In this document: positions 1-64,000 of the stretch, piece after piece
How positions within the stretch are numbered: position 1 is the stretch's first letter
Layout: the number at the start of each line of letters is the position of its first letter
Origin: a virus
Lineage: Duplodnaviria; Caudoviricetes
Strand: one strand, 5' to 3'
IMG/VR virus record: IMGVR_UViG_3300021185_003040
Location: 59,788 to 123,787 of that record
Length of the DNA stretch: 64,000 bases
The notes under the pieces: generated by a model
The model's database searches: none
Told to the model about the DNA's origin: nothing
The model's input: only the letters and a program-made list of their open reading frames with translations
Made by a program: the position numbers and the translations under genes

Positions 1-1
1 T

Positions 2-235
2 TTGATATGTAACTACTTCGTCTACATATTTAATAGCCATTAAAGTTTTATATCTTTCGTATAATGGAATTACTGGCTTGTATTTAGTAAATCTAGTTTC
101 CGAAGGATCTCTTTGTAGAAATACCATAAAGTAATCGCAGTGTTCTTTTGCTGTTTCGAATGTGTAAATATATCCGGGGTGAAGAAGATCGAAGTTCCCT
201 GCTGTAAATCCTATTTTACCTTTATTTTGATCCAT
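2..235 (-). CDS. Cytidylyltransferase-like (TagD/HIGH family) protein, N-terminal part; runs off the window
   Basis: Manual translation from ATG at 235 gives MDQNKGKIGFTAGNFDLLHPGY...ERYKTLMAIKYVDEV, with the GxFDLLHxG motif of glycerol-3-phosphate cytidylyltransferase-like enzymes. The motif ends HPGY rather than the canonical HxGH. Not in the supplied ORF track. Confidence 0.8.
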   Translation of the reverse strand, partial: MDQNKGKIGFTAGNFDLLHPGYIYTFETAKEHCDYFMVFLQRDPSETRFTKYKPVIPLYERYKTLMAIKYVDEVVTYQ

Positions 236-467
236 TTATTTTATTTTCTTGTAACTTAATTCTGAGCCACAGTTGGTGAATAATTATTTCAATGGATTTT
301 TCATCATCCTGTTCAAGCGCAGTAATTATAGAAAATTGATCAACTAGTTTTCTAGCAGAATCTAGATGATCAAAGGTAACGCAAGAATCAATGACAGCTT
401 CGATTTTCTCTATCGCCTTAATTGACCATGTTTTATAATTTCCGGGTCTGAAGATAATGTTATCCAT
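222..467 (-). CDS. Hypothetical protein
   Basis: 81-aa ORF preceded by a class-1 promoter motif; overlaps the next gene's start. Confidence 0.7.
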   Translation of the reverse strand: MDNIIFRPGNYKTWSIKAIEKIEAVIDSCVTFDHLDSARKLVDQFSIITALEQDDEKSIEIIIHQLWLRIKLQENKINGSK

Positions 468-472
468 ATTAT

Positions 473-499
473 ATTATACTTAAAAAGACTAAATTGTTT
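473..499 (-). promoter_or_regulatory. Class-1 promoter AAAC-N17-TATAAT
   Basis: One of five minus-strand copies with an identical 17-nt spacer, each just upstream of a gene. Confidence 0.7.
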
Positions 500-890
500 A
501 TATTTTATATTTAGATCTATACCACTTGATAAGAATACTTGCAGTGCTGTAGTTGGTAGCCAAGGGGATGTCATGGACATCGCAAAGTCTCATTAGCATT
601 GATATATCTACATCATGTGGATGTTTATCGAGAGGGTCTCTCATGAATATTACGCCTGTGATTTCTCCTCTAACTACCATTGCCGCTATTTCAGCATCTC
701 CACCTAGAGGACCACTTTGAACAGTAGAAACTCTATCAATTCCAGCATGCTCTACCTTTTTCCCCGTAGTTCCTGTCGTAACTATATCCACTGCATCGCT
801 ATTAAAGAAATCTAATCTCTTAGAGACAAATGCTACCATGTCTGCTTTTTTGTTATCGTGTGCAATTAATGCGAATCTCATCTTGTCCAT
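498..890 (-). CDS. mgsA: Methylglyoxal synthase
   Basis: Motifs ALIAHDxKK, TGTTG, SGPLGGD, DPLxxHPHDxD and RLCDVHxIPLATN. Confidence 0.95.
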   Translation of the reverse strand: MDKMRFALIAHDNKKADMVAFVSKRLDFFNSDAVDIVTTGTTGKKVEHAGIDRVSTVQSGPLGGDAEIAAMVVRGEITGVIFMRDPLDKHPHDVDISMLMRLCDVHDIPLATNYSTASILIKWYRSKYKI

Positions 891-901
891 ATCTTATTAA
901 T

Positions 902-931
902 AAAAAATGCTCTGTAGTTATACAGAGCATT
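902..931 (-). terminator. Intrinsic terminator overlapping the -10 of the mgsA promoter
   Basis: Stem AATGCTCTGTA / TACAGAGCATT followed by a T-run on the minus strand. Confidence 0.75.
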
Positions 932-943
932 CTTAAATTGTTT
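917..943 (-). promoter_or_regulatory. Class-1 promoter AAAC-N17-TATAAC
   Basis: Conserved motif and spacing, upstream of mgsA. Confidence 0.7.
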
Positions 944-957
944 AAATATTTTAAAGA

Positions 958-3006
958 TTACCAGCTAGCGGCCCATACAAATTCAAAGTTATGTTTCTTA
1001 CAAAACTTTTCAATCATATCTGAAATCTTAGCTTGGGCAGCTTCGTACTTAGCGTAATCTCTTCCATCTATAATATTATAAGCACTTTCACCATATTCAT
1101 CAGGATGTCTTAATTCTCTTGGCTCGTCAGTCTTATAATAAACTTTCTTTTCAGCTGTTCTAATATAAGGCATTCTTAATTCTATTCTTCTATGTGCTTT
1201 TCTTCCGCTTGCCTTTGCGATGTCATATTGCTTTTCGATTCTTGGCTTTAATCTAGTCCATTCGGCTAATATTTTATCATTAGCTTTAAAACCTGCTAAA
1301 ATAGTTTTCATGTCAAATTCTACTCCGTTTACTCTTTTGTAATCTTTGAAAACTCCAACTACATCATCCATAAATTTATCAAAGCTAGAAATAGATTGAT
1401 ATGATCCATGGACAATTCCCATACCCCATTCATCTTCTACCTTTCCAGTTGATACTTTTTTGGTTCCATTGAATAATTTTGCAAATGAATAATTAGGTCT
1501 ACGAGTTGAGTTGTTAGAAGAAAACTTAAATACTTCATGTTTCCATGATTTTCCTCGAAGATCAATAGCTAAACACAAATTACCTCCATAATTCCATTCT
1601 GATCTATAAACTCTACATCTAAATTGAATTTTTGGAAATTCCTTTTTTAAACGCTCTGCCATTTGTAAACCATTACCGAAGTTAGATTCTCTTTTGTATG
1701 CTTCTTTACATTCTTTAGATTTTCTAGCAATAGCTAAAACCTTACTTATTGTATAGTATGTTTCTGAATCGAATATTTCATCATCTGTTTCTTTATCTAA
1801 AATAACATCTTCATTAATAGATTTTAAATGAGTCAGTTTAGTGGATGTTGATTCTGCAAATGCTTCAATATCCCATTGGATTCTTTGCATTGGATCATCA
1901 CCTCTAAAGTTTTTCTCAACCCAATCAATAAGACCTGGTTCGAATTGGGCGTTTTGTGCCATATCATAGGCATTCTTCCAACCGTCGTTTGATGCAACGT
2001 CTTCTAACCATTGGTCATATTTCCTTTGAGTCCATCTTACTTTCTTAACAGCTTTCTTATGAGGACCAGCTCCTAATGTTGACTTTACAGTATTGTAGTG
2101 TTCTGGACCTGCAAATACGCCTTCTGCCCATTCTTGATCTCTTTTATTACCGTCCCAATATTTAATTTCTTTTCTGAATCTTCTTAGTGAATAATTACCA
2201 CCTTCAATTTGTTTACGCTTTGTTACTTCTCCTTGTCTGTAACCTATTTCAATCTTCTTTTCTTCGGCAGTTTTAGGATCCATTTCGAAATGTAAAGATT
2301 TTACTAAATCTCCAATACCATCAAATTTACCTTCAGTAACTACTGATTCATCTAAACCTAATGATTTATTAACTAGATCTTCAATAACAGTAGAATAATC
2401 GTCCTTCAAAGCCCATTTAATTGTTTGACCTTGACTTCTTGCTTTTTTGTTTATCCATTTAAGATGTGTTGCATCAGTAAGAAACTCGGAAGCTTCTTTT
2501 GCAATTCTCTTTGGATCCTTTTTCCATTCTTCAATAGTAGTGCCAAAGTTATTACCGTATGTAGAACCATTAGTTCTTTTAAGGTTATTGATTCCACCAA
2601 TCTTAATGTATATGTCATTATTAATAGGCATTGCTTCAAAGAAAACTACATCTCTTTCTTCTGGGTTGTTTTCACCAGATAATTGATCAATAGCATAAGT
2701 ACTATGAACTCTCCAAGTAGGTTCGCCCTTTACATTGTATGCTGCTGAGTGCGTATCTCCACCAAATTCAGAAGCTTTTAACTTATATGCTTTAGCTTCA
2801 TTGGTGGATCCGAAAGATTCAAATGATATAATGTTTTTCATTTCGCGTTGTTTCTTTTTATTTCTCTTCTTCTTATACTCTTCTTCGGCATCTCCCTTTC
2901 CGGCTGGAATATCCCCTGATCCAACTGATGTTTCAGTTGGTAAAGAGACTTCTCCCATTCCGGCCATATCGCCAAGTGATAAGTTTTCGTTTTCGTTTAA
3001 TTCCAT
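958..3006 (-). CDS. Putative internal head (poly)protein
   Basis: 682 aa; internal leader-like MKNIISFESFGSTNE|A; further sites DESVVTE|G and KSINE|D. Confidence 0.55.
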   Translation of the reverse strand: MELNENENLSLGDMAGMGEVSLPTETSVGSGDIPAGKGDAEEEYKKKRNKKKQREMKNIISFESFGSTNEAKAYKLKASEFGGDTHSAAYNVKGEPTWRVHSTYAIDQLSGENNPEERDVVFFEAMPINNDIYIKIGGINNLKRTNGSTYGNNFGTTIEEWKKDPKRIAKEASEFLTDATHLKWINKKARSQGQTIKWALKDDYSTVIEDLVNKSLGLDESVVTEGKFDGIGDLVKSLHFEMDPKTAEEKKIEIGYRQGEVTKRKQIEGGNYSLRRFRKEIKYWDGNKRDQEWAEGVFAGPEHYNTVKSTLGAGPHKKAVKKVRWTQRKYDQWLEDVASNDGWKNAYDMAQNAQFEPGLIDWVEKNFRGDDPMQRIQWDIEAFAESTSTKLTHLKSINEDVILDKETDDEIFDSETYYTISKVLAIARKSKECKEAYKRESNFGNGLQMAERLKKEFPKIQFRCRVYRSEWNYGGNLCLAIDLRGKSWKHEVFKFSSNNSTRRPNYSFAKLFNGTKKVSTGKVEDEWGMGIVHGSYQSISSFDKFMDDVVGVFKDYKRVNGVEFDMKTILAGFKANDKILAEWTRLKPRIEKQYDIAKASGRKAHRRIELRMPYIRTAEKKVYYKTDEPRELRHPDEYGESAYNIIDGRDYAKYEAAQAKISDMIEKFCKKHNFEFVWAASW

Positions 3007-3009
3007 ATC

Positions 3010-3327
3010 TTAATATTCAAATGGTGGAGTTCCATAATCACCTTGTTCGATGCCATACCATACTCCTGATACTTGTAAATACCACCATCCATATTTAGTG
3101 TCGTCTACTACTTTAAATTTCTTAGGTAATTTAACAGATTTTTTTGGAGCTCTAGCAATATACTTTAAAACTGGAACACCATCATCCCATGTTTTTTTAG
3201 TAGATCTTGCTTGAACTGATTGTCCATCTGAAAACGCATCAAATGCTTTTGCATCTTCTATTTCATCTGCTAATAAATCGATAGCTGATTCATTAATGTA
3301 TTGTTCAAATAATTTTACTTTTTTCAT
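3010..3327 (-). CDS. Putative internal head protein
   Basis: N-terminus MKKVKLFEQYINE|S resembles the T4 capsid-targeting sequence MKTYQEFIAE. Confidence 0.6.
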   Translation of the reverse strand: MKKVKLFEQYINESAIDLLADEIEDAKAFDAFSDGQSVQARSTKKTWDDGVPVLKYIARAPKKSVKLPKKFKVVDDTKYGWWYLQVSGVWYGIEQGDYGTPPFEY

Positions 3328-3328
3328 T

Positions 3329-4663
3329 TTACCAAACTATGTTTTTATTATCCCATTTAGCCATTCTTTGCTTAAGCTCTAGTGCTTTACGCTTAGCATC
3401 TCTCATATACCAAGAACTTGATGAACCGAATTTTTCTTCTTCAGTTTTCATATTAACGTATGCTGAAACATATCCTTGATAATCTGACAATATATTTGCA
3501 ATATAATTGGTTAAATCTCTAGGTCTAATTTCTCTTCCTTTAGGGTCTTTTCCTATTGTTAATTCGTTATAGTTTCCTAATTCTTTTTTAGCTAAACCAG
3601 CCATTAAGAATTGGTGTGCATCTTCGATAATTTCTTTAACTTTCTTGTCTATTTTATCTGGGTTATCAGCTTTCTTCGCAAGAATATCGTTATACCTTGT
3701 TAAGTTATCCTCTTTGATTTTCTTAGGGTTTGTAAGTGCAGTAGCTCCAGATTTTGCCTCTGCTCTTGCAGATGTCTTATCATCGGTAGATAAAGAAGCT
3801 CTTAATGTGTCTAAATTAATAATGTAACATTCGTCAGACATTTCCGCAATTCTTTTAATGTTACCTAATCCCGTTCCACTATATTGGTTGTGTGATTTGT
3901 TAACACCGACAGTATCTTTAGATCCAGGGTATTTACCCATGTTCTTAAGTCTTCTTGTGTTTTTCTTACCACCTATTGTGTCGCTGTTTCTATTCCATAT
4001 TGAATCGTTCTGAAACATTTCATTTTTTCCATTAGAAACAGCTAATAAACAATTTCCAGGAATCATTTCAACATATCTTCCGGAAGAAGGAGCATATTCA
4101 TTTTCTTTTTCATTTCTAGAAATCCAAAATACAATTACGTTTCCGAATGTTTTTGCTTTCTTATAAACTTCAACTGGGTTGCTATTAGAAATTATCATAT
4201 CATCGGTAACTTTATCTAGTGCTACTTTAGCAAGACCGTATATACCTTTAATTAATTCCTTACCACCTTTTTTGATGTCTATTAATCCTCTTAACTTGGA
4301 AGAAGCTAGAGCTTCATTAAGTTTTAAAGATTCAGTTGCTCTGTATTTTGCAAATTTACCCTTTTTAATTGTTTTAACTAATTCAGCTTCGCTATCGTCA
4401 ATATTGCCATATACATCATTATGTGTTGCTGCGTTTACTATTTCACCAGCATCACCAATAAAATAAGTTCCTCCTGCATATTCGTCTCCATCCATATCTA
4501 GATCAAAACCACCGGCATCTAATGAATTTTTAGAAATTGTGAATTCTTTTCCGTCTGCTTTTGAAAGAGCAGCTGCTAATTTTTTTGCTATTTTAGCAGT
4601 ATCTTTCTGCTTCATAACCTTTGCTTCATTGATAAAATTATCGAAGTTAGTATATAGTTTCAT
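3329..4663 (-). CDS. Putative internal head protein, two modules
   Basis: N-terminus MKLYTNFDNFINE|A; internal TESLKLNE|A. Confidence 0.55.
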   Translation of the reverse strand: MKLYTNFDNFINEAKVMKQKDTAKIAKKLAAALSKADGKEFTISKNSLDAGGFDLDMDGDEYAGGTYFIGDAGEIVNAATHNDVYGNIDDSEAELVKTIKKGKFAKYRATESLKLNEALASSKLRGLIDIKKGGKELIKGIYGLAKVALDKVTDDMIISNSNPVEVYKKAKTFGNVIVFWISRNEKENEYAPSSGRYVEMIPGNCLLAVSNGKNEMFQNDSIWNRNSDTIGGKKNTRRLKNMGKYPGSKDTVGVNKSHNQYSGTGLGNIKRIAEMSDECYIINLDTLRASLSTDDKTSARAEAKSGATALTNPKKIKEDNLTRYNDILAKKADNPDKIDKKVKEIIEDAHQFLMAGLAKKELGNYNELTIGKDPKGREIRPRDLTNYIANILSDYQGYVSAYVNMKTEEEKFGSSSSWYMRDAKRKALELKQRMAKWDNKNIVW

Positions 4664-4687
4664 TTTATATTGTTTTGTTTATAATAG

Positions 4688-4695
4688 TATATATC
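4688..4695 (-). promoter_or_regulatory. Class-2 (putative late) promoter GATATATA
   Basis: Recurring motif at about 14 gene boundaries in the window. Confidence 0.6.
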
Positions 4696-4697
4696 TT

Positions 4698-7600
4698 TTA
4701 ATGTAAGGAATCATGTGCTAATTCATTAGCTAAGTCTGGATTATCATCTGTGAAATCTGATAATTCTTCGTCAGTCATTTCTTTTCCATTAGAATATTCA
4801 CCATAACTAAAGAATGCATCTGTGAAATCTGGATAATCTTTCATATCAACATCTTCCATTTCTAATGAACTAATATCTACTTTCTTTCCTTTAAATTTAA
4901 TATAATTAGCTTCGTTAATAAAAGATTCTAATGTTAAACTAACAACTGGTTTAATTCCAGTTAATATTCTTTTTCCAAATTTAGAAAGACCAATTCCATT
5001 TTCACTTACTGTAAAGTATTTAGAATTTCTTCTCATCCATCTTTTATTATCGATTGATTTTTCTTTTAGAATATTATTGAATTCTTCTTCTGTTAATACA
5101 CCATCCGCTAATGCCTCGATCATTGCGTTTCTGACTTTAGCAGTTCTACCTGAAGTTTGTGCAGGATGATTATCGGTATATCTTCTTTTTATTTGAATTT
5201 TAGATTCTCTAAGACCCGGTTTCATTACGTTTAATTCCCACCACTGTTCTAATTGGTGATAAATATTTGCACCCATGTTTGAAATCATGAAGTCAATTAC
5301 ATCATCATAATTGTCTTTTTCATCTTGATAAAAACCAGGAGTATCGATATATTCTTTACCCATTATCTTTCTAACTGCTCTTTCTGGCATAGCATCGATT
5401 TCTTTTAAAAATTCTTCGAAATCTTCATCGTTTTTAAAACCCTTAGCTTCAATAACCATTGATTCCATTAGGCCAATAGCAATCTCTCCAACTTCTCTAT
5501 CGCCGCCGTCAACATATCTTTTGTTAAGTATTGCAAATTTAAAACCATCTGCTTTTATCGTATACATTGGCATCATACTATCACTATAGTCGTATTTGTA
5601 TTTACCTGCTTTTAATTCTTTACCGATTGCAAAGAAATCTTTAGCTTTACCTACTAAATCTGCAAGATTATCTAAGTGGTCACCAGCGTCGTCCTTTTCA
5701 TTAACTAATGATTCATAAACTCCTTTTTCAATGTTCTTGATTAAGAGTTTAGCACCCTTCTTGTCAAGTTCATTTTGAATAAAGTCCATCATTTCGTTGG
5801 GATCTTCAGCATCTATACCAAATTCAGATGCTAAGTTTTGATATGCATCAAATTCCATATTAGAAATAGTGTCTTCTAAGTCTGCATACACATCTTCATT
5901 AACTGCTGATTCTACCATTACTAGCCCTATATCCTTATATGCTATTTCATGCTCTCCACCGTCTTGATCTAGTGCAAATACTGATTTATCATGCCACATT
6001 GCAGCATTGTCATCGTTATTAGAATCAGGATTATAAATGATATATTCTTTTCCGTTTCCGGTTTGAATCATTGCATCATCTGCATCTCCTAATTTTTTTA
6101 ATAATGACTTTTTAGTATACCTTTCTTCAACAGCTTCACCTGACGTATATTCAAAATCATTATATAGTGCCTTTAACCATTCTAAAAACTCTGGAGTTTT
6201 CTTCATTACTTTCTTATGTCCGTATTCTTTAAAGAATTCTTTCTGAAAAGTATCAAATGATTTGTGATTACCTATCATTTGGTGAATGTCAGACATAACA
6301 CCCTCACTGATAACTAATTTTACATCTTTGTTTTTACCAGCTACTGCATCATCTAGTTCATTTGTAAGAGCTTTCTTTTTTGCTGTTAAATCTATTAGCT
6401 GCTGTCTAGTTGCTGCTTTCTCATCACTTCCATCTTCCGCAGCGATGTATATCTTTACAATATCTTTCATCTTATTAACTGTTTCTCCAAATTCCTTTGA
6501 AATCTTGTTAATAGATCTAGCTTCTAATATATTAGATTCTTCAATGTATTCTCCTAATTCAGGATCGTCCCATCCATTAGGATCGGCTAATACCGATTGT
6601 AAATCTTCTCTTGAACCTGTCATTTCAACTTCTGGCCAATTGCCACCAGGGCCGTTCATTGTTAAAACTTTCATTTTAACATTATATTTCTTTAAAAGCT
6701 TTTTGAGTGTTTTTGATTTAGGATCTATTGCATCCATTACTACAGTAGCTTCATTTAAATTTTCGTCTAGCTTATCAAAGAATCCACCATGTTCACTTTG
6801 TAAATCTTCACCATACTTGTCGTCCCATATTTTAGCTAATTCATCTTTAGTAATTTTACCTTTATATTTTCCCATGATTTCAACATAGACACTACCATAT
6901 TCATATTCAAAATCTTCACCATAAGAAAAATCCCATGCCTTTTCAACATCTTTAATTGTAAGCTTTTTGGCTTCAGTAACCTTTGATTCATACCATCCGT
7001 TTTCGTAATCGTCATCATCTTCATAATCATCATACTCAGGTTCTTGATACCATGATTGATTTGGATCAGATTCTGCTTCTTCAGTAAAGTCATGTCTTTT
7101 CCAATTAAATCTTGGATCTTCAACTAATGCAGGGAATAATGTCTTTTTCTTTTTATCTTTGGTCTTTATTTTACCGAATGCTAAATCAATACCAAGTTGT
7201 CTTAATTCTTTAAATGAACCTTTCATTGTTTTAACATCTTCTTCAGTATATCCATTCATTGTAGCAACAAGATCATAATAATCCATTCCACCAAATTCAC
7301 CATATCCTTCATAATCCTTTTCCGTCCACTTGTTACCCATATTATCATACATAAATACTGTAATCATGTTCTGTCTTTCAGAACCTATTTGTGTGTTTGT
7401 ATCGGATGTAAGCCATGAAAATTGACCTTCAACTATCATCTGTTCATGTAACAATTGAGCACCAGTCGTTACAATGTTTAAATAGCTTTCAGGAATTCCA
7501 TTTACAAAGTTATGTAATTCTGGTTCGAAATCTGGCATACCACATGCATATCTTGGATATGTTGCTCCTTCTGTATTTACAAGAATACTCATTCCATAAT

Positions 7601-7916
7601 ACTCTCCAAGCTCACCTGATTCAGTGTTACAATATAATACAAATACCTGTGGCACTTGAACTTTAAAGTTAGATTGTAATGGATATTCGTTATGACATCC
7701 TAATTCTTTAGTAGTGTATACGTCTAAGGAATGTAATTCTTTATCATATTTAGTTAATTCTCTATATGGAATAGAAGCTCTTTGGTTAAATAGATCTCCC
7801 CAATAAGAAGGCTTTCTCAAGGAATATTTCCCAGAAACCTTTTTGTATACTTTATATAAATCAACGTTTTCGTTCATTGAATTTACAAAGCTTTCGAATG
7901 TTTTTTTAGTGCTCAT
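4698..7916 (-). CDS. Putative multi-module internal head polyprotein
   Basis: 1072 aa; leader MSTKKTFESFVNSMNE; about 12 recurring (ES)xx[NT/hydrophobic]E junctions. Confidence 0.6.
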   Translation of the reverse strand: MSTKKTFESFVNSMNENVDLYKVYKKVSGKYSLRKPSYWGDLFNQRASIPYRELTKYDKELHSLDVYTTKELGCHNEYPLQSNFKVQVPQVFVLYCNTESGELGEYYGMSILVNTEGATYPRYACGMPDFEPELHNFVNGIPESYLNIVTTGAQLLHEQMIVEGQFSWLTSDTNTQIGSERQNMITVFMYDNMGNKWTEKDYEGYGEFGGMDYYDLVATMNGYTEEDVKTMKGSFKELRQLGIDLAFGKIKTKDKKKKTLFPALVEDPRFNWKRHDFTEEAESDPNQSWYQEPEYDDYEDDDDYENGWYESKVTEAKKLTIKDVEKAWDFSYGEDFEYEYGSVYVEIMGKYKGKITKDELAKIWDDKYGEDLQSEHGGFFDKLDENLNEATVVMDAIDPKSKTLKKLLKKYNVKMKVLTMNGPGGNWPEVEMTGSREDLQSVLADPNGWDDPELGEYIEESNILEARSINKISKEFGETVNKMKDIVKIYIAAEDGSDEKAATRQQLIDLTAKKKALTNELDDAVAGKNKDVKLVISEGVMSDIHQMIGNHKSFDTFQKEFFKEYGHKKVMKKTPEFLEWLKALYNDFEYTSGEAVEERYTKKSLLKKLGDADDAMIQTGNGKEYIIYNPDSNNDDNAAMWHDKSVFALDQDGGEHEIAYKDIGLVMVESAVNEDVYADLEDTISNMEFDAYQNLASEFGIDAEDPNEMMDFIQNELDKKGAKLLIKNIEKGVYESLVNEKDDAGDHLDNLADLVGKAKDFFAIGKELKAGKYKYDYSDSMMPMYTIKADGFKFAILNKRYVDGGDREVGEIAIGLMESMVIEAKGFKNDEDFEEFLKEIDAMPERAVRKIMGKEYIDTPGFYQDEKDNYDDVIDFMISNMGANIYHQLEQWWELNVMKPGLRESKIQIKRRYTDNHPAQTSGRTAKVRNAMIEALADGVLTEEEFNNILKEKSIDNKRWMRRNSKYFTVSENGIGLSKFGKRILTGIKPVVSLTLESFINEANYIKFKGKKVDISSLEMEDVDMKDYPDFTDAFFSYGEYSNGKEMTDEELSDFTDDNPDLANELAHDSLH

Positions 7917-7936
7917 TTTTATTTGTATTTGTTTAT

Positions 7937-9016
7937 TTAAACTCGGTTAGGCTTTATTTTATATTTAAATTTACCTTGTGTAATAGAATATATTTGTAAT
8001 TTGCTAGTTTTTCCAGGTAATTTCTTGTAATAGTGAAAAGCTACTATTTCATGATCTTTAGACTCTATAAAAAGGAATGGAGTAGGTATATCTCCTACTG
8101 CTGAAATTACATCGTCTTGTATTTCAGTAAATGTTCTAACGGAAGGCTCAGTCTCTATTATACTTTTAATTTTTTCTGCAGTTTTAGAGTCACTTAGCTT
8201 TCCTAATTCTACGTCATTAAATTTAATTACTAATGCGCCGTTATCTTTATCTCCAGGACCTATTTTAAAATCTCTTTCACTAGAAGAAAGGGCCTGAATA
8301 TCTGTCTTAGTTAAATTTTGAATATGCTTAAATCTTTTTCCACCTACAGTTCCCCATTCATTTATCCAACCTCCACCGGCAGCCATATCTTTACCATCTC
8401 CGTCCGGGTTGATTTCTTCAATATTATATTTTACTGCGTCATATAATGCCGTTAACTTCGGTACATAAGTACTATTAATTCCCTGGTGTTTTGCACCTGT
8501 TCTCCAATTTTGTAACATGCCCTTTGACATTTGAGCTTCTTTTAACTCACATTTACCAAGGGGTGGTTTAATTGGTGACCACCTTTCATTATATAATTCT
8601 AAGTCAGTATCGGCCGCACCTCCACCTATTTTTATATTTTCTACAATATACGCTAGCATTATTTCTCCAGCACCAATTCCATTATCGTCTCTTCCAATAT
8701 TAAACAATTCGTTTGCTTCGCTTTTATTTAACATTAAATATTGAAAAACTACTCCGAATGTATCGTCATCCATTTTAGAAAGCCATAACCTACCATCAGG
8801 TTGTTGTTTAACATCCTGTGTTGAAGTAAACTTAACACCTTGCCATGGACACTTATTCTTTTTAAATGTTCTATTAATTGAATTAAATAAATTCTGTTGG
8901 GCAGCCTTACTGCCGGTTGATGCAACTCCAATATAGGATTCTATAATTAATGCTTCATTTTCAGCATTGGTTTTTGCAGCACTATGTAGTGCTCTTTCAA
9001 AATCGTACCTATCCAT
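7937..9016 (-). CDS. Putative PD-(D/E)xK-fold nuclease
   Basis: GxGE...D.DL...ELK arrangement (GAGEIML, DTDLEL, CELKE) resembles a restriction-endonuclease-like active site. Confidence 0.45.
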   Translation of the reverse strand: MDRYDFERALHSAAKTNAENEALIIESYIGVASTGSKAAQQNLFNSINRTFKKNKCPWQGVKFTSTQDVKQQPDGRLWLSKMDDDTFGVVFQYLMLNKSEANELFNIGRDDNGIGAGEIMLAYIVENIKIGGGAADTDLELYNERWSPIKPPLGKCELKEAQMSKGMLQNWRTGAKHQGINSTYVPKLTALYDAVKYNIEEINPDGDGKDMAAGGGWINEWGTVGGKRFKHIQNLTKTDIQALSSSERDFKIGPGDKDNGALVIKFNDVELGKLSDSKTAEKIKSIIETEPSVRTFTEIQDDVISAVGDIPTPFLFIESKDHEIVAFHYYKKLPGKTSKLQIYSITQGKFKYKIKPNRV

Positions 9017-10880
9017 TGTTTTCTAAAAATTGTTTAAATGTTAATAATGATTCAGTGACTTCATTTGATTCTGAAGCACCTACTGAATCTTCTAATTTTT
9101 TCTTAAGTTCACCATACATTTTATGTAAGGCCTTTGGTGTTGTAGACTTAAATAGTTTTTCATCTCCGTCTAACATTGCATTTCTAACCTGAGTCGCTGA
9201 AATATTATTGTCTGTTCTTGGAATTTCAAATAATCCAAAATCACTCCTAACTCCAAGATCTTCTCTATAAGAATCTTTATTTACTTGGAATCCGTAAGTT
9301 TTCATTCTATCGCTTCCTGTTCCCCATAATACGGGTTCATAAGTTGGTCTCATTGCATTGAACATTGTATCAATACCTCCGGTTGGAATTACAAAGATTT
9401 CTTTTAAGAATGGATATTGTTTTTGAACCGCCTTAAACATATCTAATTGTGTCTTCTCATCATAAGGTCTTTTAAATGCATCTTCCTTTTTCTTATTCTT
9501 TGCTTTTACTAATAAAACAACCACAGGATATCCATTTTCTTTGTGTATAGTTTCTAATACTTTAGCATGTCCAAGTGTAAATGGTTGGAATCTACCAACA
9601 AACATATTTACTAATTCTCCTCCTTGTTCAGGATGATCTACTTTAAGTGCTTCATTTAAATTAACACTTGTCTTTACTTTATTATGTAATATGAAATTAT
9701 TAAAGTCGTATATGGAATTTTCATCGGTATTCTCTACAAATACTTTCTTATCTATAGTTTCTACTATTTGATTTAAATGCTCTAACATTTCTGCATTTAT
9801 GATATCGCTTTCCTTGCTTCTCTTTTTTCTAAAAGAACCTAAAGTTATTTTAAATAATTCTGCAAGTATTTCGTTTTCAACATAAGAAAGAGTGGTCTCG
9901 TTCTTAATGTATTTAGTATTTAGTTTAAAGGAATCTGAATCTGCAAAATCAGCTGATTCAAAGTTAACACCAATAAACTTAGCAGAGTGTTCTTTAACAT
10001 ACGTATTAAACATCACTGACATTAATTCAATATATCTCCAGTCTGCTGTTTCTTCATTTAGTTGAATGTCTTTCATTTCAAATGTAGAAATAAATTCAAT
10101 AAGACCAGCAATAGTAATTTGATACATGTGGCTTGATCTCTTATTTTCACTAACAGTTCTTGTAAAATCTTCTAATTTAAAAGATCTAGATTTTTTCTCA
10201 TCAATAAAAGAAACTATTAATCCGTCAATTTCTACTTCAAAGTCTTCATTTAACGTAGGAGAAATTGCATTTGGATTAAATGTCTTAATCATCTTTTGGG
10301 TAAAAGGTAATCTTGCATCTGTATTTGGATCATAATCAAATGCTTCAGAAAACTCCTTATCTGACATAGATAGAACAGTTATTAATTCTTCTTTTTGCAT
10401 TTGAGATAACATACCATCAAATACAATGCTAGGTCCTTGAACCTCTAATATCTTTGACCATTTATTTAATATAACTGGATCGCTAATTGTTTTTTTAATC
10501 TTACCTGATTCATTCATAGTTTGAATGTGAGTAAGTATTAAATTGTTTTTAGGCAGTTTAGTATATTTATATTCTGACACGTTTAATTCAGGTAAATATT
10601 CAAAACCAAATTTCCAATCATGTGGCATTTGTTCCTTTATACTAGGATCTAGACTTTGGATGTGCTTGACACCTGTTTCATATAAACCTACTATTGTTCT
10701 GTCTATCATGTTCATTCTAGAATCTCCAGATTTGTAATATTCAAATTTAGTCTGGTTTCTTCTAACGTGAAATGAAGCTCCTTGTATTTTTTCAGTTACT
10801 AGAACCCTGCTATTCAACATATCTTGAAATGCATTGATATTAGTTTCCTGAAATACTTGTCTTAGTTTTTTAAGTGCCAT
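9009..10880 (-). CDS. Fusion of an ATP-dependent-ligase-like N-terminal domain and a HIGH-family nucleotidyltransferase (NadM/NMNAT/cytidylyltransferase-like)
   Basis: N-terminal TEKIQG, FGFEY, DGLIV, FKL (ligase motifs I/III/IV/V-like); C-terminal GRFQPFTLGH, GSDR and ISATQVR. Confidence 0.7.
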   Translation of the reverse strand: MALKKLRQVFQETNINAFQDMLNSRVLVTEKIQGASFHVRRNQTKFEYYKSGDSRMNMIDRTIVGLYETGVKHIQSLDPSIKEQMPHDWKFGFEYLPELNVSEYKYTKLPKNNLILTHIQTMNESGKIKKTISDPVILNKWSKILEVQGPSIVFDGMLSQMQKEELITVLSMSDKEFSEAFDYDPNTDARLPFTQKMIKTFNPNAISPTLNEDFEVEIDGLIVSFIDEKKSRSFKLEDFTRTVSENKRSSHMYQITIAGLIEFISTFEMKDIQLNEETADWRYIELMSVMFNTYVKEHSAKFIGVNFESADFADSDSFKLNTKYIKNETTLSYVENEILAELFKITLGSFRKKRSKESDIINAEMLEHLNQIVETIDKKVFVENTDENSIYDFNNFILHNKVKTSVNLNEALKVDHPEQGGELVNMFVGRFQPFTLGHAKVLETIHKENGYPVVVLLVKAKNKKKEDAFKRPYDEKTQLDMFKAVQKQYPFLKEIFVIPTGGIDTMFNAMRPTYEPVLWGTGSDRMKTYGFQVNKDSYREDLGVRSDFGLFEIPRTDNNISATQVRNAMLDGDEKLFKSTTPKALHKMYGELKKKLEDSVGASESNEVTESLLTFKQFLENNG

Positions 10881-10890
10881 ATTATATTAT

Positions 10891-12261
10891 TTATCTTCCG
10901 TACTTTATGATTCCCATCAGCTGATTGATAGCAGCAAAAGTACCTGTTAGTTTCATAGTCTTTCCTTTATATACAAAAACTATTCCTTCAGTTGGTATGA
11001 TAGATTCTACTCCTCCAATTCTATCTAATCTCTCTAGTTCTTTCATTACCTTTTCGATCTGAGTAACGCTTCCATCTTTTTTGATCTTTTCAGATTCTGA
11101 TCTAATTTGATTATGTAGTCTTTGCATCTCTTTGTCTGGATTTGCAGCTACAAAATTAGAAGCATTCATAAGAATTATAGACCCTAGTTCTAAAAATAAA
11201 TCTTCAAACGGTCTAATGTTTTCTTTATATTTCTTTTTAACATCTTCTTTGTCAAATTTCTTAACAGAAGCAGCTTCATCTTTTCCTATCTCCTTTGCAA
11301 GTGATCTCATATTTAAAGACTTTTTATCTCCATAAGCCCATCTTAATAATAAACCTTCCTTATAGTCTTGTTGTAAATCGGGGAAATTTGCATCTATTGT
11401 TTCTCTCCACCACATTTCATGATATCTAGAAACTTCGTCACCGTCTGTTAAGTTATAACGATCTCTTAATTTTTCAATCTGCTTTATAAATTTAGCTTGA
11501 TTTTTATCAAAATTAATATCTTTACCTAGTTTTAAAATCTGAGGAGGAATTATTGTAAATGTCTTTTGAACATCGGCATCTACTTCCTTTAAAGCTTTGA
11601 CTAATTCTCCTGCTATTTTTCTAGATCCTGTAATATTACCATTCCCATCAGTTTCTTGAATATCGTGAAATTGAAGAACATCTCTTTCGTAATAGATTAC
11701 ATTTGGGTTTTTAGAATAGATTAATTCTATATTTATAAAATCTTTACCGTCATTAAATATGGACTGATCTTTAATTTTTGGAAGAGCTTCATTTAGATCT
11801 TTAGCTGCAAACACGTATGTTTCTCGCACTAAAGGTACCTCATGCTTTTCAAACATTTCTATAATACCGTCTAAATCAACGGGACTAATTAATTGACCTT
11901 TATTTCTAGAAAACATCGTAACTCCGTTTTTTACGGTTGCTAATAGATTTTGACCGTCTGTTTTTTCAGTGGCTACCTCTTCAAAGTTTAATTCTCCTTG
12001 AAGACCAGACGTTACGATCTTTTTAAAATCTGCGAATGTTAAATCTTTTTCATCGAAAGGATGAGACATGTGACCAGCTGCACCGCCTTCTAAGATTAAT
12101 TCTTCTTTAAGTGTATTGTATTTTTCAACGATATATTCATCAAATGATAAAACTTTACTCTTATTTTCACTCATATAATGTGCAACATATTCCTCTCTGG
12201 TCATGCCATGTGCATCTGCGTGATGTTGAATAAAATCTACGAAGTTGTTATTTAGTTCCAT
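10891..12261 (-). CDS. ATP-dependent ligase-like nucleotidyltransferase (conserved T4-like phage family, possibly DUF6267-related)
   Basis: LILE|GGAAGHMSHPFD, TEKTDGQN (KxDG), EGIVF and KLTG. Confidence 0.6.
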   Translation of the reverse strand: MELNNNFVDFIQHHADAHGMTREEYVAHYMSENKSKVLSFDEYIVEKYNTLKEELILEGGAAGHMSHPFDEKDLTFADFKKIVTSGLQGELNFEEVATEKTDGQNLLATVKNGVTMFSRNKGQLISPVDLDGIIEMFEKHEVPLVRETYVFAAKDLNEALPKIKDQSIFNDGKDFINIELIYSKNPNVIYYERDVLQFHDIQETDGNGNITGSRKIAGELVKALKEVDADVQKTFTIIPPQILKLGKDINFDKNQAKFIKQIEKLRDRYNLTDGDEVSRYHEMWWRETIDANFPDLQQDYKEGLLLRWAYGDKKSLNMRSLAKEIGKDEAASVKKFDKEDVKKKYKENIRPFEDLFLELGSIILMNASNFVAANPDKEMQRLHNQIRSESEKIKKDGSVTQIEKVMKELERLDRIGGVESIIPTEGIVFVYKGKTMKLTGTFAAINQLMGIIKYGR

Positions 12262-12280
12262 GTATATAGCTAATATAATT

Positions 12281-12314
12281 AAAAAACTTGACCCGGAAAA
12301 ATCCAGGTCAGTTT
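12281..12314 (-). terminator. Intrinsic terminator
   Basis: Minus strand AAACTGACCTGGA-TTTT-TCCGGGTCAAG followed by T6. Confidence 0.8.
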
Positions 12315-12328
12315 ATTTTTATTTTTTA

Positions 12329-14455
12329 TTATAAATATCTATCGATAAATTCTTCTTTGCTACCAACAAATGATCTAGTCTTTGGGCCAAAAAGAACAAT
12401 TTCAGCACCTTTTGATTTAAGCCAATCTGCGACTTTTTGAGCTTTTTTCTTATCAGCTGATAACCATACTGTGTCAAATTCAGAACCGTGAGACCTTTGC
12501 ATTACAATACCTCCTTTTTCATTTGTAAATTTAAACTTATCTCCAAGAGCAACACTTACTTTAATATTTTTATCAAAATTCTTTTTATGATTCTTAAAAG
12601 AATATGCTAAAGCACCTGAGTAACTTTTAGTGTCAGTTGTAAATTCATCTAAAGATGTAGTAGTACCTTCATAAATATTTGATTCAAATGCTGGAACTAA
12701 TCCAGTTTCTCCGTAGATATCTGCCATCATCCATTTTTTAGAACCTTCATCCCATAAATAAACGAATTCTGCACCACCTTCGTAATTTGCATCTTTAATA
12801 TATTTGTTAATATTCTTAACATTACCTTTCATCAGATTAACATCTCCGCCATAGAAATTAATTTTCTTAACGTCTTTATCTAAACCTGAATTATCTCCAT
12901 TTTTAAGAACAAAATCTACATTTTTACCACTTTTAAAGGTTGATTTAATAATAGGCAACATGTTTTCAGGATATGAATCATAGTGAGTATATACTGAAGT
13001 AATATTTCCTTTCTTGTCTATTTTACCAAATTGACCTCTAGTTCCTTCATTAATTACATAATTGATTACTTCGTTAAATTTAGATTCTTTTAAAGAAATT
13101 TCTTCTTCAGTTAATTGAAACTTAACTGATTCTTCTACTGCGTTAAATCCTGCTAATAATTTTTCAGCAAGTTTAGATTCACCAATAGATTCTAAATATA
13201 GAGCAGTGCCTTCAGCAACTCCAATACCTGACCATCCGGCAGCATTTGAAATTCTAGAATAATACTCATCTAATATCTGTGATATTTTCTTTGCTCCTAC
13301 TATAATAGCTTGTTTACCAAGAGTTAAAGGATTAACAGTAACACTTCCTAATCTTCCTTTGATAATTTTTTCAGTAGCTGTTCTTTCTCTATGGAAATTA
13401 GCATCAGTTAATGCTTCAGCATAAATATATTTAATAGCTCCTAAGTGAGAAATTTTATCAGCTGTTAAGCTTCCTAGTTCTGCAAATATTTTATTGTATT
13501 GAGTTAATACTTTCTTTGCATCTCTTTTATATTTAATATCTAAGGCCTCATTCATTAATGATTCTCCTAATCCCCAGTAATTTGCGTAATCGTATTCAAC
13601 TGGGAATATACCTAAATCACCTTCATCACCTTCTTCACTTTTAACAATTTTAGCAAGATAGTAATCTCCCTTTGCAGTATCTTCATATCCGTATGAATCT
13701 GCATCTGATCCCATTTCTTTTTTAAATTGTTTTGATATCTTTCTCCAATTATCGATAGCGATTATTTCAACTTCACTTCCAATTGAATTTTCAGTAGTAT
13801 CTCCTACTTTAAATTTAGCTTTTTCAGTAACTAAAGATTCTGAAAATTCTTCAATATGTTCCATATCGATTTCATCTTCTCCCTTTAATTCTTTTTGTAC
13901 TTCTTTAGACTTTACTAATTTTGAAAGATCTTTCATAGTGATTTCTCCATCAATGAAGTCAGCTAGTATATAGTATTGATTAGCAGAAAGTCCTTCACTG
14001 TCTCTAAAATCACCAATTTCTTCAATTGCTGCTTTAGTAACGGTCTTAGCTTCAGTAATCACTGATTCGCTTAATGAATTTCTTAGACCACAGTGTACGC
14101 ATTCTACCGTTCCGTCCTTGTCAATTTGCTTATATAAATGTCCTTTTTTATTAGTACATTTTGGTTCGTCTGATTCAGTAACTTCTTCTGATGCAGTAAC
14201 CTCTTCTACCTCTACTTCTATTTCAGCGATTTCTTCTTCTGAAACATCTCCAAATATTTTTGAGATAATTGATTCTTTCTGATCTTCTTCTAAACCTTCG
14301 AAAGAAGTTAATCCTAATTCATCTAGAATAGCAGCTATTTTACCAACTGATTCTTGTCTTTTTAAATTGTTTTCTTCTCTAAGTTTACTAACAGATTCCT
14401 GTTTTCTAATCTCTGTAAACGATTTAAATGAAGAAATTTTATTAACTTTTGCCAT
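12329..14455 (-). CDS. Putative multi-module internal head polyprotein
   Basis: 708 aa; leader MAKVNKISSFKSFTE; junctions SESVITE|A, SESLVTE|K, GESLMNE|A, YVINE|G and FESNIYE|G. Confidence 0.6.
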   Translation of the reverse strand: MAKVNKISSFKSFTEIRKQESVSKLREENNLKRQESVGKIAAILDELGLTSFEGLEEDQKESIISKIFGDVSEEEIAEIEVEVEEVTASEEVTESDEPKCTNKKGHLYKQIDKDGTVECVHCGLRNSLSESVITEAKTVTKAAIEEIGDFRDSEGLSANQYYILADFIDGEITMKDLSKLVKSKEVQKELKGEDEIDMEHIEEFSESLVTEKAKFKVGDTTENSIGSEVEIIAIDNWRKISKQFKKEMGSDADSYGYEDTAKGDYYLAKIVKSEEGDEGDLGIFPVEYDYANYWGLGESLMNEALDIKYKRDAKKVLTQYNKIFAELGSLTADKISHLGAIKYIYAEALTDANFHRERTATEKIIKGRLGSVTVNPLTLGKQAIIVGAKKISQILDEYYSRISNAAGWSGIGVAEGTALYLESIGESKLAEKLLAGFNAVEESVKFQLTEEEISLKESKFNEVINYVINEGTRGQFGKIDKKGNITSVYTHYDSYPENMLPIIKSTFKSGKNVDFVLKNGDNSGLDKDVKKINFYGGDVNLMKGNVKNINKYIKDANYEGGAEFVYLWDEGSKKWMMADIYGETGLVPAFESNIYEGTTTSLDEFTTDTKSYSGALAYSFKNHKKNFDKNIKVSVALGDKFKFTNEKGGIVMQRSHGSEFDTVWLSADKKKAQKVADWLKSKGAEIVLFGPKTRSFVGSKEEFIDRYL

Positions 14456-14487
14456 TTTTAATGTTTATTTAATTTAGTTTCGTTATT

Positions 14488-15996
14488 CTATATATCTCCG
14501 TCAAATTTGACTTTCTTAATACTATACTCAAATTTCTCTTGTTTATAAATTTTTTGTCTAGCTTTACTGTGTTTGTATAGGTAATTGTCCCATTCGTCGG
14601 TTCTAATGTCATCTACAAAATCGATAATTAATACAGCTTCTTTAGACTCATGCTGCCTTAGACCTCTACCAATTGACTGCCTGATGATCACCTCGGACTT
14701 AAATGACTCTGTAAAGAATATATTGTGTATTTTCTTAATGGAAATTCCAGTAGAAAATGTACCATAACTAGCTACAATAACTACTTCATCTCCTGCTTCC
14801 ATTTTCTTCTTATATTCTTCTCTAATATCTTTATCAGTTCCTCCATCTACATAAAAAACTCTTTTATCTGAGTTTTGGCGAAGTTGTTCGTATATTTTTT
14901 TACCATGTTCTATCCTATGAAACAGAACCAGAGAGTTTCTAGGAACCTTGCCAACGACATTACATATAAAATTAAGTCTACCAAAAGAATTAATAATGTA
15001 ATTTTGTTCTAGTTGAAAAACATCCTTCCTATCATACTTATTAAATGCTAATTCTTCAAATGCCTTTTTGGCGGAATCAGGTGCGTAATTCATTTCAATT
15101 ACCTTTACTTTACATTTAGCGATGTGACCCTGGCTCTGTAAAAATGCAGCCTTAACTTCGCTAATTACAGGACCCGTTTGACTCATTAGTGTTAACTTGT
15201 CTAAAGATCCATCTTTGGGAATTGTACCCGATAAACCATACTTATATTTTGCGTTAGTGCATTTTTGTAATATAGTCTTAATAGAATTAGATTTCGCCTT
15301 ATGGGTTTCATCTACGATAACAGCGTCGAACTGTTGAAAGTATTCTTTGGGCTTTTTAACTAGGGATTGATATGTACCTATTACTACATTCCGGTCTGAC
15401 TTTATTTTCTGACCAGCATATATTTGTTGTATCTTTAGTTTTATTCTATTCTTATTATTGTATTCGTGGAAATCTTCATGAGCCTGTACAACTAAAGAAA
15501 CATTAGGAACTATAAATAGTATTTTCTCTGCTCTTTCTTTTTCTAACATATAAGCTACTGTTAAAAAGCTAATAAGTGTTTTTCCAGCAGACGTTGCTAA
15601 TTCAGCTAAACATCTCCTAAACTTTAGGATATTAAATGCAGTTTCTATTTGATAATCCCTTGGAACAAATTTGCTACCCTCAAAAAATTCTAAAGCCCAT
15701 GCTTCAAATGATTCGGCTCCTATGTTTCTATCAAATAGTCTTTGAATTCCATTAAGTTTAAGATCAAACTTATATTCCTTGCAAATAAGCATAACGTATC
15801 GCCAAAGACCAGCGGGAATCCACTTATCGTCTTTGATATATGAAACATATCCGTCCCATATTCCTTTCTTGACTAAAGGATTAAATCTCCAACTATCAAT
15901 TCTTTTAGTTAAAGATATTTTAATCTGCTCTAGTTCAAGTTCCTCTGCTTCATCAATTCGTAAGAATTGATTATCATCCGTTAGAGTTAAAATCAA
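14488..15996 (-). CDS. uvsW: UvsW-like SF2 DNA helicase
   Basis: WDG N-terminal motif, PRDYQ, ATSAGKT, DETH, GLSGT, FSTGISI and QSIGRGLR. Confidence 0.92.
   Translation of the reverse strand: MILTLTDDNQFLRIDEAEELELEQIKISLTKRIDSWRFNPLVKKGIWDGYVSYIKDDKWIPAGLWRYVMLICKEYKFDLKLNGIQRLFDRNIGAESFEAWALEFFEGSKFVPRDYQIETAFNILKFRRCLAELATSAGKTLISFLTVAYMLEKERAEKILFIVPNVSLVVQAHEDFHEYNNKNRIKLKIQQIYAGQKIKSDRNVVIGTYQSLVKKPKEYFQQFDAVIVDETHKAKSNSIKTILQKCTNAKYKYGLSGTIPKDGSLDKLTLMSQTGPVISEVKAAFLQSQGHIAKCKVKVIEMNYAPDSAKKAFEELAFNKYDRKDVFQLEQNYIINSFGRLNFICNVVGKVPRNSLVLFHRIEHGKKIYEQLRQNSDKRVFYVDGGTDKDIREEYKKKMEAGDEVVIVASYGTFSTGISIKKIHNIFFTESFKSEVIIRQSIGRGLRQHESKEAVLIIDFVDDIRTDEWDNYLYKHSKARQKIYKQEKFEYSIKKVKFDGDI
14489..14496 (-). 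promoter_or_regulatory. Class-2 promoter GATATATA
   Basis: Motif overlaps the uvsW 3' end, upstream of the 708-aa gene. Confidence 0.6.
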
Positions 15997-16013
15997 TTTT
16001 CATTTAACTTTTT

Positions 16014-16448
16014 TTACAGTCTCGAAATATCAAGGCGATTCTTTATTGCAAAGCCCATATTGTCGAGAGTTTTTACTGAGCCTTCAATAAAGGCCTTTTG
16101 GCTTTCAAGTAAATCCAAAATTTGCTTATCGTCTGAAAGATCTGCATCAATAAAACGTTCTCTTTGTTTATCTGTTATCTTATAATCAAACTTATAATAT
16201 TCAATCCATTTTTGTTTATATAACTTGTCTACTGTTCCTTTCTGCGTTCTAATTTTACCACCAATGGTTGCTAAATTTTCAACTAATATTTGCCTATAAC
16301 TTAATGTGTATGCGCTAACATCTTCTAGGTTAATACCTTCTTTTAAGTTTTCAGTAAGTTCTTTAATCTTTAAAGTCCATTCTGATCTTTGTTTTGCTAA
16401 ATATTCGTCTAATTGTACAATCTTAGATTTGTTTGATTGTTCTGCCAT
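16014..16448 (-). CDS. uvsY: UvsY-like recombination mediator
   Basis: 144-aa helical protein beside uvsW; KWIEYY...FIDAD...KTLDNMGFAIKN resembles the UvsY C-terminus. Confidence 0.7.
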   Translation of the reverse strand: MAEQSNKSKIVQLDEYLAKQRSEWTLKIKELTENLKEGINLEDVSAYTLSYRQILVENLATIGGKIRTQKGTVDKLYKQKWIEYYKFDYKITDKQRERFIDADLSDDKQILDLLESQKAFIEGSVKTLDNMGFAIKNRLDISRL

Positions 16449-16459
16449 GTGGTGTTTTT

Positions 16460-16672
16460 TTAGAATAATGAGTTGTTATTAGTATTCTTCTTAATATAAA
16501 CTTGACTCTTAAATTTTTTCTTATATTTAGGAGTTATTTTAATTTCTTTTTCATCATGTGATAAATCAGCGGCTGCAAACCCAATAATCATTTTTAGATT
16601 TTTGTGTCTTTTTCCATCTTCTTCGAATTGATCTAATTCGTCGTTTACCATTTGTACGTAATCGTCTATCAT
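16460..16672 (-). CDS. Hypothetical protein
   Basis: 70-aa ORF overlapping the primase stop. Confidence 0.6.
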   Translation of the reverse strand: MIDDYVQMVNDELDQFEEDGKRHKNLKMIIGFAAADLSHDEKEIKITPKYKKKFKSQVYIKKNTNNNSLF

Positions 16673-17751
16673 AAGTAATAAGCATCTAGTCGTGAATTAC
16701 TAAAATACTTATCCATTGTAGATAAACATTTATTTTTTGTTTTCCAAGCAGCGATAACTAGATCGTTTAGATCTTTAATCTTGCTAGGATATTTATCCAT
16801 CTTAGATTCAGAAAGAAATTTGTCCCATGTAAATACTTCTTTACCTCTTTTTAATTTTTGCATCATCTTTGATTTTCCTGCTTCGTCGTTATCAAACATA
16901 TATCGTATTGTTGGAATTTCGTCTAATTCTTCAGTTGATCTAGTTACAGACGCCAATGCTATAGAGTTAGGCATAAATAAGGCATCTAAGGGTCCTTCGA
17001 ATACCGTACAAGGCATTTGGAAGTTTGCAGTCATGATACCAAACAAAGTTGATAGCTTCTTAGAGGATATAAGCTGTTCATCCTGAAGAGGTATTTCTTT
17101 ATTCATTTCCTGATATATCTTTTCTATATCGTATGTTAAATATCTTGTGTTTTTACTTTTTCTTAAAGATCTACTTTGAAATCCTATAACTTTACCTTCA
17201 GGTGCTAAGTTTAAAACTAAGATTCTTTTATCTTTGGGAGAATATAAGAAGTGATTAAGTTTCTTATGTAAAAACCTGTTCTTTAAATAGAAAAAGGCAG
17301 GATCGCCTGGTTCTATTTCTACAAGTTTAAAAACTTCTTTAAGTTCCTTTCTTGTAGGTGATAAATCATATAAAGTTTTAAATACACCATGTTGTAGAGT
17401 GTCTACTTCATTAACAGATACCTTGTGTTCTTTAATATATTCTATAATTGTAATAGAATCTTGAGTATCTTGGAATTTTAGGTGATGATCTTTTAGAAAA
17501 CCATATAGATCTGAGTGTTGTCCACAATTAAAGCAGTGGAATTGTAACGTTGCCCAATATAGATTACCTCTTTTCTTATGAGTTTCACCATGTGAGTCAC
17601 CACAATAAGGGCATGCCAGGTTTAAACGACCTGGCATTTCCTTAATCATGTGTTTGTTAGGGTCAGTATGTTCTTTTACACAAACTTGTTTAACTAAACT
17701 TCTGACCTTCTGCTTTAAATCTTCTGTGATTTTTTTAGATTCCGATTTCAT
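16669..17751 (-). CDS. DNA primase (T4 gp61-like)
   Basis: Zinc finger CPYCGDS...HCFNC; TOPRIM motifs EGPLDALF and FDND. Confidence 0.9.
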   Translation of the reverse strand: MKSESKKITEDLKQKVRSLVKQVCVKEHTDPNKHMIKEMPGRLNLACPYCGDSHGETHKKRGNLYWATLQFHCFNCGQHSDLYGFLKDHHLKFQDTQDSITIIEYIKEHKVSVNEVDTLQHGVFKTLYDLSPTRKELKEVFKLVEIEPGDPAFFYLKNRFLHKKLNHFLYSPKDKRILVLNLAPEGKVIGFQSRSLRKSKNTRYLTYDIEKIYQEMNKEIPLQDEQLISSKKLSTLFGIMTANFQMPCTVFEGPLDALFMPNSIALASVTRSTEELDEIPTIRYMFDNDEAGKSKMMQKLKRGKEVFTWDKFLSESKMDKYPSKIKDLNDLVIAAWKTKNKCLSTMDKYFSNSRLDAYYL

Positions 17752-18691
17752 CTAAGAAAGAATCTAGATCATCGCTATCTGCTGATGCAGTTGAAGATTT
17801 TGTTTCTGCTGCCGTTGGAGTCGCTGTCATTGTGTCAGGGAATTCAAAGTTAGCATCATTTCCTGTTACCGGAGCTGCTTCTTTTACTGCTGCTTTTTTA
17901 GCAGCTGGTTTCGGTGTAGAAATTACAGAATCCATTGAAGAACCAGGGTTAAGATATTGTCTTAAAATACCATTGACAAAGTCAAGAGTTTCAGCATCCC
18001 ATTTCTTATATCCATAAGGATCTAAAGATGGTGCTGTATCTAATTCACCTTTAATAGATGTCATAGCTTCTTGGTTTCTTTCAGCTGGTTTTCCATCAAT
18101 TGCAATAGCTGATCTAGTTGCAGAGAATTTAGACTTATCATAGTTATTATATTCACCTTGGCGAGTAATAATAAGTTCAAAGTTCTTTCCTTCGAATAAA
18201 TCATAAATCTGAGTTGGTTCACCAAATGCAGGTTTAGTTTCTTCTTCGATCTTCTCTTTAATTTTGTAACCGAATTTAAATACTTTATAAGTACCTTCTA
18301 ATTCAGGGTTCTGAGGATCTTTCACTACTTTAATAAGTGAGTAATACTGTTCTCTACGCTTAAGCTTGTCGCTCATCTTACGGTCTACTGCTGAATCACT
18401 CTTACGAAGTTTGAAGAATGCATCTGCAATTGGACACTTATCTCCTACCGTTGAAGGTGAATCAATAAGTCTTCCATCGCCGTTAGCGTCAGTTAGCCAG
18501 TGTACATACTTTTTAACTAATGAATTTCTTGGGTTTGTTGGGTTTGGAACAAAACGAATAAGTGCTTTGTAAGTTCCGTCTTTACCATCGTCTGCTGATG
18601 GTTTGTAGATCTCATTTGTAGAGCTTGAGCTCTTTGTTTCATGAGTTTCAACGTCTGATACGCTGAGGTTAAAAATGTCAAAATCTGCCAT
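17735..18691 (-). CDS. Single-stranded DNA-binding protein (T4 gp32-like)
   Basis: ALIRFVP, CPI, FKFGYKI, YDLFEGKNF, NYDKSKF, and an acidic tail DDLDSFLDEI. Confidence 0.9.
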   Translation of the reverse strand: MADFDIFNLSVSDVETHETKSSSSTNEIYKPSADDGKDGTYKALIRFVPNPTNPRNSLVKKYVHWLTDANGDGRLIDSPSTVGDKCPIADAFFKLRKSDSAVDRKMSDKLKRREQYYSLIKVVKDPQNPELEGTYKVFKFGYKIKEKIEEETKPAFGEPTQIYDLFEGKNFELIITRQGEYNNYDKSKFSATRSAIAIDGKPAERNQEAMTSIKGELDTAPSLDPYGYKKWDAETLDFVNGILRQYLNPGSSMDSVISTPKPAAKKAAVKEAAPVTGNDANFEFPDTMTATPTAAETKSSTASADSDDLDSFLDEIGI

Positions 18692-18747
18692 GTCTTTAAT
18701 TGCTTTAATTTACGTTAATGTCTTTAATCTTTAAAAAACTTTCAATA

Positions 18748-18774
18748 GTTATACATGTAATTCCTAAAAGGTTT
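18748..18774 (-). promoter_or_regulatory. Class-1 promoter AAAC-N17-TATAAC
   Basis: Conserved motif and spacing upstream of the SSB gene; a class-2 motif also lies at 18792-18799. Confidence 0.7.
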
Positions 18775-18824
18775 CACAATAATAACTATTCTATATATCC
18801 GTATCGCAGGGGGCAGGGGAAGAA

Positions 18825-19016
18825 TTATAGCTCTGTGTAAGTTGCACCAGATTCGTCAATCCACTTTGAAGAAGAGTTTGGAAGACGAGCTAAACCAGCC
18901 TTTCTTAACATATCTATCATTTCATTTTCTGTTATTCTATGTTGAGTTACCATATCACTTAAAATCTCTTTAAGCTTTAATAGGTGTGCCGGTATTATTT
19001 CTTTATCTGTTTGCAT
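18825..19016 (-). CDS. Hypothetical protein
   Basis: 63-aa ORF with a class-2 motif at 19022-19029. Confidence 0.6.
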   Translation of the reverse strand: MQTDKEIIPAHLLKLKEILSDMVTQHRITENEMIDMLRKAGLARLPNSSSKWIDESGATYTEL

Positions 19017-19097
19017 ATTTTTATATATCTTTTTATTTTATGAAACTTTATGGGGAAAAGACAGTATAACTTAAGACTTTAAGCCTCAGTGGTAAAT

Positions 19098-19793
19098 CTA
19101 TTCCTCAGTGGCCGACATCTTTGCTCTAACGAAGTGAGTTAAAAAGTAAGCGTCAACTAAATCGTCAAAGGGTTTTGGTATTTTTTTCGAAGGTCCAATT
19201 TCTTTCACACAAAAATCTAAAAGAGGATGTTCTGCTAAGACTTGATCTTCTAATACATTACCTAAAAAGGCATCCCATAATTGAGACTTATTCATGTTTC
19301 CTTTTCCAGCGTGTTTCTTAATTGTAGTAGGAGCAATGGTTTGAATGTCTAGGATTTCAAGTTGACTTAGCATTCTTTCTTTAAGTATTGCAGCTCCTGC
19401 AGCCATATCTATAATATTATTAGTTCCCATTTTCGAACCGAAAGAAGTTCCTTCAAAAGAAATAATATATTGCTTCTTTGTTTTTGTAATATCCGTTATT
19501 AAATTAATAATGTCATCTGCTGTTTTAGCGTATCTCTTTATCTTTGCTAATTCAACGCTTGAATAATCTGCACCATGTTTTCCCCAGTCGGGTTGATTAA
19601 TAAGAGTAACTCCCTTCAAATGAGATATGTCTTCTTGCCAAGCTCTTTCTTTCTTGGTTCCTTGGCCTTCTTTAATATAAGATATGAAATGATATTCGTT
19701 AGTTTCTTCTTGGTATATAAAAATACCTGGAGAGTTTAATGAAAAGTCTACTGATACGTAATTCAAATTAGAATGATTTTCCGATAGCAGCAC
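19098..19793 (-). CDS. RuvC-like Holliday junction resolvase / RNase H-fold nuclease
   Basis: VDFSLNSPG, FEG, PTTIKK..GKGN.NK and DDLVDAYF. Confidence 0.8.
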   Translation of the reverse strand: MLLSENHSNLNYVSVDFSLNSPGIFIYQEETNEYHFISYIKEGQGTKKERAWQEDISHLKGVTLINQPDWGKHGADYSSVELAKIKRYAKTADDIINLITDITKTKKQYIISFEGTSFGSKMGTNNIIDMAAGAAILKERMLSQLEILDIQTIAPTTIKKHAGKGNMNKSQLWDAFLGNVLEDQVLAEHPLLDFCVKEIGPSKKIPKPFDDLVDAYFLTHFVRAKMSATEE

Positions 19794-20136
19794 CTAATCC
19801 AGCGCCAACTAATCTTGAGGTTAATAAATCGTAAAAAATACCTTTTTGAATTCCTAAAACTTTAGCAACTGTTTTACCAATTGTTTTACCTAAAGCAAAT
19901 CCTGTAAGGCCACCAAATATAGAACCTAAGAAACCTTCATTTGTTAATTCCTCATTAAATCTTTCAAAATCAAACGTTCCATCTTCATTTGCGTACTGTC
20001 TAGTAAATTCTTCTAATGCCGCATCAACCTTTTGCTCTAATTCGTCAGTCCATTCTGACTGTAGAGATTCTTCTAATAGAGTAATTTCCTCTTTAGTTAT
20101 ATTCTCTTCGCTTAAGTATTCAAAAAATGTTTTCAT
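19768..20136 (-). CDS. Leader-tagged protein with a glycine-zipper, membrane-active C-terminus
   Basis: MKTFFEYLSEE leader, acidic N-half, then NE|GFLGSIFGGLTGFALG...GAGLGAAIG. Confidence 0.6.
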   Translation of the reverse strand: MKTFFEYLSEENITKEEITLLEESLQSEWTDELEQKVDAALEEFTRQYANEDGTFDFERFNEELTNEGFLGSIFGGLTGFALGKTIGKTVAKVLGIQKGIFYDLLTSRLVGAGLGAAIGKSF

Positions 20137-20173
20137 TATAATTGTCTATATTGTTATGGATTATATATCTCTT

Positions 20174-20731
20174 TTATTTATTATCTATTTCAGGAGTTAT
20201 ATTGAACTTGTTGTAATAAAAATTAAGGGTGAATGTAGAAAACTCCGCGACATTACTTGACATATTTAATTCCAACTCTGATATTGAATTAAGAATAGGT
20301 TTTTCGAAAACTGCACTCATTAAATGTATACCCTCAGAATCCATTATTTGAAGTTTAAGATCGTTAATAAACGGGTCTCTAACCTGTTTTGAATAATAAT
20401 ATAATAGAGTATCTTGCATTATAAAATAATTAACATATCCATCTAATAACTGAAGCTCTATAGAAAATTGTCTTTCAATAGTATTCTGTATAGGAATAGA
20501 TCCTCTGTGATATGTAATAGTTCCATCGTTAGGAGATTGTGATATTGGATCAAAATTAATCCCTGGCATACTTAAACCCTGTATTGAATAATTGATAAAA
20601 TCAATAGGTTCTTCTAGAATATTTCCCGGAATTCTATTCAAATAAGGTCTGTATTTATCAGCTACTTCCTTTGGAATAAAGGTCCTAGGGAACTTAAAGT
20701 TAAATAAGTTATTTCTACTATTTAATATCAT
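20174..20731 (-). CDS. Tail completion / tube-terminator protein (T4 gp3-like)
   Basis: QGLSMPGI and LLDGYVNY pattern of the gp3/tube fold; tail-module context. Confidence 0.55.
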   Translation of the reverse strand: MILNSRNNLFNFKFPRTFIPKEVADKYRPYLNRIPGNILEEPIDFINYSIQGLSMPGINFDPISQSPNDGTITYHRGSIPIQNTIERQFSIELQLLDGYVNYFIMQDTLLYYYSKQVRDPFINDLKLQIMDSEGIHLMSAVFEKPILNSISELELNMSSNVAEFSTFTLNFYYNKFNITPEIDNK

Positions 20732-22788
20732 TATATTATTTCTACTTTTCCGTGATACAATAGGGACTCAGTTTCTCCATTCTTTATATTAATATAGAAT
20801 TTATCTTCAAATTTATTCGTATCGGTTTTATCAAATCTAACAGCGGTTGTTTTAGGTATTTTAAAAAACACCTCTCCTAATCCTAAATCTATATTAGGAA
20901 ATGATGGATCATGTGTCATTCTTTGTTCCGTAGCACCGCTTTTAATTATTAGTACTATATTTTCTGCACTTACTAATGAAACTGCTTTTTTATCGTCTCC
21001 GAATGGTTGTGCAATATTAAATTTCACAAAGTTATCAGATACCTTAGATAATGATATCGTAGCTTTACCTTCTTCAAAAAACTTAATGTTATCTAATTCT
21101 TCAGATTCTGTTAAATCTGTTGTAACATTCGTAGCGGATGCTAATATCCCATAAGTGTCTAATGCAACTGGAACATATTTAGTTTCTCCAACACTAGGTC
21201 TAATTGAATTAACAAATTGATTTAACTCTCTATTTACTGTAGTGTTAGGAAGCTTGTTATAAATAATAGTAGGATCTACATTTCTTAGATTAATCTTTTC
21301 CATTCTAGTTCCATACTTTTTAGTATTATAAGAAGTCATGGTCGCAACTTTAATAATTTGAGTATTATCGGTTTCGTTATAAATTCTCATTGTATGTCTT
21401 ATATAAAAAGAACTGGCAATGCTAGCATTAAATATGATTGGTCTAAATGGTATTGGAGCTTCATAATTTGCAGTCTGGGTAAATGTCATAGATGAAGTAT
21501 CTAAAAAATCTAAACCTATTTGCTCACTGACTTCTATATCATGAAATATTATAATGTCATCACTTGAAGTTTGTATTCTTCCATTAATGTAATTTTCAAA
21601 ACCTTGTCTAGAACCGTCTTTAGTTCCATATACTTGAAAATAATCCATGTCTTCTACTTCTTCTATGTTGGCTGCAATATCTAAATATTCATCTTCTCTA
21701 GAAACAGTAACGTCAATCGTGTCTTCGACGTTGATATATTCTACATTTCCTTCTTCAGTTAAGGTGTTTATTAATTTTAAACTTATTTCATAGTTAGTAG
21801 AATCTAATATTGCATCTTCGTTTTCTCCAAAAAATGCGTCGTGAAAATCTTTATTCTTAGTTGAAACATCAAAATAAATTAAAGAAGGTACCTTGATTTG
21901 TATGTATTTAGAATATGAAGTATCACCTAATACGAATGAATTAGGATTACTTATTTCAAAATTAGAATGATTTAAATAAACTATAGATGTAAAATAATTA
22001 TAAACCCCTGATTCTCTTTTAACTTTTACCTGAAACATAAAACCTTCTTTGCCTCTTGCAGCAAATGAAAATCCTGTTTTTAGATGCAATCTAATCGTGT
22101 CATACCAAACATCTCCTACTATATTATCATCCACGTTTGCGAGAGAAGAATCAGTACCGTTCCACTGTGAATTATCTAAATATGCCAGATCATTTTTAAG
22201 TAAAGCCCATTTACCATCACTATTTGATGGAACCCCATAATATCTTCCAACTTCACCTGTTGCGGTTTTAATACTATTTCCAGTTTCTTGTTCTGGTTCT
22301 GCAAATAAAGGGTTAGCTCTATTTCCTACATTTATTTCTCCTCCTTTAAATGTATCTCCAGCTAAATTTTCATATGAATATTCAAATCTTCCATTAGTGC
22401 CAGGGGTATATACGTATGTATTACCTATTAATTGTGTAGTTGAACCATTTATTGTGAAGCCGGCTATATTGTCTATTGTAGAATCTGATAAATTAAATTT
22501 ATAAGTTTTGCCATTTTTAAGAACTAATTGTCTCGATGCGAAGTCATTAATAAAAACATAACCATCTTGTATCTTTACACTGAAGTTAACAACATCTGCT
22601 CCTAATTCATGAATCAAGAATCTAGAGGCTGAATCATTAGATGCCTCTGTGTTTAAAAATTTAAATTGACTTCCATTGTCGTCGTTTTCTATCTTAGCAT
22701 CATCTACATAATCAATGTTTTGATCATGGTACATGAACTCCATTAGAATGTCGTCATCTAGTCTTAAGAATTTGGATGATTGTGCCAT
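20731..22788 (-). CDS. Putative virion structural protein
   Basis: 685-aa beta-rich ORF in the tail module. Confidence 0.5.
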   Translation of the reverse strand: MAQSSKFLRLDDDILMEFMYHDQNIDYVDDAKIENDDNGSQFKFLNTEASNDSASRFLIHELGADVVNFSVKIQDGYVFINDFASRQLVLKNGKTYKFNLSDSTIDNIAGFTINGSTTQLIGNTYVYTPGTNGRFEYSYENLAGDTFKGGEINVGNRANPLFAEPEQETGNSIKTATGEVGRYYGVPSNSDGKWALLKNDLAYLDNSQWNGTDSSLANVDDNIVGDVWYDTIRLHLKTGFSFAARGKEGFMFQVKVKRESGVYNYFTSIVYLNHSNFEISNPNSFVLGDTSYSKYIQIKVPSLIYFDVSTKNKDFHDAFFGENEDAILDSTNYEISLKLINTLTEEGNVEYINVEDTIDVTVSREDEYLDIAANIEEVEDMDYFQVYGTKDGSRQGFENYINGRIQTSSDDIIIFHDIEVSEQIGLDFLDTSSMTFTQTANYEAPIPFRPIIFNASIASSFYIRHTMRIYNETDNTQIIKVATMTSYNTKKYGTRMEKINLRNVDPTIIYNKLPNTTVNRELNQFVNSIRPSVGETKYVPVALDTYGILASATNVTTDLTESEELDNIKFFEEGKATISLSKVSDNFVKFNIAQPFGDDKKAVSLVSAENIVLIIKSGATEQRMTHDPSFPNIDLGLGEVFFKIPKTTAVRFDKTDTNKFEDKFYINIKNGETESLLYHGKVEII

Positions 22789-22803
22789 TGTTTATTTATT
22801 ATT

Positions 22804-23625
22804 TTAAAATCTAAGAAATTTAGGTGACCAGTATACTCCTATACCGATTGATGGACCAGTACTTATAACTTGATTGTTATTCAAATTAATTCCATATTGA
22901 AATCCAACACCAATAGACCACCCTGCTTTTTTCTCATATTTATTATTTAATCTATCGTTAACTAAGTTTATATTTTCTATATTAGTGAACGTTACTCCTT
23001 TATATGGAGTTGTAATTTTAAGTCTGTCAAATCCTTCTTCATTAATGATGGCAGCACTTAAACCTATTCCCTGTATAATATCAAATCTAGAAGAGAATAA
23101 ATTATAATTAGTGCTATCCTTTAAAAGAGATATACTTCCTTGAAATCTTCTCCAGTTATATTTATCAAACTCCCACTTATCGTTTACGTCAACTGTTATC
23201 GTATCTATATTATTTATAGAATCTGTATCTACCGTTACAACTCCATTCGCGTTTATTATCGAATCTTTTACGTTTAGTGTTGTTGAAAGTAAATTATTAA
23301 CATTTTCTAATTCGTTATTAATATTTAATTGATTAGCATATTTAGAAACTAGTTTTTTATTGCTTTCAGTTAAAGTGTTTACATCATACTCAAAGGATCT
23401 TATACTAGAAACTAATTCTTTATTTTTATTCTTTTCAATTATAATAGTGTCTTGCGTCGCCTTATAGTTATTAAGATTTCTATCTGAAACCTGCTGAACC
23501 TGAACTATCTCTCTTTTTAAATTTTGATTAGAATTACATTGTTGTAAAAGACAGAACACCAAAATCGCAAGTCCTCCGAAAAGAATTGCGTTTTTGTAAA
23601 GTTTATATGTGTTCAGTATATTCAT
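22804..23625 (-). CDS. Spanin-like membrane-anchored coiled-coil protein
   Basis: N-terminal hydrophobic segment ending LLQQC, coiled coil, and C-terminal GWSIGVGFQYG...SIGIGVYW beta-strands. Confidence 0.55.
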   Translation of the reverse strand: MNILNTYKLYKNAILFGGLAILVFCLLQQCNSNQNLKREIVQVQQVSDRNLNNYKATQDTIIIEKNKNKELVSSIRSFEYDVNTLTESNKKLVSKYANQLNINNELENVNNLLSTTLNVKDSIINANGVVTVDTDSINNIDTITVDVNDKWEFDKYNWRRFQGSISLLKDSTNYNLFSSRFDIIQGIGLSAAIINEEGFDRLKITTPYKGVTFTNIENINLVNDRLNNKYEKKAGWSIGVGFQYGINLNNNQVISTGPSIGIGVYWSPKFLRF

Positions 23626-23641
23626 ATATTAAATCTAAATT

Positions 23642-26600
23642 TTATCCTGAGAACTCTCCGGTTCCGTCGCCGTTTTCTGCGCCACCGTTTGTGTTTGTTG
23701 CCTTTTTATTATTTCCTCCAAGAGGCTGTATGTTACCCGGTGCCTGTGTGGCCCAATTTGAAGCATTACTACTGTCGGTGTATTGACCTCCGTTGGCATA
23801 TAAAAAATGTCCAAATAAAAGAGCAATATTATCTCCTGGATTTGATGCATTATAATTTAGAATTTGATCTACTACTGACGAATCTAAAAGAACCTTAAAT
23901 TCCACTGTTTGATATCTTCTAAACATGATGTCTTCTTGTCCAAACCTCCATGAATGTGAATCCATGAAAGAAGTACCCGCTGCTTCTGTACTACCCACAG
24001 TCACATTATATCCTCCTTGTAGAGCCGTTCTACCTCCCATATAATTGAATCCATATTCGTATGGACCATACGGATTCGTACCGCTATTATTATTTCCTGT
24101 ACCTCTAGCTTGGCCGTCGTCATAATGTACAGCTCTCCAATGATCATCTCCTTCGTCGTATGTATATGGATCTAAATATTGTACAACATCATTTGCCGTA
24201 ATACCTAGAGAGGGGTATTGTGATTGTATTTCTGATAGGTTAAACGTAGTTATCACAGGTAATAAAATTTGATCTGCCGCACTATTCCCATTATTGGTTA
24301 TAGGGTCGATTGCAACCTGTATAGGCTGGGTGTATATTCCTTTACGACTAACTAGTGAATCTCCTGCAGAAATTGTCATAGCCGGAGGATAAATTCTTGA
24401 GATGTATGATTCACTATCATACCATTCGTCATCAGCTAAAGCATTTCCAGTTCTATCTGAATCATAACATCCGGAAAATGAGTCTGGATACATTCCACCT
24501 CCACTTGGATTTGGAAAGTTAACCCATGGAGTCGCCGGATATTGCGCATCATAGCTGCTAATTGCATTCTCATTAGAATCCGGTAATCTTACGAAATATC
24601 CCTCCACAGCAGAAAGGTTTGAAATTCCGCGCCATGATGAATCTGCTAACCTAGCTCCAACTGGATTAGGATATGCTGCGGAAGGCGTTACAGTGTTTCC
24701 ATATATGTCAGTGACACTAGAAGTTGAAACGCTCGTTAACATTGGATTTATAGTATACCAATGTCCGGTTAGACTGTAGCCGACGCCATCTGCATAATAA
24801 AATACATCACCTGCTACATAAGTAGCTCCGGTGCTAAAAGTACCTCTGTCATTCCATGTTCCAGTAACAAATGCTGGAGATGGTACTGCGTATGGTGTTG
24901 ATGTAGGCTGATTTGGATTTGGCAACCTATATTCGTTCCAATTAACAAACCATGAATAATGATCTAGTGATGAATAAAAACCCAAAAGATTACTGTTATC
25001 GTTATCACTACCTGTTTGGTACCATGCTTTTCCTTTCATTTGCACAGTTAAAATTAAATTTTCACCATACTCTAAATTATGCGATCCTATTGTGTCAACC
25101 ACATAAGTAAAATCACTTTCATCATGATCTAATATTTTTACACTTCCGAATCTATACCTAAGTTGTTTAGTCAATGCCTGGTCAGCTGTTGGTTGAGATG
25201 TGTCCATTCTAGTTTGCTCCATTGCAAACTCATATTGTGCATTAACTGGGGCCATCGATGGCTTTTGCCATCCAAGTACGCCACCGCTCTCTGGATCTAC
25301 ACCGCCTCCACTTAAAATAGTGGATTTGGTGGCATTAAAGAAATCTATTGTTGCCGGTGGAGCTCCTGCTGCTTTAAAGTAGAATCCAGGTAGACCTAAA
25401 TAAATAAGTTGTGGAGTTCTAACAATTTTATAAACTATATGATCTTCGGGTATGCTTGATGGTTCTGCCATTCCGACCGATTCATCACCTGTTACATAAG
25501 TATCTGTAAGAGTACTTCCATTTTGATTCATTGTTGCATAACTTCCTCCTAATACATTAAGAGCAACCGGTCCTGAAGTAGTATTACCGTCAGGTGTTGT
25601 TATACTATAATTAAACGAATTTAAATTTGGAACCGTATACGATTCTCCATTTTGACCTACCCATGTTTCACCATTACAGAGATACCATCCTTCATATTCA
25701 GTACCTGCAATCCCTGCTCCAATTTCTATCTCTATATTATCCGGATTTGTTCCACTATCAATATATGTTTGAATGTTCTGAGACTGTATAAAGTTATTTG
25801 TATCTTCGTAAATAGAAGGTAAGAATGATATTATCGTTCCTATTGGTATTCCTGCTCCAATTTCTTCAGGTGTTTTAAAACCTATCGTACCATCATTATC
25901 TAGAGAAACTGCTATTTTTCCTGCAGCGGGATCAGTTCCTGGGGTAGAACTAGGACCTATGTCTATTTTAAATATTGATCCAACAAAATGAGCACTTCCT
26001 GTAGAAACAAAATTACCAGTAAACAATGCACCATTATTAGCGTCCATTGTTAATATGTTGTTATCGCTTAAATCTTTAAATTTAAAAGAATCAGCTCTAT
26101 AGTTTATATTTTTTTGAACACCTGTAGTCTCATTAAACCCAATATTTAAATTATATCTGTTTAGTGAATTACCATAGCTTGCATCAAAGTAAGTATCTGT
26201 TGTTAAATCAAAATCAGCATATATTCCTTGTGAATTATTAGAAACTAATCTAATATTAGAATCTACATATTGGTCGTTTTTATTTACTACTAATTGTGCT
26301 CTATATATAGGAGAACTGGAATTTTGAATATCACCATATTCTGGATAATCGGTTGTAAATCCTAATAATACAGTAGGTGAATGATCATTCTGTGTACTGC
26401 TAATAGTATCGACTGGAACTATTGTTTGTATATTTAAGCTTGATGTTTGATACACTACACCATCTTTCCAGAAATTAGAAACAGATGTATTAATAGGTCC
26501 TTGAGGACCTTGATCTCCACCAGTACCCTGAGGGCCTTGATCACCAGCCACACCTTGCATCCCAGTTTCTCCAATTGGACCAGTAGATCCCATTGGACCA

Positions 26601-26701
26601 CCTCCATTGGCAACTAATTGATCAAAATTATAATTAATTTTATCAAGTCTTTCCTGTTGCGAATCAGATTCTAATATCTGTTTTAAATTTGGTATAGGCA
26701 T
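23642..26701 (-). CDS. Tail fibre with collagen-like repeats and a collar-like domain
   Basis: G-X-Y run; PIGTII...GWYLCNG...VPNL collar motif. Confidence 0.8.
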   Translation of the reverse strand: MPIPNLKQILESDSQQERLDKINYNFDQLVANGGGPMGSTGPIGETGMQGVAGDQGPQGTGGDQGPQGPINTSVSNFWKDGVVYQTSSLNIQTIVPVDTISSTQNDHSPTVLLGFTTDYPEYGDIQNSSSPIYRAQLVVNKNDQYVDSNIRLVSNNSQGIYADFDLTTDTYFDASYGNSLNRYNLNIGFNETTGVQKNINYRADSFKFKDLSDNNILTMDANNGALFTGNFVSTGSAHFVGSIFKIDIGPSSTPGTDPAAGKIAVSLDNDGTIGFKTPEEIGAGIPIGTIISFLPSIYEDTNNFIQSQNIQTYIDSGTNPDNIEIEIGAGIAGTEYEGWYLCNGETWVGQNGESYTVPNLNSFNYSITTPDGNTTSGPVALNVLGGSYATMNQNGSTLTDTYVTGDESVGMAEPSSIPEDHIVYKIVRTPQLIYLGLPGFYFKAAGAPPATIDFFNATKSTILSGGGVDPESGGVLGWQKPSMAPVNAQYEFAMEQTRMDTSQPTADQALTKQLRYRFGSVKILDHDESDFTYVVDTIGSHNLEYGENLILTVQMKGKAWYQTGSDNDNSNLLGFYSSLDHYSWFVNWNEYRLPNPNQPTSTPYAVPSPAFVTGTWNDRGTFSTGATYVAGDVFYYADGVGYSLTGHWYTINPMLTSVSTSSVTDIYGNTVTPSAAYPNPVGARLADSSWRGISNLSAVEGYFVRLPDSNENAISSYDAQYPATPWVNFPNPSGGGMYPDSFSGCYDSDRTGNALADDEWYDSESYISRIYPPAMTISAGDSLVSRKGIYTQPIQVAIDPITNNGNSAADQILLPVITTFNLSEIQSQYPSLGITANDVVQYLDPYTYDEGDDHWRAVHYDDGQARGTGNNNSGTNPYGPYEYGFNYMGGRTALQGGYNVTVGSTEAAGTSFMDSHSWRFGQEDIMFRRYQTVEFKVLLDSSVVDQILNYNASNPGDNIALLFGHFLYANGGQYTDSSNASNWATQAPGNIQPLGGNNKKATNTNGGAENGDGTGEFSG

Positions 26702-26745
26702 TACTTAAATCTTTATTTATTTAGTATATATCTTAATTTATTTCT

Positions 26746-29700
26746 TTAGTCTATCGGCATTATTGTTGGGCTATCCCCGGTCATATCTTCGTCATAATAC
26801 AATTCTACATTAACGTTGCTTCCACCTATTGCATTTTGCCCAGACTGTTGCCATGATTCAACAAACTCTAGAGAAAACTCCCAATTATCGCTAAGGCTTG
26901 TATTTCCAGGAATACTACCCATAGGCAGCCATGCATTTCCACCGCCGCCAGTTGGGGATAAACATGACCCACCGCCCGTGAATATCCAATTGTTAGATGG
27001 GTTATCCTGAACACATCCATTGTTGGAACCATTACCAATAATACCTTTAATAAATTCAAATTTATATCCTGCAGCATCCGGATCCTGTATTTTAAGGAAT
27101 AAGTATACTGTATTACTAAAGTTATTAACTATTCTACCGTGCGTCATAACTGAATCTCCGGCCTGATCACCTATCGCTGGATACGATGAAGGCGAGTCAT
27201 TATCGCTATTATAGTATATTGATCCTGAAGGTGGTGGAGGCGGTCCGCCACAGCTTTCTGGCATACCAGTGAAACCTGAGTCTGTGCCTATGTTCCAATA
27301 TACTGAATCTTGTTTCTGCCCTTCTCCTATTAAAGGGAAGGCATTTGTCATGTTAGGTGATGATGTGTTATCTAATACCTTCTGTAATGGATATTTTCCT
27401 AAATCCTGAACAGAGCTTAAACCTACGATAGGAGATTGTCCTAATGGAACGTAAATTTTTACGTTTTCTCCAAGATGACCTCGAACACTATTATCTAAAT
27501 CAGTTTGATTATCATTAGATGCAAATTCATTATTATAATTAAATCTTTCTGTCATTGATGTAGGGTAATCTCCACTAAAGAAACATACATGTTTATTAAT
27601 ACCATCGCATACTGCAGTTGATGCTCCGGCTCCTGATGCTAATGTAAATTTAGTAGACCACAAATGAAAGTTACCGTGTAGAGTTTCTCCTAAGAATCCA
27701 TTCTCAGATGGTCCACCCCAATATTTAGATAGTGTAGGGTAATATGAATTTCCCGTATAAGGATCTCCATTGTATGTAAATGCATCTGTATATGCTATTG
27801 ATCTGTACCATCCCTGCGCCGGTTTAACTATTTGATTATCGTTATCTACTTTCCATATATGGGTGGCATAATCATCATACCATTCCCATGTATTTTGGCT
27901 CGTTGAAGCCGGGTGATTATCATAATTAAATGAACAATAATATTCTGTTATAGTGGCGTTTGAATAGACACTTCTTCCGGAAGCAATACCTCCATTATTT
28001 ATCGCATCAATAATAGTTTGTTCTGTCACAGGGTCTCCAGATTGATTGCTACTATTACCGGCAGACTTTCCAAACATATAGTCCTTGTCTCCTTCTACGT
28101 CTTTTATAGATTCTCCGTATGCAAAATATTTATTTTGAGGATTTGCATAAACACTATCTCCACTCGTGATTCCTTGTCCGTAAATATATTTTTTAGATTG
28201 TCCATCGATGTGAATATAACAATCCTGTAACTCTATTCCATTTTTGTAAAATCTTTCTCCAGCATTTGAGCTTCCACCCCATTCTTGTGAAATTGATTGA
28301 CCATTTTGTCCTCCGGTCCATTGTAGAGAATCAGTGGCTTTAGTAGCAGCATAAAGGGCTGAGACATCTTTTAGTGTTCCACCATAATTGCTATTTTCTA
28401 TTGGATGCCAAGACGCACTTACTCCATTTAAAGTTATTCCAGAATTATCATTACCCCATTCATACCCGACGCTCCCGAGTCTAATTATAGAAACTTGATC
28501 ACCCATTTTATCATACATGTTATGGTTTTCATCAGCTGAATTACTTTGGAGAAGATATACATAATTTGGATTAGCATTAGGATAACCATTAATTACACTA
28601 TCCGATACACCAGCTCCCATTCCAGCTCCATAAAGACCACCTAGTAATACATGTTGCTGGTGTACAAGTGTACCATTATTGACGTTATCTGTTCCATCTG
28701 GGGAAATTCCGGAAATATTATATTCAAATGTCATAATATCTGGAGTAGCATACGATATACCACCTCCATCTCCCCATGCTTGGCCGTGACATAAATACCA
28801 TCCAGAATACATACCATATCCTGCTCCAAAGTTAGATGAGAAATTATGTGCACCATTACTGTAACCTATATAAGAGGTAGTGGAGTCGTTTAAGTAAAAG
28901 TTTTGATTAAATATGTCAACGGGTATCTTTGTTATACTACCAAGCGGCATTGAATTAAATACAATTCCCGGGTTAATCCAACTTACAGTTCCTTCTGTAT
29001 CTGCAGATATTAATACGTTATTAGTATTTGCAAGCACGTCGTATTTTATATTACCTACTGTAAACTTTATTTCTTGACCATTACTTTCTACTTTTATTTT
29101 TTCTTCAAAGTTAGAAAGAGTTCCAATTGTCTGGATTACATTACTCCCGGAACTATTATATGATTCTATATTGGTAAATGTAGACTTGTGATTAATATTG
29201 TATTTTCCCCATGGTTGAGCCGGCACTGGAGTTGATATTGCAAAAGCAGCGGCGTTATCATCGACTCCTATAAATAAAGTAGAATTTGTCGGTGGATCTC
29301 CATTTACTGGGTCTACATTCTCCTGTAGCGATATTCTAAAGGATCTATATTCCCAGAAAGGATCCCATGTCGGAGATCCTGGAGGAGGTGTCATCGTTAA
29401 TTTAATAGAATCAAACTGAGATTCACTAGATTGTATTGCATATTGTCCGTCTGAAAATCTTGAATTAGTTACTACTGTTAATTGTGCCTTGGAAGATGGT
29501 GCGTTTGCAAAATCTTGATCATTATAATATGGACTTAAATACTCTCCAGTTGCACTATCTAGATGTGCACTTGCACCTATAATTACAACCGGATTAACAT
29601 TTGCAGATTGATAGAGAGTTTCGTCAGCCTTTGGATATAATATAGGATATTGTGTGCTAGCTCCATTAAGAAACCATCTTCCTCCAACTGGAGGACCTTC

Positions 29701-29922
29701 TATTCCCTGTGGACCCTGTGGACCTTGTGATCCAATCTCCCCATTTTCTCCTTTATCGCCGTCTATCCCATTATCACCTTCTAACCCTAAAGGACCAGCA
29801 GGTCCTCCATTCGCAAGAAGCTTAAAATTATAATTAATTTTATCTATTTTATGCTTTGACCACCATTCACTGCTGTTTGGATCTAGATCGCTTTTAAAAA
29901 GTTCTTTGATTCTTATATTCAT
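26746..29922 (-). CDS. Tail fibre, paralogue of 23642-26701
   Basis: Shared DKINYNF..L.ANGG motif, G-X-Y run, PLGSI...GWYLCHG...TPD. Confidence 0.8.
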   Translation of the reverse strand: MNIRIKELFKSDLDPNSSEWWSKHKIDKINYNFKLLANGGPAGPLGLEGDNGIDGDKGENGEIGSQGPQGPQGIEGPPVGGRWFLNGASTQYPILYPKADETLYQSANVNPVVIIGASAHLDSATGEYLSPYYNDQDFANAPSSKAQLTVVTNSRFSDGQYAIQSSESQFDSIKLTMTPPPGSPTWDPFWEYRSFRISLQENVDPVNGDPPTNSTLFIGVDDNAAAFAISTPVPAQPWGKYNINHKSTFTNIESYNSSGSNVIQTIGTLSNFEEKIKVESNGQEIKFTVGNIKYDVLANTNNVLISADTEGTVSWINPGIVFNSMPLGSITKIPVDIFNQNFYLNDSTTSYIGYSNGAHNFSSNFGAGYGMYSGWYLCHGQAWGDGGGISYATPDIMTFEYNISGISPDGTDNVNNGTLVHQQHVLLGGLYGAGMGAGVSDSVINGYPNANPNYVYLLQSNSADENHNMYDKMGDQVSIIRLGSVGYEWGNDNSGITLNGVSASWHPIENSNYGGTLKDVSALYAATKATDSLQWTGGQNGQSISQEWGGSSNAGERFYKNGIELQDCYIHIDGQSKKYIYGQGITSGDSVYANPQNKYFAYGESIKDVEGDKDYMFGKSAGNSSNQSGDPVTEQTIIDAINNGGIASGRSVYSNATITEYYCSFNYDNHPASTSQNTWEWYDDYATHIWKVDNDNQIVKPAQGWYRSIAYTDAFTYNGDPYTGNSYYPTLSKYWGGPSENGFLGETLHGNFHLWSTKFTLASGAGASTAVCDGINKHVCFFSGDYPTSMTERFNYNNEFASNDNQTDLDNSVRGHLGENVKIYVPLGQSPIVGLSSVQDLGKYPLQKVLDNTSSPNMTNAFPLIGEGQKQDSVYWNIGTDSGFTGMPESCGGPPPPPSGSIYYNSDNDSPSSYPAIGDQAGDSVMTHGRIVNNFSNTVYLFLKIQDPDAAGYKFEFIKGIIGNGSNNGCVQDNPSNNWIFTGGGSCLSPTGGGGNAWLPMGSIPGNTSLSDNWEFSLEFVESWQQSGQNAIGGSNVNVELYYDEDMTGDSPTIMPID

Positions 29923-29924
29923 TA

Positions 29925-32900
29925 TTATGCAATTATTTTAGAATGGACTCTAAAGCTATAGTTATATCCAGGCTTTTTATTATATATTAATCTAAAATCT
30001 AAAGGCTTTTCTGAGAATCTACTTATTTCAAAATTAGTAAGAGGTATATGGCCATCTGACATAATATCTTCAACATGCCTCACATTGTTTAATTTTGAAT
30101 ATTCTTTTTCACCAGCTTTTTCGAACCCATATACTATAATTTCGTCTAAAATAAATCTAGGAATAATATTTTCTTTTGCGTAAATGCTTACGTCATCTTC
30201 TATTGTTGTTTTATCTCCGTAGGAATTAGCAACATTTACATATTTTCCATAATGTCCTACTATATTATCTTCTTTAAGCTCTTTAACAATCGACTCAACT
30301 ATATAAAAATCCATATACACTTTATTACGATCTTCGAATATGTATACTGTATTTACATTTTCCTTTTCGTCATATCTTACTACGTCTAAATCTCTTAAGC
30401 TAAATACTCTAGAAGTATGATATGCGGTTATGTCGTATTGGTTTTTCACTTTCATGATAGTAGAGGCAAAGAAAGATCTCTCTTCAATTGGACTTAGTGT
30501 TCCGTTTACTTTTATATTTTTACCTCCTTCATAGGATCTAGTATAATAGTCTTTAGTATATTTACTATTAAATAAATTTAGATTCTTTTTATCTATAGCT
30601 ATTTCACCAATAAGGGGGTATAGCGGTTGTTTATCTGTTTCTTGACTTAGTTTTAAAACATCACTACCTTCTTCGTTAACTTTATGATAAAAGAAATTAG
30701 GTATAATTCCAAACATATTGTCTATTTTTAAATAAGATGCAAATACACAATTTACCTCTGATAAATTGTTATATTTGGATTGTTCCCACATAAATTCATC
30801 CATTTCTTCAAGACTTCCAAATGACGGAATGGAGTCTTCTATTTTTTTACTACGATATGGTGGTGTAAATTCTATTACACTTCTAAATAAAGGGTTATAT
30901 TCTCCATTCATTCTTCTAAGATTTGTATAATATCCACCATCTTCCCTAGCAACTAGGTCATGACCAATTTCATTATTACTTAATTTAAATGCCTTAGGTT
31001 TATCATCATCCGTTTCAGCGGTAAGTATAGACGTCTTAATAAATTCTACTCCGTCCTGTATTTCTATTGTGTATAGCCCAGTAGATTCGACACCTTCTTC
31101 TGAAATGGTAGTATACGTTATATTAGAATTGCTATTTATTCTTTCTGCCATTCCAGGAGCAACTACATCTTTTAAAACATTTTCCCATCCAGATCTACCA
31201 CCTTTATCGTATGATAAGACTACTGAGTTTGAAATATTACTAGCATCAGTTGGACTAAGATTAAATGATAAATAAATAGATCCGTCATCGTTGGTTTGAA
31301 CAGCGCCAGGTGTTCCTGAAACAATAATATTATTATCATCTACGACTGATACTACTTTCATTCCAAATTGTTGACTAGAAGAATATCCAGGAATATTAAA
31401 TTTTAAATATGCATATTCTCCGTCTATCTTAAATATATCTTCCGTGAATTTAGGTTGATTATTTCCGACAGACGCAATTGAAGCTGTTAATAGCTTGGTG
31501 TCTTCTTCCCATGAAGAAGCGCCTGCTGCACCCTGACCTCCAAATTCTAAGAAACCTCTAACACTAGAATCAATGATTTCTCCAGTAGTAGCATCTTTAA
31601 TATCTGTTAATGTGTATGAAAGATATCTATCAAATTCAGTGATTTCATTTTCAGGTATTGTTAAATGTATTAGAAGGGTTATAGTTTTAAATTTATCATT
31701 TTTTATAAATTCAAAGTCAGCTCTGGATTCTGACACTATTTCTTGAGCCTTTGGCACATCCGTGTAACACAATACTGTCGAATATTTATAATCGTTTATT
31801 TCTGAAGACGCACTGAATGATATAGGTTGACTCAGAGAGAACTCCTTTCTTTCTTTATAAATATATCTAAGTCCTTTAAATACTGTAGAGGAGAAGCTCA
31901 AAGAGTCTCCTGATGTAAATGAAGTATATAGTCTCTTGGTCATTGCATCTACCCAATCTCCATTTAGATCCGATGCTCCTGTAAAGTTTAAAAACGCAGA
32001 AAAATAATCATAGTCTACATCTTTTAATTTACTAGAGATATCGCTATAAGACATTTTTTCATCAGTCGGATTAATGTAATCTCTAAGATATGGTATTTTA
32101 TCAGAATCTCTCAAATAACTAGGAATATTCCATATTAAAAAATGTTCCATGTTTAGTTTATCACTATCCCTATCATTTATTATAGAAATATCTGCAGAAA
32201 GGTTATCAATTCCAAACGCTTCATTAGCATTTAGTATATACGGTAAATTTCTTGAATTTATAGCAGTACCTTCTTTTAATGCAAATTTACATATAGTGGG
32301 AACTACTCTTGAATTAATACTTGTTTCTTTTAAAGAGTTTTCATTCAATCTATCATACTCGCTGGCTATTTCAATTTCAGAGCTGTCTCCTTCGGTCGAA
32401 TCATCTTCTATTATGTTTGCTAATTTTTTAAATTGAAATAAATCTAGATTTTCATCACCTGGAATAAATATAAATTTAGATGAGTTGTCAATATCTGATG
32501 CTAATATTGCGTATTCGGGATTAGGTTCACCTGATAATATTAGTTTAGTACTTATCTCTTGGCCATACGATAAAGAAAGGTTAGATGTAACGTTTAATAC
32601 CTTAACATATTCTTGATCTATTGCAGATTTTAAGAAATCTCCTTTTTTAATAAACTCATCGACGAATAGTCCATGGATTACTATGCTCCATTCACCTTCC
32701 GAATTTGACTGAGGAACACCAGAGAAACCGGATCCACCATTAGAGTTTATTATCTCTGTATAACTTGCAGATGAGACTGAAAATGAACTTTCATCTTCCT
32801 TATAATTCTCACTTTCAAATTCTAGATGCGTCACGTCAGAGTTAGTAGTACTATAGAAATCAAAATCAAAATCTTTAAAGTCGTATGCTGAAAATTTACC

Positions 32901-34766
32901 GAAAGGCGTCTTATATGGATTATATGTAGAGAATACCCTTCTTGTAAATTTTATAGGTTTTTCGAAAATAACTCTAAATTCTTCTGCATTTAAAGGATCT
33001 CTAATTATTTCTATAATTCTAGTAAATTTATCCTTTCTGTCATATTTTACATAATCTCCAACGTTAATGTTACCAACGTCCTTTGAAGAAACTACTAGTC
33101 CTTGGTCAATTGCACATCCACCTGACATAGTATAAATAGAATAATCTCCAATAGAAAGATCACCAGAAACTATACCACCTTCATTAATAAATTCATTATA
33201 TCTTTTAGAAAAATGAGAATCCGCTAATGTACAATCACTCATATCTAAAAACGTATAAGGATTCGAAGTATTGATACCGAATATAGTGGTATATTTATTT
33301 CTACCTTGTGAATAATCATCAATTACAATCCTACTGCGATATGATTGAGCGCTATATGGTATGATTTCCCCATTTCTTATTGCTCCTGCTAATGCAGCTG
33401 CTATTTGAGAAGTGTTTCCTTGACATGAATATCTACCCTCAGAATACGTTCCAATCGGTAATGTTTCGTCTGCTATAAATATGAAATCTCCTAGATTAAA
33501 CCTTTCTATAGAGATTTCTAAAAGATCTCCTAAAAATATTTTATCATTATGAACAGGCGGTTGCGTCAGTGAAAATTTCATAAATCCATTAAAGGCTTTC
33601 TTGTCTACGAATGGAGTTTCTATTTCATTTTCTTTCTTAGCAGTAAACTTGTTAGAATCTCCCTTAAATGAAGTAGAAATAAACATATTACCGAACGATA
33701 AATTATAATTTTCAAAAGAATTTTTTATGTGATGATAATTACCTTCATTATCTTTGACCCAGCTCAATATCGGAAGACTAGATTCAGATTCATTAGGAAT
33801 AATTTTTAAATCCTCAGATTCATCATCTATTAAATTTAAGACTCCAAATTTACTTACATTCTCAACTGAGACAGTTCCTTCTTCATGCTCATCAACATAT
33901 ATTCCAAAATATCTATAAATGTTATAATCTTCTGCATCTTCATCATCAAAGAGAAATTCAATATTCATTACATTAGCTGAAATAATACCATTTCTTTCAA
34001 AACTTGATGTAATAGCATTGTTTGCTAATATCTCTGGAAGATCTTCTCTTATATAATCATCGTCTATATAATCTATTTTATTGACAAAACCACCTATCAT
34101 CGCATCTATTCCCGAAAAATGAGTAGGTTCATCTATTTCAAAATTAAAAGAAAGGTGTGAACTTGGAAAAAGAGGATCTTCTATGTGGCTATTTAAATAT
34201 GCTCCTAATTTAGAGTTATTAGTAAGATCAAATGATTTAATAATAGTAGCCTTCGAAAGCATTTCTTGAATCCTATTATTTTGACCATCGGCATCTTCTG
34301 TATATTTTTTAGAAAAATTAACATCTTCTATTCTGTATATTATAAATTTACTGGGGACCTTGTCTTCTAACCAAATAGGAGCAAGTATTCTATATTGTTC
34401 ATCATACACTTTAGTGTAATTAAAGGATGCTCCATAGTTATATAAATTTTCATACTGTGAAGAAAAATCCGCACTAACAGCTAAATCAGTATGCTCTCTA
34501 CCTACTTGATATCTTTTATCTTTTGGTAATTTTCCATAGAAAAGAGCAACATCTCTATTATATTGACCAAAGTCAGATAGTGGATATTTTTGAAATTCAA
34601 CTTGTGAGAGAGTTCTACTAGCCTTAATAGAGCTTAGGTAAATATCTCCTAAAGAATCTGCAACTAACTTAATATTAGAAGTTAATTTTGGATTAGTTCT
34701 TAGTAAAGCAAATGATTTGTTTTTAACCAAACTATTCTTTGCCGCTGTGTTAATAATTTTCGCCAT
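29925..34766 (-). CDS. Large virion structural protein (baseplate-associated?)
   Basis: 1613 aa in the structural module with a class-2 motif upstream (34795-34802). Confidence 0.5.
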   Translation of the reverse strand: MAKIINTAAKNSLVKNKSFALLRTNPKLTSNIKLVADSLGDIYLSSIKASRTLSQVEFQKYPLSDFGQYNRDVALFYGKLPKDKRYQVGREHTDLAVSADFSSQYENLYNYGASFNYTKVYDEQYRILAPIWLEDKVPSKFIIYRIEDVNFSKKYTEDADGQNNRIQEMLSKATIIKSFDLTNNSKLGAYLNSHIEDPLFPSSHLSFNFEIDEPTHFSGIDAMIGGFVNKIDYIDDDYIREDLPEILANNAITSSFERNGIISANVMNIEFLFDDEDAEDYNIYRYFGIYVDEHEEGTVSVENVSKFGVLNLIDDESEDLKIIPNESESSLPILSWVKDNEGNYHHIKNSFENYNLSFGNMFISTSFKGDSNKFTAKKENEIETPFVDKKAFNGFMKFSLTQPPVHNDKIFLGDLLEISIERFNLGDFIFIADETLPIGTYSEGRYSCQGNTSQIAAALAGAIRNGEIIPYSAQSYRSRIVIDDYSQGRNKYTTIFGINTSNPYTFLDMSDCTLADSHFSKRYNEFINEGGIVSGDLSIGDYSIYTMSGGCAIDQGLVVSSKDVGNINVGDYVKYDRKDKFTRIIEIIRDPLNAEEFRVIFEKPIKFTRRVFSTYNPYKTPFGKFSAYDFKDFDFDFYSTTNSDVTHLEFESENYKEDESSFSVSSASYTEIINSNGGSGFSGVPQSNSEGEWSIVIHGLFVDEFIKKGDFLKSAIDQEYVKVLNVTSNLSLSYGQEISTKLILSGEPNPEYAILASDIDNSSKFIFIPGDENLDLFQFKKLANIIEDDSTEGDSSEIEIASEYDRLNENSLKETSINSRVVPTICKFALKEGTAINSRNLPYILNANEAFGIDNLSADISIINDRDSDKLNMEHFLIWNIPSYLRDSDKIPYLRDYINPTDEKMSYSDISSKLKDVDYDYFSAFLNFTGASDLNGDWVDAMTKRLYTSFTSGDSLSFSSTVFKGLRYIYKERKEFSLSQPISFSASSEINDYKYSTVLCYTDVPKAQEIVSESRADFEFIKNDKFKTITLLIHLTIPENEITEFDRYLSYTLTDIKDATTGEIIDSSVRGFLEFGGQGAAGASSWEEDTKLLTASIASVGNNQPKFTEDIFKIDGEYAYLKFNIPGYSSSQQFGMKVVSVVDDNNIIVSGTPGAVQTNDDGSIYLSFNLSPTDASNISNSVVLSYDKGGRSGWENVLKDVVAPGMAERINSNSNITYTTISEEGVESTGLYTIEIQDGVEFIKTSILTAETDDDKPKAFKLSNNEIGHDLVAREDGGYYTNLRRMNGEYNPLFRSVIEFTPPYRSKKIEDSIPSFGSLEEMDEFMWEQSKYNNLSEVNCVFASYLKIDNMFGIIPNFFYHKVNEEGSDVLKLSQETDKQPLYPLIGEIAIDKKNLNLFNSKYTKDYYTRSYEGGKNIKVNGTLSPIEERSFFASTIMKVKNQYDITAYHTSRVFSLRDLDVVRYDEKENVNTVYIFEDRNKVYMDFYIVESIVKELKEDNIVGHYGKYVNVANSYGDKTTIEDDVSIYAKENIIPRFILDEIIVYGFEKAGEKEYSKLNNVRHVEDIMSDGHIPLTNFEISRFSEKPLDFRLIYNKKPGYNYSFRVHSKIIA

Positions 34767-34823
34767 TTATGAATAGACTCTATTTTTGTTAGAGTATATA
34801 TCTTGCTTTGTTACAGCAGAATA

Positions 34824-37800
34824 TTACCTGTATGGGCGAGCGTCAAAGTCGTATAATCTAGAGGATGAAAAATCTGTATATCCGCTACTAGAGTTGAAGA
34901 ATCTTCTTCTATTCCACCACCATCCACCAGAACCTGAGCTACTTCTATAACTTTGTAGCATTACTTTATTGATACTATTCTTATTAGTACCAACTGCTCT
35001 GTATTTAGCATATACTTCGATATCAAACTTAAATTCAGATTTATACGTGTCTAAGATGTCTATCCCTATTTTTTTAGAATAAGTTAAATTAGCAAAAGAA
35101 TTTCCATATATACCACCTATTCTACCTTTACCACTTTCATCTTCTCCAAAATAATCTGTCATTCTATATTGAAATACCATATCTACTGAAACAGCATTCT
35201 GACTTCCACCTTCTACTATTTTCTTACCATACTTATTAGGTCCATCTACTGATAGGCTAGTTTGATTTATAGGTGAAAGATATAAGAAAGATCCGCACGA
35301 AAGACCACCTAATAAATATTGATCATCTTCCGTAAATGAATTCTTAACAGATTTTCTAGGAATAACCGTACCTGATTCATCCATAGGTCCGGATTCTGAT
35401 CCATCCCTAAATGTAATAGCCAAAGGCTGATATGGCGTTTGTATTTTTCCGTTTTGGTCATTGGCTCTTTTAACTGCGTACTTAGGCATTGAAACTATTC
35501 CAGTTGTCACCATTTCAAACACATTTAATCTATTGTCAGGGTCAATTCCTCCCTCATCGGCGTCTTTAATAAGTGGATGAAATTTAGATAAAAATAAACC
35601 TTTATCATATTCACTAGAACCCAGCGTTGTTATCGAAATTAAATCTAGTTCAGAATTATTAGCAGAGCTTTCTACATTACCTCCACCGTATGTTCCGTTC
35701 CATATAAAATCTGATCCGTTTGATGTTGGGCTATTAGTTAATTGACATGTCATAGTACTAGAATCAGCTCCACTAAAATCTCGTAAATGCGTTCTATCGG
35801 CAATACTACCTGGAGTAAATAGTGTATTACCACCATTGTTATTTCTTATTGGATAACTTAAACCATATTCTGCAGTAGTAACTCCGTTTGTTACGGCATG
35901 AGAAGATCCCGTATCTGCATTTGTTGTAAGGTATAAATTACCATTATTAGATATATTTTTAAATCTAGAATATATGAATTGCCCATTTAATTGTGAAGAT
36001 TGTTCTGGTGCCGTAGCAAAATAATTATAAGAATTACCATCTCCAGTTAAGTTTTGATAAACTAAAGGAACTTGATCATATTTTCCTTCTGTCATATAGT
36101 ATGTATCATTAGATATCATATCATCAGGACCAGCATTTGAAGCTAGCTTCATGTTACCTGTTTCTAGATCTATTATACCTAATCCATAATCTTGTTGACT
36201 TGTTGAAACATAGGCAGGTTGTTTAAGATCTCCAACGATTCTTGCACATAGTTCTAAGTCAGATGCCTTGGTGTTATGTAATTCAACTGTAAAGTTTTTA
36301 GTAACAACATATCCTTTGCTAATTCCCGTAGGTGCATTGTCTACATAATATCCTGCAAATATTTTAGCGGTAGTGTTGTTTTTAACCATAGTGGCAACTC
36401 CTTCTTCATCTACAATTTTAACTTGTAGTTCTCCAACAGTACCTTCTACTTTAGATTGTAATCTTTCTAATTGATTCTGTAATTCTAATAATTTTTCATA
36501 AACACTAATAGGATTCTGTTCTCCGGTTAAAAATCCTGATGCAAGGCTTTCAGCGCCATGTGCATAGTATGTATCACCTGCTGTAAAGCCAGTATCAAGG
36601 TGTGTAAATAAATTCTGAGATTCTAAATCATCATTTATTTCAACTTTAACATTATCTAGATCGTTTTGATTTACGAGTGAATTAGCTCCGTCAGTTGCTA
36701 TTACTCCTTCAGGGAATGGAATACTAATAATTTCGGACCATTCTGATTCTACTGGAGTCGTAGGAAAACCTGCTTCAGAAACAGATTTTACCATCATTTC
36801 GATAACTTCGCCTTGTCTTATCGGTAAATCTATAGAATTAAAGTTAATAGCCTGTGCATCTTCTTCAGATTCTATAATCCATCTATAACCACCGTCTGCT
36901 TGCTTTTCTCTTTTTCTAACAGGACCTTTAACTTCTACCCAGTTTGAAAATGCAGCAGTTTTTTTATTAAATTTAATTTGCTCAATCACGGAAGTTTTTC
37001 CAGTAGAAGATGCATACCTATATCTTGCGATAAACTGAACTACTTCTTGTGAAACTTCATCTCCAACTTTTTTAGCATCTGGAATTGACCAGAAACCTCT
37101 AACTCTATATTTAGGAGAAGCTTTGGGTAATTCATTAGATTCTGCAATGGCTTTAATTTCACTAACGCTAGAAGAAAATACCTTTGTCTCAGCTGCTTTT
37201 TCTCTAATTAAAGAAGATAGTTCGTTCTTCTCTCTATTTCTTTCAATTTTAGATGAGAATTTTTTAGTAGCAATTAACTTTCTTTTTTTCTTAATAGTAG
37301 AATCAAGTTTTTTAACAGCTTCCTTTGCAGCGACCTTATCTGATTTAATCTGCTTAACCTTCTGAACACTTGCGTTTTCAGTAAGGTGTTTATTTATCTG
37401 AGTAACCTTAAAGTTATCAGATTCAATAATCGGTGCATCTGGGATAAGACCTTCCGATGCAGGCGGAATATAATCTACTTTAAGTGCTTTAATGAATTGT
37501 CCAAAGTCAGCAACCTCTTCTTTGTAATATTTAGCGAGAGATGTTATTACACCTTCTTCGTTTTGAATAGTTAATTCATTGGAAAAGAACGCAATTCCTG
37601 GTGAAAAATCAGTTGAAGGAATTTTAGAAATAGGATCAATTGGCTTAACAAAAACAACTTGTCTTTCATTAAATCCAACTTTAATTTCAATATCAACAGA
37701 TAAATCAATGTCTTTATAAATTCTTAGAGAATCTGCACCAATCTTTACAGGAACATATCCTTCTAATAGTTCTAAACCTACTTGAGATGTTGAAGCATCG

Positions 37801-38645
37801 ATAGAGGTTATTTTATATCTTGTGTTATATTCTTTATTGTTTACTACTAATGAATCACCTATCTTTAAAGATTCAGTGTCTTTCATTCTTTTATTAGCAT
37901 CAGAATATGTTAACTTATTTAAAGTATAAACTTTAATCGTCTTAGTTTGACTAACACCGTCTACCATGACGGTCTTCTGAACATTCTCAACCTTTAATAC
38001 ATCTAGGCCTCCTGTATATTGAATAGACCTAATTGGCATATCAACAGTCTCTGCATCGATTCTGTATTTTAAACCAGCTTCTTCAATTTTAGAAACAAAA
38101 CTTTCGTAATTAATATCATTTTCACCTTTATAAATTTCATCAAAGGATTCAGTCGATGCAATATCTTCATGATCAAAAATAAATCTTTCAGTGTATATTC
38201 TTTCAGTGTCTACCGGAATCTGTCCTTTAACATCTAAACTTATTGTTAATAGCGGGTTTAAGAAATCTTCAAAGAAATCGTTTAATTTAGTATTAAATTC
38301 TTTAGGAGTTGCAAGAGATGTTACGGGTAAAGAAGGTCCTTTTAATTTAGAAGTATGTATTTTTCTATAAGATCCATCTTTAAGTTTAACATTTGCACTC
38401 GAAGTGTCTAGTCCACTAATTGCAGTTAAATTCTTATCAATTCTTTCAATCTCTCTTTTCAAAAATCCAAATGCTGGAATTTGAATCGCTGTCATTTTTC
38501 CTGTGCGATTATCGAATAGGTCAATGGTAACTGTTTCTTTATCTGTAGAAATAGCCTCATTGATACGCTCAAAAGTTTCTAGTGAATTAGTGTTTAATTC
38601 TAGAAACTGTTCGAGTAAATGTGATATAGAATTACTAGCGCTCAT
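34824..38645 (-). CDS. Large virion structural protein with a central coiled coil
   Basis: 1273 aa; structural context. Confidence 0.5.
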   Translation of the reverse strand: MSASNSISHLLEQFLELNTNSLETFERINEAISTDKETVTIDLFDNRTGKMTAIQIPAFGFLKREIERIDKNLTAISGLDTSSANVKLKDGSYRKIHTSKLKGPSLPVTSLATPKEFNTKLNDFFEDFLNPLLTISLDVKGQIPVDTERIYTERFIFDHEDIASTESFDEIYKGENDINYESFVSKIEEAGLKYRIDAETVDMPIRSIQYTGGLDVLKVENVQKTVMVDGVSQTKTIKVYTLNKLTYSDANKRMKDTESLKIGDSLVVNNKEYNTRYKITSIDASTSQVGLELLEGYVPVKIGADSLRIYKDIDLSVDIEIKVGFNERQVVFVKPIDPISKIPSTDFSPGIAFFSNELTIQNEEGVITSLAKYYKEEVADFGQFIKALKVDYIPPASEGLIPDAPIIESDNFKVTQINKHLTENASVQKVKQIKSDKVAAKEAVKKLDSTIKKKRKLIATKKFSSKIERNREKNELSSLIREKAAETKVFSSSVSEIKAIAESNELPKASPKYRVRGFWSIPDAKKVGDEVSQEVVQFIARYRYASSTGKTSVIEQIKFNKKTAAFSNWVEVKGPVRKREKQADGGYRWIIESEEDAQAINFNSIDLPIRQGEVIEMMVKSVSEAGFPTTPVESEWSEIISIPFPEGVIATDGANSLVNQNDLDNVKVEINDDLESQNLFTHLDTGFTAGDTYYAHGAESLASGFLTGEQNPISVYEKLLELQNQLERLQSKVEGTVGELQVKIVDEEGVATMVKNNTTAKIFAGYYVDNAPTGISKGYVVTKNFTVELHNTKASDLELCARIVGDLKQPAYVSTSQQDYGLGIIDLETGNMKLASNAGPDDMISNDTYYMTEGKYDQVPLVYQNLTGDGNSYNYFATAPEQSSQLNGQFIYSRFKNISNNGNLYLTTNADTGSSHAVTNGVTTAEYGLSYPIRNNNGGNTLFTPGSIADRTHLRDFSGADSSTMTCQLTNSPTSNGSDFIWNGTYGGGNVESSANNSELDLISITTLGSSEYDKGLFLSKFHPLIKDADEGGIDPDNRLNVFEMVTTGIVSMPKYAVKRANDQNGKIQTPYQPLAITFRDGSESGPMDESGTVIPRKSVKNSFTEDDQYLLGGLSCGSFLYLSPINQTSLSVDGPNKYGKKIVEGGSQNAVSVDMVFQYRMTDYFGEDESGKGRIGGIYGNSFANLTYSKKIGIDILDTYKSEFKFDIEVYAKYRAVGTNKNSINKVMLQSYRSSSGSGGWWWNRRRFFNSSSGYTDFSSSRLYDFDARPYR

Positions 38646-38646
38646 A

Positions 38647-40647
38647 TTATCTTAAAATATCGTATTCAAACGTTTTGTTTATTGAATCAATACAAACAAT
38701 TTCTATATAAGGAGTAGCACTAAGTAAAGAAGAGGCTGGAATAGTAATCTTCTGAGACCATCCATTTTCTTTATCTGTCCACATTGTTATATTATTAGAT
38801 TGTAAGTTTTTGATTTTATTTTTAAAAGTTACTCTAACAACTTGGCCTGTTTTCCATTGTGTTACAGTATCGTCTAGGTATATATTTAGATTAGAATCAA
38901 AGCTTTCGTCGAAGGCCGTATAGATTCTAACTAAGTTATCGAATTCTTTAACTCTTTGCCAAACTGCCTTTGTTGCAGATTCTGAAGGTAAGAAAGGACC
39001 ATCTGAATTTAAAACTCTTTCATTAATACCCGATATAGTATCATATACATAGGCGGGGCTTAATGAATATCCGTAATTAACGCATGAAATCTTAACTTTA
39101 CCCGTGCTTGATTGTTTGTCAATAGAGATCCCTTTATTACCGGATTCTATTACGTCTGTATTATATTGTAACTCTGCAGGTATTTCACCAGATATCACCT
39201 GATTTAATCTAGCATTGGTGTTTGTTATTAGATCTAAAAGACTTCTTTCATCTTGAAAATTAATAGTTGCATTTTCAACATCTTGTTCTATATTGTCTAA
39301 TCTTTTAGATATTCCTTGTAAATTTTGAGAACTTATAAAGAAACTTTCTAACATTTCAACTTTCTTAGAAATATCATTATATCTTGTGTTAGCATCTCTT
39401 AATAATTGAACTGCATTTTCTAAAGCACTTGTAGTGTCTAAGAAAATATCCATTGAGAATGTAGAATAATCATTAACATTCTTTTCTACTCCTACATTAT
39501 CTAAAGCTGAATTAAATTTAAGATTTAATTTAAGTGCAAATGCATTACCATTAAGACCTGTAACCTCGTTAGGCTTATACTTAGTTAATTCTGGAATATA
39601 CCATCCGTCGTTTGAAGTATCTTCTTTCCAGTTATCTAATAATATTATACCGTATAGGTTTGTCGCTTTGTTTCCAATATTAGACTTTGAATATATGTCA
39701 TAATAAACTAGAATAGCATTGAATCTAAAATCTCCACCTCTTTTAGAATAATCTAATATTGAATCTAATTTTGGATCGTTTATTATTTTAGAATATGCAG
39801 AAGCGTTAAAGTCTATTCCAAATGTTGGAATTTCATTTTCATTAATATTATAAGTTCCATCATCTTGATCAGTATAGGCTTGTAAGTCTAAAAAAGGAGC
39901 ATTTGGATGAATGTCGTCTGACGTTCTTCCTTCAACCATGCCGTCAAAGCTTGGATTAAATTTAATATTATTAGTGTTAAACTTAGATGTTTCTAATAAA
40001 ACTTCAGGTGTATATCCTACAGAAGAAGGAACATTAATAAATATTTCATTGTATTGTTGTCCTTTATAGTTCTTGTCGTTAGTTACATCAATATTTCCGA
40101 TGTATTTTATAACTTGACTATATTCAGAACCGGATTGTGTAGAGTCATCTAGCTCTATCATTCTAGAAAATCCTGTTGAAACTTCTTGTGAAGTTGCAGT
40201 TCTTACTCTTATTGCGTTGATGTGATATAAGTATTTAAAGAATATTTTTTCTGCATCACTTTCAAATAAAACATCATCAAAATCGTCGTTAACCTCAGGG
40301 TTAAGAAGCATATTCTCTAAATTAAGGGCATAACTTTGAAAAGTTTGTGCAAAATGAACATTACCATTTCCATCATGTAACGAATCATTATAAGAACTAG
40401 CATTAGAACCGCCACCTCCTTCAAATAGTCTAGAATATTCGATGTAGTTAGGTCCAGAATACTCAGGGTTATTCGGATCACTTTGAATAGAATCAGCATA
40501 TACTGGCAAGTCTAGTAATGCAAATTTAGAAAATTCAAAATTAATATCCGGATTATAATATGCACGCGTAAGATCTCTTGCTGAATTAGCAAAAGCATAC
40601 ATCGTACCTCCCTGTTCCTGTGGAATCCTTATTAGTGGTGTAGCCAT
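38647..40647 (-). CDS. Virion structural protein with a coiled coil
   Basis: 666 aa; FNAILVYYD...NLYGI motif; baseplate context. Confidence 0.5.
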   Translation of the reverse strand: MATPLIRIPQEQGGTMYAFANSARDLTRAYYNPDINFEFSKFALLDLPVYADSIQSDPNNPEYSGPNYIEYSRLFEGGGGSNASSYNDSLHDGNGNVHFAQTFQSYALNLENMLLNPEVNDDFDDVLFESDAEKIFFKYLYHINAIRVRTATSQEVSTGFSRMIELDDSTQSGSEYSQVIKYIGNIDVTNDKNYKGQQYNEIFINVPSSVGYTPEVLLETSKFNTNNIKFNPSFDGMVEGRTSDDIHPNAPFLDLQAYTDQDDGTYNINENEIPTFGIDFNASAYSKIINDPKLDSILDYSKRGGDFRFNAILVYYDIYSKSNIGNKATNLYGIILLDNWKEDTSNDGWYIPELTKYKPNEVTGLNGNAFALKLNLKFNSALDNVGVEKNVNDYSTFSMDIFLDTTSALENAVQLLRDANTRYNDISKKVEMLESFFISSQNLQGISKRLDNIEQDVENATINFQDERSLLDLITNTNARLNQVISGEIPAELQYNTDVIESGNKGISIDKQSSTGKVKISCVNYGYSLSPAYVYDTISGINERVLNSDGPFLPSESATKAVWQRVKEFDNLVRIYTAFDESFDSNLNIYLDDTVTQWKTGQVVRVTFKNKIKNLQSNNITMWTDKENGWSQKITIPASSLLSATPYIEIVCIDSINKTFEYDILR

Positions 40648-40669
40648 CTAATTAATTGTTTATTTTTAA

Positions 40670-41236
40670 TTAAGATATTGTAGCTGAGTGTGAGCTAACA
40701 ATATACCATTTTCCTCCGTTAGAAGATTCTCCTATTAAATTAATACATCCATTCTGACCTACTGAAATAGTAGATGTTGAATCGTATCCGTGAATCGCTC
40801 CATTTGAGGCATCTATCGTAAACGCTAATTTAGCGATAATACTTAATGTTTGTCCAGGTGTAGATGCTCCTAATACTACCGATGCTGCTAATGAATTTAA
40901 TTCATAAGCTCCTAATGCAGGTGTTCCAGTTGGAAAGTTAATAGTGTCTGCTATTGAAATCTGTTGTCCTTTTTCAAAAATAACATTTTCTTTAAATGTA
41001 GCTTCAACACCAGATGTAAGCGTTGATCCATCAACTGTAAATGTAGCTAAAGTTCCATTGTTTATATTCAATGATCCAGCTCCAACCGAACTTGTTAAAA
41101 GTAAAGTGGAATTTGTCGTGTCTAGGACGTTTGCAATTAATCCTAATTCTTCATTAACGTTATCAAAATTGTTATTGATAGTAAGTCTTGAAGAAGAAAG
41201 ACTATGTGTCCCTAAAATTGTTGTAATACTTGCCAT
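40670..41236 (-). CDS. Small fibre/baseplate structural protein
   Basis: N-terminal SRLTINNNF motif typical of fibre/baseplate attachment domains. Confidence 0.5.
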   Translation of the reverse strand: MASITTILGTHSLSSSRLTINNNFDNVNEELGLIANVLDTTNSTLLLTSSVGAGSLNINNGTLATFTVDGSTLTSGVEATFKENVIFEKGQQISIADTINFPTGTPALGAYELNSLAASVVLGASTPGQTLSIIAKLAFTIDASNGAIHGYDSTSTISVGQNGCINLIGESSNGGKWYIVSSHSATIS

Positions 41237-41237
41237 T

Positions 41238-44141
41238 TTATTTAATTGTTAAGATGTTTTTTCTTGTTATGTTTTTATTTCCATTCAAATCAGTTAATTC
41301 CAGCTCTAAACTATACTCTCCTTTTGTATCGAATAGGTATGTCAGCCACTGATTATCATAATATATATCTTCTTTTTTTACACTATTATTTATCAATCTC
41401 CATTTCTGCTCTATAACACCTGGCATTTTAGTTAAATCATAAGAAAACGTCATATGATTTAGTAAACTAATAGTGCCATGATCGTCTATTATATAGGTAT
41501 CGTTAAAGTTAGGATTGTATGCTTGATATTTTACAAAGCTATTAGAATCTATTATACCTGTTGTAGTTGTTGCGTTGTGAAAATCATAACTTTGATTAGG
41601 CTGTTTCGATACAACTAACATATATGTACATTCATCAACTCCATTTATTCCTGTCGAAACATTACCATCAGAATCAAAATAAATTGGATTCCAATTAAAT
41701 TTAGAAAAAATAGGATATTGATTAGGATTTAAATTATTAAGTTCTTGTTGTAAATTATTCCAAGCTGATAAATCCTGGGCATTCGTTGGGTATATTGCAG
41801 TAGGTGTGTACGATTCTACTATTTCTAATCCAGTAAATGTATCTAGTTGCGAAACTGATATAGTTCCATTTAGGTCTCCGTTTAATTCTAACTTAAATGA
41901 AGAATTTAAATCTGCACCTACTCTGGTTTGATTCCATGAAGTAGTAGGTCCGTCGTTCCATGTTTGCTTTCTTAAAGCCTTCCATTGATATGCTCCAGTT
42001 GTTTCTGCAAACCCAGTTGGAGCGGAAGGATCGGCATATCTTCTACTTATAGAAAATTCTTTTCCTAATGTTTCGTCATTAAGATAATTTGCTCTATCAA
42101 GTGTTAAATAATAAGTAGCAATACTTTCTTCGATAGTGTTTAAGTTTTCTCTACCCCATTCCCATGAAGAACCAGCTTCATCCCACTGATATTTATAGTT
42201 AGCCCAATCTAATTCTTCTGTAAGTTTCTGATAAAGTCCATATATCTGGATGTTCTTAGATTTAACCACTATCTTTTCATTGTGGCTTACACTTCTTATA
42301 TTATATAAATCCCAAAAGGCAACATCAATTGAATACTCACCTATATATGGAAGTATTATTGGCAATGTATACCAGTCGTCAATAGATCCTCTGATAGTTT
42401 TAGAGTAACCCCTAGGACCTTTAATTATCCATTCAATTTCATATACACTTCTTTTCCACCAATCATCCCATGTCAAGAAAGTGTCTTGTGGAACTATTGC
42501 AGCTGTTGGATTCCATTCAGGAGCAGGAGTACTTGGGTCTGAATCATAAACATTATTTGGGTTTACATCATTTGGTAATTCAGAAACGTTTAACTGGTTT
42601 TCACTATTATCAGCTAATGTTCCATTAGGATTATAAACTGGAAATGCAATATCGTCATCAGTGTCATTTGCATCTATAAATGTAAAATCAGCATCATCCC
42701 ATGTGTCTTTAAGTGAAGTTCCTGTTAAAATTATAGGTGCACCTATTGGAATATTTTCAATAGTATTATACGTGCTCATATCTTCATCATGCCATTCAGT
42801 ATAGAAAGATCTAATAGAATCTTCTAATTCATTTCTTTCTGTTTTATTAAAAACTTCTATCTTTTGATTACGACCTTCTAACCTATAGTCTACTTTCCTA
42901 AGATCTTCTATATAAATTGATTTAACTTCAGGAAAGACTTCATAGTGTACGTCTTGCCCTGCGAGCTGAGAATGTATTTGATGTTGGTTATTCCAAACTC
43001 TCTGATTTACTCCGTCAAAGTAATCACCTTCTGCTGTAATATCTACGATCTTTGCGTTAAGGGGTAAGTACTCTTTTTGTAGTTTACGCTTTAAAGCATA
43101 TAATTTTATTAAAATTTCATCAGGTGAAAAATCTGTAATTTCCTCTACTTCAGGTAAATCAAATTCATTTAGTCTTCCAGTGGGAACATTTAATCTATAC
43201 GCTAGTGAAAATCTAGAAGTTTTCTTTTGATTAGAATTAGGAAGGTTCTTATTTTTACTCTTCTTTGCTAAAAAACCTACTTCAGTTTGATTAGCAACAG
43301 GAACCACCATCATTTTTCCAAATCCTTCAGATTGTTCATTTATGTTTAGCCAGTATTCTCTAAGACTTACATTGTTATATCCAAAGAAATCAATAACACC
43401 TAACAGCGCTTTATACGTTCCTATGAAAGGCTTAATGGTAGAAGCCTGTAATAAAAGTTCTTTTCTTTTTCTATTTAATAGTTTATAATCTACACCAAGA
43501 TCTTTAATATCAGAATCTCTAAATATCAAATAATCCATTTCGGTAAGATTAAGAGCCATGTTAGTTAAAAGGCTTTTTAGTCTTTCATCTTCAGCAACAA
43601 TTTCACCATACACTTTAATCTCAGCAACCTTTACTTCATTGCCGTCTTCAGTTGCATATACTTCTAATTTTCTAATATGAAATCCTTCTTGATCTGAGCT
43701 CATTGCAATATTAGCAATACATGCCTGAGGACTTAGTGCGGCTGCATTTAGAGGAACTATTTTAAAACCATCTGGGTCAATTGATGTATAATAGCTATTG
43801 TCTCTCATTTCACTAATTTGAAAAGAATCTATATTTACATCATAATCCCCATTATTCATTTTACCACTATATAAAAATATATCTGTACTTTCACCATAGT
43901 CTTCTGTGAATTTAAACTTAAGCGTATTTTTATTTGCGTCTACTGATATTGGATGTACAAACCTTTGATTATCTAATTCATCCTTTACTTCTTCTAGTAC
44001 ATATAAATTTAAAGTTTCATATAAACCCGTAGATATCTCAGGTAAAAATGCATTACCTGTAGAATATCCTAAATCAGAATTATATTCTAGATTTAATTCG
44101 TTAGAATTATTATCAAAAAATCTTAGATTTTGGTATGACAT
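41238..44141 (-). CDS. Baseplate wedge protein with PKD/Ig-like domains
   Basis: GTYKAL...FFGY wedge motif; GEYSIDV and GEYSLELELTDLNGN PKD-like motifs. Confidence 0.6.
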   Translation of the reverse strand: MSYQNLRFFDNNSNELNLEYNSDLGYSTGNAFLPEISTGLYETLNLYVLEEVKDELDNQRFVHPISVDANKNTLKFKFTEDYGESTDIFLYSGKMNNGDYDVNIDSFQISEMRDNSYYTSIDPDGFKIVPLNAAALSPQACIANIAMSSDQEGFHIRKLEVYATEDGNEVKVAEIKVYGEIVAEDERLKSLLTNMALNLTEMDYLIFRDSDIKDLGVDYKLLNRKRKELLLQASTIKPFIGTYKALLGVIDFFGYNNVSLREYWLNINEQSEGFGKMMVVPVANQTEVGFLAKKSKNKNLPNSNQKKTSRFSLAYRLNVPTGRLNEFDLPEVEEITDFSPDEILIKLYALKRKLQKEYLPLNAKIVDITAEGDYFDGVNQRVWNNQHQIHSQLAGQDVHYEVFPEVKSIYIEDLRKVDYRLEGRNQKIEVFNKTERNELEDSIRSFYTEWHDEDMSTYNTIENIPIGAPIILTGTSLKDTWDDADFTFIDANDTDDDIAFPVYNPNGTLADNSENQLNVSELPNDVNPNNVYDSDPSTPAPEWNPTAAIVPQDTFLTWDDWWKRSVYEIEWIIKGPRGYSKTIRGSIDDWYTLPIILPYIGEYSIDVAFWDLYNIRSVSHNEKIVVKSKNIQIYGLYQKLTEELDWANYKYQWDEAGSSWEWGRENLNTIEESIATYYLTLDRANYLNDETLGKEFSISRRYADPSAPTGFAETTGAYQWKALRKQTWNDGPTTSWNQTRVGADLNSSFKLELNGDLNGTISVSQLDTFTGLEIVESYTPTAIYPTNAQDLSAWNNLQQELNNLNPNQYPIFSKFNWNPIYFDSDGNVSTGINGVDECTYMLVVSKQPNQSYDFHNATTTTGIIDSNSFVKYQAYNPNFNDTYIIDDHGTISLLNHMTFSYDLTKMPGVIEQKWRLINNSVKKEDIYYDNQWLTYLFDTKGEYSLELELTDLNGNKNITRKNILTIK

Positions 44142-44143
44142 TG

Positions 44144-44413
44144 TTATCTAATTTTTTTATCGTTCTTTTTAATAGTGTAAGATTTATAACTCTTTAAATA
44201 ATTCACAGAGTCTACCCAATCAGCCAACACCTCTTGAATAAACTTTATAAAATCATTCATTTGGTTATTTCTCCATATATGACCAGATATAGAATTCTTT
44301 AAAATGTTTTTTCTATAATCATTTCCAAGATTTTTTCTATCGTCAAATACACTTTCCCTAATAGAGTATAGCCTTTCTCTTCTGCTTTTAAAAAGATTTT
44401 TAAAAATACTCAT
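44144..44413 (-). CDS. Hypothetical protein (baseplate module)
   Basis: 89-aa ORF coupled to its neighbours. Confidence 0.6.
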   Translation of the reverse strand: MSIFKNLFKSRRERLYSIRESVFDDRKNLGNDYRKNILKNSISGHIWRNNQMNDFIKFIQEVLADWVDSVNYLKSYKSYTIKKNDKKIR

Positions 44414-46233
44414 TATATAGCTTTTCTATTTTTAGCTTGAACTTTAGCAAATATGCTATTTTTCACAGCTGGTTCATCAAAGTAAATTGAAAGAGCTGCT
44501 TTTTCCCCAGTCTTTACTGAATCATCCACCATGTTTCCATTTTGATCTAACCATCCACCTCTAAACAATGCAACTTCTTCTTTTTCTAAAATTATATCTC
44601 CAAAAGAATCTAAATTAATTACATTCTCCGGAAGAGCAGCGCCTTCTTCAAAATTAACCTGTGAGGTAGTTACGTTTCTTTTAAAGAAAACCATTTTTTG
44701 TTTTCCGTTACCTATATCCTCTAATAGTGGAGTAGAAGGCGTTACGGTTACTGTTTTAGAAATATAATATCCTAATCTTCTAGCTGTTTCTTCTTTTTCA
44801 GAAGTGAATTTAACGTTAACGGAATCAATACCTTCAATACCTTCAATAATTGCTACTATATCTGATTTTGGAAGACGATCTCTTCTTGTAATATTAATTA
44901 AGTATTCAGCGACCTTAGATCTAATTTCAGATGATAGGTTATTTTTATGATATCCTTCAAAATATCTAACCTTAATATCCATTCTAAAGTATTGCGGTAA
45001 AGGATCTACTATTTTAACTTCAGTCGTTACCATCTGTCTTCCTGATTTTTCTAATAATCCCATAATTCCTTCTTTTTCTATTTCAGTAAAAAAGAATTCA
45101 GAAGTATCTAAGCTAAAATAATCTTTATTGTTTTGTAATTTTTTAAGAGTATTAGGCAACATGAATAGATAGATAACATTATCATCGTCTAAATATCCAT
45201 CGTCTGTAGTATTATATGCATCTAAATATGAAAACAAGCCGTATCTTGAAAGAAAGTGCTCATAGTTATCTGGGGTTGCTAGTACAAATGAATGTGACTG
45301 TAATGGGGCAATTAATTTTGTTAATGCAATATCTTCTGGATTTGCTCCCATTTTAGGAGCGACTGTAAACGAAAATTCTAATAATTCGTTTAAGTCATGT
45401 GTGTTTCCTAAAGAATCTGTTCCTTCAGTTTCAAACTTAAATGTCAAATCAGCTCTACCGTTTAAATTACCCATAGCACCGGAAATCTTTAAATATTCTA
45501 CTTTAATCGAAGCTCCCTTTTCAGGTATTTCTCCAAATGAACCATTACCAAAATAAAGATCTAATCCACCTGTTATACCTGTTTTCACAATGTAACCCTG
45601 TGTTCCTTTCTTCATATCATACAGTGAATCATATTTTGACCACAAATTAGAATTAACAGTTACTCTAATTTGATCATGATCAACCATTCCTTTTGTTATT
45701 ACGTTAAATGACTGAAATGACTCCCCTGTTGAAGTTAATGTTTGATCTTCATATTCTCCTTGAACTACGGGAACATATATGAAATTAGAATTAGATTTGT
45801 CTAATCTAAATTGATCATTATTGGTTCTTAAAGTATACACTAGACCATTATCATTTGATTTTATAATAGCATTAGCGGGAATGTTTAAAGCATCTCCTGC
45901 AATATCATCTAATCCCTGTACACCTAATCTCAGCTTTAATTCACCAGAAGCGGCAGCTCCTCTAAATGAATCATGTCCTGCTAATCTTGAAAGGCCATAA
46001 ATTGATTCTGGGTTTTGAGCTGTTAGTATATTTTGCTCAACCGTTGAGTCTTCTATATAGAAGAAGATTAATTTTCCTATTTCTGAAATAACATCTAGTA
46101 ATTGTGAAAAAGGAGAAGCGGTTGTAAATGCAGTTCCTACTGCACCATATACCCTGCTAACATACGATCTCACATCTGAGATCATTTCTCCAGTTTTAAT
46201 TCTAGACGTTGATAAAAAGTTATTATCTGCCAT
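44413..46233 (-). CDS. Baseplate wedge subunit (T4 gp6 / baseplate J-like)
   Basis: NILTAQ..SIYGL.RL.G, VVQGE, LYFGNGSFG.IP, GA.GN. Confidence 0.8.
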   Translation of the reverse strand: MADNNFLSTSRIKTGEMISDVRSYVSRVYGAVGTAFTTASPFSQLLDVISEIGKLIFFYIEDSTVEQNILTAQNPESIYGLSRLAGHDSFRGAAASGELKLRLGVQGLDDIAGDALNIPANAIIKSNDNGLVYTLRTNNDQFRLDKSNSNFIYVPVVQGEYEDQTLTSTGESFQSFNVITKGMVDHDQIRVTVNSNLWSKYDSLYDMKKGTQGYIVKTGITGGLDLYFGNGSFGEIPEKGASIKVEYLKISGAMGNLNGRADLTFKFETEGTDSLGNTHDLNELLEFSFTVAPKMGANPEDIALTKLIAPLQSHSFVLATPDNYEHFLSRYGLFSYLDAYNTTDDGYLDDDNVIYLFMLPNTLKKLQNNKDYFSLDTSEFFFTEIEKEGIMGLLEKSGRQMVTTEVKIVDPLPQYFRMDIKVRYFEGYHKNNLSSEIRSKVAEYLINITRRDRLPKSDIVAIIEGIEGIDSVNVKFTSEKEETARRLGYYISKTVTVTPSTPLLEDIGNGKQKMVFFKRNVTTSQVNFEEGAALPENVINLDSFGDIILEKEEVALFRGGWLDQNGNMVDDSVKTGEKAALSIYFDEPAVKNSIFAKVQAKNRKAI

Positions 46234-46250
46234 TTTACTTTTTTGTTTTA

Positions 46251-46604
46251 TTATACATAGACACCTACTTGATATTTGTTGTCTACTCTTATATCTATAA
46301 AGACTGCATGTCTGTCGACTTCTTTAGTAAAGTCAACGTCTACAGTCACGTTAAATTTTTGCGCAAGTGGACAGAATTGAAAAATCTGTTCTGCTACCAC
46401 TTTTTTTAATAAATAGTCATTATAACTTAATGAATATACATAGTCTTCTAAATTAGCACCAAATTCTGGATTACCTAGAACATCACCCTTTCTTGTAAAA
46501 AGAACTGTTTCAATCTGCGTTAACAGTCTTGAAAGTTCTGAATAGTTTTCCATCTCAGTTGGATCGAAACCAGGATCTCCTTGCGCTTTTATATAAAACT
46601 CCAT
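46251..46604 (-). CDS. Baseplate wedge subunit (gp25-like)
   Basis: LFTRKGDVLGNPEFGANL motif. Confidence 0.85.
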   Translation of the reverse strand: MEFYIKAQGDPGFDPTEMENYSELSRLLTQIETVLFTRKGDVLGNPEFGANLEDYVYSLSYNDYLLKKVVAEQIFQFCPLAQKFNVTVDVDFTKEVDRHAVFIDIRVDNKYQVGVYV

Positions 46605-46620
46605 TTAACTATATATTCTA

Positions 46621-47454
46621 TTAAGAATGCATCATCCAATCGGTGCCTTCATCTGATTTAATTTCTTCAATAACAGCTTCTAATTCTCCTTCTCCTAATC
46701 CCTGTATTGCATCTGCATTTACCTCTATATTTCCTGGCAATGCAAATCCAAAGATACTTAACTTTTGGCCAAGTGATATTTTAATCTTTGCAGCGCAATA
46801 TCTAAAGAATGCTTCATCTTCAAATAATGCACACTCTGGAATTGTTTCATATACTTCTAATATAATATCTCTATTAGGGGTTTCTCCAGTAAATTTAATC
46901 TCATGTGTTAGTTGGTTATAGTGATAGCCAATGGGGTTTTCTAGAATTTGTCTAGCCATATCAAAGAAACTTTCATTAACCACGTAATATTGAAGGTTCT
47001 CTGCTGCATCTACTACACCATCTCCACCGAACATTCCAGTATACATCATTCTTTCGATAGCAAAATCACCTTGTGAAAATCTAATATCTGTTCCACCCGC
47101 ATACTTTGATCCGGTTTCAAAACATCCATATACTGAATAAACTTCTCCACCACCTGTAACTGGATCCATCTTTGGAAGAGTAAAGCATCTTCTAGATTTA
47201 AAAAGATTAGACTCAAAAAGTTCTTTAGGCAAAACCATAAAGTTTTCTTTCATTGAATACTCGTAATTTTTATAGAACCATTTCTTTGCTCTCTTGACAA
47301 TATTCTCTACTTCTGATTTTGGAAGATTCATAGGAATCATACAAGACCCTGTTACCTCTGATGCCAACTCATTTACAAAGTTGTTAAAGCATACATTATC
47401 ATCCCAAGTAGGCTTATTTAAATGGCTATTATTACCTATTATATTATCACTCAT
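46621..47454 (-). CDS. Neck protein (T4 gp13-like)
   Basis: YCAAKIK..LG.KL..F...LPGNIEVNAD C-terminal motif. Confidence 0.75.
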   Translation of the reverse strand: MSDNIIGNNSHLNKPTWDDNVCFNNFVNELASEVTGSCMIPMNLPKSEVENIVKRAKKWFYKNYEYSMKENFMVLPKELFESNLFKSRRCFTLPKMDPVTGGGEVYSVYGCFETGSKYAGGTDIRFSQGDFAIERMMYTGMFGGDGVVDAAENLQYYVVNESFFDMARQILENPIGYHYNQLTHEIKFTGETPNRDIILEVYETIPECALFEDEAFFRYCAAKIKISLGQKLSIFGFALPGNIEVNADAIQGLGEGELEAVIEEIKSDEGTDWMMHS

Positions 47455-47470
47455 TTTATTTTAGTTATTT

Positions 47471-48766
47471 TTAAACTTCCGTATAAAGTATTTTTTCAGT
47501 GTTGTCAAACTTTGCAGTTCTTTTATCGTATTTACCGTCTCTAAATATACCTCCTTGCATCGTCCCTTTCATTATTCCATTTCCGTATACGTAACAATCT
47601 TTTAAAACACAAGACTGATGAACGTATGAACTTTCTAATTTAGATGAATTAATCTGTGTAGATTGATAAAAGTTACAAGTGTGAATATCAGATCCATTTA
47701 TGTCACAGCTAAAGAAATCACAATTTGTAAATTCTCCTCTTAAAGAACATCTTACAAATTCATATCCTTCTAATTCTACGCAATATGATAAGTTACCATG
47801 ATCTACTTGAATTGTCCCGTTATCTGCATCATAGTTAATATGTCCCTTTGTTAATTCACCATGTGTAAATAACCTAAGAACTCTTTCTCTAATATTAGGC
47901 CAGTGTAAATCTATTATTTTTTCATTGTCATTTAAATCAACCGTTAATTTAACATCTTGATTCCAACCTACATTAATAGTTTTCCAATCTTTTCTAGCCT
48001 TTATAATTCTTTCATTTTTTGCAAGAATTTTTCTAAGCTCTATTGAATTAAGATTGTCAAATTGAACACCACTAGTACTATTCCATAATTGAGTTATAAA
48101 AAGATCTAGCATTTGTAGAATCTTAGAAGTTTTCTTTTCCCAATCTGCTCCACCTAAGTATCTAAATTCTAAATAATTTTTATGTCTTTTTTCAAAGTTA
48201 ATTCCATAATATTTAGAATCGGGATATATGAAATTACTAGGAGTAATATTTAATCCATCATAGAAATAAGTATCTGACTTAGGTAAAACGAATTTAATTG
48301 ACTTTGCGTATGCAGAATCTTTTCTTTCTGGGAAAAACTTAAAAACTTGGCTTTCTTTAAAATCTAAAATAAATTTAAGAACATTCATTTTAGATATTCT
48401 GTGCTTATTCTCTATTTTATCAGTATCGAAAGAAAGGTTTAAGTGAATAGAACTTCTATCATTAGTATACCCATTTTCTTCTATCCATTTACATACTTTA
48501 ATAATCATCATTCTTGCAGCATAATACGGCTGTGCTCCCGTTACAAGTTCCATTAGTTTTTCACCACCTGACATATCAGGTTCAATTTTAAACTCATCCC
48601 TTGTAACTTCAAAGTCACTATGTGCCTTTGCCTCTACTCTAATTTTTTTACCTAAAAGACCTGCTAATTCCTTAGCAGTCGTATCGATATCCTTATTAGA
48701 ATAAAATTCAAATTCAACACCTACTAGTGCGTTCTTTAATATGTCTGAATTATTAATATTATTCAT
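47471..48766 (-). CDS. Putative amidoligase (COOH-NH2 ligase fold) with a C-terminal repeat/beta-helix region
   Basis: GVEFEF, ELVT, SSIHLNLS, KYYGIN and EFRY motifs. Confidence 0.7.
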   Translation of the reverse strand: MNNINNSDILKNALVGVEFEFYSNKDIDTTAKELAGLLGKKIRVEAKAHSDFEVTRDEFKIEPDMSGGEKLMELVTGAQPYYAARMMIIKVCKWIEENGYTNDRSSIHLNLSFDTDKIENKHRISKMNVLKFILDFKESQVFKFFPERKDSAYAKSIKFVLPKSDTYFYDGLNITPSNFIYPDSKYYGINFEKRHKNYLEFRYLGGADWEKKTSKILQMLDLFITQLWNSTSGVQFDNLNSIELRKILAKNERIIKARKDWKTINVGWNQDVKLTVDLNDNEKIIDLHWPNIRERVLRLFTHGELTKGHINYDADNGTIQVDHGNLSYCVELEGYEFVRCSLRGEFTNCDFFSCDINGSDIHTCNFYQSTQINSSKLESSYVHQSCVLKDCYVYGNGIMKGTMQGGIFRDGKYDKRTAKFDNTEKILYTEV

Positions 48767-48824
48767 TTACGTAATTATATAACTTAAGTTGGTTTATATA
48801 TCTCTGTTAGATACACTATAACGT

Positions 48825-48852
48825 GAAAAAGCCCGAGTGATCGGGCTCTTTC
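48825..48852 (-). terminator. Intrinsic terminator after the S1 gene
   Basis: GAGCCCGA-TCAC-TCGGGCT followed by a T-run on the minus strand. Confidence 0.85.
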
Positions 48853-48871
48853 AACTAAATTATAGATTTGA

Positions 48872-50197
48872 TTATAGTTTAAGGAATACTTTTCTAGTGT
48901 CTTCTTCAACTCTGATCACTTGGACAGTAATATCTGCACCTTTCGATATGTCTTTAATATCTATGTTTTCAGGGAATTCAGATACATGTAAGAGTCCTAC
49001 AACACCTTCTTCTATTTCTACAAATAAACCATAGTCTTTAGTAGATTTTACCTTTCCTACTACTTCAGTTTTCTTAGTATATCTTGAAGAAATACCTTCC
49101 CATGGATCTACTTTCTTTTCAGCAGGAGAACCTTGAACAAGTGTAATTTTTCTTTCATTAATAACTTCCTTAACATAGAATTTAATTTCTGTTCCTGGCT
49201 CTAAAGATCTGTCTCTATGTGCCTTTGAAGTTTCAGTATCTAAGTCGTTAACGTGAATCATACCTGTTAAACATCCTTCAAACTCAACGAATACACCGTA
49301 TTTTGCAGAACCGGTAACATGACCTGTTCTTTCAACTGTAATATCCTCTTGTATTGTTTTAAGTGTATTAGGAATAAGTGCTCTTAAATATGCTCTATGT
49401 GAAACTACAACAGTTCCTTTTTCTTCTGAATAACTCACAGGTACTACATACATTTCTGTGCCGATGATTGATTCAAAGTCATGTAATTTATTTACACCTG
49501 CTAAAGAACCTGGCATAAAGCAATCAATTCCTTGAACCTGAACAATATATCCTCCACCTGGAATCATTTTAGAAACAATACCGCTGTATGCTGTATTCCC
49601 ATCATCAATAGATGCTACGATTTCTTTAATAACTTTAGTCTTAAGACCTTCAGTTACAGAACCTATCATATATTTCTTGACATTCATTGAAGTATCGGCA
49701 GTCAATTGAACATCAACTTCAGCTCCTTCTTTTAAAAGTTCTTTTACTTCTGCAGTTTCTCTTGACAAATCTACATAGATTAATTCTCTATACCCTACGT
49801 CAATTGACGCCCATTCAGAATCAACGCCATACACCTTTCCAGTGTAACTAGCGCCTAATTGTAAAGAATATAAAGTGTTAGAAGTTAATGAATGACCTTC
49901 CATTAGATCAAATAACTCTTGAGCATACGGCTCTCTACTATATACCTTTACTCCTTTAGGTACTTTAATATGTGGATTTGGTTTTCTAAACTTAGTGGGG
50001 CAATCCGCCTGATAAAGATCCCACATGAATTCTCCATTTTCATCTAGAAAATCAGTGTCAGGTCCTGGCGTTAATTTTTCTGGGGTTGCTTTGTTTAGAG
50101 AAGTTTCTACTTTAACTTCTGTTTCTTGATTAGCTTCTTTAAGCTGTGTAGTTGTTGAGAGTCTTGGTCTCTTTTGTTTAGTTGTCTTTGTTGACAT
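48872..50197 (-). CDS. rpsA: Ribosomal protein bS1 homologue (about four S1 domains)
   Basis: Repeats such as GGYIV...CFMPGS, VVVSHR, YGVFVEF..GMIHVND, DPW, YGLFVEIEEGVVGLLHVSE. Confidence 0.85.
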   Translation of the reverse strand: MSTKTTKQKRPRLSTTTQLKEANQETEVKVETSLNKATPEKLTPGPDTDFLDENGEFMWDLYQADCPTKFRKPNPHIKVPKGVKVYSREPYAQELFDLMEGHSLTSNTLYSLQLGASYTGKVYGVDSEWASIDVGYRELIYVDLSRETAEVKELLKEGAEVDVQLTADTSMNVKKYMIGSVTEGLKTKVIKEIVASIDDGNTAYSGIVSKMIPGGGYIVQVQGIDCFMPGSLAGVNKLHDFESIIGTEMYVVPVSYSEEKGTVVVSHRAYLRALIPNTLKTIQEDITVERTGHVTGSAKYGVFVEFEGCLTGMIHVNDLDTETSKAHRDRSLEPGTEIKFYVKEVINERKITLVQGSPAEKKVDPWEGISSRYTKKTEVVGKVKSTKDYGLFVEIEEGVVGLLHVSEFPENIDIKDISKGADITVQVIRVEEDTRKVFLKL

Positions 50198-50243
50198 TTA
50201 CTTTGTTTTTAAAAGGGTTAATGTATGTTTTACTAGTTATATA

Positions 50244-51962
50244 TCAAATTACGGTGGCGTCAAATCCTATCATTGGAACGTAAGGAACAGTAGGAACTGG
50301 TATACCGCCCATATAAATAAATTTCATTTCACTAAGATGCGTAAAATAAGAATATGCAAGTGCTTTAGCCACTGCATTGGCTGCACCTTCCCTATCTAAT
50401 CCATAATCTTTACCTGAATTAAGAGCTCTTCTTAAATTATCTGCTAATTTCCTTTGATTTCCGTAACTAACTCCTATGTATTTTCCGCCTAAAGGAGGAA
50501 CAGATAGACATGGCGGTGTCGGGGGATCAGTTGCAAATGGCTGTATTGTTGCATCTTTCCAGTATTTAAGAGTTGCCTTTGCAAGTTCTTTATATGGATC
50601 ATCTTTACTTCCACCTTCTGCTAACATTGCAGCTTCAATTCCCATTTCTACTATTAAAGTATTTCTAATTTGCTTAGCTAAAGTTCCCGTCTTAGACATA
50701 TCTATATTCACAATAGAATCCTGTGTTTCGTCGTTTTCAGTAAGAGGACATCCTTGCCATTTTTTTCTTAATTCATCTTCTAGAAAAACGGGTTTAACTT
50801 TATTTTTTTTAAAACCATAGTCTTGTTTACCGTTCCACGTAAATTCTGTAATAACATACTGAGTTAATGCAGGTGGCATTTTATTATTTTCATCAAAAGG
50901 CTCCTGTATTTTTAAATTAGTTAATTTAAATGGATATCTTACTTTTAATTTTTCAGCAGGTTCCATTTCTTCATATCCTACGGGTAATGTAGTATCAAAG
51001 GGCCATGGATATTTAATAGCTTGTATAGGATCTTTCTTTAATGCAGTTTCATCATTGTATAAAAACTTTCCATCACTATCTACAGTTGGATGACACTTCC
51101 TTATTTCATCAATTACATATTTAGAAACTAGTAGATGAAATTCTCCATCACTATTTTTATTATTATTATTTACTGAAAAACCCGAGGAAGATTTAAATGA
51201 TTGCCAACCCCAGTCTAATCCCTTTAGTGTAGATATAGCCGCCTTCCTGTTATTGTTCATCTGCTGAATGTCTTGATTACTAAATCCTGAACCGCCAACC
51301 CCAGCTGTGGAATTGCTTCTAATTTCATTAGTTCCCATCCAAGTCGCCCAGTGCCAAAAATCCCATCTTTTATCTCCGTCAGAAATATCCTCAAATTGCA
51401 TTAATAATCTTGTTGCAAATATTCTAGCTAATTCATCGCCGGTTTCTTTACCATCTAAGCGATGAAACTCGAAGAATTTAAATCTATATAGGTTTTCTGC
51501 TTCGTCATCCTTAAACTCTTCCAGATACTTGTCAAGCTCTTCAGTTGGCTCGTATTGTATACCTCCTGAAATTTCACCTTCTAGTTTATTATATTCAGGA
51601 TCATTGTCTTTTCCTGCAATACTTAACCTGGAAGCTGCGCCAGCTGCACTCGCCAACCACGTTGCAATTCCTATTTTCTTTTCTTCGGTGTCTGGTGTTT
51701 CCATGACAGGTTCTCCTTTTTCAAAAAGGTCAGTGAACCAATGTTCATAGCTTGCTATGAATGCACTCTCCCCGGGTGATGATTCATGAGGTGCCATTCC
51801 TGGAATACACGTTGCATTAGGACCAGAACCTTTTTTAACATCAATCGTATATTGTGTGGCTAATAATTTACCGAATTCTGCGGCACTAGTCGGTGGGGCA
51901 GTAGGTGCGCTTAAAAGAAATCCTTCTACTTCACTAATAAAATTAGTCCAATCTGCAGCCAT
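50244..51962 (-). CDS. Hypothetical protein (baseplate-spike-associated?)
   Basis: 572 aa, directly downstream of the gp5-like gene. Confidence 0.5.
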   Translation of the reverse strand: MAADWTNFISEVEGFLLSAPTAPPTSAAEFGKLLATQYTIDVKKGSGPNATCIPGMAPHESSPGESAFIASYEHWFTDLFEKGEPVMETPDTEEKKIGIATWLASAAGAASRLSIAGKDNDPEYNKLEGEISGGIQYEPTEELDKYLEEFKDDEAENLYRFKFFEFHRLDGKETGDELARIFATRLLMQFEDISDGDKRWDFWHWATWMGTNEIRSNSTAGVGGSGFSNQDIQQMNNNRKAAISTLKGLDWGWQSFKSSSGFSVNNNNKNSDGEFHLLVSKYVIDEIRKCHPTVDSDGKFLYNDETALKKDPIQAIKYPWPFDTTLPVGYEEMEPAEKLKVRYPFKLTNLKIQEPFDENNKMPPALTQYVITEFTWNGKQDYGFKKNKVKPVFLEDELRKKWQGCPLTENDETQDSIVNIDMSKTGTLAKQIRNTLIVEMGIEAAMLAEGGSKDDPYKELAKATLKYWKDATIQPFATDPPTPPCLSVPPLGGKYIGVSYGNQRKLADNLRRALNSGKDYGLDREGAANAVAKALAYSYFTHLSEMKFIYMGGIPVPTVPYVPMIGFDATVI

Positions 51963-51964
51963 TC

Positions 51965-52690
51965 TTATTTATTTTCTTGTTGATAATCAGGGTGTTTACT
52001 TTTCAAAGATGCAACACCCGATGGGGTAGGAGGTAATGAAACCGCAGTTCCTGATGGACCAACTCCGGTTGGATGTATATGGTTTTCAAAAAGAGTTAAA
52101 TACTCGTCTAACCATGCTTCTAGTGATTTACCCCTTACAGCGGGTTCTGAAGTATCTTCTCCACTTTCACCTGTATTACTTAAATATACGTCTCCTGAAT
52201 CTATGAATATTCTATCGTCCGTAGAAATTTTAATATCGCCGGCTTCATCTATTTGTATTATAGGTCTTTCTTTTGCACCGCTTCCTCTTGTAATTATAAG
52301 ACCATCTTCTTCTGAGTGATAAATTCTTACGTTTCTTTCAGCGTCATATACTAGACTTATTACATTTTCAGCATTGCCAGCTCCTTCTAATATATCTGTT
52401 TTAAGATCTTCGTTTTGATCTATATGAAACCAATATTCAGGATGATATAAATTACCATTATCAAATCTAGCTGAAACTATATCTCCTATTCTAGGAACCT
52501 GGTGAGAACCTACTGCGTTTCTATTCATAGGAGTTGCCCATGGAATAGCATCATCTGGTAAATTATCAAACTTTCCTAAAACTTTAACCTTACATCTACC
52601 CAGTTTAAGAGGATCGACATTGTCGATAACTTCTCCTAACCAATGTGTGTCTCTAAGATTATCAGTATTTAATTCCTTTTCAGTTGACAT
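51965..52690 (-). CDS. Baseplate central spike (gp5/gpV OB-fold)
   Basis: GEVIDNVDPLKLGRCKVKV, PWA.P, VP.IGD.V...F..G; C-terminal HIHP. Confidence 0.85.
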   Translation of the reverse strand: MSTEKELNTDNLRDTHWLGEVIDNVDPLKLGRCKVKVLGKFDNLPDDAIPWATPMNRNAVGSHQVPRIGDIVSARFDNGNLYHPEYWFHIDQNEDLKTDILEGAGNAENVISLVYDAERNVRIYHSEEDGLIITRGSGAKERPIIQIDEAGDIKISTDDRIFIDSGDVYLSNTGESGEDTSEPAVRGKSLEAWLDEYLTLFENHIHPTGVGPSGTAVSLPPTPSGVASLKSKHPDYQQENK

Positions 52691-52693
52691 ATA

Positions 52694-53944
52694 TTAATCG
52701 TTTACATTACCAAGAGACTGTGCGGCTGCTTGTTCTAAAGCACTTCCAACAGTTGCACTTGTATCTACATTAAACACATTTTCTGCGATGTTAGCTCCTA
52801 TATTATCTACTCCATCTGAAACTCCCCTTAGAGCATCTTGATATATGTTTTCGAAATTAGGAACTCGTCCTCTGACACTGTCCCTTGCTCCTTGAACTAA
52901 TTCATCTTTCTTTTCTCTTGCTAATCTGTTAATATCAGTTTCTGCTCTATCTTTTAATTCTTTAAGCTTTCCTAGTGCTTTATCTTTTAAGAAACCAAGT
53001 ATACCATCTGCTTCATAATCTTCAGAATCGGGTGCTGGTGAATATCCGTTTGGAAATGTATCTGATACTATTCCATTTAAGACTCTGGCATCGACTTTAT
53101 CTATAACTTCATATTTCATTTCGACAGTTTGCCTGGTTTGTTCACCTGGATTTTTAGTAAGATCTGCAAAAGGATCTGCTCCTGAATTTAGAGAGAATTC
53201 ACATTCTCTAAATCTAAACATAAAGAAAGGTCTTGCTGCATTTCCTGAAATACCTTCATTTCCATTCTCTACACCCAATGAAGGTTTAAAATTACCAGGG
53301 AATCCTTTAATAGTCTCTAAAGATATTTTCTTAGGAATTCCTGATAATGAAATTTTAGACATATTTTTTATAGTTCTAACCTCAGTAACGTATATTGTCA
53401 TTGAAAATTTTCTAAGATTTTCAGGTAATATCCAATTATGCTTATGTTCGTCAAATACGGCCTTTCTATATAAGTGCATTAAACCCGAAACCCTAAGGTT
53501 AATTGATTCTAAGCAACTTAACGTAAGCTTTGCATCATCTCCTCCTCTATATGGATTATTTGGGTCTATGCCTGCTATAACACGATCTACTCCCTGTATT
53601 CCTTGAAAAAACCATGGAGTATTTTTATTAATATCTAATAGTGCTTTTTTAAATTTTATGAGATTAGATAATCTTTCACTATAGAATCTAGTAGTAGGAT
53701 CGTTGTCATCCGGTTTGAACGTAATAGGATCTATTTTACCAGGAGTAATCGCTGTTGAATTATCAGAACCAGTTGCTCCCAGGTGTCGAGTATAATATTC
53801 TTCGGCAGCTCCTGAAAAAATAGGAGAATGCTCATGACTATTAACGTCAAACAATATAACGAAGGACAAATATGTAGGATCCTGGTATGGAGACTGCGCT
53901 AATTTACCCTTTTTAAAATCTACTATGTTTTTAAAGTCTGACAT
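52694..53944 (-). CDS. Baseplate / tail-tube-like protein
   Basis: QDPTYL.F, P.NLRKF.M.IY; context. Confidence 0.45.
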   Translation of the reverse strand: MSDFKNIVDFKKGKLAQSPYQDPTYLSFVILFDVNSHEHSPIFSGAAEEYYTRHLGATGSDNSTAITPGKIDPITFKPDDNDPTTRFYSERLSNLIKFKKALLDINKNTPWFFQGIQGVDRVIAGIDPNNPYRGGDDAKLTLSCLESINLRVSGLMHLYRKAVFDEHKHNWILPENLRKFSMTIYVTEVRTIKNMSKISLSGIPKKISLETIKGFPGNFKPSLGVENGNEGISGNAARPFFMFRFRECEFSLNSGADPFADLTKNPGEQTRQTVEMKYEVIDKVDARVLNGIVSDTFPNGYSPAPDSEDYEADGILGFLKDKALGKLKELKDRAETDINRLAREKKDELVQGARDSVRGRVPNFENIYQDALRGVSDGVDNIGANIAENVFNVDTSATVGSALEQAAAQSLGNVND

Positions 53945-53963
53945 GAATTATATATTCTTATTA

Positions 53964-55454
53964 TTATGATGTTGTTTCTGCGTTAACGTTATTGAGTCTA
54001 CTTGGCCATTCTCTTCTTAAAAGAGTTAGTTCTTGAGTAATTCCAGTGCTTTCTTTATACCTGTATATAATTCCAGCAATAACATAAAAACCAGTTAAAA
54101 ATTCATCTTTAATTTGTTCTGTTCCCATTTCTGAAGGATGTTCTGCCTCGGTATCTTGATCTGTATCAAATCCTTTACCTTCCTTTGATTCATTGATTCC
54201 TTGTGCAGCAGACATTTGTGTAAATCCACCTTTCAGAATCTGAACAGGTATCTTTTGCCACAGATGAATACCTGGATTAAATGTTTTAAGATTAACAACG
54301 AGCTTCATCTTATTCATTTCATCTAAGTTTTGTTGATTACTTATCGCAGAATAAGAATAATTAAGATGCGTACCGGGTGAATCATCTGATTGAATGGGAA
54401 GCCTACCTACAAATTTTGATTTTACCTCTTTAGTATATCTGTCTTCGCCTCTTCTGCCCTTTAGAGGTTCTTCAATGTCTTTCATATCATCGCTGGCAAG
54501 GGGTTCTAATTCATGAGCTACTACTCCTACGCCCGGTTCATAGTAAATCATTTTTCTTTTATATCCATTCTTTTTAGAAAGCGAGCCAGCGTTATTAACT
54601 AGAGAATAACTTTCTATAAATGTATTCGTTGAATTCATATTAGCGGCATTCGTCAATATGTTGCTTATCTCTATTTTATTAGAGCTCTGCTCTTCGCCAT
54701 CTTCATCAAAGTCCATTTCCATATTTATGAAAGTTTCATCTACGCCTTCTTCTGAATTTAATAATGAATTAATATCTACAAAACATATATTATAATAGGG
54801 ATCTATACAATATGTTTGAAAACTATTTTCACCAATATATGAGTGTTCTACTAAATTATTTAAAAATTCAATATTGGGTTGGCACGCACTAAGAGCTTTC
54901 ATTTTGTCATCAGATGCATCTATGTTTGTTGCTAATCCTAATTTTAATTTAGTTGCAAATTCTTCAATCTGTTCCCTAGAAGTTCCTTCATAGGATGCAC
55001 ATCCCTCAGAATACATTGTAGGTATTTTCATAGTTCCTTCCATGGAATATTTAGAACCATTTGTTGCTTTTTCTAAATCCCTGTTAGGAGGACCTGAAAC
55101 TTCATCTATATCAAAATCTATTCTTATGTCTCTAAAGGTATCTTGTTGTCTAGATGCAATTCTAATAGATATAACATCTCCGTCCCTAGGTGTTGAATCA
55201 CTGTCAAACGTTCCAGCAGTGTCCATTATTACAACATTGATTGTAGGAATTTTGTCATTACAGTTTATCTCTAAACGCCTTACATCTGCTTCTGAAAATG
55301 ATTTACCATTAATCACTATCATTGGAACAGGTCCTCCGATGGTGTGACTATGCTTATCTCCATCAGGTTCATCTTCTCCCATCGCATCAAACTTTATAAC
55401 ATCAAGTTCTAATGAATGATCTATTACATTTAAAATATGATTGTTTAATGGCAT
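53964..55454 (-). CDS. Baseplate hub protein (gp27-like)
   Basis: C-terminal LTGFYVI.GI.Y......QELTLLRRE typical of hub proteins; near gp5. Confidence 0.6.
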   Translation of the reverse strand: MPLNNHILNVIDHSLELDVIKFDAMGEDEPDGDKHSHTIGGPVPMIVINGKSFSEADVRRLEINCNDKIPTINVVIMDTAGTFDSDSTPRDGDVISIRIASRQQDTFRDIRIDFDIDEVSGPPNRDLEKATNGSKYSMEGTMKIPTMYSEGCASYEGTSREQIEEFATKLKLGLATNIDASDDKMKALSACQPNIEFLNNLVEHSYIGENSFQTYCIDPYYNICFVDINSLLNSEEGVDETFINMEMDFDEDGEEQSSNKIEISNILTNAANMNSTNTFIESYSLVNNAGSLSKKNGYKRKMIYYEPGVGVVAHELEPLASDDMKDIEEPLKGRRGEDRYTKEVKSKFVGRLPIQSDDSPGTHLNYSYSAISNQQNLDEMNKMKLVVNLKTFNPGIHLWQKIPVQILKGGFTQMSAAQGINESKEGKGFDTDQDTEAEHPSEMGTEQIKDEFLTGFYVIAGIIYRYKESTGITQELTLLRREWPSRLNNVNAETTS

Positions 55455-55458
55455 GCTT

Positions 55459-55926
55459 TTAAATTCTTATTTCCCCGTTACTTACTTCGATATTAACTTC
55501 TCCAGTCTTTAATATATTAGGAGGTAATATTTCTTTATTATATTTCTTACTTAAATATTCAATTCTATTTGCATCTTTAACAGGGAGCCTTTTAGTATTT
55601 ATGAATTGATCTCTTATCGGATTTTTCTCGTCTTTATTTAATGTTAATTTCCATTTCTTTTTACCATAATCTTTAGGTGGAATGTATAATACATCACCTT
55701 CTATAATAGAAAAGGGATTAGATATTCCATTAAACTTTAAAATAATGTCAATATAATCATGAGATCCATATTCTGATAAAGACACTAGATCTATTCTACC
55801 GGTCTCATCATTACTTACGATATGAATATCCTGTACTCTCGTTGAATCTGCAAAAATAAGAGTAGGAGCACTCATAGACAGTTTATTATCTATGATTTTC
55901 TTTTTATCTATAGAATATATTTTCAT
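55459..55926 (-). CDS. Baseplate wedge protein (gp53/LysM-like)
   Basis: RIDLVS...YG....DIILKFNGISNPF....GD.L.IP. Confidence 0.8.
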   Translation of the reverse strand: MKIYSIDKKKIIDNKLSMSAPTLIFADSTRVQDIHIVSNDETGRIDLVSLSEYGSHDYIDIILKFNGISNPFSIIEGDVLYIPPKDYGKKKWKLTLNKDEKNPIRDQFINTKRLPVKDANRIEYLSKKYNKEILPPNILKTGEVNIEVSNGEIRI

Positions 55927-55927
55927 C

Positions 55928-57703
55928 TTAACCGTTAGCTATTTTTCTAAATTCAGAATTAAGAGCCTTTCTTTTATCTTTACCACCATAAGCCGTTTCA
56001 ACGTACACTTTATTAACATCAACTCCGTCCTTAGGTTGAAGATAAAATCTACCTCTACCCATATTAAACATAGACTCTATATCTAATTTATCTCTTGCTC
56101 TACCTGGCTTTAATGTAATTTCAACTACCATTCTTTCAGGAAAATCCTGAACTCCCATGCCGCCTTCAAAGGTTACATTAGTTTCTCTACATGTTAGATT
56201 ACCTACCATCATTACTGGGTTTAATGGATTTCCAACTGTCAAGTGCCATGAACCGGTAGGATCTCCTGTTAATAGAGAGGCTGCGGCCTGACCACCCTGT
56301 GGAGAATTAAACATTTTCATTAAAGTACCACCTAGTATATTATTTAAAAACTTAGAATCTTTCCCATCCATTAATCCTCCTATATCTTTAGCAACTCCTT
56401 TAAACATGTCACCTAAACCAGACGCTACACTTTTGATAAATCCACTATAGTTACCAGATTTAATCATCGAAAGATCTCCTAATGGCTTTCCAGTAGAACC
56501 ATCTCCAACATATCGTACTGCTCCTCCCCAGAATGGTGCTTGACTTGAAGTCAATACCATTATATTAGCAAGTTGATCTAGCATCAATATTTTAGGGTTA
56601 GCTCCACTAAATGATCTTAACTCATATTCAAATTTAAGTTTAAATTCTTGATTAAACGTTAAACCTTGATCTCTGAAAGATACATTCTTAATAACGTTTA
56701 CCGGGCCAAAAACGTGATTAGGATAGGTATCACTATATGCATCATAACCTGCTCCACCATTTGCTCTTCTTTGGGCGGTTACTCCATCTACACCTGCATT
56801 TGCGTTTGCAGCTGCAGTACCTATTACACTTGAATCTAAAAACTGCCCAAAAGCACCTCTTCTGTTTTTATTTTGAGATTGCTTAGTCTGTACACTTGCG
56901 GTTTCATCTTTCCAATTATATCCATGGCTCCAATTAAGTATAGAGTTCATATTGTTACCGGTAACTTCACTCATCCATGTAACTGCTCTTGCAATGTCAG
57001 GCTGATCGACTGGTGTCGGATTTCCTGCTTTATCAACATCCATTGGCGCTATAATATCGTCCATTATAGGATATGGAAATCTTCTAAGAGTTAATAAATA
57101 ATTATTAGGTATTTTACCATTATATCTACACATTGCAAAATCAGCGTAATTATACATATAACCATAACCGGATCCGCCGGCAGCAGCTGCTTTTGTAACT
57201 TCTATTATTTTAGAAACAGAAGGATTATCTAATGTTTTAGGATCTATTTTATTATATTCTTTAATATCTACACCCGTCGCCTTCGCAGATCCACCGGGAG
57301 TAAAGAAACTACCTCTAAAATTTACTAAAGAATATTTATTAAATACAGAATAAGGTTTTAAACCATCGGTTATCGCAGCAGAAGCTACGCCTTCTTGTGG
57401 TTTTCCAGCATCATCTTTTTTATAGTAGATAACTGAGTCGGCTGTTTGTGTGTAATATGCATCTGCTTCTGAATTAATAGTAGGGCTAACGTTACTCAGG
57501 GGTTGACCTGTTTTCATAGCAGCATTCCTTGCATTTGGGTCTGCAAATTGACCCTTTAATATATCCTGTGGATCTACATTTCCGGCACCATTGCCGTCTG
57601 GACTAGAAAGATTAAAGAAGTTATCTACTTTATCTCCAAATCCTGAAACTGATGATTTTAAACTGGAAGCTGCTCCCGCTGATACTAATCCAAATAATGG
57701 CAT
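55928..57703 (-). CDS. Baseplate / tail-tube initiator-like structural protein
   Basis: WHLTVGNPLNP..MVGNL...FP....V.ITLKP; context. Confidence 0.5.
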   Translation of the reverse strand: MPLFGLVSAGAASSLKSSVSGFGDKVDNFFNLSSPDGNGAGNVDPQDILKGQFADPNARNAAMKTGQPLSNVSPTINSEADAYYTQTADSVIYYKKDDAGKPQEGVASAAITDGLKPYSVFNKYSLVNFRGSFFTPGGSAKATGVDIKEYNKIDPKTLDNPSVSKIIEVTKAAAAGGSGYGYMYNYADFAMCRYNGKIPNNYLLTLRRFPYPIMDDIIAPMDVDKAGNPTPVDQPDIARAVTWMSEVTGNNMNSILNWSHGYNWKDETASVQTKQSQNKNRRGAFGQFLDSSVIGTAAANANAGVDGVTAQRRANGGAGYDAYSDTYPNHVFGPVNVIKNVSFRDQGLTFNQEFKLKFEYELRSFSGANPKILMLDQLANIMVLTSSQAPFWGGAVRYVGDGSTGKPLGDLSMIKSGNYSGFIKSVASGLGDMFKGVAKDIGGLMDGKDSKFLNNILGGTLMKMFNSPQGGQAAASLLTGDPTGSWHLTVGNPLNPVMMVGNLTCRETNVTFEGGMGVQDFPERMVVEITLKPGRARDKLDIESMFNMGRGRFYLQPKDGVDVNKVYVETAYGGKDKRKALNSEFRKIANG

Positions 57704-57738
57704 ATTGTAATATTATGTTTTTACTAGGTTTTATATAT

Positions 57739-58329
57739 TCACAATTCTATGTCATCCAGATCGTCTGACTGTGGTCTATATAAAAGCTTATCATAATATT
57801 TATCCGTCTTTGGTTCCCTATCTCCTAGAAACTTCTTAAGATGGGCAGCATATACTCCCCGTGATTGATAATAATATTTGCCAGAAGAATATACACTTCT
57901 GCTTGAGAGTTCAAATATATCTTTAAAATTCTTTTCGATTAAGAAATCTTGTATATTGTTAAATAGATCTATTACCTCTGATTTGGTTTTAACACACATT
58001 ACGGAGTCAACTGAGATCATATAAGATTCCCACTTAGAGTCTATTTGATTTTGAAAGTCTTTCATAGATTTATAGTTCTTTCTAGAAAGACCGAATGTTG
58101 TAGTTCTATTATTAAAGTCTTTTGAAAACTTCATACCGAAGAGATATCTTTTTAAGAAATCTATATTATCATGAAACTTGGTAATTCTTATTTGATATCT
58201 TGGCATATCCTCGTCGAACTTAACGTCATGAATTATTGCATAAACGGGAAATACGATATGAGAATGTCTAGTGTTGGATATAAGGGCATGTATTCTTTCA
58301 CCCTTTGAAAATAACTTATGCCTTATCAT
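57739..58329 (-). CDS. Hypothetical protein
   Basis: 196-aa ORF in a coupled run. Confidence 0.65.
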   Translation of the reverse strand: MIRHKLFSKGERIHALISNTRHSHIVFPVYAIIHDVKFDEDMPRYQIRITKFHDNIDFLKRYLFGMKFSKDFNNRTTTFGLSRKNYKSMKDFQNQIDSKWESYMISVDSVMCVKTKSEVIDLFNNIQDFLIEKNFKDIFELSSRSVYSSGKYYYQSRGVYAAHLKKFLGDREPKTDKYYDKLLYRPQSDDLDDIEL

Positions 58330-58730
58330 TATAGATCGATTATCTTGACGCTTTCAAATCTTTTAAGAACGCCTTTAGGATAATCATCTCTATTAATAAC
58401 TGTTAAGTTTAGTGATGCATCGGGTTCTATTGTTTCTTGTAGAAATAATTTAAAGTTGTCAATAGTTTCTGCATCTAAATTTTTAAATAAGTAAATGATT
58501 TTTTCTAAGTCTGCATTCTTATTTAGAACATTAATGAAAGAATCTCTTATTGCAAGACCAATTACAGATCGATGTGGTTCAGTGTCATAGGGATCTGATT
58601 TAACTAGCTTATTTCTAATGCTATAAAAATCTATTACTGTTTCTCCCGGGTTGTTTCTACAGAATTTATTAAATTCCTTTCTACTGTTACACCACACGCA
58701 TTCTATTGTAATTTCGGTCGTTGTTGTCAT
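58329..58730 (-). CDS. Hypothetical protein
   Basis: 133-aa ORF overlapping its neighbours. Confidence 0.65.
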   Translation of the reverse strand: MTTTTEITIECVWCNSRKEFNKFCRNNPGETVIDFYSIRNKLVKSDPYDTEPHRSVIGLAIRDSFINVLNKNADLEKIIYLFKNLDAETIDNFKLFLQETIEPDASLNLTVINRDDYPKGVLKRFESVKIIDL

Positions 58731-59041
58731 CTTATCAATTTCTCCAACTCTTTAATTTTAGTTTGTAAAGTTTGGATTTTATGTTTTGTTTCGATGGTAG
58801 AGGGACTATAATTAGTTCCCCATTCAGTGACCACCTTTATTTGATTAGATTGTTTTGAATTACCAAAATCTAATCCGACATCGATACAGATATCTTTGAT
58901 AAAATTTAATCTATCATCAATACCTTTATCAAAATCATAGACAATAACTGACTCGTATTTCTCACCAGCCGCATTGATGTTATCATCTGTTACGGTTTTA
59001 ATTACACCGTTATCTGCTATCTTAAGAGTTATCTCCTGCAT
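58727..59041 (-). CDS. Hypothetical protein
   Basis: 104-aa ORF. Confidence 0.65.
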   Translation of the reverse strand: MQEITLKIADNGVIKTVTDDNINAAGEKYESVIVYDFDKGIDDRLNFIKDICIDVGLDFGNSKQSNQIKVVTEWGTNYSPSTIETKHKIQTLQTKIKELEKLIR

Positions 59042-59408
59042 TTAATCTTTCTTCTAGGGATTCTTGAACTTTTCTGTATATTTTCCTAGCCGCTTTTCTA
59101 TCAGCTCTATAAGTTTCTTTATCTTTGATCGTAGTCATCGCGAAGGCCTCTTCTAATAAATCAATCTCTTCCTTGTTATAACCGATTTCAGTCCATGTTT
59201 CTTTTAACGATTCTAACTTAGCTCCTAGTTGAGCTTCTATTTGATCATTGACTCTATTCGTATTAGCTTCATGAAATTGCTTTCCTTCTTCTTGTTTTAA
59301 AGAATACCATGCTATTCCTTTTTCAGAGAATCTTCCCCATTCGTTTTTAGCTTTTAATAATCCAGCTTGTTTATAGGTGTCTCTTCTGTATTTTCTTGCT
59401 TGACTCAT
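59022..59408 (-). CDS. Hypothetical protein
   Basis: 128-aa helical ORF. Confidence 0.65.
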   Translation of the reverse strand: MSQARKYRRDTYKQAGLLKAKNEWGRFSEKGIAWYSLKQEEGKQFHEANTNRVNDQIEAQLGAKLESLKETWTEIGYNKEEIDLLEEAFAMTTIKDKETYRADRKAARKIYRKVQESLEERLNAGDNS

Positions 59409-59926
59409 ATTTTATAATAATTAGTTACAAATTCAGTTATTTGTTCGTTTAAAAATTCTTGTAGGTTATTTATCTCTATTTGAGAAACAGCTGATTTAGA
59501 GATCTCTTCTAAGATTTGTTCCTTTTCTTCTTCAGAGTTTTCAACTAACATGTTAAATATTTCTTTCTTAGGAAGATTAATTCCTACACTTAATTGAAAT
59601 GATTCAACGTTCTTAGCAGATAAAGTTTTAATTAATTGACCGAGTGGAGAATTAGTTTCTTTAACTTCTACTTTCTTTTCAATTTCTTTAATAGGAGCTT
59701 CCTTCGCTTTAGGTTTATTATTTCCAATAAGATCAACTCCAGGAAAAGGTAATCCCTCGGCGGTTACTAGTTCTAAAAACTCAGGTAATACTTTGTTGAA
59801 TATTTTAGATCCATCTTTAAAGTAAGTAAATTCAGAATCTTTAGATTCTACCTCAACCACTTTACCAAAATTATCTCCCTTTTTCCACTGATATTTTACA
59901 ATATCTTTTTCTTCAGTTGTTTGCAT
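59405..59926 (-). CDS. Hypothetical protein
   Basis: 173-aa ORF preceded by a class-1 promoter. Confidence 0.65.
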   Translation of the reverse strand: MQTTEEKDIVKYQWKKGDNFGKVVEVESKDSEFTYFKDGSKIFNKVLPEFLELVTAEGLPFPGVDLIGNNKPKAKEAPIKEIEKKVEVKETNSPLGQLIKTLSAKNVESFQLSVGINLPKKEIFNMLVENSEEEKEQILEEISKSAVSQIEINNLQEFLNEQITEFVTNYYKI

Positions 59927-59944
59927 GATTTAACCTATTTTATT

Positions 59945-59971
59945 ATTATACACCTAAACTTAGAAAAGTTT
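59945..59971 (-). promoter_or_regulatory. Class-1 promoter AAAC-N17-TATAAT
   Basis: Conserved motif and spacing. Confidence 0.7.
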
Positions 59972-60175
59972 AAGCTGTGGTATAATATAGAAGGTATTAG
60001 ATTCTCCTTCTTGATAGAACTTTATAAAGTCGTTTATAAAGGCATGGGATGTAGATGGTCCTATCATTGCCTCTGTCTTTTTAATATACCTTCTAAAAAA
60101 CTCATGGCTTCCATGTTCTTTTAAATAGTCTTCTAGGCGGTTTACTTCTGGTAAGTTTATTCTATTAATGCTCAT
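59960..60175 (-). CDS. Hypothetical protein
   Basis: 71-aa ORF overlapping the deaminase stop. Confidence 0.6.
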   Translation of the reverse strand: MSINRINLPEVNRLEDYLKEHGSHEFFRRYIKKTEAMIGPSTSHAFINDFIKFYQEGESNTFYIIPQLKLF

Positions 60176-60671
60176 TCCATACGATTACTTGTTCAACAAT
60201 AATTCCTGCCTTTTTTAATAAAGAAATACCTGACAGATCTCTATATCCTTCACAGTAGAATACTTTTTCTACACCAGCTTGTATAATTAACTTAGCGCAT
60301 TCAAAGCATGGAGAAGTAGTAGTATATAGGATCGATCCTTTCGAAGTAAGTGTAGATTTTGAAATCTTCATTAGTGCATTTGATTCTGCATGTAAGACTT
60401 CTTGTTTAGTAACTTGTTTAGAACAACAAGTATCTTCACATTCATATCCTTTTTCTATTAGAATTTCTTTGTGGTCAGGATTATCTATATTTCTAGTTTG
60501 AGTTTCTTCACATTGATTATCAAAACCATGTGGAGTTCCATTATATCCAAATGAAACAATCTGCTCGTCTTTAACTACTATACAACCGACCTTTCTTCTC
60601 TCAGCATAACTGAGTTTAGAAATTTGATATGCTATTTGCATGTATATTACGTCTACTGAAATTCTTGGCAT
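60165..60671 (-). CDS. dCMP deaminase
   Basis: VGC, GYNGTP, HAESNA and PCxxC. Confidence 0.93.
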   Translation of the reverse strand: MPRISVDVIYMQIAYQISKLSYAERRKVGCIVVKDEQIVSFGYNGTPHGFDNQCEETQTRNIDNPDHKEILIEKGYECEDTCCSKQVTKQEVLHAESNALMKISKSTLTSKGSILYTTTSPCFECAKLIIQAGVEKVFYCEGYRDLSGISLLKKAGIIVEQVIVWNEH

Positions 60672-60685
60672 ATTACTTTATAAAT

Positions 60686-60718
60686 AAAAAGGGTCCATGT
60701 ATTATACATGAACCCTTT
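60686..60718 (-). terminator. Intrinsic terminator overlapping the -10 of a class-1 promoter
   Basis: AAAGGGTTCATGTA-TAA-TACATGGACCCTTT followed by a T-run. Confidence 0.75.
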
Positions 60719-60727
60719 AAAAAGTTT
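60701..60727 (-). promoter_or_regulatory. Class-1 promoter AAAC-N17-TATAAT
   Basis: Conserved motif and spacing upstream of dCMP deaminase. Confidence 0.7.
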
Positions 60728-60745
60728 ATATTGTTAATTTTAATA

Positions 60746-61648
60746 TTAAGCTTCTGGAGTTTCCTCACCAACAGCTGAATCAGACTCTTTCATCTCATTC
60801 ACTTTCTTAGAATATGATTCGATCATTTCATTACATGCAGCTTCATAAGCTTCAACTGAATAATCTTCTTTCATTTCTTTAAGAGATTGGGCAGCTAACG
60901 CTCCAACTAATGCAGCATTTTCTTTCATATATGTTTCAACAGTATGCTCATCATGTGCATCGTCTTCCCAAGCTTTAGCTTCATTTTTACATGATTCGTA
61001 AACCTCTTTTAACATATCAGAAACTAGTCTTACTTCTTCCTCTTCTTCAGCAACTTCTTCAGTTTCTTCTTCAGCAACCTCTTCAGTTTCTTCAGCTTCA
61101 GAAATTTCTTCATTTCCAGCAGCATCGACAGTGTCTTCTAATTCAGCTTCTAATTCGTCTGATTTGTCTTCAGGAGTTTCACAGTCATTGTCAACTACTT
61201 CAGTTTCATCTTTTAAATTTTCAGCAGGTAAACCAGCTTCTTCACCAGATTCAGTTACTACTTCTTCAGTTTCAACTGATTCAAATTGTAAAGAATCAAT
61301 TCTGATATTCATTGAAGCCATTTCCATCGGTTTAGTACCATCTTCATAGTCCACTGTTGCGAACATATCTCCAAGTTCTATGATTTTAAATCTTCCAGGA
61401 AATCTAACGTTTTCTCCGTAAACAGTTTCACCTTTCTTAATTGCTTTTTGAGCTTTCTTTAATTTAGGGTGTAAACCTTCGTTAAGTTCTTCAGTAGATT
61501 CTTCTACAGCATCACCGTTTCCTTGAACTTCTTCCGCCTTTTCTTCAGATTGTTCAACTGGCTCAGCTGCCGCAACTACGTCTTGTTGCACCTCCTCAGT
61601 TCTATCCATCTCAGATAAAAACTGTTCAAATGATTTTAATTTTGCCAT
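60746..61648 (-). CDS. Highly acidic leader-tagged protein (prohead core/scaffold-like)
   Basis: MAKLKSFEQFLSE leader; Glu-rich, with EETEEVAE repeats. Confidence 0.55.
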   Translation of the reverse strand: MAKLKSFEQFLSEMDRTEEVQQDVVAAAEPVEQSEEKAEEVQGNGDAVEESTEELNEGLHPKLKKAQKAIKKGETVYGENVRFPGRFKIIELGDMFATVDYEDGTKPMEMASMNIRIDSLQFESVETEEVVTESGEEAGLPAENLKDETEVVDNDCETPEDKSDELEAELEDTVDAAGNEEISEAEETEEVAEEETEEVAEEEEEVRLVSDMLKEVYESCKNEAKAWEDDAHDEHTVETYMKENAALVGALAAQSLKEMKEDYSVEAYEAACNEMIESYSKKVNEMKESDSAVGEETPEA

Positions 61649-61703
61649 AATTTTTTATTTTATTTGTTTTTGTTGTATTAATTACTATCTATATATCCCT
61701 TTT

Positions 61704-62186
61704 TTATAGGGTTTTAATCTTGTTTTGTTTCATCCAGGCTTCTAGCTCTTTAACTGCTCTATCGAATACCCTGTTTCTATCAATTTTTAATTCAAATGAA
61801 TTAAAGTAATTTTTCATCATATAATATGCAGGTTCTACGCTTTCATCATTCGCTGCTAGATCTTCTACATGTTTAGAAACTTCATACGCATAATATGCAG
61901 ATTTTTCAGCCATAGGGTTTGTCATTGCTTGATAGAATTGTCCACCATAAAATTTACCTACTATGTCTCCGAATTTTTCTTTCATTTCTATCCATGAAAT
62001 TCCTTCTAATCCAATCCATAATTTGGCTTGAACAGATTTTGTATCTTTTCTAATAAAACCTGCCTTAGCCATTTCTTTAGATATATCTTTAATTTTCTTA
62101 GGAATTGGTAATTTACCAAACTCTTTTTCCCATGTAGAAATTTCTTTATCGTTTACAAAGGATTCAAATAGCTTTATGTGTTTCAT
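61704..62186 (-). CDS. Putative internal head protein
   Basis: MKHIKLFESFVND leader. Confidence 0.55.
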   Translation of the reverse strand: MKHIKLFESFVNDKEISTWEKEFGKLPIPKKIKDISKEMAKAGFIRKDTKSVQAKLWIGLEGISWIEMKEKFGDIVGKFYGGQFYQAMTNPMAEKSAYYAYEVSKHVEDLAANDESVEPAYYMMKNYFNSFELKIDRNRVFDRAVKELEAWMKQNKIKTL

Positions 62187-62527
62187 TTTTTAGTTATTTG
62201 TATTTTCAAAGAAGAAGTACCCTGTATAATTCTATGATACTCTCCTGCATTTACTTCTATATATCCTTTTAATTCTATAGGGAGCTTATTATCGTATTGG
62301 AACTTCCAATCATTTTCGTTTAAAGCTTCGATAACCCTGTCCTCCTCGTCGAAGTGCCATTTAAAAAGATGTTCAGGTTGGTTTGGTAAGAATTCTCTAA
62401 TGATTATATTTTTTGAAACAGCCGTCTCCGTAAAGGGTAATGTTTTATCATCGACCATGGATATCATTTCTTCCATGGACATTTCTCCACAACCGCAACT
62501 TTTACATTTACAATCTTTATCTACCAT
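62183..62527 (-). CDS. Small cupin-like protein
   Basis: WHxDxEDR...W.FQ.D...YHRII cupin pattern; likely start MVDKDC at 62527, overlapping the upstream stop. Confidence 0.6.
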   Translation of the reverse strand: MVDKDCKCKSCGCGEMSMEEMISMVDDKTLPFTETAVSKNIIIREFLPNQPEHLFKWHFDEEDRVIEALNENDWKFQYDNKLPIELKGYIEVNAGEYHRIIQGTSSLKIQITKK

Positions 62528-63060
62528 GGTTGATCGCTTTTTATACCAAGCTGTTTTCCAAAAAGAGTAGGTCCGTAACATGCCCAAAATCCCGCCTTAG
62601 TCGGATCCATCTTAGCCATTTTATCACAACCGTGTCTAGCCCAAAAGTTAGCTGCTCTTCCCGGGTCGTCGTTCTTAATAGTAGATGAAGGATCTCCCCA
62701 TTCTAATTTCTTAGCAATGATGTTTCCTTCTTTATCAGTTCTTCCACTATTTCTGTAAACTATGAATTTCTTATTTCCACCCCTCGTTGGTGAATCTAAT
62801 TTTACATTCTTTTGATTTCCTCCTCTAGGTTTATAGACTGCTTTAGTTCCTACTTCTAGATTTTTAGCCATCCATCCTGAAGGACCCTTTAAGATAATAT
62901 TGTTTTTATCCCAATATTGTTTTACTTCTTCAAATAATTCAATATATGCATCGCTTCCTAAACGAAAGAATGAATTAGTAAGATCTAATCCTTCTTCAAT
63001 GTGAGCTTTTAATTCGGGTGAAACTTCGTTCCAATCTTCAAATGTCTTTATAAACTTCAT
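62521..63060 (-). CDS. Conserved phage protein with leader (possibly DUF6321-like C-terminus)
   Basis: MKFIKTFEDWNE|V; WGDP...IK..DP.R..NF.ARH.C......KAGFWAC. Confidence 0.55.
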   Translation of the reverse strand: MKFIKTFEDWNEVSPELKAHIEEGLDLTNSFFRLGSDAYIELFEEVKQYWDKNNIILKGPSGWMAKNLEVGTKAVYKPRGGNQKNVKLDSPTRGGNKKFIVYRNSGRTDKEGNIIAKKLEWGDPSSTIKNDDPGRAANFWARHGCDKMAKMDPTKAGFWACYGPTLFGKQLGIKSDQPW

Positions 63061-63071
63061 AACTTATATAT

Positions 63072-64000
63072 CTATGATAGAACGAGCTCCTTTAAAAACT
63101 CCTGCTTGTATCGCTGTAGGGCAAGTTCTTTCGCCTTTGCTTCGAGTTCGATATCTAGATCCATACCATACGTTTCAATGTGATCATATACATAATCAGC
63201 ATGTGCACGTTTATTGCCTTGTGTAGCATCTTCGTGTATTTGTTTACATGAAGAATAGTGGCATAGTTGGCGAATTCCTTTAGGCCATGATTTAGCTGCA
63301 AGTTCTAGAGCTTCTTTTTCTGGCATTGAATCTTCGTAGCACCAGTGATGATGATAGTCAAATGTTATTGGAGTTTTACCCGTTAATAGATGTATGTCAT
63401 ATAAATCCTGTACCGAATACTGTGCTGTTTTGTCATCGTTTTCGATAACTAGACGATTCGCTGCGCCTGGAGTAAGTCGCTTGAAATTTTCAGCAAATCT
63501 TTTCTTAGTAGCTTCTTTATCGTCGTAGGTTCCGCCGATGTGAATATTGATAGCAGCATAAGGAGTTTGTGGTAAATCTAGCATATCCATTATTTCGCCG
63601 TGTTGACGTAAATCTTTAAGGGCTTTGATAACTACCTTTTCATTCGGAGAAGCAAGAACATTGAAAGGACCTGGATGGAATGTCAATCTTTGGCCATATT
63701 GTTTAGCAAGTTTACCTGCACCTTTCATTAGATTACACACTTTGTCATAATCAGGAAGTTCAGATAATTCGTATTCCGACATCCATGGAAATAGATTACT
63801 TGACATACGATACATTGTTATGTCGTTCTTGTAATTCCACTTGATAATTTCTATCATGTCCTTGATATTTAACACTGCAAGTTCTGATGCGTATTTAATA
63901 CCCTTTTCCATGAAGGTTCTTTTAATCATTTTTCTACCAACATATATGTTCGATTCTTTTTTAAGAGTCATGTTGATACAACAATATCCGTAGTCTGCTG
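63072..64000 (-). CDS. uvsE: UV-damage endonuclease (UvsE/UVDE); start lies beyond the window
   Basis: Frame stays open upstream (..ADYGYCCINMTL); YRMSS, HPGPF, IHIGG, IENDD, FDYHHH, HAD and ELEAK.KE. Confidence 0.92.
   Translation of the reverse strand, partial: ADYGYCCINMTLKKESNIYVGRKMIKRTFMEKGIKYASELAVLNIKDMIEIIKWNYKNDITMYRMSSNLFPWMSEYELSELPDYDKVCNLMKGAGKLAKQYGQRLTFHPGPFNVLASPNEKVVIKALKDLRQHGEIMDMLDLPQTPYAAINIHIGGTYDDKEATKKRFAENFKRLTPGAANRLVIENDDKTAQYSVQDLYDIHLLTGKTPITFDYHHHWCYEDSMPEKEALELAAKSWPKGIRQLCHYSSCKQIHEDATQGNKRAHADYVYDHIETYGMDLDIELEAKAKELALQRYKQEFLKELVLS

Follow-up and report, generated by a model that had tools for sequence, protein, structure and literature searches.

A twelve-module marine phage protein with leader-like junctions, probably a cargo polyprotein of the phage head

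What is the product of a phage gene that strings a dozen unrelated segments between recurring Glu-ending peptides? The gene in question encodes P0001, a 1072-aa ORF with an ATG start and no internal stop at positions 4698–7916 (minus strand) of the window, the whole 64,000-nucleotide stretch of DNA that was analysed. The original prediction named no strand; the plus-strand reading of the same positions is full of stops. P0001 comes from an uncultured ocean phage with a record of 123.8 kb, and the identical protein is present on 99 contigs. No relative turned up among 50,697 phage records, and its family, which forms about 1,900 clusters at 50% identity, derives from marine or unnamed metagenomes. 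The original prediction interpreted the protein as a virion polyprotein, and our analysis indicates that the gene probably does encode a cargo polyprotein for the phage head, which would be cut by the prohead protease into ejected pieces. The protein is a modular mosaic with conserved Glu-ending junctions that resemble leaders, and a protease gene is present in the record. That the precursor is cut, packaged into the head, and ejected, and that its pieces act as anti-defence or takeover effectors, is inferred.

P0001 (123 kDa, pI 4.7) consists of a leader and 12 modules, all on the minus strand. The leader (residues 1–16, 7869–7916, MSTKKTFESFVNSMNE/N, with the slash marking the putative cut) has the F-x-x-F-V pattern of T4 IP leaders, and Glu ends the leader before M1 in 11 of 11 distinct contexts. 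M1 (residues 17–163, 7428–7868, ending MIVE/G) occurs in 55 of 240 relatives, where it is N-terminal or follows only a short unmatched stretch; in P0303 and P0334, the same domain is preceded by MxxFESFxxFLNE/. M2 (residues 164–315, 6972–7427, starting GQFSW and ending WYESKVTE/A) is the commonest module (193 of 240), and all 46 of its distinct upstream contexts have a terminal Glu. A separate AlphaFold model from 70 sequences (pLDDT 81) predicts a folded core at module residues 1–124, with 24 invariant positions, followed by a disordered acidic tail (125–152) that ends in the site; no structure in the PDB or BFVD matched it. M3 (residues 316–389, 6750–6971, ending DENLNE/A; 37 of 240) has pLDDT blocks of 84–88. 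M4 (residues 390–465, 6522–6749, ending EESNILE/A; 75 of 240) has Glu at P1 in 27 of 28 contexts and matches PHROG 5922 at residues 408–448 (E 3.9e-5). M5 (residues 466–538, 6303–6521, ending VISE/G; 179 of 240) is predicted to be a helical hairpin with helices at 469–492 and 498–525, and all its structural matches were to generic helical folds (Z up to 8.9).

M6 (residues 539–598, 6123–6302, ending AVEE/R) is found in 115 of 240 relatives, with Glu at P1 in 17 of 17 contexts. M7 (residues 599–674, 5895–6122, ending VESAVNE/D; 81 of 240) has a predicted fold of one helix and five strands (pLDDT 75–90). Foldseek matched many Hfq chains with a probability of ~1 and a TM of ~0.6 on the target, yet with E values of 0.06 or worse; the output gives no model range, and the matches are assigned to M7, where they would appear to belong, because of its secondary structure. 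M8 (residues 675–740, 5697–5894, ending YESLVNE/K), the rarest module (16 of 240), is swapped for other inserts in the close relatives P0014–P0017. M9 (residues 741–823, 5448–5696, ending MESMVIE/A; 106 of 240) has Glu at P1 in 30 of 31 contexts, and M10 (residues 824–904, 5205–5447, ending LRE/S; 31 of 240) in 14 of 14. M11 (residues 905–1002, 4911–5204, ending LESFINE/A; 91 of 240) is basic, whereas the acidic C-terminal M12 (residues 1003–1072, 4701–4910; 50 of 240) comes last in every architecture that contains it. Ten of the 12 modules are acidic (pI 4.1–5.5), the exceptions being M5 (pI 8.2) and M11 (pI 10.0). The claim of about a dozen unrelated segments holds, since the 12 modules (60–152 aa) share no significant similarity; when they were compared within a database of 12 sequences, the best pair was M5 and M12 (E 0.003, 38 aa). 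Nearly all modules in P0001 and 61 diverse relatives lack a Pfam family; in these relatives, DUF5824 was found in three proteins, and GHMP_kinases_C, CTP_transf_like, Citrate_ly_lig, and Death in one each.

The 11 junctions quoted in the original prediction are each present once in the sequence, and together with the leader site (Glu16) they coincide with the module boundaries, placing P1 Glu at 163, 315, 389, 465, 538, 598, 674, 740, 823, 904, and 1002. The strict E-S-x-x-x-E form occurs at only six of the 11; the other five (MIVE/G, DENLNE/A, VISE/G, AVEE/R, and LRE/S) have a looser hydrophobic-x-E and are also backed by comparative break points. The predicted enrichment of the strict motif was strong: P0001 contains six copies compared with a shuffle mean of 0.61 (sd 0.79), a number reached in none of 2000 shuffles, and five copies with a preceding hydrophobic residue compared with 0.18 expected, while 108 relatives contain 434 compared with 56 expected. 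Across the record's 110 ORFs of at least 80 aa there are 32 copies, 12 of which lie in P0001 and the ORF at 12329–14455. Taken together, the sites give the consensus E-S-V-V-(T/N)-E/, with A, K, G, or S after the cut. Glu is exactly at P1 in 250 of 285 distinct upstream module contexts, and most of the others are one residue off. In the 240 contexts kept for Glu at P1, P3 is V (104), I (62), or L (54) in 220 cases and A in four, and S is absent from the seven P3 residues listed. Conservation is at the protein level, because the only element common to the junction DNA is GAA TCN ... GAA. As sequence motifs, these putative sites have the hydrophobic-x-Glu form of the T4-type system, in which gp21 cuts after L/I-X-E, as one review describes (PMC9026906). 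The conserved E at P6 and S at P5 go beyond this published rule, which we count against a cargo polyprotein.

The boundaries are also visible in predicted structure and in comparisons with relatives. In the full-length AlphaFold model, confident blocks are separated by stretches with pLDDT below 50 (457–468, 529–539, 589–597, 670–678, 720–746, and 799–827), so that, as anticipated, confidence dips at junctions 465, 538, 598, 674, 740, and 823. For M1, M2, and M10–M12, the confidence of this model is low, and the limits of these domains are therefore set by comparison alone. Among relatives, 322 of 559 internal BLAST HSP ends fall within five residues of the 12 sites, whereas 5000 random site sets averaged 67.7 and never exceeded 218; the counts are drawn from related proteins and are not independent events. 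Modules appear in other proteins in orders such as 2-6-5, 11-4-x-9, 9-11, 9-3-2, and 1-2-7-9-5-6-11, and a query-biased sample yielded at least 110 recurring module families. At syntenic loci with flanks that are 85–99% identical, modules are nonetheless inserted, deleted, and swapped at the junctions. The expected gain, loss, and replacement of modules was thus found, and homologues are not collinear. Stand-alone homologues exist as well, with modules occurring singly or a few together behind a short leader, as in P0337 (leader and M2, 170 aa) and P0219 (leader, M11, and M4). None of the computational outcomes named in advance as contradicting the original prediction, such as a motif no more frequent than composition predicts, domains spanning the junctions, or collinear homologues, was observed.

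Junctions and leaders resemble each other. The same modules begin at the same first residue right behind short leaders (MNKFEDFLKE/GKKIQIK, MATTKFENFVNSLNE/KDDAG, and MKKVTTFENFLNE/RSINK); M11 directly follows MNKFEDFLKE/ in many proteins, and M9 directly follows MATTKFENFVNSLNE/ in P0230 and similar proteins. The spacing of the family leaders, with F/Y at P7, F at P4, L/I/V at P3, and E at P1, agrees with that of the T4 capsid targeting sequence (CTS); T4 IPII and IPIII start MKTYQEFIAE/A in the T4 record. In the CTS, positions 4 and 7 matter for targeting and positions 8 and 10 (Glu at 10) for processing, according to the same review (PMC9026906). When a matrix built only from 210 internal junctions was applied to the first 30 residues of proteins, it detected a site in 88 of the 220 distinct N-termini in the family, compared with six of 105 other ORFs of this phage. 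The leader of P0001, described as capsid-targeting-like in the original prediction, indeed resembles the CTS as read from the T4 record: it keeps the F-x-x-F-V core, with the Glu three residues later, at position 16, like the longer T4 IPI leader. Glu16 is off the position expected of a 10–13-residue CTS, an observation counted against the cargo reading.

A gp21-type prohead protease is encoded in the same record, ~30 kb upstream of P0001. Its match to PF03420 (41.7 bits, G000:34340-34681) is over the cut-off of the family, and residues 14–161 of the 682-aa ORF match Peptidase_S77 (E 7e-10) and S80 (E 4e-7). The ORF adjoins the Gp23 capsid gene and a T4-type portal gene, and a small acidic protein of 122 aa, with a leader similar to the family leaders, is encoded between portal and protease. 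No other peptidase family was found in the scanned proteins, which comprised a subset of the record's ORFs and 61 relatives; Pfam peptidase families were also absent from P0001 itself (E up to 1) and from the 61 diverse relatives (E up to 0.001). The capsid protein has a candidate propeptide site, IIESATGINE/A, with one extra residue between S and the final E, and this too counts against the cargo reading. The P0001 gene itself lies beside the replication genes UvsW, UvsY, and primase rather than beside the head genes. No recognisable promoter was found directly upstream of the ORF and no enrichment of the T4 late-promoter motif in the window, both of which weigh against the cargo reading; sequence words of the gene are present in six metatranscriptome runs, where DNA carry-over is possible.

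Given unrelated modules with putative cutting sites between them, P0001 is probably a means of filling the head with small proteins whose set can change. In the proposed mechanism, the CTS-like 16-residue leader would direct the precursor to the scaffolding core while the prohead assembles. The gp21-type (S77/S80) protease would then cut after Glu at the leader and the 11 internal sites, whose consensus with V/I/L at P3 matches T4's L/I-x-E rule. Cutting would free 12 separate proteins of 7–18 kDa; retained in the head, these would pass into the host together with the DNA, like T4 IPI–III and Alt. Because each junction resembles a leader, a module would keep a usable site next to any neighbour, whether internal or first, and with such a portable site, recombination, gene fusion, and gene fission could reshuffle a large module pool among several cargo genes.

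An alternative is that P0001 is an uncleaved multidomain protein of the polyvalent type, one 123-kDa chain, packaged or not, in which E-S-V-V-T/N-E is a conserved structural linker or docking strand and the likeness to a protease site is incidental. Polyvalent phage proteins that combine 2–15 unrelated domains have been described, and in some cases the intact protein is transferred (PMC5512222); furthermore, cleavage of P0001 is a prediction from sequence, and the conserved P6 E and P5 S lie outside the known gp21 rule. Nevertheless, we regard this explanation as unlikely. Modules start at an identical residue behind short leaders with the same h-(N/T)-E end, and this N-terminal recurrence before a single module counts against a linker, which has no reason to stand there. 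In addition, P1 Glu is kept whichever modules adjoin, the junctions lie in low-confidence, probably flexible stretches, and their spacing is that of the experimentally mapped T4 CTS.

Two further explanations accept cleavage and differ in the fate of the products. The prohead protease might cut P0001 as a scaffold or core component like T4 gp22, gp67, and gp68, with the pieces expelled before DNA packaging and never delivered to the host. Scaffold and core proteins are acidic, as P0001 is overall, and the family leaders resemble that of the acidic 122-aa protein encoded next to the protease gene, on its portal side; in T4, the core proteins undergo cleavage at several sites and for the most part exit the head (PMC9026906). 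This role seems distinctly unlikely, since the pieces are conserved domains of 7–18 kDa rather than short peptides and the M2 core is confidently folded. The family lacks a single conserved architecture, and its 60–152-aa pieces may either stay in the head or leave it. A scaffold would also not predict the large number of module families, their free order, and their rapid turnover between phages with 85–99% identity, and some family members carry enzyme modules (cytidylyltransferase-like, GHMP kinase C-terminal, and PIN). Alternatively, the sites might be cut outside the prohead by a host or other phage protease in the cytoplasm, before or after injection, with products that act in the producing infection and are not packaged. 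The location beside replication genes fits this explanation, and the tie to the head is a deduction from sequence; T4 ip genes, however, likewise lie away from head genes in the T4 record. Prohead proteases of the gp21 family, by contrast, are specific for Glu at P1 with I/L/V at P3; the record encodes one of them, the scanned part of its ORFs supplied no other peptidase family, and the leaders mirror the T4 CTS, all of which makes cytoplasmic processing very improbable.

T4 internal proteins are the textbook example of phage proteins injected with the DNA against host defences, and they are encoded by single small genes at a hypervariable locus. With IPI, IPII, IPIII, and Alt, the P0001 family shares a short N-terminal leader (aromatic-x-x-aromatic-I/L/V-x-Glu), putative cut sites of the hydrophobic-x-E type, a genome that encodes a gp21-family protease, and a conserved leader with highly variable cargo. 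In T4, however, each gene has one leader, whereas the P0001 family has up to 12 modules per ORF with a leader-like site before each, adds the conserved E-S at P6–P5, and is known from sequence alone. T4-type internal proteins are described as basic (PMC9026906); P0001 departs from the pattern of a small basic protein with its own gene, being 1072 aa long, and the acidity of most of its modules also counts against the cargo reading. We interpret the P0001 system as the T4 internal-protein system in a new form, with its cargo proteins fused.

Other known systems share some of these features. Polyvalent proteins of phages and conjugative elements (Iyer et al, 2017; PMC5512222) similarly combine many unrelated domains in one phage or plasmid polypeptide with extensive mosaicism, and with 12 mutually unrelated modules in shuffled order P0001 falls within their 2–15 unrelated domains; the authors of that paper predict delivery with DNA, liken the proteins to viral polyproteins, and propose release by embedded peptidase domains (zincin-like MPTase). 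The boundaries of P0001 are instead putative sequence-defined sites for a protease acting in trans, and the polyvalent repertoire (ART, ParB, ArdC-N, helicases, and MPTase) was absent from P0001 (Pfam, E up to 1) and the 61 relatives (E up to 0.001). In the giant phages phiKZ, 201phi2-1, and SPN3US, many head proteins, including inner-body and ejection proteins, are cut after Glu by S80 gp21 relatives (gp175 and gp245), propeptides have several redundant sites, and ejected proteins form paralogous families; the protease of the P0001 phage also matches S80. Their motif, S/A-X-E, has a small P3, unlike the V/I/L in 220 of 240 contexts here, and a single mature fragment of each protein is reported to remain in the head, whereas in P0001 every segment resembles a product. 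In temperate phages, MuF polymorphic toxins (Jamet et al, 2017; PMC5576092) likewise join a constant head-associated N-terminal part to exchangeable C-terminal cargo domains, but each is described as having one variable toxin domain and an immunity gene, without arrays or protease-site junctions; the MuF domain is absent from P0001 (Pfam, E up to 1). RNA-virus polyproteins are also single translation products with sequence-defined cuts that yield several functional proteins, but their proteases and products are unrelated, and the P0001 array would serve a DNA phage as variable accessory cargo rather than as replication or capsid machinery.

These results suggest that T4-style cargo has become fused into arrays in a large group of marine phages: a single precursor would give many products that reshuffle freely, since each carries the same short peptide in front, serving as both address and cutting site. 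A broader reading, which we advance only tentatively, is that abundant uncultured ocean phages use plug-and-play cargo, in which a leader-like peptide of ~7 residues suffices for any module behind it to enter the head and be freed there by the prohead protease. Fusion, fission, and recombination at these peptides would convert single-, few-, and 12-module genes into one another. Marine bacteria would then receive, at the start of infection, injected proteins from a large and almost entirely uncharacterised pool, including folds without a solved relative (M2) and small enzymes. If cleavage is confirmed, the junction motif would serve as a sequence tag for otherwise unrecognisable virion-delivered proteins in metagenomes, supply screens for anti-defence or host-takeover functions with hundreds of candidate effectors that act early, and show by a natural example how several proteins could be loaded into T4-type capsids by design. 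A trans-acting maturation protease would also make domain shuffling nearly cost-free, because a module stays releasable anywhere.

Further cargo-like ORFs lie near P0001 on the minus strand of the window. A second array, the 708-aa ORF at 12329–14455, has six ES...E sites (P1 Glu at 135, 211, 303, 431, 462, and 596) and uses the same module pool. The 444-aa ORF at 3329–4663 consists of the leader MKLYTNFDNFINE/A and two modules separated by TESLKLNE/A at residue 117, both of which are also found inside arrays elsewhere; in syntenic relatives, modules move between the 1072-aa, 708-aa, and 444-aa genes. The 105-aa ORF at 3010–3327, with the leader MKKVKLFEQYINE/S and one module, has the layout of a T4 internal protein, and its module is internal in P0266, where it follows ...EKVNE/S (80% identity). 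The leaders of the 105-aa and 444-aa ORFs fit the T4 CTS positions exactly. The 682-aa ORF at 958–3006 contains FESFGSTNE/A at about residue 70 and DESVVTE/G at residue 225, and the stretch between them is absent in relatives. Finally, the 623-aa ORF at 9009–10880 has a junction-like SVNLNE/A just before a cytidylyltransferase-like domain and ESNEVTE/S near its C-terminus, and the same cytidylyltransferase-like domain is a module of the array protein P0255.

The P0001 open reading frame (window 4698-7916, minus strand) starts with ATG and encodes a protein of 1072 aa; a plus-strand reading of the same interval was rejected, as it contains stops throughout. P0001 consists of a leader that ends in Glu16 and twelve segments, here called modules M1 to M12, which are separated by eleven internal junctions with Glu163, 315, 389, 465, 538, 598, 674, 740, 823, 904 and 1002 as the residue before the putative cut (P1; cuts are marked by a slash). 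The original prediction had named eleven E-S-x-x-x-E-like junction strings between mutually unrelated segments. Each string occurs in P0001 exactly once, and the segments (60-152 aa; 7-18 kDa) share no significant similarity with one another; the strict motif holds at six junctions, and the other five follow a looser hydrophobic-x-E pattern. The presumed enrichment of the motif was borne out, with six copies of ES...E in P0001 against 0.61 expected (none of 2000 shuffles reached six). Such motifs number 32 across the record's 110 ORFs of 80 aa or more; 12 of them lie in P0001 and in a 708-aa ORF (window 12329-14455, minus strand), which has six. In a set of 108 proteins the motif was found 434 times versus 56 expected.

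Comparison with relatives shows the junctions of P0001 to be true module boundaries. When BLAST segments of 107 relatives were mapped on P0001, 322 of the 559 internal segment ends fell no more than 5 residues from one of the 12 sites, compared with a mean of 67.7 and a maximum of 218 ends matched by 5000 random sets of 12 positions; widening the distance to 10 residues raised the count to 402. Such counts derive from related sequences rather than independent events. Projection of module starts onto relatives placed Glu exactly at P1 in 250 of 285 distinct upstream octapeptides, and most of the other contexts are one residue off because the borders of M3, M7, and M11 are shifted by one in some lineages. 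In the logo of 207 distinct sites, E-S-V-V-(T/N)-E precedes A (95), K (32), G (23), or S (17), and the next residue is often K. Of the 240 boundary contexts kept for having Glu at P1, 220 carry V, I, or L at P3. As DNA, the window's 13 strict sites have only GAA TCN ... GAA in common, so the constraint acts on the peptide, and a recombination signal at the DNA level was rejected. The motif E-S-x-x-x-E may itself comprise two cut sites, five residues apart, because in several contexts, ending in ...G-L-M-E/S-K-I-Q, the first Glu of "E-S" directly precedes a module. Redundant cut sites are described for phiKZ propeptides (PMC9026906).

The family is large: at E <=0.001 it comprises 1,944 cluster representatives (50% identity), 803 of them at E <=1e-10. 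In the 90%-identity collection, 425 relatives are of similar length and 206 are shorter; no longer fused form scored among proteins of 1877-5000 aa, which is weak evidence. The relatives listed are metagenomic or unnamed, and the few source labels present are marine (TARA). Full-length collinearity of homologues had been named as a finding that would speak against a cassette array, and collinear relatives are very few: a typical match shows 60-95% identity over only 10-40% of P0001, and the modules occur in many orders. Single searches with the 12 modules against 240 proteins revealed the orders 2-6-5 (21 proteins), 2-5, 11-4-x-9, 9-11-x, 9-3-2, 6-x-2, 1-2-7-9-5-6-11, and 5-7-9-x-11-x-3, and the shuffled modules alternate with stretches that are absent from P0001. 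The commonest module is M2 (193 of 240 proteins) and the rarest is M8 (16 of 240). A rough catalogue, obtained by cutting 344 proteins at sites of at least 8.5 bits and clustering pieces of at least 45 aa, contains 1,381 pieces in 300 clusters (110 with at least two members, 38 with at least five), the sample being biased toward proteins that share a module with P0001.

Module gain and loss, which was expected to distinguish related phages, was found between syntenic loci, where P0001 orthologues differ by whole modules. Seven IMG/VR loci (L012, L018, L022, L025, L026, L027, and L028) match the window in the identity and order of the neighbor genes, over the extent of each fragment. Among the closer loci, the five that include the flanks have them at 85-99% identity (UvsW 95-99%, a 359-aa gene 87-99%, the 623-aa gene 86-98%), and L028 is more distant (UvsW 72%). 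In L022 and L025, the P0001 orthologue has modules 1-2, about 270 foreign residues, and then 5-6-7-11. Part of the foreign stretch resembles residues 206-296 of the 708-aa protein of the window, the orthologue of which in the same two loci holds an M4-like module. In L025, an M4-like stretch is inserted into the 444-aa gene, and the 682-aa cargo-type gene of L026 and L027 is without the stretch between its two sites. Because modules are gained, lost, and exchanged among them between loci, the minus-strand genes at 958-3006 (682 aa), 3010-3327 (105 aa), 3329-4663 (444 aa), 4698-7916 (P0001), and 12329-14455 (708 aa) share a common pool of modules. This pool also supplies the cytidylyltransferase-like domain encoded by the 623-aa gene at 9009-10880; the relative P0255 joins a cytidylyltransferase-like module to M11, M2, and other segments in one chain. 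Similarly, the 105-aa protein of the window corresponds to the last, internal module of the 563-aa relative P0266 (80% identity), where it follows ...EKVNE/S.

The junctions and the N-terminal leaders seem to be the same element. A search of the pieces for stand-alone homologues, proposed with the original prediction, found modules directly behind short leaders, and the 105-aa protein is composed of a leader and one module. Modules with an internal position in P0001 begin, in many relatives, at the same residue straight after such a leader, as in MNKFEDFLKE/GKKIQIK before M11, MATTKFENFVNSLNE/KDDAG before M9, MKKVTTFENFLNE/RSINK before M5, MNFKSFLSENKKDYASLLE/GAMSDI before M6, and MKIKKTFKRFNLESINE/GQFSW before M2. 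Among the leader forms, M-K-x-h-K-x-F-E-x-F-h-N-E is the most frequent and places Glu at residue 13. A matrix derived solely from 210 internal junctions located a site scoring 6 bits or more among the 30 N-terminal residues in 88 of 220 distinct family N-termini, and in 6 of 105 other ORFs of the phage. Leader-like starts are present in 9 of the 110 ORFs of the record, versus 1.9 after shuffling of N-termini, and include those of the 105-aa, 444-aa, and 1072-aa genes and of a small acidic protein beside the protease. Four relatives contain a complete internal leader including Met (for example ...NMKNLKSLNEFINE/KDD; shuffling gives 1.0); P0255 is one of the four, with MKNLKSLNEFINE/, initiator Met included, inside the protein. 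These internal leaders look like traces of fusion between neighboring leader-bearing genes.

The leaders resemble the capsid targeting sequence (CTS) of T4. In the T4 record, the internal proteins IPII and IPIII start with MKTYQEFIAE/A and IPI starts with MKTFKEFTSTTTPVSTITE/A. T-even internal proteins are described as highly diverse, with only the CTS in common (PMC3012670). According to the account in PMC9026906, the first 10 residues of IPIII are enough for packaging, CTS positions 4 and 7 serve targeting and positions 8 and 10 processing, an Asp at position 10 prevents T4 processing, and the protease gp21 cuts after Glu in L/I-X-E, its substrates being Alt, the internal proteins, and core proteins. 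The T4 residues Y4, F7, I8, and E10 correspond to P7, P4, P3, and P1 and are conserved in the leaders here as F/Y, F, L/I/V, and E. The internal junctions retain P3, P2, and P1; at P6-P5 they carry E-S, which is also present there in many leaders.

The window forms the right-hand half of a linear virus record of 123,787 bp (CheckV completeness 44%; G+C about 32%), in which all large genes lie on one strand. P0001 is surrounded by T4-like replication genes (UvsW helicase, a UvsY-like protein, primase, and a gp32-like SSB), beyond which baseplate, tail-fiber, and neck genes are found. The head genes sit in the left half of the record and encode a T4-type portal (Portal_T4, E 1.5e-67), a Gp23-type major capsid protein (E 1.9e-43), a 122-aa acidic protein beside the protease, and the protease itself, a 682-aa ORF (G000:32705-34753 in whole-record coordinates, outside the window), residues 14-161 of which match Peptidase_S77 (E 7e-10) and S80 (E 4e-7). 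The best capsid matches among deposited phages are 52% (an uncultured 462-kb phage) and 40% (Lak megaphages) identical, which places the phage in the T4-like head lineage as a remote, uncultured member. The P0001 gene is present in metagenome runs labeled seawater or marine.

The AlphaFold2 model of whole P0001 (41 mostly close relatives) is poor overall, with a mean pLDDT of 47, but the confidence profile is informative, with confident blocks at about 320-456, 469-528, 540-588, 600-669, 680-719, and 747-798, between which pLDDT falls below 50 (457-468, 529-539, 589-597, 670-678, 720-746, and 799-827). In line with the proposal of domains bounded by the sites, confidence dips at junctions 465, 538, 598, 674, 740, and 823; junction 389 shows a mild drop only, and two other short dips (421-425 and 568-570) fall within modules. 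Residues 1-316 and 893-1072 are all below 50, so that the full-length model is uninformative for these parts. Folded alone from 70 diverse sequences, M2 reached a pLDDT of 81 and a pTM of 0.73: module residues 1-124 form a compact core, and residues 125-152 an acidic, disordered tail with the junction at its end. In the M2 alignment, 24 positions are invariant, and a nearly invariant Glu directly precedes the first residue. The M2 core itself (124 residues, window 6972-7427) has a pLDDT above 85. For the M2 model, neither Foldseek against the PDB (best E 2.0) nor VIA-align against 48,161 chains (0 at Z >=2) nor a BFVD search (best E 1.5) gave a match. M2, the most widespread module of the family, may have a fold without a solved relative, a missing match being no proof of a new fold. 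M5 is modeled as a helical hairpin and M7 as one helix with five strands. Foldseek of the full-length model gave no PDB match at E <=0.001 and listed many Hfq chains at E 0.06-0.15, which by our inference, not by tool output, belong to M7; with Hfq at E 0.06 or worse, neither this nor any other fold is assigned to P0001. VIA matches to residues 462-532 (Z up to 8.9) were set aside as a generic helical hairpin, common for helices.

Family searches gave few functional leads. Pfam found nothing above cut-offs in P0001, with DUF6329 (E 7.6e-4; 19.6 bits against a cut-off of 26.8) and SHOCT (E 0.056) as the best entries, and PHROGs matched only phrog_5922, of unknown function, on M4. There were no phmmer matches to PDB sequences at E <=1 and no tblastn matches at 1e-5 among 50,697 phage records, a collection that may omit the window's own genome. 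In the ESM Atlas, M2 had no usable match, and M11 had one unnamed viral cluster at 0.76, under the level counted as a lead. Among 61 diverse relatives, Pfam at E <=0.001 identified DUF5824 in three proteins and GHMP_kinases_C, CTP_transf_like, Citrate_ly_lig, and Death in one each; a PIN_4 domain is present in one shorter relative. Going by these matches in a few relatives, the module pool includes some enzymes, and nothing in these searches points to an anti-defense role for the modules.

The family is a modular mosaic with conserved Glu-ending junctions of the same kind as its leaders, and the phage encodes a prohead-type protease. We consider it probable that P0001 is a head-cargo precursor: the leader would bring it into the prohead core, the gp21-type protease would cut it at the leader and the 11 junctions, and the 12 products would be retained in the head and reach the host together with the DNA. 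The steps of cutting, packaging, and injection, like an effector role of the products, are inferred. Several findings count against such a precursor: 10 of the 12 modules are acidic (pI 4.1-5.5; the exceptions are M5 at 8.2 and M11 at 10.0), the conserved E-S lies outside the published gp21 rule, the leader Glu of P0001 is at residue 16, the capsid candidate site IIESATGINE/A is one residue longer between S and E, and no clear promoter lies directly upstream of P0001.

Conserved linkers would also be a property of an uncleaved protein of the polyvalent type, a class of multidomain phage proteins for which release by embedded peptidases is proposed (PMC5512222); since the "linker" also stands at the very N-terminus, before single modules, we regard this reading as unlikely. 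Slightly less likely still is a scaffold-like protein whose pieces are discarded, a role that fits poorly with conserved folded modules and their free shuffling, and we give the lowest probability to cleavage outside the head by another protease. A head-cargo precursor is directly testable by a protease co-expression assay or by virus-fraction proteomics. T4 capsid targeting sequences, gp21-type cleavage, and multi-site processing of ejection proteins in giant phages are already known. Our literature search found no description of reshuffled module arrays with prohead-protease sites; an earlier mention, including in marine-phage virion proteomes, is possible. The P0001 family is large in marine metagenomes and gives a simple sequence tag for virion-delivered proteins.

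The head proteins contain junction-like sites of their own. The capsid protein has two candidates, IIESATGINE/A (Glu26), with its extra residue between S and the final E, and KLYE/D (Glu43); of five records searched, three have no capsid gene on the fragment, and the orthologues in G001 and G005 are identical over the first 48 residues and thus compatible with either cut. In the protease ORF, the protease domain is fused to about 500 coiled, very acidic, repeat-rich residues (VEETEE runs), with a high-scoring site, EKVETVNE/A, at residue 655 of 682, which suggests a protease-scaffold fusion with C-terminal self-processing. Residues 12-32 of the 682-aa cargo-type ORF (window 2911-2973) match capsid residues 55-75 (G000:32325-32387; 13 of 21 identical, pairwise E 9e-7) with the common motif GMG-[DE]-VSLP...GSGD. 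This capsid stretch is the part that varies between relatives, and the N-terminal match may be a capsid-arm mimic for incorporation.

Sampled words of the P0001 gene were present at 0.94-0.97 in six metatranscriptome runs, and contigs of the four runs examined cover the gene, which is at most a weak hint of transcription, DNA carry-over being possible. The seawater RNA-library contigs include variant forms of two cargo genes that depart from the window sequence. Two runs have 289 other bases in place of a 466-base stretch of the 682-aa cargo-type gene (window 2340-2807). At 4797-5695, a single contig of low depth skips 4798-5694 and joins residue 740 (the M8/M9 junction) to residue 1040, with one side of 22 letters, too weak to rely on, and loose ends or breaks occur at 5235, 5400, and 6294, near junctions 904 and 538. 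These variants are weakly consistent with co-occurring strains that differ by modules.

The T4 late promoter TATAAATA occurs 14 times in the window versus 16.2 expected and gives no help on timing. The sequence GATATATA occurs 13 times, always on the coding (minus) strand (4688, 14489, 18792, 19022, 20162, 26725, 34795, 41362, 48795, 50238, 61690, 62258, and 63065), with a mean of 8.4 in both-strand shuffles. Most copies lie 20-45 nt upstream of ORF starts, including those of the 444-aa and 708-aa cargo genes and of tail-fiber, baseplate, and gp32-region genes, and GATATATA may be the promoter core of this phage; it is absent directly upstream of P0001.

Between the two arrays, the 623-aa (9009-10880) and 456-aa (10891-12261) ORFs contain E-K-x-x-G / E-K-T-D-G stretches (VTEKIQGAS and ATEKTDGQN), which we take to resemble nucleotidyl-transferase (ligase) motif I. 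In the 623-aa protein, the cytidylyltransferase-like domain has FTLGH (Pfam E 8e-9) and is preceded by SVNLNE/A. The protein ends in ...ESNEVTE/SLLTFKQFLENNG, a junction with a leader-like tail behind it, and overlaps the start of the next gene. Elsewhere in the window, two proteins of about 1,000 aa (23642-26701 and 26746-29922) have, close to the N-terminus, short collagen-like tail-fiber matches (PHROGs, E 1e-7 to 1e-9), and the adjoining 1613-aa and 1273-aa ORFs match only PHROGs of unknown function.

What the first reader, a model, noticed from the sequence alone, without database searches (positions are those of the whole stretch)
12329..14455. Second polyprotein with recognisable captured modules
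Seen: same architecture (leader KISSFKSFTE; junctions SESVITE|A, SESLVTE|K, GESLMNE|A, YVINE|G, FESNIYE|G). The modules include a small C/H zinc-ribbon-like unit (CTNKKGH...CVHC) and an SH3/KOW-like unit (KFKVGD...VEII). It has its own class-2 promoter and terminator. Inference: an independent instance of the same cassette design.
Basis: partly seen in the sequence, partly recalled or inferred. Interest (0 to 1): 0.75.

Follow-up and report, generated by a model that had tools for sequence, protein, structure and literature searches.

The report
Phage head-cargo polyprotein with protease joints
A 708-residue late gene of an uncultured marine T4-like phage strings about seven small, swappable protein modules together at joints that fit the cutting rule of the phage's own head protease, so it is probably loaded into the capsid and cut into separate proteins, though no cut or packaging has been measured.

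Summary
Window 12329-14455 (-) is one 708-aa ORF with the quoted leader and all five quoted junctions. The junction motif E-S-x-[LIVMF]-x-E occurs 6 times against 0.19 expected.

It is a string of modules. Homology to 150 metagenomic relatives breaks at the junctions. Relatives carry the modules in other orders or as small single genes. At the same uvsW-flanked locus, related phages have near-identical flanks but different module sets. One orthologue differs by two whole-module insertions placed exactly at two junctions.

The genome has a T4-type head module with a gp21-family (Peptidase_S77) protease. The joints fit that enzyme's published hydrophobic-x-Glu rule. About ten other genes carry T4-like capsid-targeting leaders. 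The gene also has the promoter-like motif of the virion genes.

Best reading, about 0.65: cargo packed into the capsid and cut there. Cutting, packaging and module functions are untested, and no module has a known family or fold.

This scan had noted the same design on other DNA. My literature searches found no paper describing it.

The parts
14489..14496 (-). Promoter-like motif GATATATA, 41 nt upstream of the ATG, overlapping the last codons of uvsW
   Evidence: [GA]ATATATA occurs 34 times on the coding strand of the genome and 4 times on the other strand. Most copies lie 12-49 nt before an ATG, including those of the portal, protease-scaffold, tail sheath and tail tube genes. The neighbouring uvsW, uvsY, 456-aa, 623-aa and 359-aa genes lack it. 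It is present in 12 of 12 related loci examined.
14411..14455 (-). Leader peptide, residues 1-15 (MAKVNKISSFKSFTE), ending in Phe-Thr-Glu
   Evidence: The first 95 residues are 92-99% identical in 46 relatives whose cargo differs. The leader resembles the N-terminus of T4 IPI (MKTFKEFT...) read from the T4 record.
14174..14410 (-). Module A, residues 16-94: acidic, family-wide N-terminal module (pI 4.3), ending EEVTE
   Evidence: Always at the N-terminus in the hits, which are 85-932 aa long. pI. This module was not folded.
14051..14173 (-). Module Z, residues 95-135: about 40-aa C-x5-H...C-x2-C unit, ending SESVITE
   Evidence: C, H, C and C are conserved in 18 of 18 homologous copies. The unit sits at other internal positions in other proteins, for example 408-451, 438-484 and 228-273, bounded by junction motifs. 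Model pLDDT is only 36-54.
13823..14050 (-). Module B, residues 136-211: helical, ending SESLVTE
   Evidence: pLDDT 56-80. Found at residue 529 of P0004 and residue 501 of P0083. It occupies the most variable slot among close relatives.
13547..13822 (-). Module C, residues 212-303: strands plus helix, ending GESLMNE
   Evidence: pLDDT 73-86. 15 hits align from this module's first residue, each preceded by hydrophobic-x-E. A standalone form, P0138, carries its own leader.
13046..13546 (-). Module D, residues 304-470: helical domain 304-443 plus a low-confidence tail holding two more motif copies (ESKLAE at 431, ESKFNE at 462) and YVINE at 470
   Evidence: pLDDT above 90 for 304-443 and 55-61 for 444-470. 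More than 60 hits start here after ...x-E|. Standalone forms P0095 and P0117 have their own leader ending at the same boundary.
12668..13045 (-). Module E, residues 471-596: alpha/beta domain, phrog_1987, ending FESNIYE
   Evidence: phrog_1987 E=3.9e-10, matching profile positions 2-118 of 128. pLDDT above 93. About 80 hits start at GTR... right after hydrophobic-x-E. Standalone forms are P0099, P0115, P0110 and P0070.
12332..12667 (-). Module F, residues 597-708: basic C-terminal module (pI 9.5)
   Evidence: pLDDT 50-76. Homologues: P0029 (internal, after ESVITE|) and P0084 (122 aa, own leader ending ...FVNE|G). pI.
12289..12310 (-). Terminator-like hairpin followed by a T-run
   Evidence: 1 found against 0.8 expected in shuffles of the scanned region, so it is weak as a statistic, but it sits 19 nt after the stop codon.
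4698..7916 (-). The other polyprotein gene (1072 aa), with the same leader type and six junction motifs
   Evidence: Its modules turn up in the uvsW-locus polyproteins of relatives, for example 81% identity to residues 387-477 in L032 and 87% to residues 816-868 in L034.
3010..4663 (-). Two single-cargo genes (105 aa and 444 aa) with T4-type leaders MKKVKLFEQYINE| and MKLYTNFDNFINE|
   Evidence: The 444-aa gene has GATATATA 32 nt upstream. The 105-aa protein is homologous to an internal stretch of a 507-aa protein in L035 and L036.

Best explanation
The gene encodes a capsid-cargo polyprotein. It is made late, from a virion-type promoter. Its N-terminal leader and module A take the whole chain into the assembling prohead core, as the T4 capsid-targeting sequence does for T4's internal proteins. 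The phage's gp21-family (Peptidase_S77) prohead protease then cuts after the Glu of each hydrophobic-x-Glu joint. This would release about seven small folded proteins of 4.6-18 kDa that stay in the head and enter the host with the DNA.

The joint is a standard connector, consensus [V/I/L]-x-E-S-V-V-[T/N]-E|[A/G/S]. At the DNA level it also acts as the seam where whole modules are gained, lost and exchanged, so the gene is a hypervariable cassette array.

Shown here: the modular build, the motif enrichment, the module swapping exactly at the joints, the presence of the protease and T4-type head genes, and the shared promoter-like motif. Inferred: late expression, packaging, cleavage and injection. 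What the cargo does is unknown. By analogy with T4 IPI and Alt, my guess is counter-defence or host takeover.
For: 1. Modularity. 296 relatives have E<=1e-3. The ends of their BLAST matches pile up at residues 1, ~205-212, ~296-304, ~460-471 and ~590-600. Module order differs among hits: in the module letters of this report, A-D-E, A-E-D-C, A-D-E-B and E-D.

2. The residue before each aligned module start in the hits is Glu with a hydrophobic residue at P3, for example VNE|A, INE|G, IEE|G and ITE|G. The only invariant or nearly invariant columns of alignment A3 are junction glutamates: E211, E298 and E303 of the protein.

3. Small standalone homologues carry an N-terminal leader that ends exactly where the junction ends in the polyprotein. 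P0095 ...EFLNE|AISVKYKRD matches ESLMNE|ALDIKYKRD. P0084 ...FVNE|GNT matches ESNIYE|GTT. P0099 ...INE|GTRS matches YVINE|GTRG.

4. The motif is enriched: 6 against 0.19 in this protein, and 265 against 15.2 in the 150 hits.

5. The genome has a T4-type head module. Portal_T4 scores 228.7 bits, Gp23 149.8 bits and Peptidase_S77 39-42 bits, all over their cut-offs. A 122-aa leader-bearing gene lies between the portal and protease genes. I recall that T4 gp67 and gp68 lie there, but no call checked this.

6. T4 gp21 cuts after L/I-x-E. In the 10-residue T4 targeting sequence, residues 4 and 7 drive targeting and residues 8 and 10 drive processing (PMC9026906, passages read). T4 IPII and IPIII start MKTYQEFIAE. 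This genome has MKTFFEYLSE, MKKVKLFEQYINE, MKLYTNFDNFINE and others with the same aromatic-x-x-aromatic-hydrophobic-x-E pattern.

7. That pattern occurs 6 times in the scaffold part of the protease-scaffold protein, against 0.19 expected. This ties the tag to the head core.

8. GATATATA lies 41 nt upstream of the gene, as it does before the sheath, tube, portal and protease genes. The flanking replication genes lack it. It is conserved in 12 of 12 related loci.

9. All six internal joints lie in or next to low-confidence stretches between confident domains. Five lie in or at the edge of segments with pLDDT below 50. The D|E joint lies 2 residues past one, in a block averaging 61.

10. The orthologue in L012 is almost identical in DNA apart from an 18-nt gap in module A. 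It carries two in-frame insertions, of 204 and 186 nt. Each is one module with its own connector, and they sit exactly at the B|C and E|F joints.
Against: Nobody has measured a cut, packaging or injection, and I saw no virion proteome of any relative.

This protein's own leader (F-K-S-F-T-E) is in a different register from the T4 IPII/IPIII tag. It has Phe, not Ile/Leu/Val, at P3.

The joints prefer Val at P3 (193 of 265), whereas the published T4 rule is L/I (PMC9026906).

Modules A, B and C are acidic (pI 4.3-4.4), while T4-type internal proteins are described as basic (PMC9026906).

The gene sits among replication and repair genes, not in the head module. The sister 1072-aa gene has no exact GATATATA upstream.

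The promoter-like motif overlaps the uvsW stop region, so part of its conservation may come from coding constraint.

No module has a known family or a significant PDB fold match, so function is open. Module F and the zinc unit are poorly modelled.
Confidence: 0.65

Rival explanations
1. It is an uncut multidomain 'beads on a string' protein. The conserved connector would be only a flexible linker, and the protein would act as one chain, like the polyvalent proteins of phages and plasmids.
For: Cleavage is unmeasured. Some polyvalent proteins are delivered unprocessed, such as N4 vRNAP, ArdC and TraC1 (PMC5512222, passages read). The joints are low-confidence linkers in the models, which a passive linker would also be.
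Against: A passive linker has no need of an invariant Glu, a hydrophobic P3 and a small P1' residue. It also does not explain why standalone homologues replace the linker with a T4-type cleavable leader ending at the same residue. The motif matches the specificity of a protease family that the genome encodes. None of the signature enzyme domains of polyvalent proteins is present.
Confidence: 0.15
2. It is packed and cut as proposed, but the pieces are structural. They would be part of the prohead core, scaffold or an internal body, not proteins that act in the next host.
For: The tag pattern is shared with the scaffold protein. T4 core proteins gp22, gp67 and gp68 are cut into several pieces (PMC9026906). 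Giant phages hold large internal protein masses (PMC5694885, abstract and passages read).
Against: Essential structural parts should be conserved. Here, 46 relatives with 92-99% identical leaders show 22 module architectures (17 among the 41 chains of 638 aa or more). Whole modules come and go between near-identical genomes. That pattern fits arms-race cargo, as described for T4 internal proteins (PMC3012670, passages read). Modules D and E are confidently folded globular domains, not coiled-coil scaffold.
Confidence: 0.12
3. The connector is conserved mainly at the DNA level as a recombination seam for cassette exchange, with no role as a protein cleavage site.
For: The junction DNA shares a core (GAATC.. 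... .TTA.TGAAG) in both polyprotein genes. The two L012 insertions are flanked by such copies, so the breakpoints are ambiguous within the connector. In metatranscriptome contigs, variant sequence diverges at window 13824, 13074 and 12329. These correspond to residue 211, residue 461 and the gene end.
Against: The shared DNA is short and degenerate. Conservation is at the amino-acid level: E, S and E are fixed by the search pattern, while P3 is Val in 193 of 265 and P1' is A, G or S in 216 of 265. The same boundary is marked by a different peptide, the N-terminal leader, in the standalone genes. The two roles are compatible, so I treat this as an addition rather than a replacement.
Confidence: 0.06

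Closest known systems
Phage T4 internal proteins IPI, IPII, IPIII and Alt: capsid-targeting sequence (CTS) plus gp21 processing
   Same: Both have a T4-type head module with a gp21-family protease. Both have short N-terminal tags with the aromatic-x-x-aromatic-hydrophobic-x-Glu pattern of MKTYQEFIAE. In both, the proposed or known cut is after Glu in a hydrophobic-x-Glu context, before a small residue (PMC9026906). In both, the cargo genes are variable and lie outside the head gene cluster (PMC3012670).
   Different: T4 has one cargo per gene with one tag. Here about seven cargo modules share one chain and one N-terminal tag, and every internal joint is a standard six-residue connector. Modules are exchanged as cassettes at that connector. 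There is no sequence similarity to IPI-III. P3 is mostly Val, and several modules are acidic.
Polyvalent proteins of phages and conjugative elements (Iyer et al. 2017, PMC5512222)
   Same: Both have many unrelated domains in one polypeptide of a mobile element. In both, the protein is predicted to travel with the DNA into the new host, and the mosaicism is ascribed to conflict with the host (abstract and passages read).
   Different: Polyvalent proteins are defined by recognisable enzyme domains (MPTase, ART, ParB-like, methylases, helicases), and where processing is proposed it is by their own MPTase. This protein has no such domain. Its joints carry the site of the separate prohead protease.
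Processed ejection and inner-body proteins of giant phages (phiKZ, 201phi2-1, SPN3US)
   Same: Both involve a gp21-related protease cutting after Glu at short motifs, many packaged proteins, several sites per substrate, and conserved N-terminal propeptides shared by paralogues (PMC5694885 and PMC9026906). The protease here also scores on Peptidase_S80 (30 bits against a cut-off of 23.4).
   Different: In those phages the motif is S/A-x-E, and the extra sites lie within propeptides that are discarded. Here the sites separate folded modules that appear to be the cargo itself, and the modules are shuffled between relatives.

Membership tests
T4-type CTS cargo (IPI-III, Alt) | The phage encodes a gp21-family prohead protease and a T4-type head (gp20 portal, gp23 capsid protein) | tested here: met
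   PF03420 scores 41.7 and 39.1 bits (cut-off 27), PF07230 228.7 bits and PF07068 149.8 bits. PHROG head maturation protease, portal and major head protein also match.
T4-type CTS cargo (IPI-III, Alt) | A short N-terminal tag with targeting residues at positions 4 and 7, and processing residues at 8 and 10 with Glu at 10 | tested here: inconclusive
   The pattern is met letter for letter by other genes of this genome, for example MKTFFEYLSE against T4 MKTYQEFIAE. This protein's own leader, MAKVNKISSFKSFTE, has the two aromatics and the Glu but in another register, closer to T4 IPI's MKTFKEFT. Function was not tested.
T4-type CTS cargo (IPI-III, Alt) | Cleavage after Glu in an L/I-x-E context | not testable with these tools
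   The motif is present at every joint: ITE, VTE, MNE, INE, IYE and VTE. P3 is V, I, L or M in 264 of 265 motif copies in the hits. The cut itself needs proteomics or an enzyme assay.
T4-type CTS cargo (IPI-III, Alt) | The protein is physically present in the mature head and is injected | not testable with these tools
   No isolate and no virion proteome is available. The only indirect hint is the promoter-like motif shared with virion genes.
T4-type CTS cargo (IPI-III, Alt) | Sequence homology to IPI, IPII, IPIII or Alt | tested here: not met
   No Pfam family matches. tblastn against 50,697 phage records gave 1 hit, in a Streptococcus phage, to module E only.
Polyvalent proteins (Iyer et al. 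2017) | 2-15 distinct domains in one polypeptide of a phage or plasmid | tested here: met
   About seven modules, shown by homology breakpoints and folds. The genome is a virus record.
Polyvalent proteins (Iyer et al. 2017) | Signature conflict enzyme domains (MPTase, ART, ParB-like, methylase, helicase and others) | tested here: not met
   No Pfam or NCBIfam family passes for this protein. None of the 120 listed leader-sharing relatives has a precomputed Pfam domain.
Giant-phage processed ejection proteins (phiKZ type) | Cleavage motif S/A-x-E | tested here: not met
   P3 is Val, Ile, Leu or Met, never Ser or Ala, under my search pattern. Ser is fixed at P5 instead.
phrog_1987 (unknown function) | Profile match over most of the family model | tested here: met
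   Residues 471-581 match profile positions 2-118 of 128, E=3.9e-10. This applies to module E only.

The most novel reading that the evidence does not exclude
These genes may be a phage counterpart of an integron or a polymorphic-toxin locus. One address tag and one standard protease-cut connector would let any small protein be plugged in, packed into the capsid and delivered ahead of gene expression. Marine T4-like and jumbo phages would then carry a rapidly reshuffled, pre-made kit of counter-defence and takeover proteins. Each folded module (B, C, D, E, F) would be a new family of injected effector, and the connector would double as the recombination seam.
Probability: 0.3. Interest if true: 0.85.

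Novelty: new variant of a known kind. Interest (0 to 1): 0.68.

Why it matters
If the chain is packed and cut, it extends a classic T4 mechanism (tag, pack, cut, inject) from single proteins to swappable multi-module arrays. It would also show that abundant uncultured marine phages use it on a large scale. At least 296 relatives of this protein exist. 121 chains share its leader, and their cargo sets differ even between near-identical genomes.

It gives a sequence rule for predicting which proteins of unknown function are delivered with the DNA. That marks many small folds as candidates for immediate-early counter-defence.

The tag and connector could also serve as a natural design for loading several proteins into a capsid from one gene.

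Tried and rejected
Function by homology gave nothing. Pfam, NCBIfam and PDB sequence search returned no usable hit for the protein. A 15-bit rSAM hit far under its 400-bit cut-off is noise.

Function by fold also gave nothing. Foldseek against the PDB found no match at E<=1e-3 for either model. BFVD gave only uncharacterised proteins of Campylobacter phage PC5 (1.3e-4), Yersinia phage fHe-Yen9-04 and Cronobacter phage GAP32. The ESM Atlas gave only viral hypothetical clusters for module E, and nothing above TM 0.5 for module D. The pdb_via_wide library was not available, so no search independent of Foldseek was run.

GenBank phages hold no relative of the whole gene. The closest head and helicase genes are in an uncultured 462-kb phage, the Lak phages and Tenacibaculum phage PTm1.

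Sequencing runs: 20 of 24 listed runs hold the stretch, 6 of them RNA libraries. In the 4 RNA runs laid, contigs cover the whole gene. Contigs cannot show transcription, strand or ends. Their upstream ends (14467, 14555, 14607) do not coincide, and thin cover over uvsW is no finding. I draw nothing on expression from this.

The sigma-70 consensus scan found 18 sites against 13 expected, which is not informative.

I considered an assembly artefact and rejected it. The same 708-aa ORF is 99% identical on 13 separate virus contigs.

I considered another genetic code or missed stops and rejected that too. The frame is open under table 11, and the module starts lack Met codons.

I did not run complex prediction, because an enzyme-substrate pair is a poor use of it. 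Supplements of the papers were not opened.
Full report
**What is there**

Window 12329-14455 (minus strand) is a single 708-aa ORF, P0001.

The window is the right-hand part of a 123,787-bp virus record. CheckV rates the record 44% complete. Nearly all of its genes lie on one strand, and GC is about 32%.

The gene's neighbours are:
- a UvsW-type helicase at 14488-15996, immediately upstream, and a weakly UvsY-like protein beyond it;
- downstream, a 456-aa protein of no known family;
- then a 623-aa protein with a cytidylyltransferase-like C-terminal half.

**The motif is not chance**

E-S-x-[LIVMF]-x-E occurs 6 times in P0001, against a mean of 0.19 in 5000 shuffles; no shuffle reached 6. It occurs 6 times (0.15 expected) in the 1072-aa ORF at 4698-7916. 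In the remaining 109 ORFs of the genome it occurs 7 times against 4.5 expected.

In the 150 best relatives it occurs 265 times against 15.2 expected. 102 of the 150 have at least one copy. The logo is [V/I/L]-x-E-S-V-V-[T/N]-E followed by A, G or S.

P8 is V, I or L in 155 of 265 copies. The connector can therefore be read as two hydrophobic-x-Glu sites in tandem.

**It is a string of modules**

A full HMMER scan of 1.84 billion representative proteins found 296 relatives at E<=1e-3. Their lengths run from 85 to 1036 aa, and each matches only parts of P0001.

The ends of the BLAST matches pile up at residues 1, ~205-212, ~296-304, ~460-471 and ~590-600. In the hits, the residue before each aligned module start is Glu with a hydrophobic residue two places before it.

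Module order differs among relatives: A-D-E, A-E-D-C, A-D-E-B, E-D and D-E all occur.

The about 40-residue C-x5-H...C-x2-C unit is itself a mobile module. It occurs at several internal positions in other proteins, flanked by connectors, and its four ligand positions are conserved in 18 of 18 copies.

My module map is:

| Part | Residues |
|---|---|
| Leader | 1-15 |
| A | 16-94 |
| B | 136-211 |
| C | 212-303 |
| D | 304-470 |
| E | 471-596 |
| F | 597-708 |

**Folds**

AlphaFold2 was run on residues 304-708 with a 57-row alignment. It gives:
- a helical domain, 304-443, pLDDT above 90;
- a weak stretch, 444-470, pLDDT 55-61;
- an alpha/beta domain, 471-591, pLDDT above 93;
- a stretch below 50 at 592-615;
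- a poorly modelled module F;
- pTM 0.45 overall.

Residues 93-303 were folded with an 18-row alignment. The zinc unit is weak (36-54), B is helical (56-80) and C is strands plus a helix (73-86). Segments below 50 lie at each joint.

So there is no single fold across the length. Every one of the six internal joints lies in or beside a low-confidence stretch.

**Standalone twins**

Small homologues of single modules carry an N-terminal leader that ends exactly at the polyprotein's junction:
- P0095, 230 aa: MKHFKLYNEFLNE|AISVKYKRD, against ESLMNE|ALDIKYKRD;
- P0084, 122 aa: ...FEDFVNE|GNT, against ESNIYE|GTT;
- P0099, 138 aa: ...INE|GTRS, against YVINE|GTRG;
- also P0115, P0117, P0070 and P0138;
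- two further cases from related loci.

The connector and the leader are therefore interchangeable ways to mark the start of a module.

**Orthologous loci**

A scan of virus contigs found 39 related loci. 13 of them carry the same 708-aa ORF at 99% identity, on contigs of 10-179 kb, so the ORF is not an assembly artefact.

In more distant loci the order uvsY-uvsW-polyprotein-456 aa-623 aa-359 aa-second polyprotein is kept. UvsW is 71-99% identical across them. The polyprotein, however, is 832, 740, 528, 525, 644, 706 or 582 aa long and has other module sets. Some of those modules are shared with the 1072-aa gene of this window.

121 proteins share the first 95 residues, and none of the 120 listed has a Pfam domain. 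I took the 46 whose leaders are 92-99% identical and cut them at the connectors. This gave 22 architectures, or 17 among the 41 chains of 638 aa or more. Shorter chains may be truncated ORFs, and my cutting rule misses joints without the strict motif.

The clearest case is L012. Its gene is almost identical in DNA to the window's, with 53-60 of 60 bases matching in every block outside the gaps. The exceptions are an 18-nt gap in the acidic part of module A and two in-frame insertions of 204 and 186 nt. Each insertion is one module with its own connector, and they sit exactly at the B|C and E|F joints.

**Link to the head protease**

The genome has Portal_T4, a Gp23-family capsid protein and a 682-aa protein whose N-terminus is Peptidase_S77, the T4 gp21 family. 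All score over their curated cut-offs.

A review of T4 head assembly states that gp21 cuts after Glu at L/I-x-E. It also states that the first 10 residues of IPIII suffice for capsid targeting, with residues 4 and 7 mattering for targeting and residues 8 and 10 for processing (PMC9026906, passages read).

I read the T4 record: IPII and IPIII begin MKTYQEFIAE, and IPI begins MKTFKEFT.

In this genome about ten ORFs begin with the same pattern, for example MKTFFEYLSE, MKKVKLFEQYINE, MKLYTNFDNFINE and MAKLKSFEQFLSE. A strict form of the pattern is 7 times more frequent in the first 12 residues than elsewhere.

One such gene, 122 aa, lies between the portal and protease genes. The same pattern occurs 6 times, against 0.19 expected, in the scaffold part of the protease-scaffold protein; five copies are Y-x-x-Y-[L/V]-x-E repeats. 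This links the tag to the head core.

**Regulation**

[GA]ATATATA occurs 34 times on the coding strand and 4 times on the other. Most copies lie 12-49 nt before an ATG. Genes with such a copy include the tail sheath, tail tube, portal, protease-scaffold and a tail-fibre-like gene.

P0001 has the motif 41 nt upstream. The adjacent uvsW, uvsY, 456-aa, 623-aa and 359-aa genes do not have it, and neither does the 1072-aa gene in exact form.

The motif is present at the same place in 12 of 12 related loci examined. It overlaps the end of uvsW there, so coding constraint may contribute to its conservation.

A hairpin with a T-run follows the stop codon.

I infer late, virion-type expression. This was not measured.

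**Mechanism proposed**

The chain is made late, loaded into the prohead by its N-terminal leader and module A, and cut after each connector Glu by the S77 protease. The pieces of 4.6-18 kDa stay in the head and enter the host with the DNA.

The connector also serves as the seam for cassette exchange.

The architecture, swapping, motif and gene content are shown. Packaging, cutting, injection and cargo function are inferred.

**What speaks against it**

- No direct measurement exists.
- This protein's own leader is off-register from the T4 tag.
- Val rather than Leu or Ile dominates P3.
- Three modules are acidic, whereas T4-type internal proteins are basic.
- The sister gene lacks the exact promoter motif.
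- No module has a known family or a significant fold match.

**Comparison with what is known**

[quoted passage not shown] It works the same way, but in T4 there is one cargo per gene.

Polyvalent proteins (PMC5512222) share the many-domains-in-one-chain idea. They are defined by enzyme domains that are absent here.

Giant-phage ejection proteins (PMC5694885) are cut at several sites, but at S/A-x-E and within discarded propeptides.

Seven literature searches found no paper describing tag-and-connector cargo polyproteins. Only the searchable library was covered, and no supplements were read.

This scan's own notes describe the same design in many other genomes, including one next to uvsW. I reached my reading before seeing them, and they are not independent evidence.

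**Verdict**

- The cassette reading is supported.
- Cleavage and packaging are likely but untested (about 0.65).
- The fold labels and the 'captured' origin of the modules are not supported.
- Class: a new variant of a known kind.

Noticed in passing
G000:C1:32705-34753 (outside the window; L041:3705-5753, minus strand): The 682-aa protease-scaffold fusion has five tandem Y-x-x-Y-[L/V]-x-E repeats at residues 247-344 and one FFRFISE at residue 536. This is the same pattern as the cargo leaders, with 6 copies against 0.19 expected. The tag may mimic a scaffold self-association and cleavage repeat.
   Followed up: partly
window 10891-12261 (-): The 456-aa neighbour has a leader-like VLSFDEYIVE at residues 37-46. 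In more distant relatives (L030, L032, L033, L035) the homologous gene starts right there with a leader, for example MKIFTNFNEFMTE, so this protein may be packaged too. No Pfam, PHROG, NCBIfam or PDB hit was found. My 'ligase-like' guess rests only on a K-x-D-G motif.
   Followed up: partly
window 958-3006 (-): The 682-aa ORF has a Met followed by a typical leader (MKNIISFESFGSTNE) at residue 56, and one connector (DESVVTE) at residue 225. The true start may be the internal Met, which would make it another tagged cargo gene.
   Followed up: no
whole genome G000; in the window, for example 14489-14496, 20162-20169 and 4688-4695 (-): The promoter-like 8-mer [GA]ATATATA occurs 34 times on the coding strand and 4 times on the other. 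It lies mostly 12-49 nt upstream of virion genes and tagged cargo genes. It is reminiscent of the T4 late promoter, though that likeness is recalled and was not tested.
   Followed up: partly
window 12329-14455, metatranscriptome contigs of runs X15, X16 and X18: Contigs that match part of the gene and then diverge do so at window 13824 (residue 211, the B|C joint), 13074 (residue 461), 13113 (residue 448), 14192 (residue 88) and 12329 (the gene end). One contig skips 120 nt inside module D. These look like co-occurring module variants in natural populations.
   Followed up: no
window 9009-10880 (-): A 623-aa protein whose C-terminal half (residues 426-567) is cytidylyltransferase-like (PF01467, 36 bits; PHROG cytidyltransferase and NMNAT families). 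Its N-terminal 400 residues match no family.
   Followed up: no
G000:C1:39990-41327 (outside the window): A 445-aa protein with a leader (MNNKILKYDQYLNE|A), one connector-like ESMLLE at residue 132, a weak AAA hit, phrog_1250, and GATATATA 35 nt upstream. This would be an ATPase-like protein carrying the head tag.
   Followed up: no

Follow-up and report, generated by a model that had tools for sequence, protein, structure and literature searches.

A putative head-cargo polyprotein in an uncultured T4-lineage phage contains a domain shared with free-standing small phage proteins

We analysed a window of 64,000 nucleotides, positions 59,788 to 123,787 of the IMG/VR record IMGVR_UViG_3300021185_003040 (123.8 kb, about 44% complete), which comes from a large, uncultured phage within the T4 capsid lineage. 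A 708-aa ORF on the minus strand (P0001; 12329..14455), which encodes the peptide quoted in the earlier note, is located directly downstream of uvsW. The UvsW-type helicase gene itself (14488..15996, minus strand) is context only, outside the polyprotein system. The surrounding genes are those of replication and recombination (uvsW, uvsY, primase and gp32), outside the head cluster, and orthologues of P0001, 525–832 aa in length, occupy the same slot downstream of uvsW in related contigs.

About 7 modules make up P0001, a putative head-cargo polyprotein. The leader MAKVNKISSFKSFTE, which is capsid-targeting-like, and an acidic stretch with abundant [ILV]xE form residues 1–94 (14174..14455), the sole part retained in all orthologues of the slot. 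This region is followed by a Cys4 mini-module that resembles a zinc ribbon and closes with ESVITE (residues 95–135; 14051..14173), which matched the YheV zinc ribbon weakly (E 0.032, below the cut-off) and is found near the C-terminus instead in some relatives. Two modules ending in ESLVTE (residues 136–211; 13823..14050) and ESLMNE (residues 212–303; 13547..13822) precede a mostly helical module (KRDAKKV...DANFHRE...AAGWSG..AEGTALYL; residues 304–442; 13130..13546). The helical module is present in most orthologues (alignment A3) and gave a confident structure model (pLDDT 87.6), for which a structure search returned no clear fold match. A short spacer with V-I-N-E as its last residues (residues 443–470; 13046..13129) then leads into a phrog_1987-family alpha/beta domain of 126 residues (GTRGQFG...YTHYDSYPE...GD...AEFVYLWD...PAFESNIYE; residues 471–596; 12668..13045), and the C-terminal module (GTTTSLDEF...; residues 597–708; 12332..12667) is missing from several orthologues. 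All of these features are on the minus strand.

Related features are encoded on the same strand of the window. A 1072-aa sister polyprotein (4698..7916) opens with a CTS-like leader, includes several ES..E linkers and contains modules that occupy the P0001 slot in other phages. The neighbouring genes for a 105-aa protein (3010..3327; leader MKKVKLFEQYINE) and a 444-aa protein (3329..4663; leader MKLYTNFDNFINE, with the promoter-like motif GATATATA 25 nt upstream) carry canonical CTS-like leaders, and a 682-aa protein (958..3006) has a single strict linker, LDESVVTE/G, where a slash here and below marks a junction or putative cut.

We then examined the borders of the embedded domain. GTRGQFGK... 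opens the domain at residue 471 (window 13045), directly behind ...NYVINE, which closes at residue 470, in agreement with the earlier claim that the module begins right after NE, and ...AFESNIYE closes it at residue 596 (window 12668). With I-N-E ending at 470 and I-Y-E at 596, both ends of the domain thus fall exactly after I-x-E. These borders fit a pattern of aliphatic P3 and Glu P1, as I-N-E/G at 468–470, a putative cut site that would release G471, and I-Y-E/G at 594–596, within the putative C-terminal cut site N-I-Y-E (residues 593–596; 12668..12679). Since the Glu-rich P0001 holds 24 [LIVM]xE in 708 aa, one isolated match carries little weight.

The domain is internal to the ORF 12329–14455 and has no start codon at its boundary, and it is thus a homologous domain rather than a free-standing member of phrog_1987, a family of stand-alone small phage proteins ('T4-LIKE GC 66' in cyanophage P-HM1). 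The earlier note had pointed to such a small phage family, and searches bore this out, with similarity far above chance. The phrog_1987 profile matched with E 5.5e-12 (segment 1–111 against profile positions 2–118 of 128), a tblastn search of cultured phages with the segment returned 33 records (21 Streptococcus prophages, 8 Prochlorococcus and 4 Synechococcus T4-like phages), and phmmer against 1.84 billion representatives gave 246 matches at E<=1e-3. Furthermore, the stand-alone ORFs align from their residue 2, as had been anticipated: the profile match begins at position 2, all tblastn rows listed begin at query residue 1, and the annotated stand-alone CDSs (114–152 aa) begin exactly 3 nt, or one codon, ahead of the match in all five examined. 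Among the 150 of the 246 phmmer matches listed, at least 36 are stand-alone proteins of 105–184 aa that start with M-[S/A/G]-T (S in 20, A in 13, G in 3), and stand-alone copies begin M-[S/A/G]-T-R. Methionine aminopeptidase removes Met ahead of a small residue, and a cut after E470 would yield the N-terminus G-T-R, matching the stand-alone proteins once Met is removed.

The two groups share T2, Y-x-H-x-D-[GS]-Y-P, G-D and E-[FY]-x-Y-L-[WF], and the columns T2, Y19, H21, D23, G50, Y65, Y96 and W105, invariant or nearly so in alignment A2 (47 sequences), are all retained in the P0001 copy. In contrast to phrog_1987 members, the P0001 copy lies within a 708-aa protein and lacks a start Met, and it does not have the F-Y-x-R-D-R-G-E stretch that stand-alone members commonly carry (judged by eye, uncounted). 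The Glu content is also far lower in the embedded group (4.0% versus 7.8% in the stand-alone group). On this homology, residues 471–596 are assigned as a descendant of free-standing 105–184-aa M-[S/A/G]-T-R proteins or as sharing a common ancestor with them. The direction may have been from stand-alone to captured; the quick-search tree is unrooted, and the split in it has an SH-aLRT of only 78. A domain with such clear free-standing relatives is a useful test case for how a gene is adapted to capture, and the pattern seen here has a putative cut site in place of Met, an unchanged N-terminus, and a loss of internal [ILV]xE and of half of the Glu.

A regular-expression search gave 94 embedded starts, from which P0125 was dropped, since its match, in an unrelated protein of low complexity, was spurious. 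As a result, 93 embedded copies in longer proteins were obtained, each directly after [I/L/V]-x-E. P1 was Glu in 93/93 and P3 was I in 60, L in 27 and V in 6, while P2 was variable (N 40, T 17, E 13, others), as were P4, P5 and P6. The module lies at offsets from 7 to 636 within its host proteins, and intermediate forms composed of a short leader and a single module also exist among relatives, such as MKNIKLFEEFINE/KPINE/GTRSQFG (138 aa). The AlphaFold2 model of the domain (pLDDT 94.3) places strand 1 at segment residues 4–9 with no N-terminal extension, so the boundary at residue 2 might be merely structural, the strand forcing alignments to the N-terminus with no processing implied. This would account for where the alignments start, but not for the invariant P1 Glu with aliphatic P3, the depletion of internal sites described below, or the leader-plus-module forms, and we regard it as very improbable.

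Comparison of related loci indicated that the junctions are also the points at which modules are exchanged. Orthologues in the uvsW slot carry the same modules in changed order, and relatives reorder, acquire and drop modules exactly at [I/L/V]-x-E-type junctions. In one related locus (L015), two complete modules are inserted precisely at junctions, with a 62-aa module directly after the equivalent of residues 136–211 and a whole additional module at the N-I-Y-E junction (residues 593–596). In eight related loci the match to P0001 ends at query residue 596/597, so that homologue boundaries and junctions coincide in close relatives, and three other loci match only residues 468–601, within a different gene. 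The upstream flanks (77) formed 15 clusters, and the downstream flanks (59) formed 32. A tblastn search of cultured phages with the whole of P0001 gave as its sole match the Streptococcus match of the embedded module, and this search thus supplied no relative of the polyprotein from a cultured phage.

The linker DNA is almost fixed as GAA TCA GTA GTT A(C/A)T GAA (TCA in 26/34, GTA in 20/34 and the following GTT in 27/34), and this near-fixity extends to silent positions. Shared descent or recombination could thus explain part of the linker conservation, and the linkers, fixed in DNA, probably double as recombination points for module shuffling. The same observation is what would be expected if P0001 were an uncut multidomain protein of the 'polyvalent' type, in which ES-h-h-[NT]-E is a linker only, kept via recombination, and the Glu is inherited and not selected. 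Phage polyvalent proteins with 2–15 domains that also occur solo are indeed described in the portion of PMC5512222 drawn on here, and the cleavage of P0001 is deduced from its sequence. However, the junction peptide is not a single one, since P2, P4, P5 and P6 vary and the upstream flanks fall into 15 unrelated clusters, and yet P1 is Glu and P3 is I, L or V in 93/93. The same motif also closes short N-terminal leaders, internal [ILV]xE is depleted in embedded copies only, and a Pfam search gave no domain typical of polyvalent proteins. We consider the uncut protein unlikely.

The depletion was marked. Within 90 embedded modules, [ILV]xE occurred 13 times versus 67.9 expected (z -7.2; none of 500 shuffles was that low), whereas 23 stand-alone proteins contained 51 versus 35.7 expected; the motif is thus about 5-fold depleted within embedded copies, with no depletion in stand-alone ones. 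Six control motifs showed no depletion. The embedded sequences are mutually related, and the test was repeated on representatives thinned by identity. At <70% identity, 43 representatives held 7 versus 34.4 expected (0/1000 shuffles), and at <55% identity, 17 held 3 versus 14.8 expected (1/1000 shuffles); at <45% identity, with 8 representatives holding 3 versus 6.6 expected, the depletion was no longer significant.

A candidate for the cutting enzyme is encoded in the same genome. PF03420 (Peptidase_S77) matched at G000:C1:34340-34681(-) with 41.7 bits (cut-off 27; E 5.2e-12). The match lies in a 682-aa ORF at G000:C1:32705-34753, in which the N-terminal ~200 residues form the protease domain and the C-terminal part looks scaffold-like (acidic, with repeats), and from this domain we identify the ORF as a T4 gp21-type head protease. 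V-N-E/S lies directly after the protease domain and V-N-E/A near the C-terminal end. The major capsid protein has I-I-E/S at residue 19, and I-x-E followed by S or A is present at this position in 42/42 distinct N-termini (79 loci). Another capsid site, G-I-N-E/A at residue 26, was rejected as a cut site because it varies among relatives, many of which have I-N-D. CTS-like leaders open 8 minus-strand ORFs of the genome. The leader of P0001 has aromatic residues spaced as in the other leaders of the genome; it ends in F-T-E, with Phe at P3, and is thus only CTS-like. The earliest canonical site in P0001 is L-R-E at residues 23–25.

The chain could also be cut in the cytoplasm or by another protease, with products that act in the producing cell and are not capsid cargo. 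P0001 indeed sits in a replication and recombination neighbourhood, and the cyanophage stand-alone homologues lie in arrays of small hypothetical genes that seem to resemble early genes of T4-like phages. However, a search for the Peptidase_S77 family in the 123.8-kb record, about 44% complete, gave the head protease as the sole enzyme suited to cuts after Glu, and it shares one ORF with a scaffold-like region. The leaders are capsid-targeting-like, and the scaffold-like region bears five similar Y..Y[LV]AE repeats. We regard cleavage in the cytoplasm or by another protease as quite improbable. The polyprotein proposed in the earlier note is indirectly supported by the invariant [ILV]-x-E before 93/93 copies, the shuffling at junctions, the predicted gp21-type protease and the depletion of internal sites.

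From these lines of evidence, we consider it probable that P0001 is capsid-loaded cargo that would be split by the protease into separate proteins, as a polyprotein version of the T4 internal proteins. In the proposed sequence of events, the 708-aa P0001 would be produced late, and its N-terminal capsid-targeting-like region would carry it into the prohead core. The gp21-type (Peptidase_S77) prohead protease would cut it there after Glu at the [I/L/V]-x-E junctions into about 6–7 separate small proteins that would remain with the DNA. By analogy with T4 internal proteins, these would finally enter the host along with the DNA. We thus infer late expression, packaging, cleavage and ejection of P0001.

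T4 IPI, IPII, IPIII and Alt have short N-terminal leaders closing in aliphatic-x-Glu, as do the 105-aa and 444-aa proteins here, and both genomes encode a gp21-family protease. In T4, as for the putative cargo here, the cargo is diverse and fast-evolving, with no role in capsid building. In the parts of PMC5694885 used here, T4 gp21 is described as cutting after Glu, with Alt processed near its two termini, at ITE-6 and LTE-619, and a length of 10–20 residues is given for capsid-targeting propeptides; the portion of PMC9026906 consulted assigns the control of processing to CTS residues 8 and 10. T4 encodes its cargo proteins individually, each gene having a leader, whereas here several unrelated putative cargo modules share one reading frame with predicted internal cut-site linkers and, unlike in T4, are reshuffled between genes and phages. 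T4 capsid targeting is known for single proteins, and in-head splitting of unrelated, swappable cargo would, if true, be a new route of multi-protein delivery.

The giant phages phiKZ, 201phi2-1 and SPN3US offer a parallel, with head-packaged proteins that a gp21-related protease cleaves after Glu at multiple positions, and their ejection or inner-body proteins carry long propeptides with redundant sites, according to the passages of PMC5694885 and PMC9026906 used here. As far as these passages go, their motif is S/A/G-x-E, versus I/L/V-x-E here, and their cuts strip propeptides from single proteins, whereas here chains of unrelated, swappable modules are found. No sequence similarity to the giant-phage ejection or inner-body proteins was found. 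Polyvalent proteins (Iyer et al. 2017, PMC5512222), in the sections drawn on, resemble P0001 in having many domains that also occur solo and extensive mosaicism, and are predicted to accompany the DNA into a new host; P0001 has about 7 modules, of which at least the domain 471–596 also occurs solo. Polyvalent proteins reportedly act mostly as a single polypeptide or are cleaved by peptidase domains of their own, and their recognisable repertoire (MuF, ART, MPTase, PBECR, methylases and others) contrasts with P0001, in which no Pfam domain was found; the P0001 junctions fit the head protease. A literature search found no printed description of such a polyprotein system.

More tentatively, and with somewhat less than even confidence, we suggest a plug-and-play delivery system in a clade of large T4-lineage phages. 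Free-standing phage genes, probably host-takeover or anti-defence genes, would be captured behind a leader into capsid-loaded polyproteins, with one short linker acting as head-protease cut site and, by virtue of its fixed DNA, as the recombination point at which cargo is exchanged between genes and phages. Each capture would be trimmed in such a way that the cut regenerates its native N-terminus, and purged of internal sites. If so, the DNA would reach the host accompanied by a ready-made set of proteins that can be re-assorted rapidly.

We also examined the sequences upstream of these genes. The motif GATATATA lies 34 nt upstream of the P0001 ATG (14489..14496, minus strand), overlapping the last codons and stop of uvsW, and it also precedes the protease-scaffold, 445-aa, 444-aa, 1019-aa and 1613-aa genes; it is thus common to P0001 and to head and tail genes. 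It was not found upstream of uvsW, uvsY, primase and two ligase-like genes. It occurs 13 times in the window, 13/13 on the coding strand, but is not enriched overall (13 versus 8.4 expected; 11/100 shuffles reach 13), and one copy lies about 100 nt upstream of gp32, both of which count against taking it as a late promoter. The T4 late promoter TATAAATA was rejected as the late signal of this phage, with 8 copies on the coding strand versus about 25 expected from composition, of which only 3 precede ORFs.

Finally, fold and function searches were carried out for the domain. Pfam gave no family for the segment, with two sub-threshold chance matches only, and none for the whole of P0001 at E<=1, and NCBIfam gave sub-threshold noise. 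A PDB profile search with A2 returned a single match (E 0.47), Foldseek against the PDB gave no match at E<=1e-3, and the best VIA-align wide score (Z 4.6) was too weak to use; several class II aminoacyl-tRNA synthetase anticodon-binding and Brix-type domains (Z 3–4) were likewise too weak as a fold identity. The BFVD search returned uncharacterised phage proteins only, and the ESM Atlas search unnamed viral clusters only. The domain is thus an uncharacterised but widespread phage domain, present in Streptococcus prophages, marine cyanophages and giant phages, and is likely an early-acting effector.

The peptide singled out by the earlier note corresponds to residues 471-596 of P0001, the 708-aa putative head-cargo polyprotein encoded on the minus strand (ORF 12329-14455) directly downstream of uvsW. 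P0001 reads ...NYVINE up to residue 470, G471 begins at position 13045, and position 12668 is the final base of ...AFESNIYE (residue 596); each edge of the interval thus lies directly behind an I-x-E. The junctions divide P0001, all on the minus strand, into an N-terminal region (residues 1-94), a zinc-ribbon mini-module (95-135), modules at 136-211 and 212-303, a helical module (304-442), a spacer (443-470), the segment studied here (471-596, hereafter the GTR module) and a C-terminal module (597-708). Other minus-strand genes of the same class were found at 3010-3327 and 3329-4663, both with a canonical leader, and at 958-3006, with one strict linker, together with a gene for a 1072-aa chain (4698-7916) whose modules occupy the uvsW slot in other phages. 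Two adjacent minus-strand genes, for 623-aa (9009-10880) and 456-aa (10891-12261) proteins, are situated between the cargo genes; the former protein carries a C-terminal cytidylyltransferase-like domain (PF01467, E 8.4e-9), and the K-x-x-G / K-T-D-G motifs of both are presumably of the ligase-type nucleotidyltransferase kind.

We then compared the GTR module with known proteins. The earlier note had likened the segment to a family of small free-standing phage proteins, and the searches indeed recovered such a family: residues 1-111 of the segment aligned with positions 2-118 of the 128-position PHROGs profile phrog_1987 (function unknown; E 5.5e-12), whereas no Pfam family matched. A tblastn search of 50,697 cultured-phage records gave matches in 33, namely 21 Streptococcus prophages and 12 T4-like cyanophages, and every match among those listed begins at query residue 1. 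In all five annotated records checked (YS387, P-HM1, S-SCSM2R, S-T4 and ACG-2014f), the CDS, of 114-152 aa, starts exactly one codon ahead of the match, so that the stand-alone ORFs align from their residue 2, as the earlier note had anticipated; correspondingly, the stand-alone start M-[AG]-T-[RK]-x-[RQ]-[IF]-G aligns with E/G-T-R-G-Q-F-G of P0001 (a slash marks a putative cut). Phmmer against 1.84 billion representative proteins gave 246 matches at E<=1e-3, of which 93 reached 1e-10 and 41 reached 1e-30, and 36 of the 150 matches listed are proteins of 105-184 aa beginning M-[S/A/G]-T (Ser 20, Ala 13, Gly 3). In Synechococcus phage S-SCSM2R (1998-2417 and 2954-4138 of its locus), the stand-alone homologue is encoded four genes upstream of uvsW, which also adjoins the polyprotein gene here, and in ACG-2014f a 'helicase' is annotated about 4 kb downstream of it; this closeness to uvsW or a helicase may be a remnant of a shared position.

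The best phmmer matches are embedded copies, in proteins whose lengths range from about 100 to 1036 aa and at offsets of 7-636. A regular expression on the first seven residues of the module counted 94 internal starts, of which one (P0125, an unrelated low-complexity protein) was a spurious match and was removed. All 93 remaining copies are preceded by Glu (P1), and three residues before the putative cut (P3) 60 have Ile, 27 Leu and 6 Val; P2 is unconstrained, with Asn in 40, Thr in 17, Glu in 13 and other residues in the rest, and the residue just after the cut is Gly, Ala or Ser. Intermediate forms, with a short leader and one module, are also present, such as MKNIKLFEEFINE/KPINE/GTRSQFG (138 aa) and MIKLTELLKEDVINE/GTR (134 aa). 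In P0075, a 181-aa phmmer match, the leader-type KLFEEFVNE/ is found internally, C-terminal of the module, indicating that targeting-type motifs can double as inter-module joints.

The neighbours of the module vary: 77 upstream flanks form 15 clusters and 59 downstream ones form 32. Among the 39 loci obtained by searching IMG/VR with P0001, the slot directly after the 502-aa uvsW gene encodes proteins of 525-832 aa that have the first ~90 residues in common and the other modules reordered. In L034, L035 and L036, the GTR module directly follows the N-terminal region, and the zinc-ribbon mini-module lies in the C-terminal part instead. Locus L015 (82% identical) contains two whole additional modules, one exactly after ESLVTE/ and carrying its own ESVINE/, the other between AFESVVNE/ and ...EEISE/GTTTS. 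In close relatives, the homologue boundaries match the junctions: in eight loci the match ends at query residue 596/597, and in three others only residues 468-601 are shared, within a different gene. In a quick maximum-likelihood tree, which is unrooted, a single branch (SH-aLRT 78, weak) separates all 36 stand-alone proteins from the 91 site-preceded copies, with much longer branches on the stand-alone side; leader-only and polyprotein copies are interleaved, at least six changes being forced by well-supported branches. A single ancient capture with extensive reshuffling afterwards would fit this, the direction being inferred.

The usual junction sequence is E-S-[VIL]-[VIL]-[NT]-E, and in 34 linkers from 14 genes its codons are nearly fixed as GAA TCA GTA GTT A(C/A)T GAA (TCA in 26 of the 34; GTA for the first Val in 20 and GTT for the second in 27). 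This points to linker DNA shared by descent or exchange, and suggests that the linker doubles as a recombination point. The main rival explanation, in which the multidomain protein stays uncut and its linkers serve recombination, builds on this but is unlikely in our estimation, and near-fixed linker DNA does not account for the junction ahead of the GTR module, at which conservation is limited to P1 and P3. If a protease cutting at [ILV]xE meets the embedded modules, their internal sites are expected to be purged, and we counted such sites against shuffles of each sequence. As a result, 90 embedded modules contain 13 internal [ILV]xE versus 67.9 expected (z -7.2; none of 500 shuffles as low), and 79 have none; 23 stand-alone proteins contain 51 versus 35.7 expected. 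No depletion was seen for six control motifs ([ILV]xD, [ILV]xK, [FYW]xE, [AGS]xE, [ILV]E and Ex[ILV]), and Glu content is 4.0% in embedded versus 7.8% in stand-alone sequences. Since the embedded sequences are related, the test was rerun on representatives with 1000 shuffles, giving 7 versus 34.4 expected for 43 sequences at <70% identity (no shuffle as low), 3 versus 14.8 for 17 at <55% (one as low), and 3 versus 6.6 for 8 at <45% (80 as low, not significant). On these counts, the depletion is a true signal, though one drawn from a limited set of independent lineages.

A candidate protease is encoded in the same genome. Its Peptidase_S77 domain (41.7 bits, above the cut-off) and a scaffold-like region form one 682-aa minus-strand ORF outside the window (G000:C1:32705-34753 of the virus record), with V-N-E/S directly after the protease domain and V-N-E/A close to the end. 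The long C-terminal part is acidic, with repeats, including five Y..Y[LV]AE repeats resembling N-terminal targeting leaders. Aliphatic-x-Glu is the rule for T4 gp21, with ITE-6 and LTE-619 as the cut sites in Alt; capsid-targeting propeptides are 10-20 residues long (PMC5694885, in excerpt), and within the targeting sequence it is residues 8 and 10 that govern processing (PMC9026906, in excerpt). The gp23-type capsid protein has I-I-E/S at residue 19, and all 42 distinct N-termini among 79 related loci carry I-x-E/S/A there, which adds little since the whole N-terminus is highly conserved. Leaders of aromatic-x-x-aromatic-aliphatic-x-Glu build start eight minus-strand ORFs in the record. A 122-aa ORF (19768-20136, minus strand) starts with MKTFFEYLSE/, a short T4-style targeting leader, and has GATATATA 26 nt upstream.

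We consider it likely, from these sequence features, that the chain is loaded into the capsid and that the head protease splits it into individual small proteins, which would be delivered together with the DNA. Methionine aminopeptidase removes Met ahead of Gly, Ala or Ser; a cut after E470 would therefore leave G-T-R..., the same end as that of the stand-alone proteins after Met removal. Such a system would work like the T4 internal proteins and Alt, but with unrelated, shuffled cargo joined into a polyprotein. It also has features in common with the ejection proteins of phiKZ-type phages, which undergo multiple processing, and, as far as the excerpted text goes, with the 'polyvalent proteins' described by Iyer et al. 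(PMC5512222), from both of which it differs in motif, architecture and domain content. A full-text search of openly accessible literature found no description of head-cargo polyproteins of this kind.

The AlphaFold2 model of the GTR module (47-sequence alignment) is an alpha/beta fold (pLDDT 94.3, pTM 0.89) that begins at the very N-terminus, strand 1 lying at residues 4-9. Against solved folds, no Foldseek match reached E<=1e-3 and the top VIA match (Z 4.6) was not convincing; BFVD matches were uncharacterised phage proteins only. T2, Y19, H21, D23, G50, Y65, Y96 and W105 (segment numbering) are invariant or nearly so, suggesting that they mark a defined site. The helical module was also modelled confidently (pLDDT 87.6), and no fold match was found for it.

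Finally, the T4 late motif TATAAATA is not used in this phage. Instead, GATATATA is a candidate promoter element replacing it in this lineage, found mostly before structural-type genes. Its 13 copies in the window, a total not above shuffles (8.4 expected), are all in the coding orientation, the majority 24-42 nt ahead of start codons (for example 4688-4695, 14489-14496, 26725-26732 and 34795-34802, minus strand). One copy, overlapping the uvsW stop, is 34 nt upstream of the P0001 ATG, and others precede the protease-scaffold, 445-aa, 444-aa, 1019-aa and 1613-aa genes; none was found upstream of uvsW, uvsY, the primase or the two ligase-like genes. Since the count does not exceed shuffles and gp32 has a copy about 100 nt upstream, co-expression of the P0001 gene with structural genes is rated only as likely.

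The source record (123,787 bp, of which the window is the last 64 kb; CheckV completeness 44%; GC 32.6%) has its closest capsid protein among deposited phages in an uncultured 462-kb phage (51.7% identity), with those of Lak megaphages next (40%). Copies of the polyprotein gene with 99% identity to that of the window are found on contigs whose capsid protein is just 84% identical, such as IMGVR_UViG_3300024320_000003 (L006, L050), suggesting that diverged phages have recently exchanged the cargo locus. Most genes have an A-rich stretch ahead of the start codon, without a Shine-Dalgarno-like GGAGG; such starts would fit a host group in which Shine-Dalgarno usage is weak, for example Bacteroidota.
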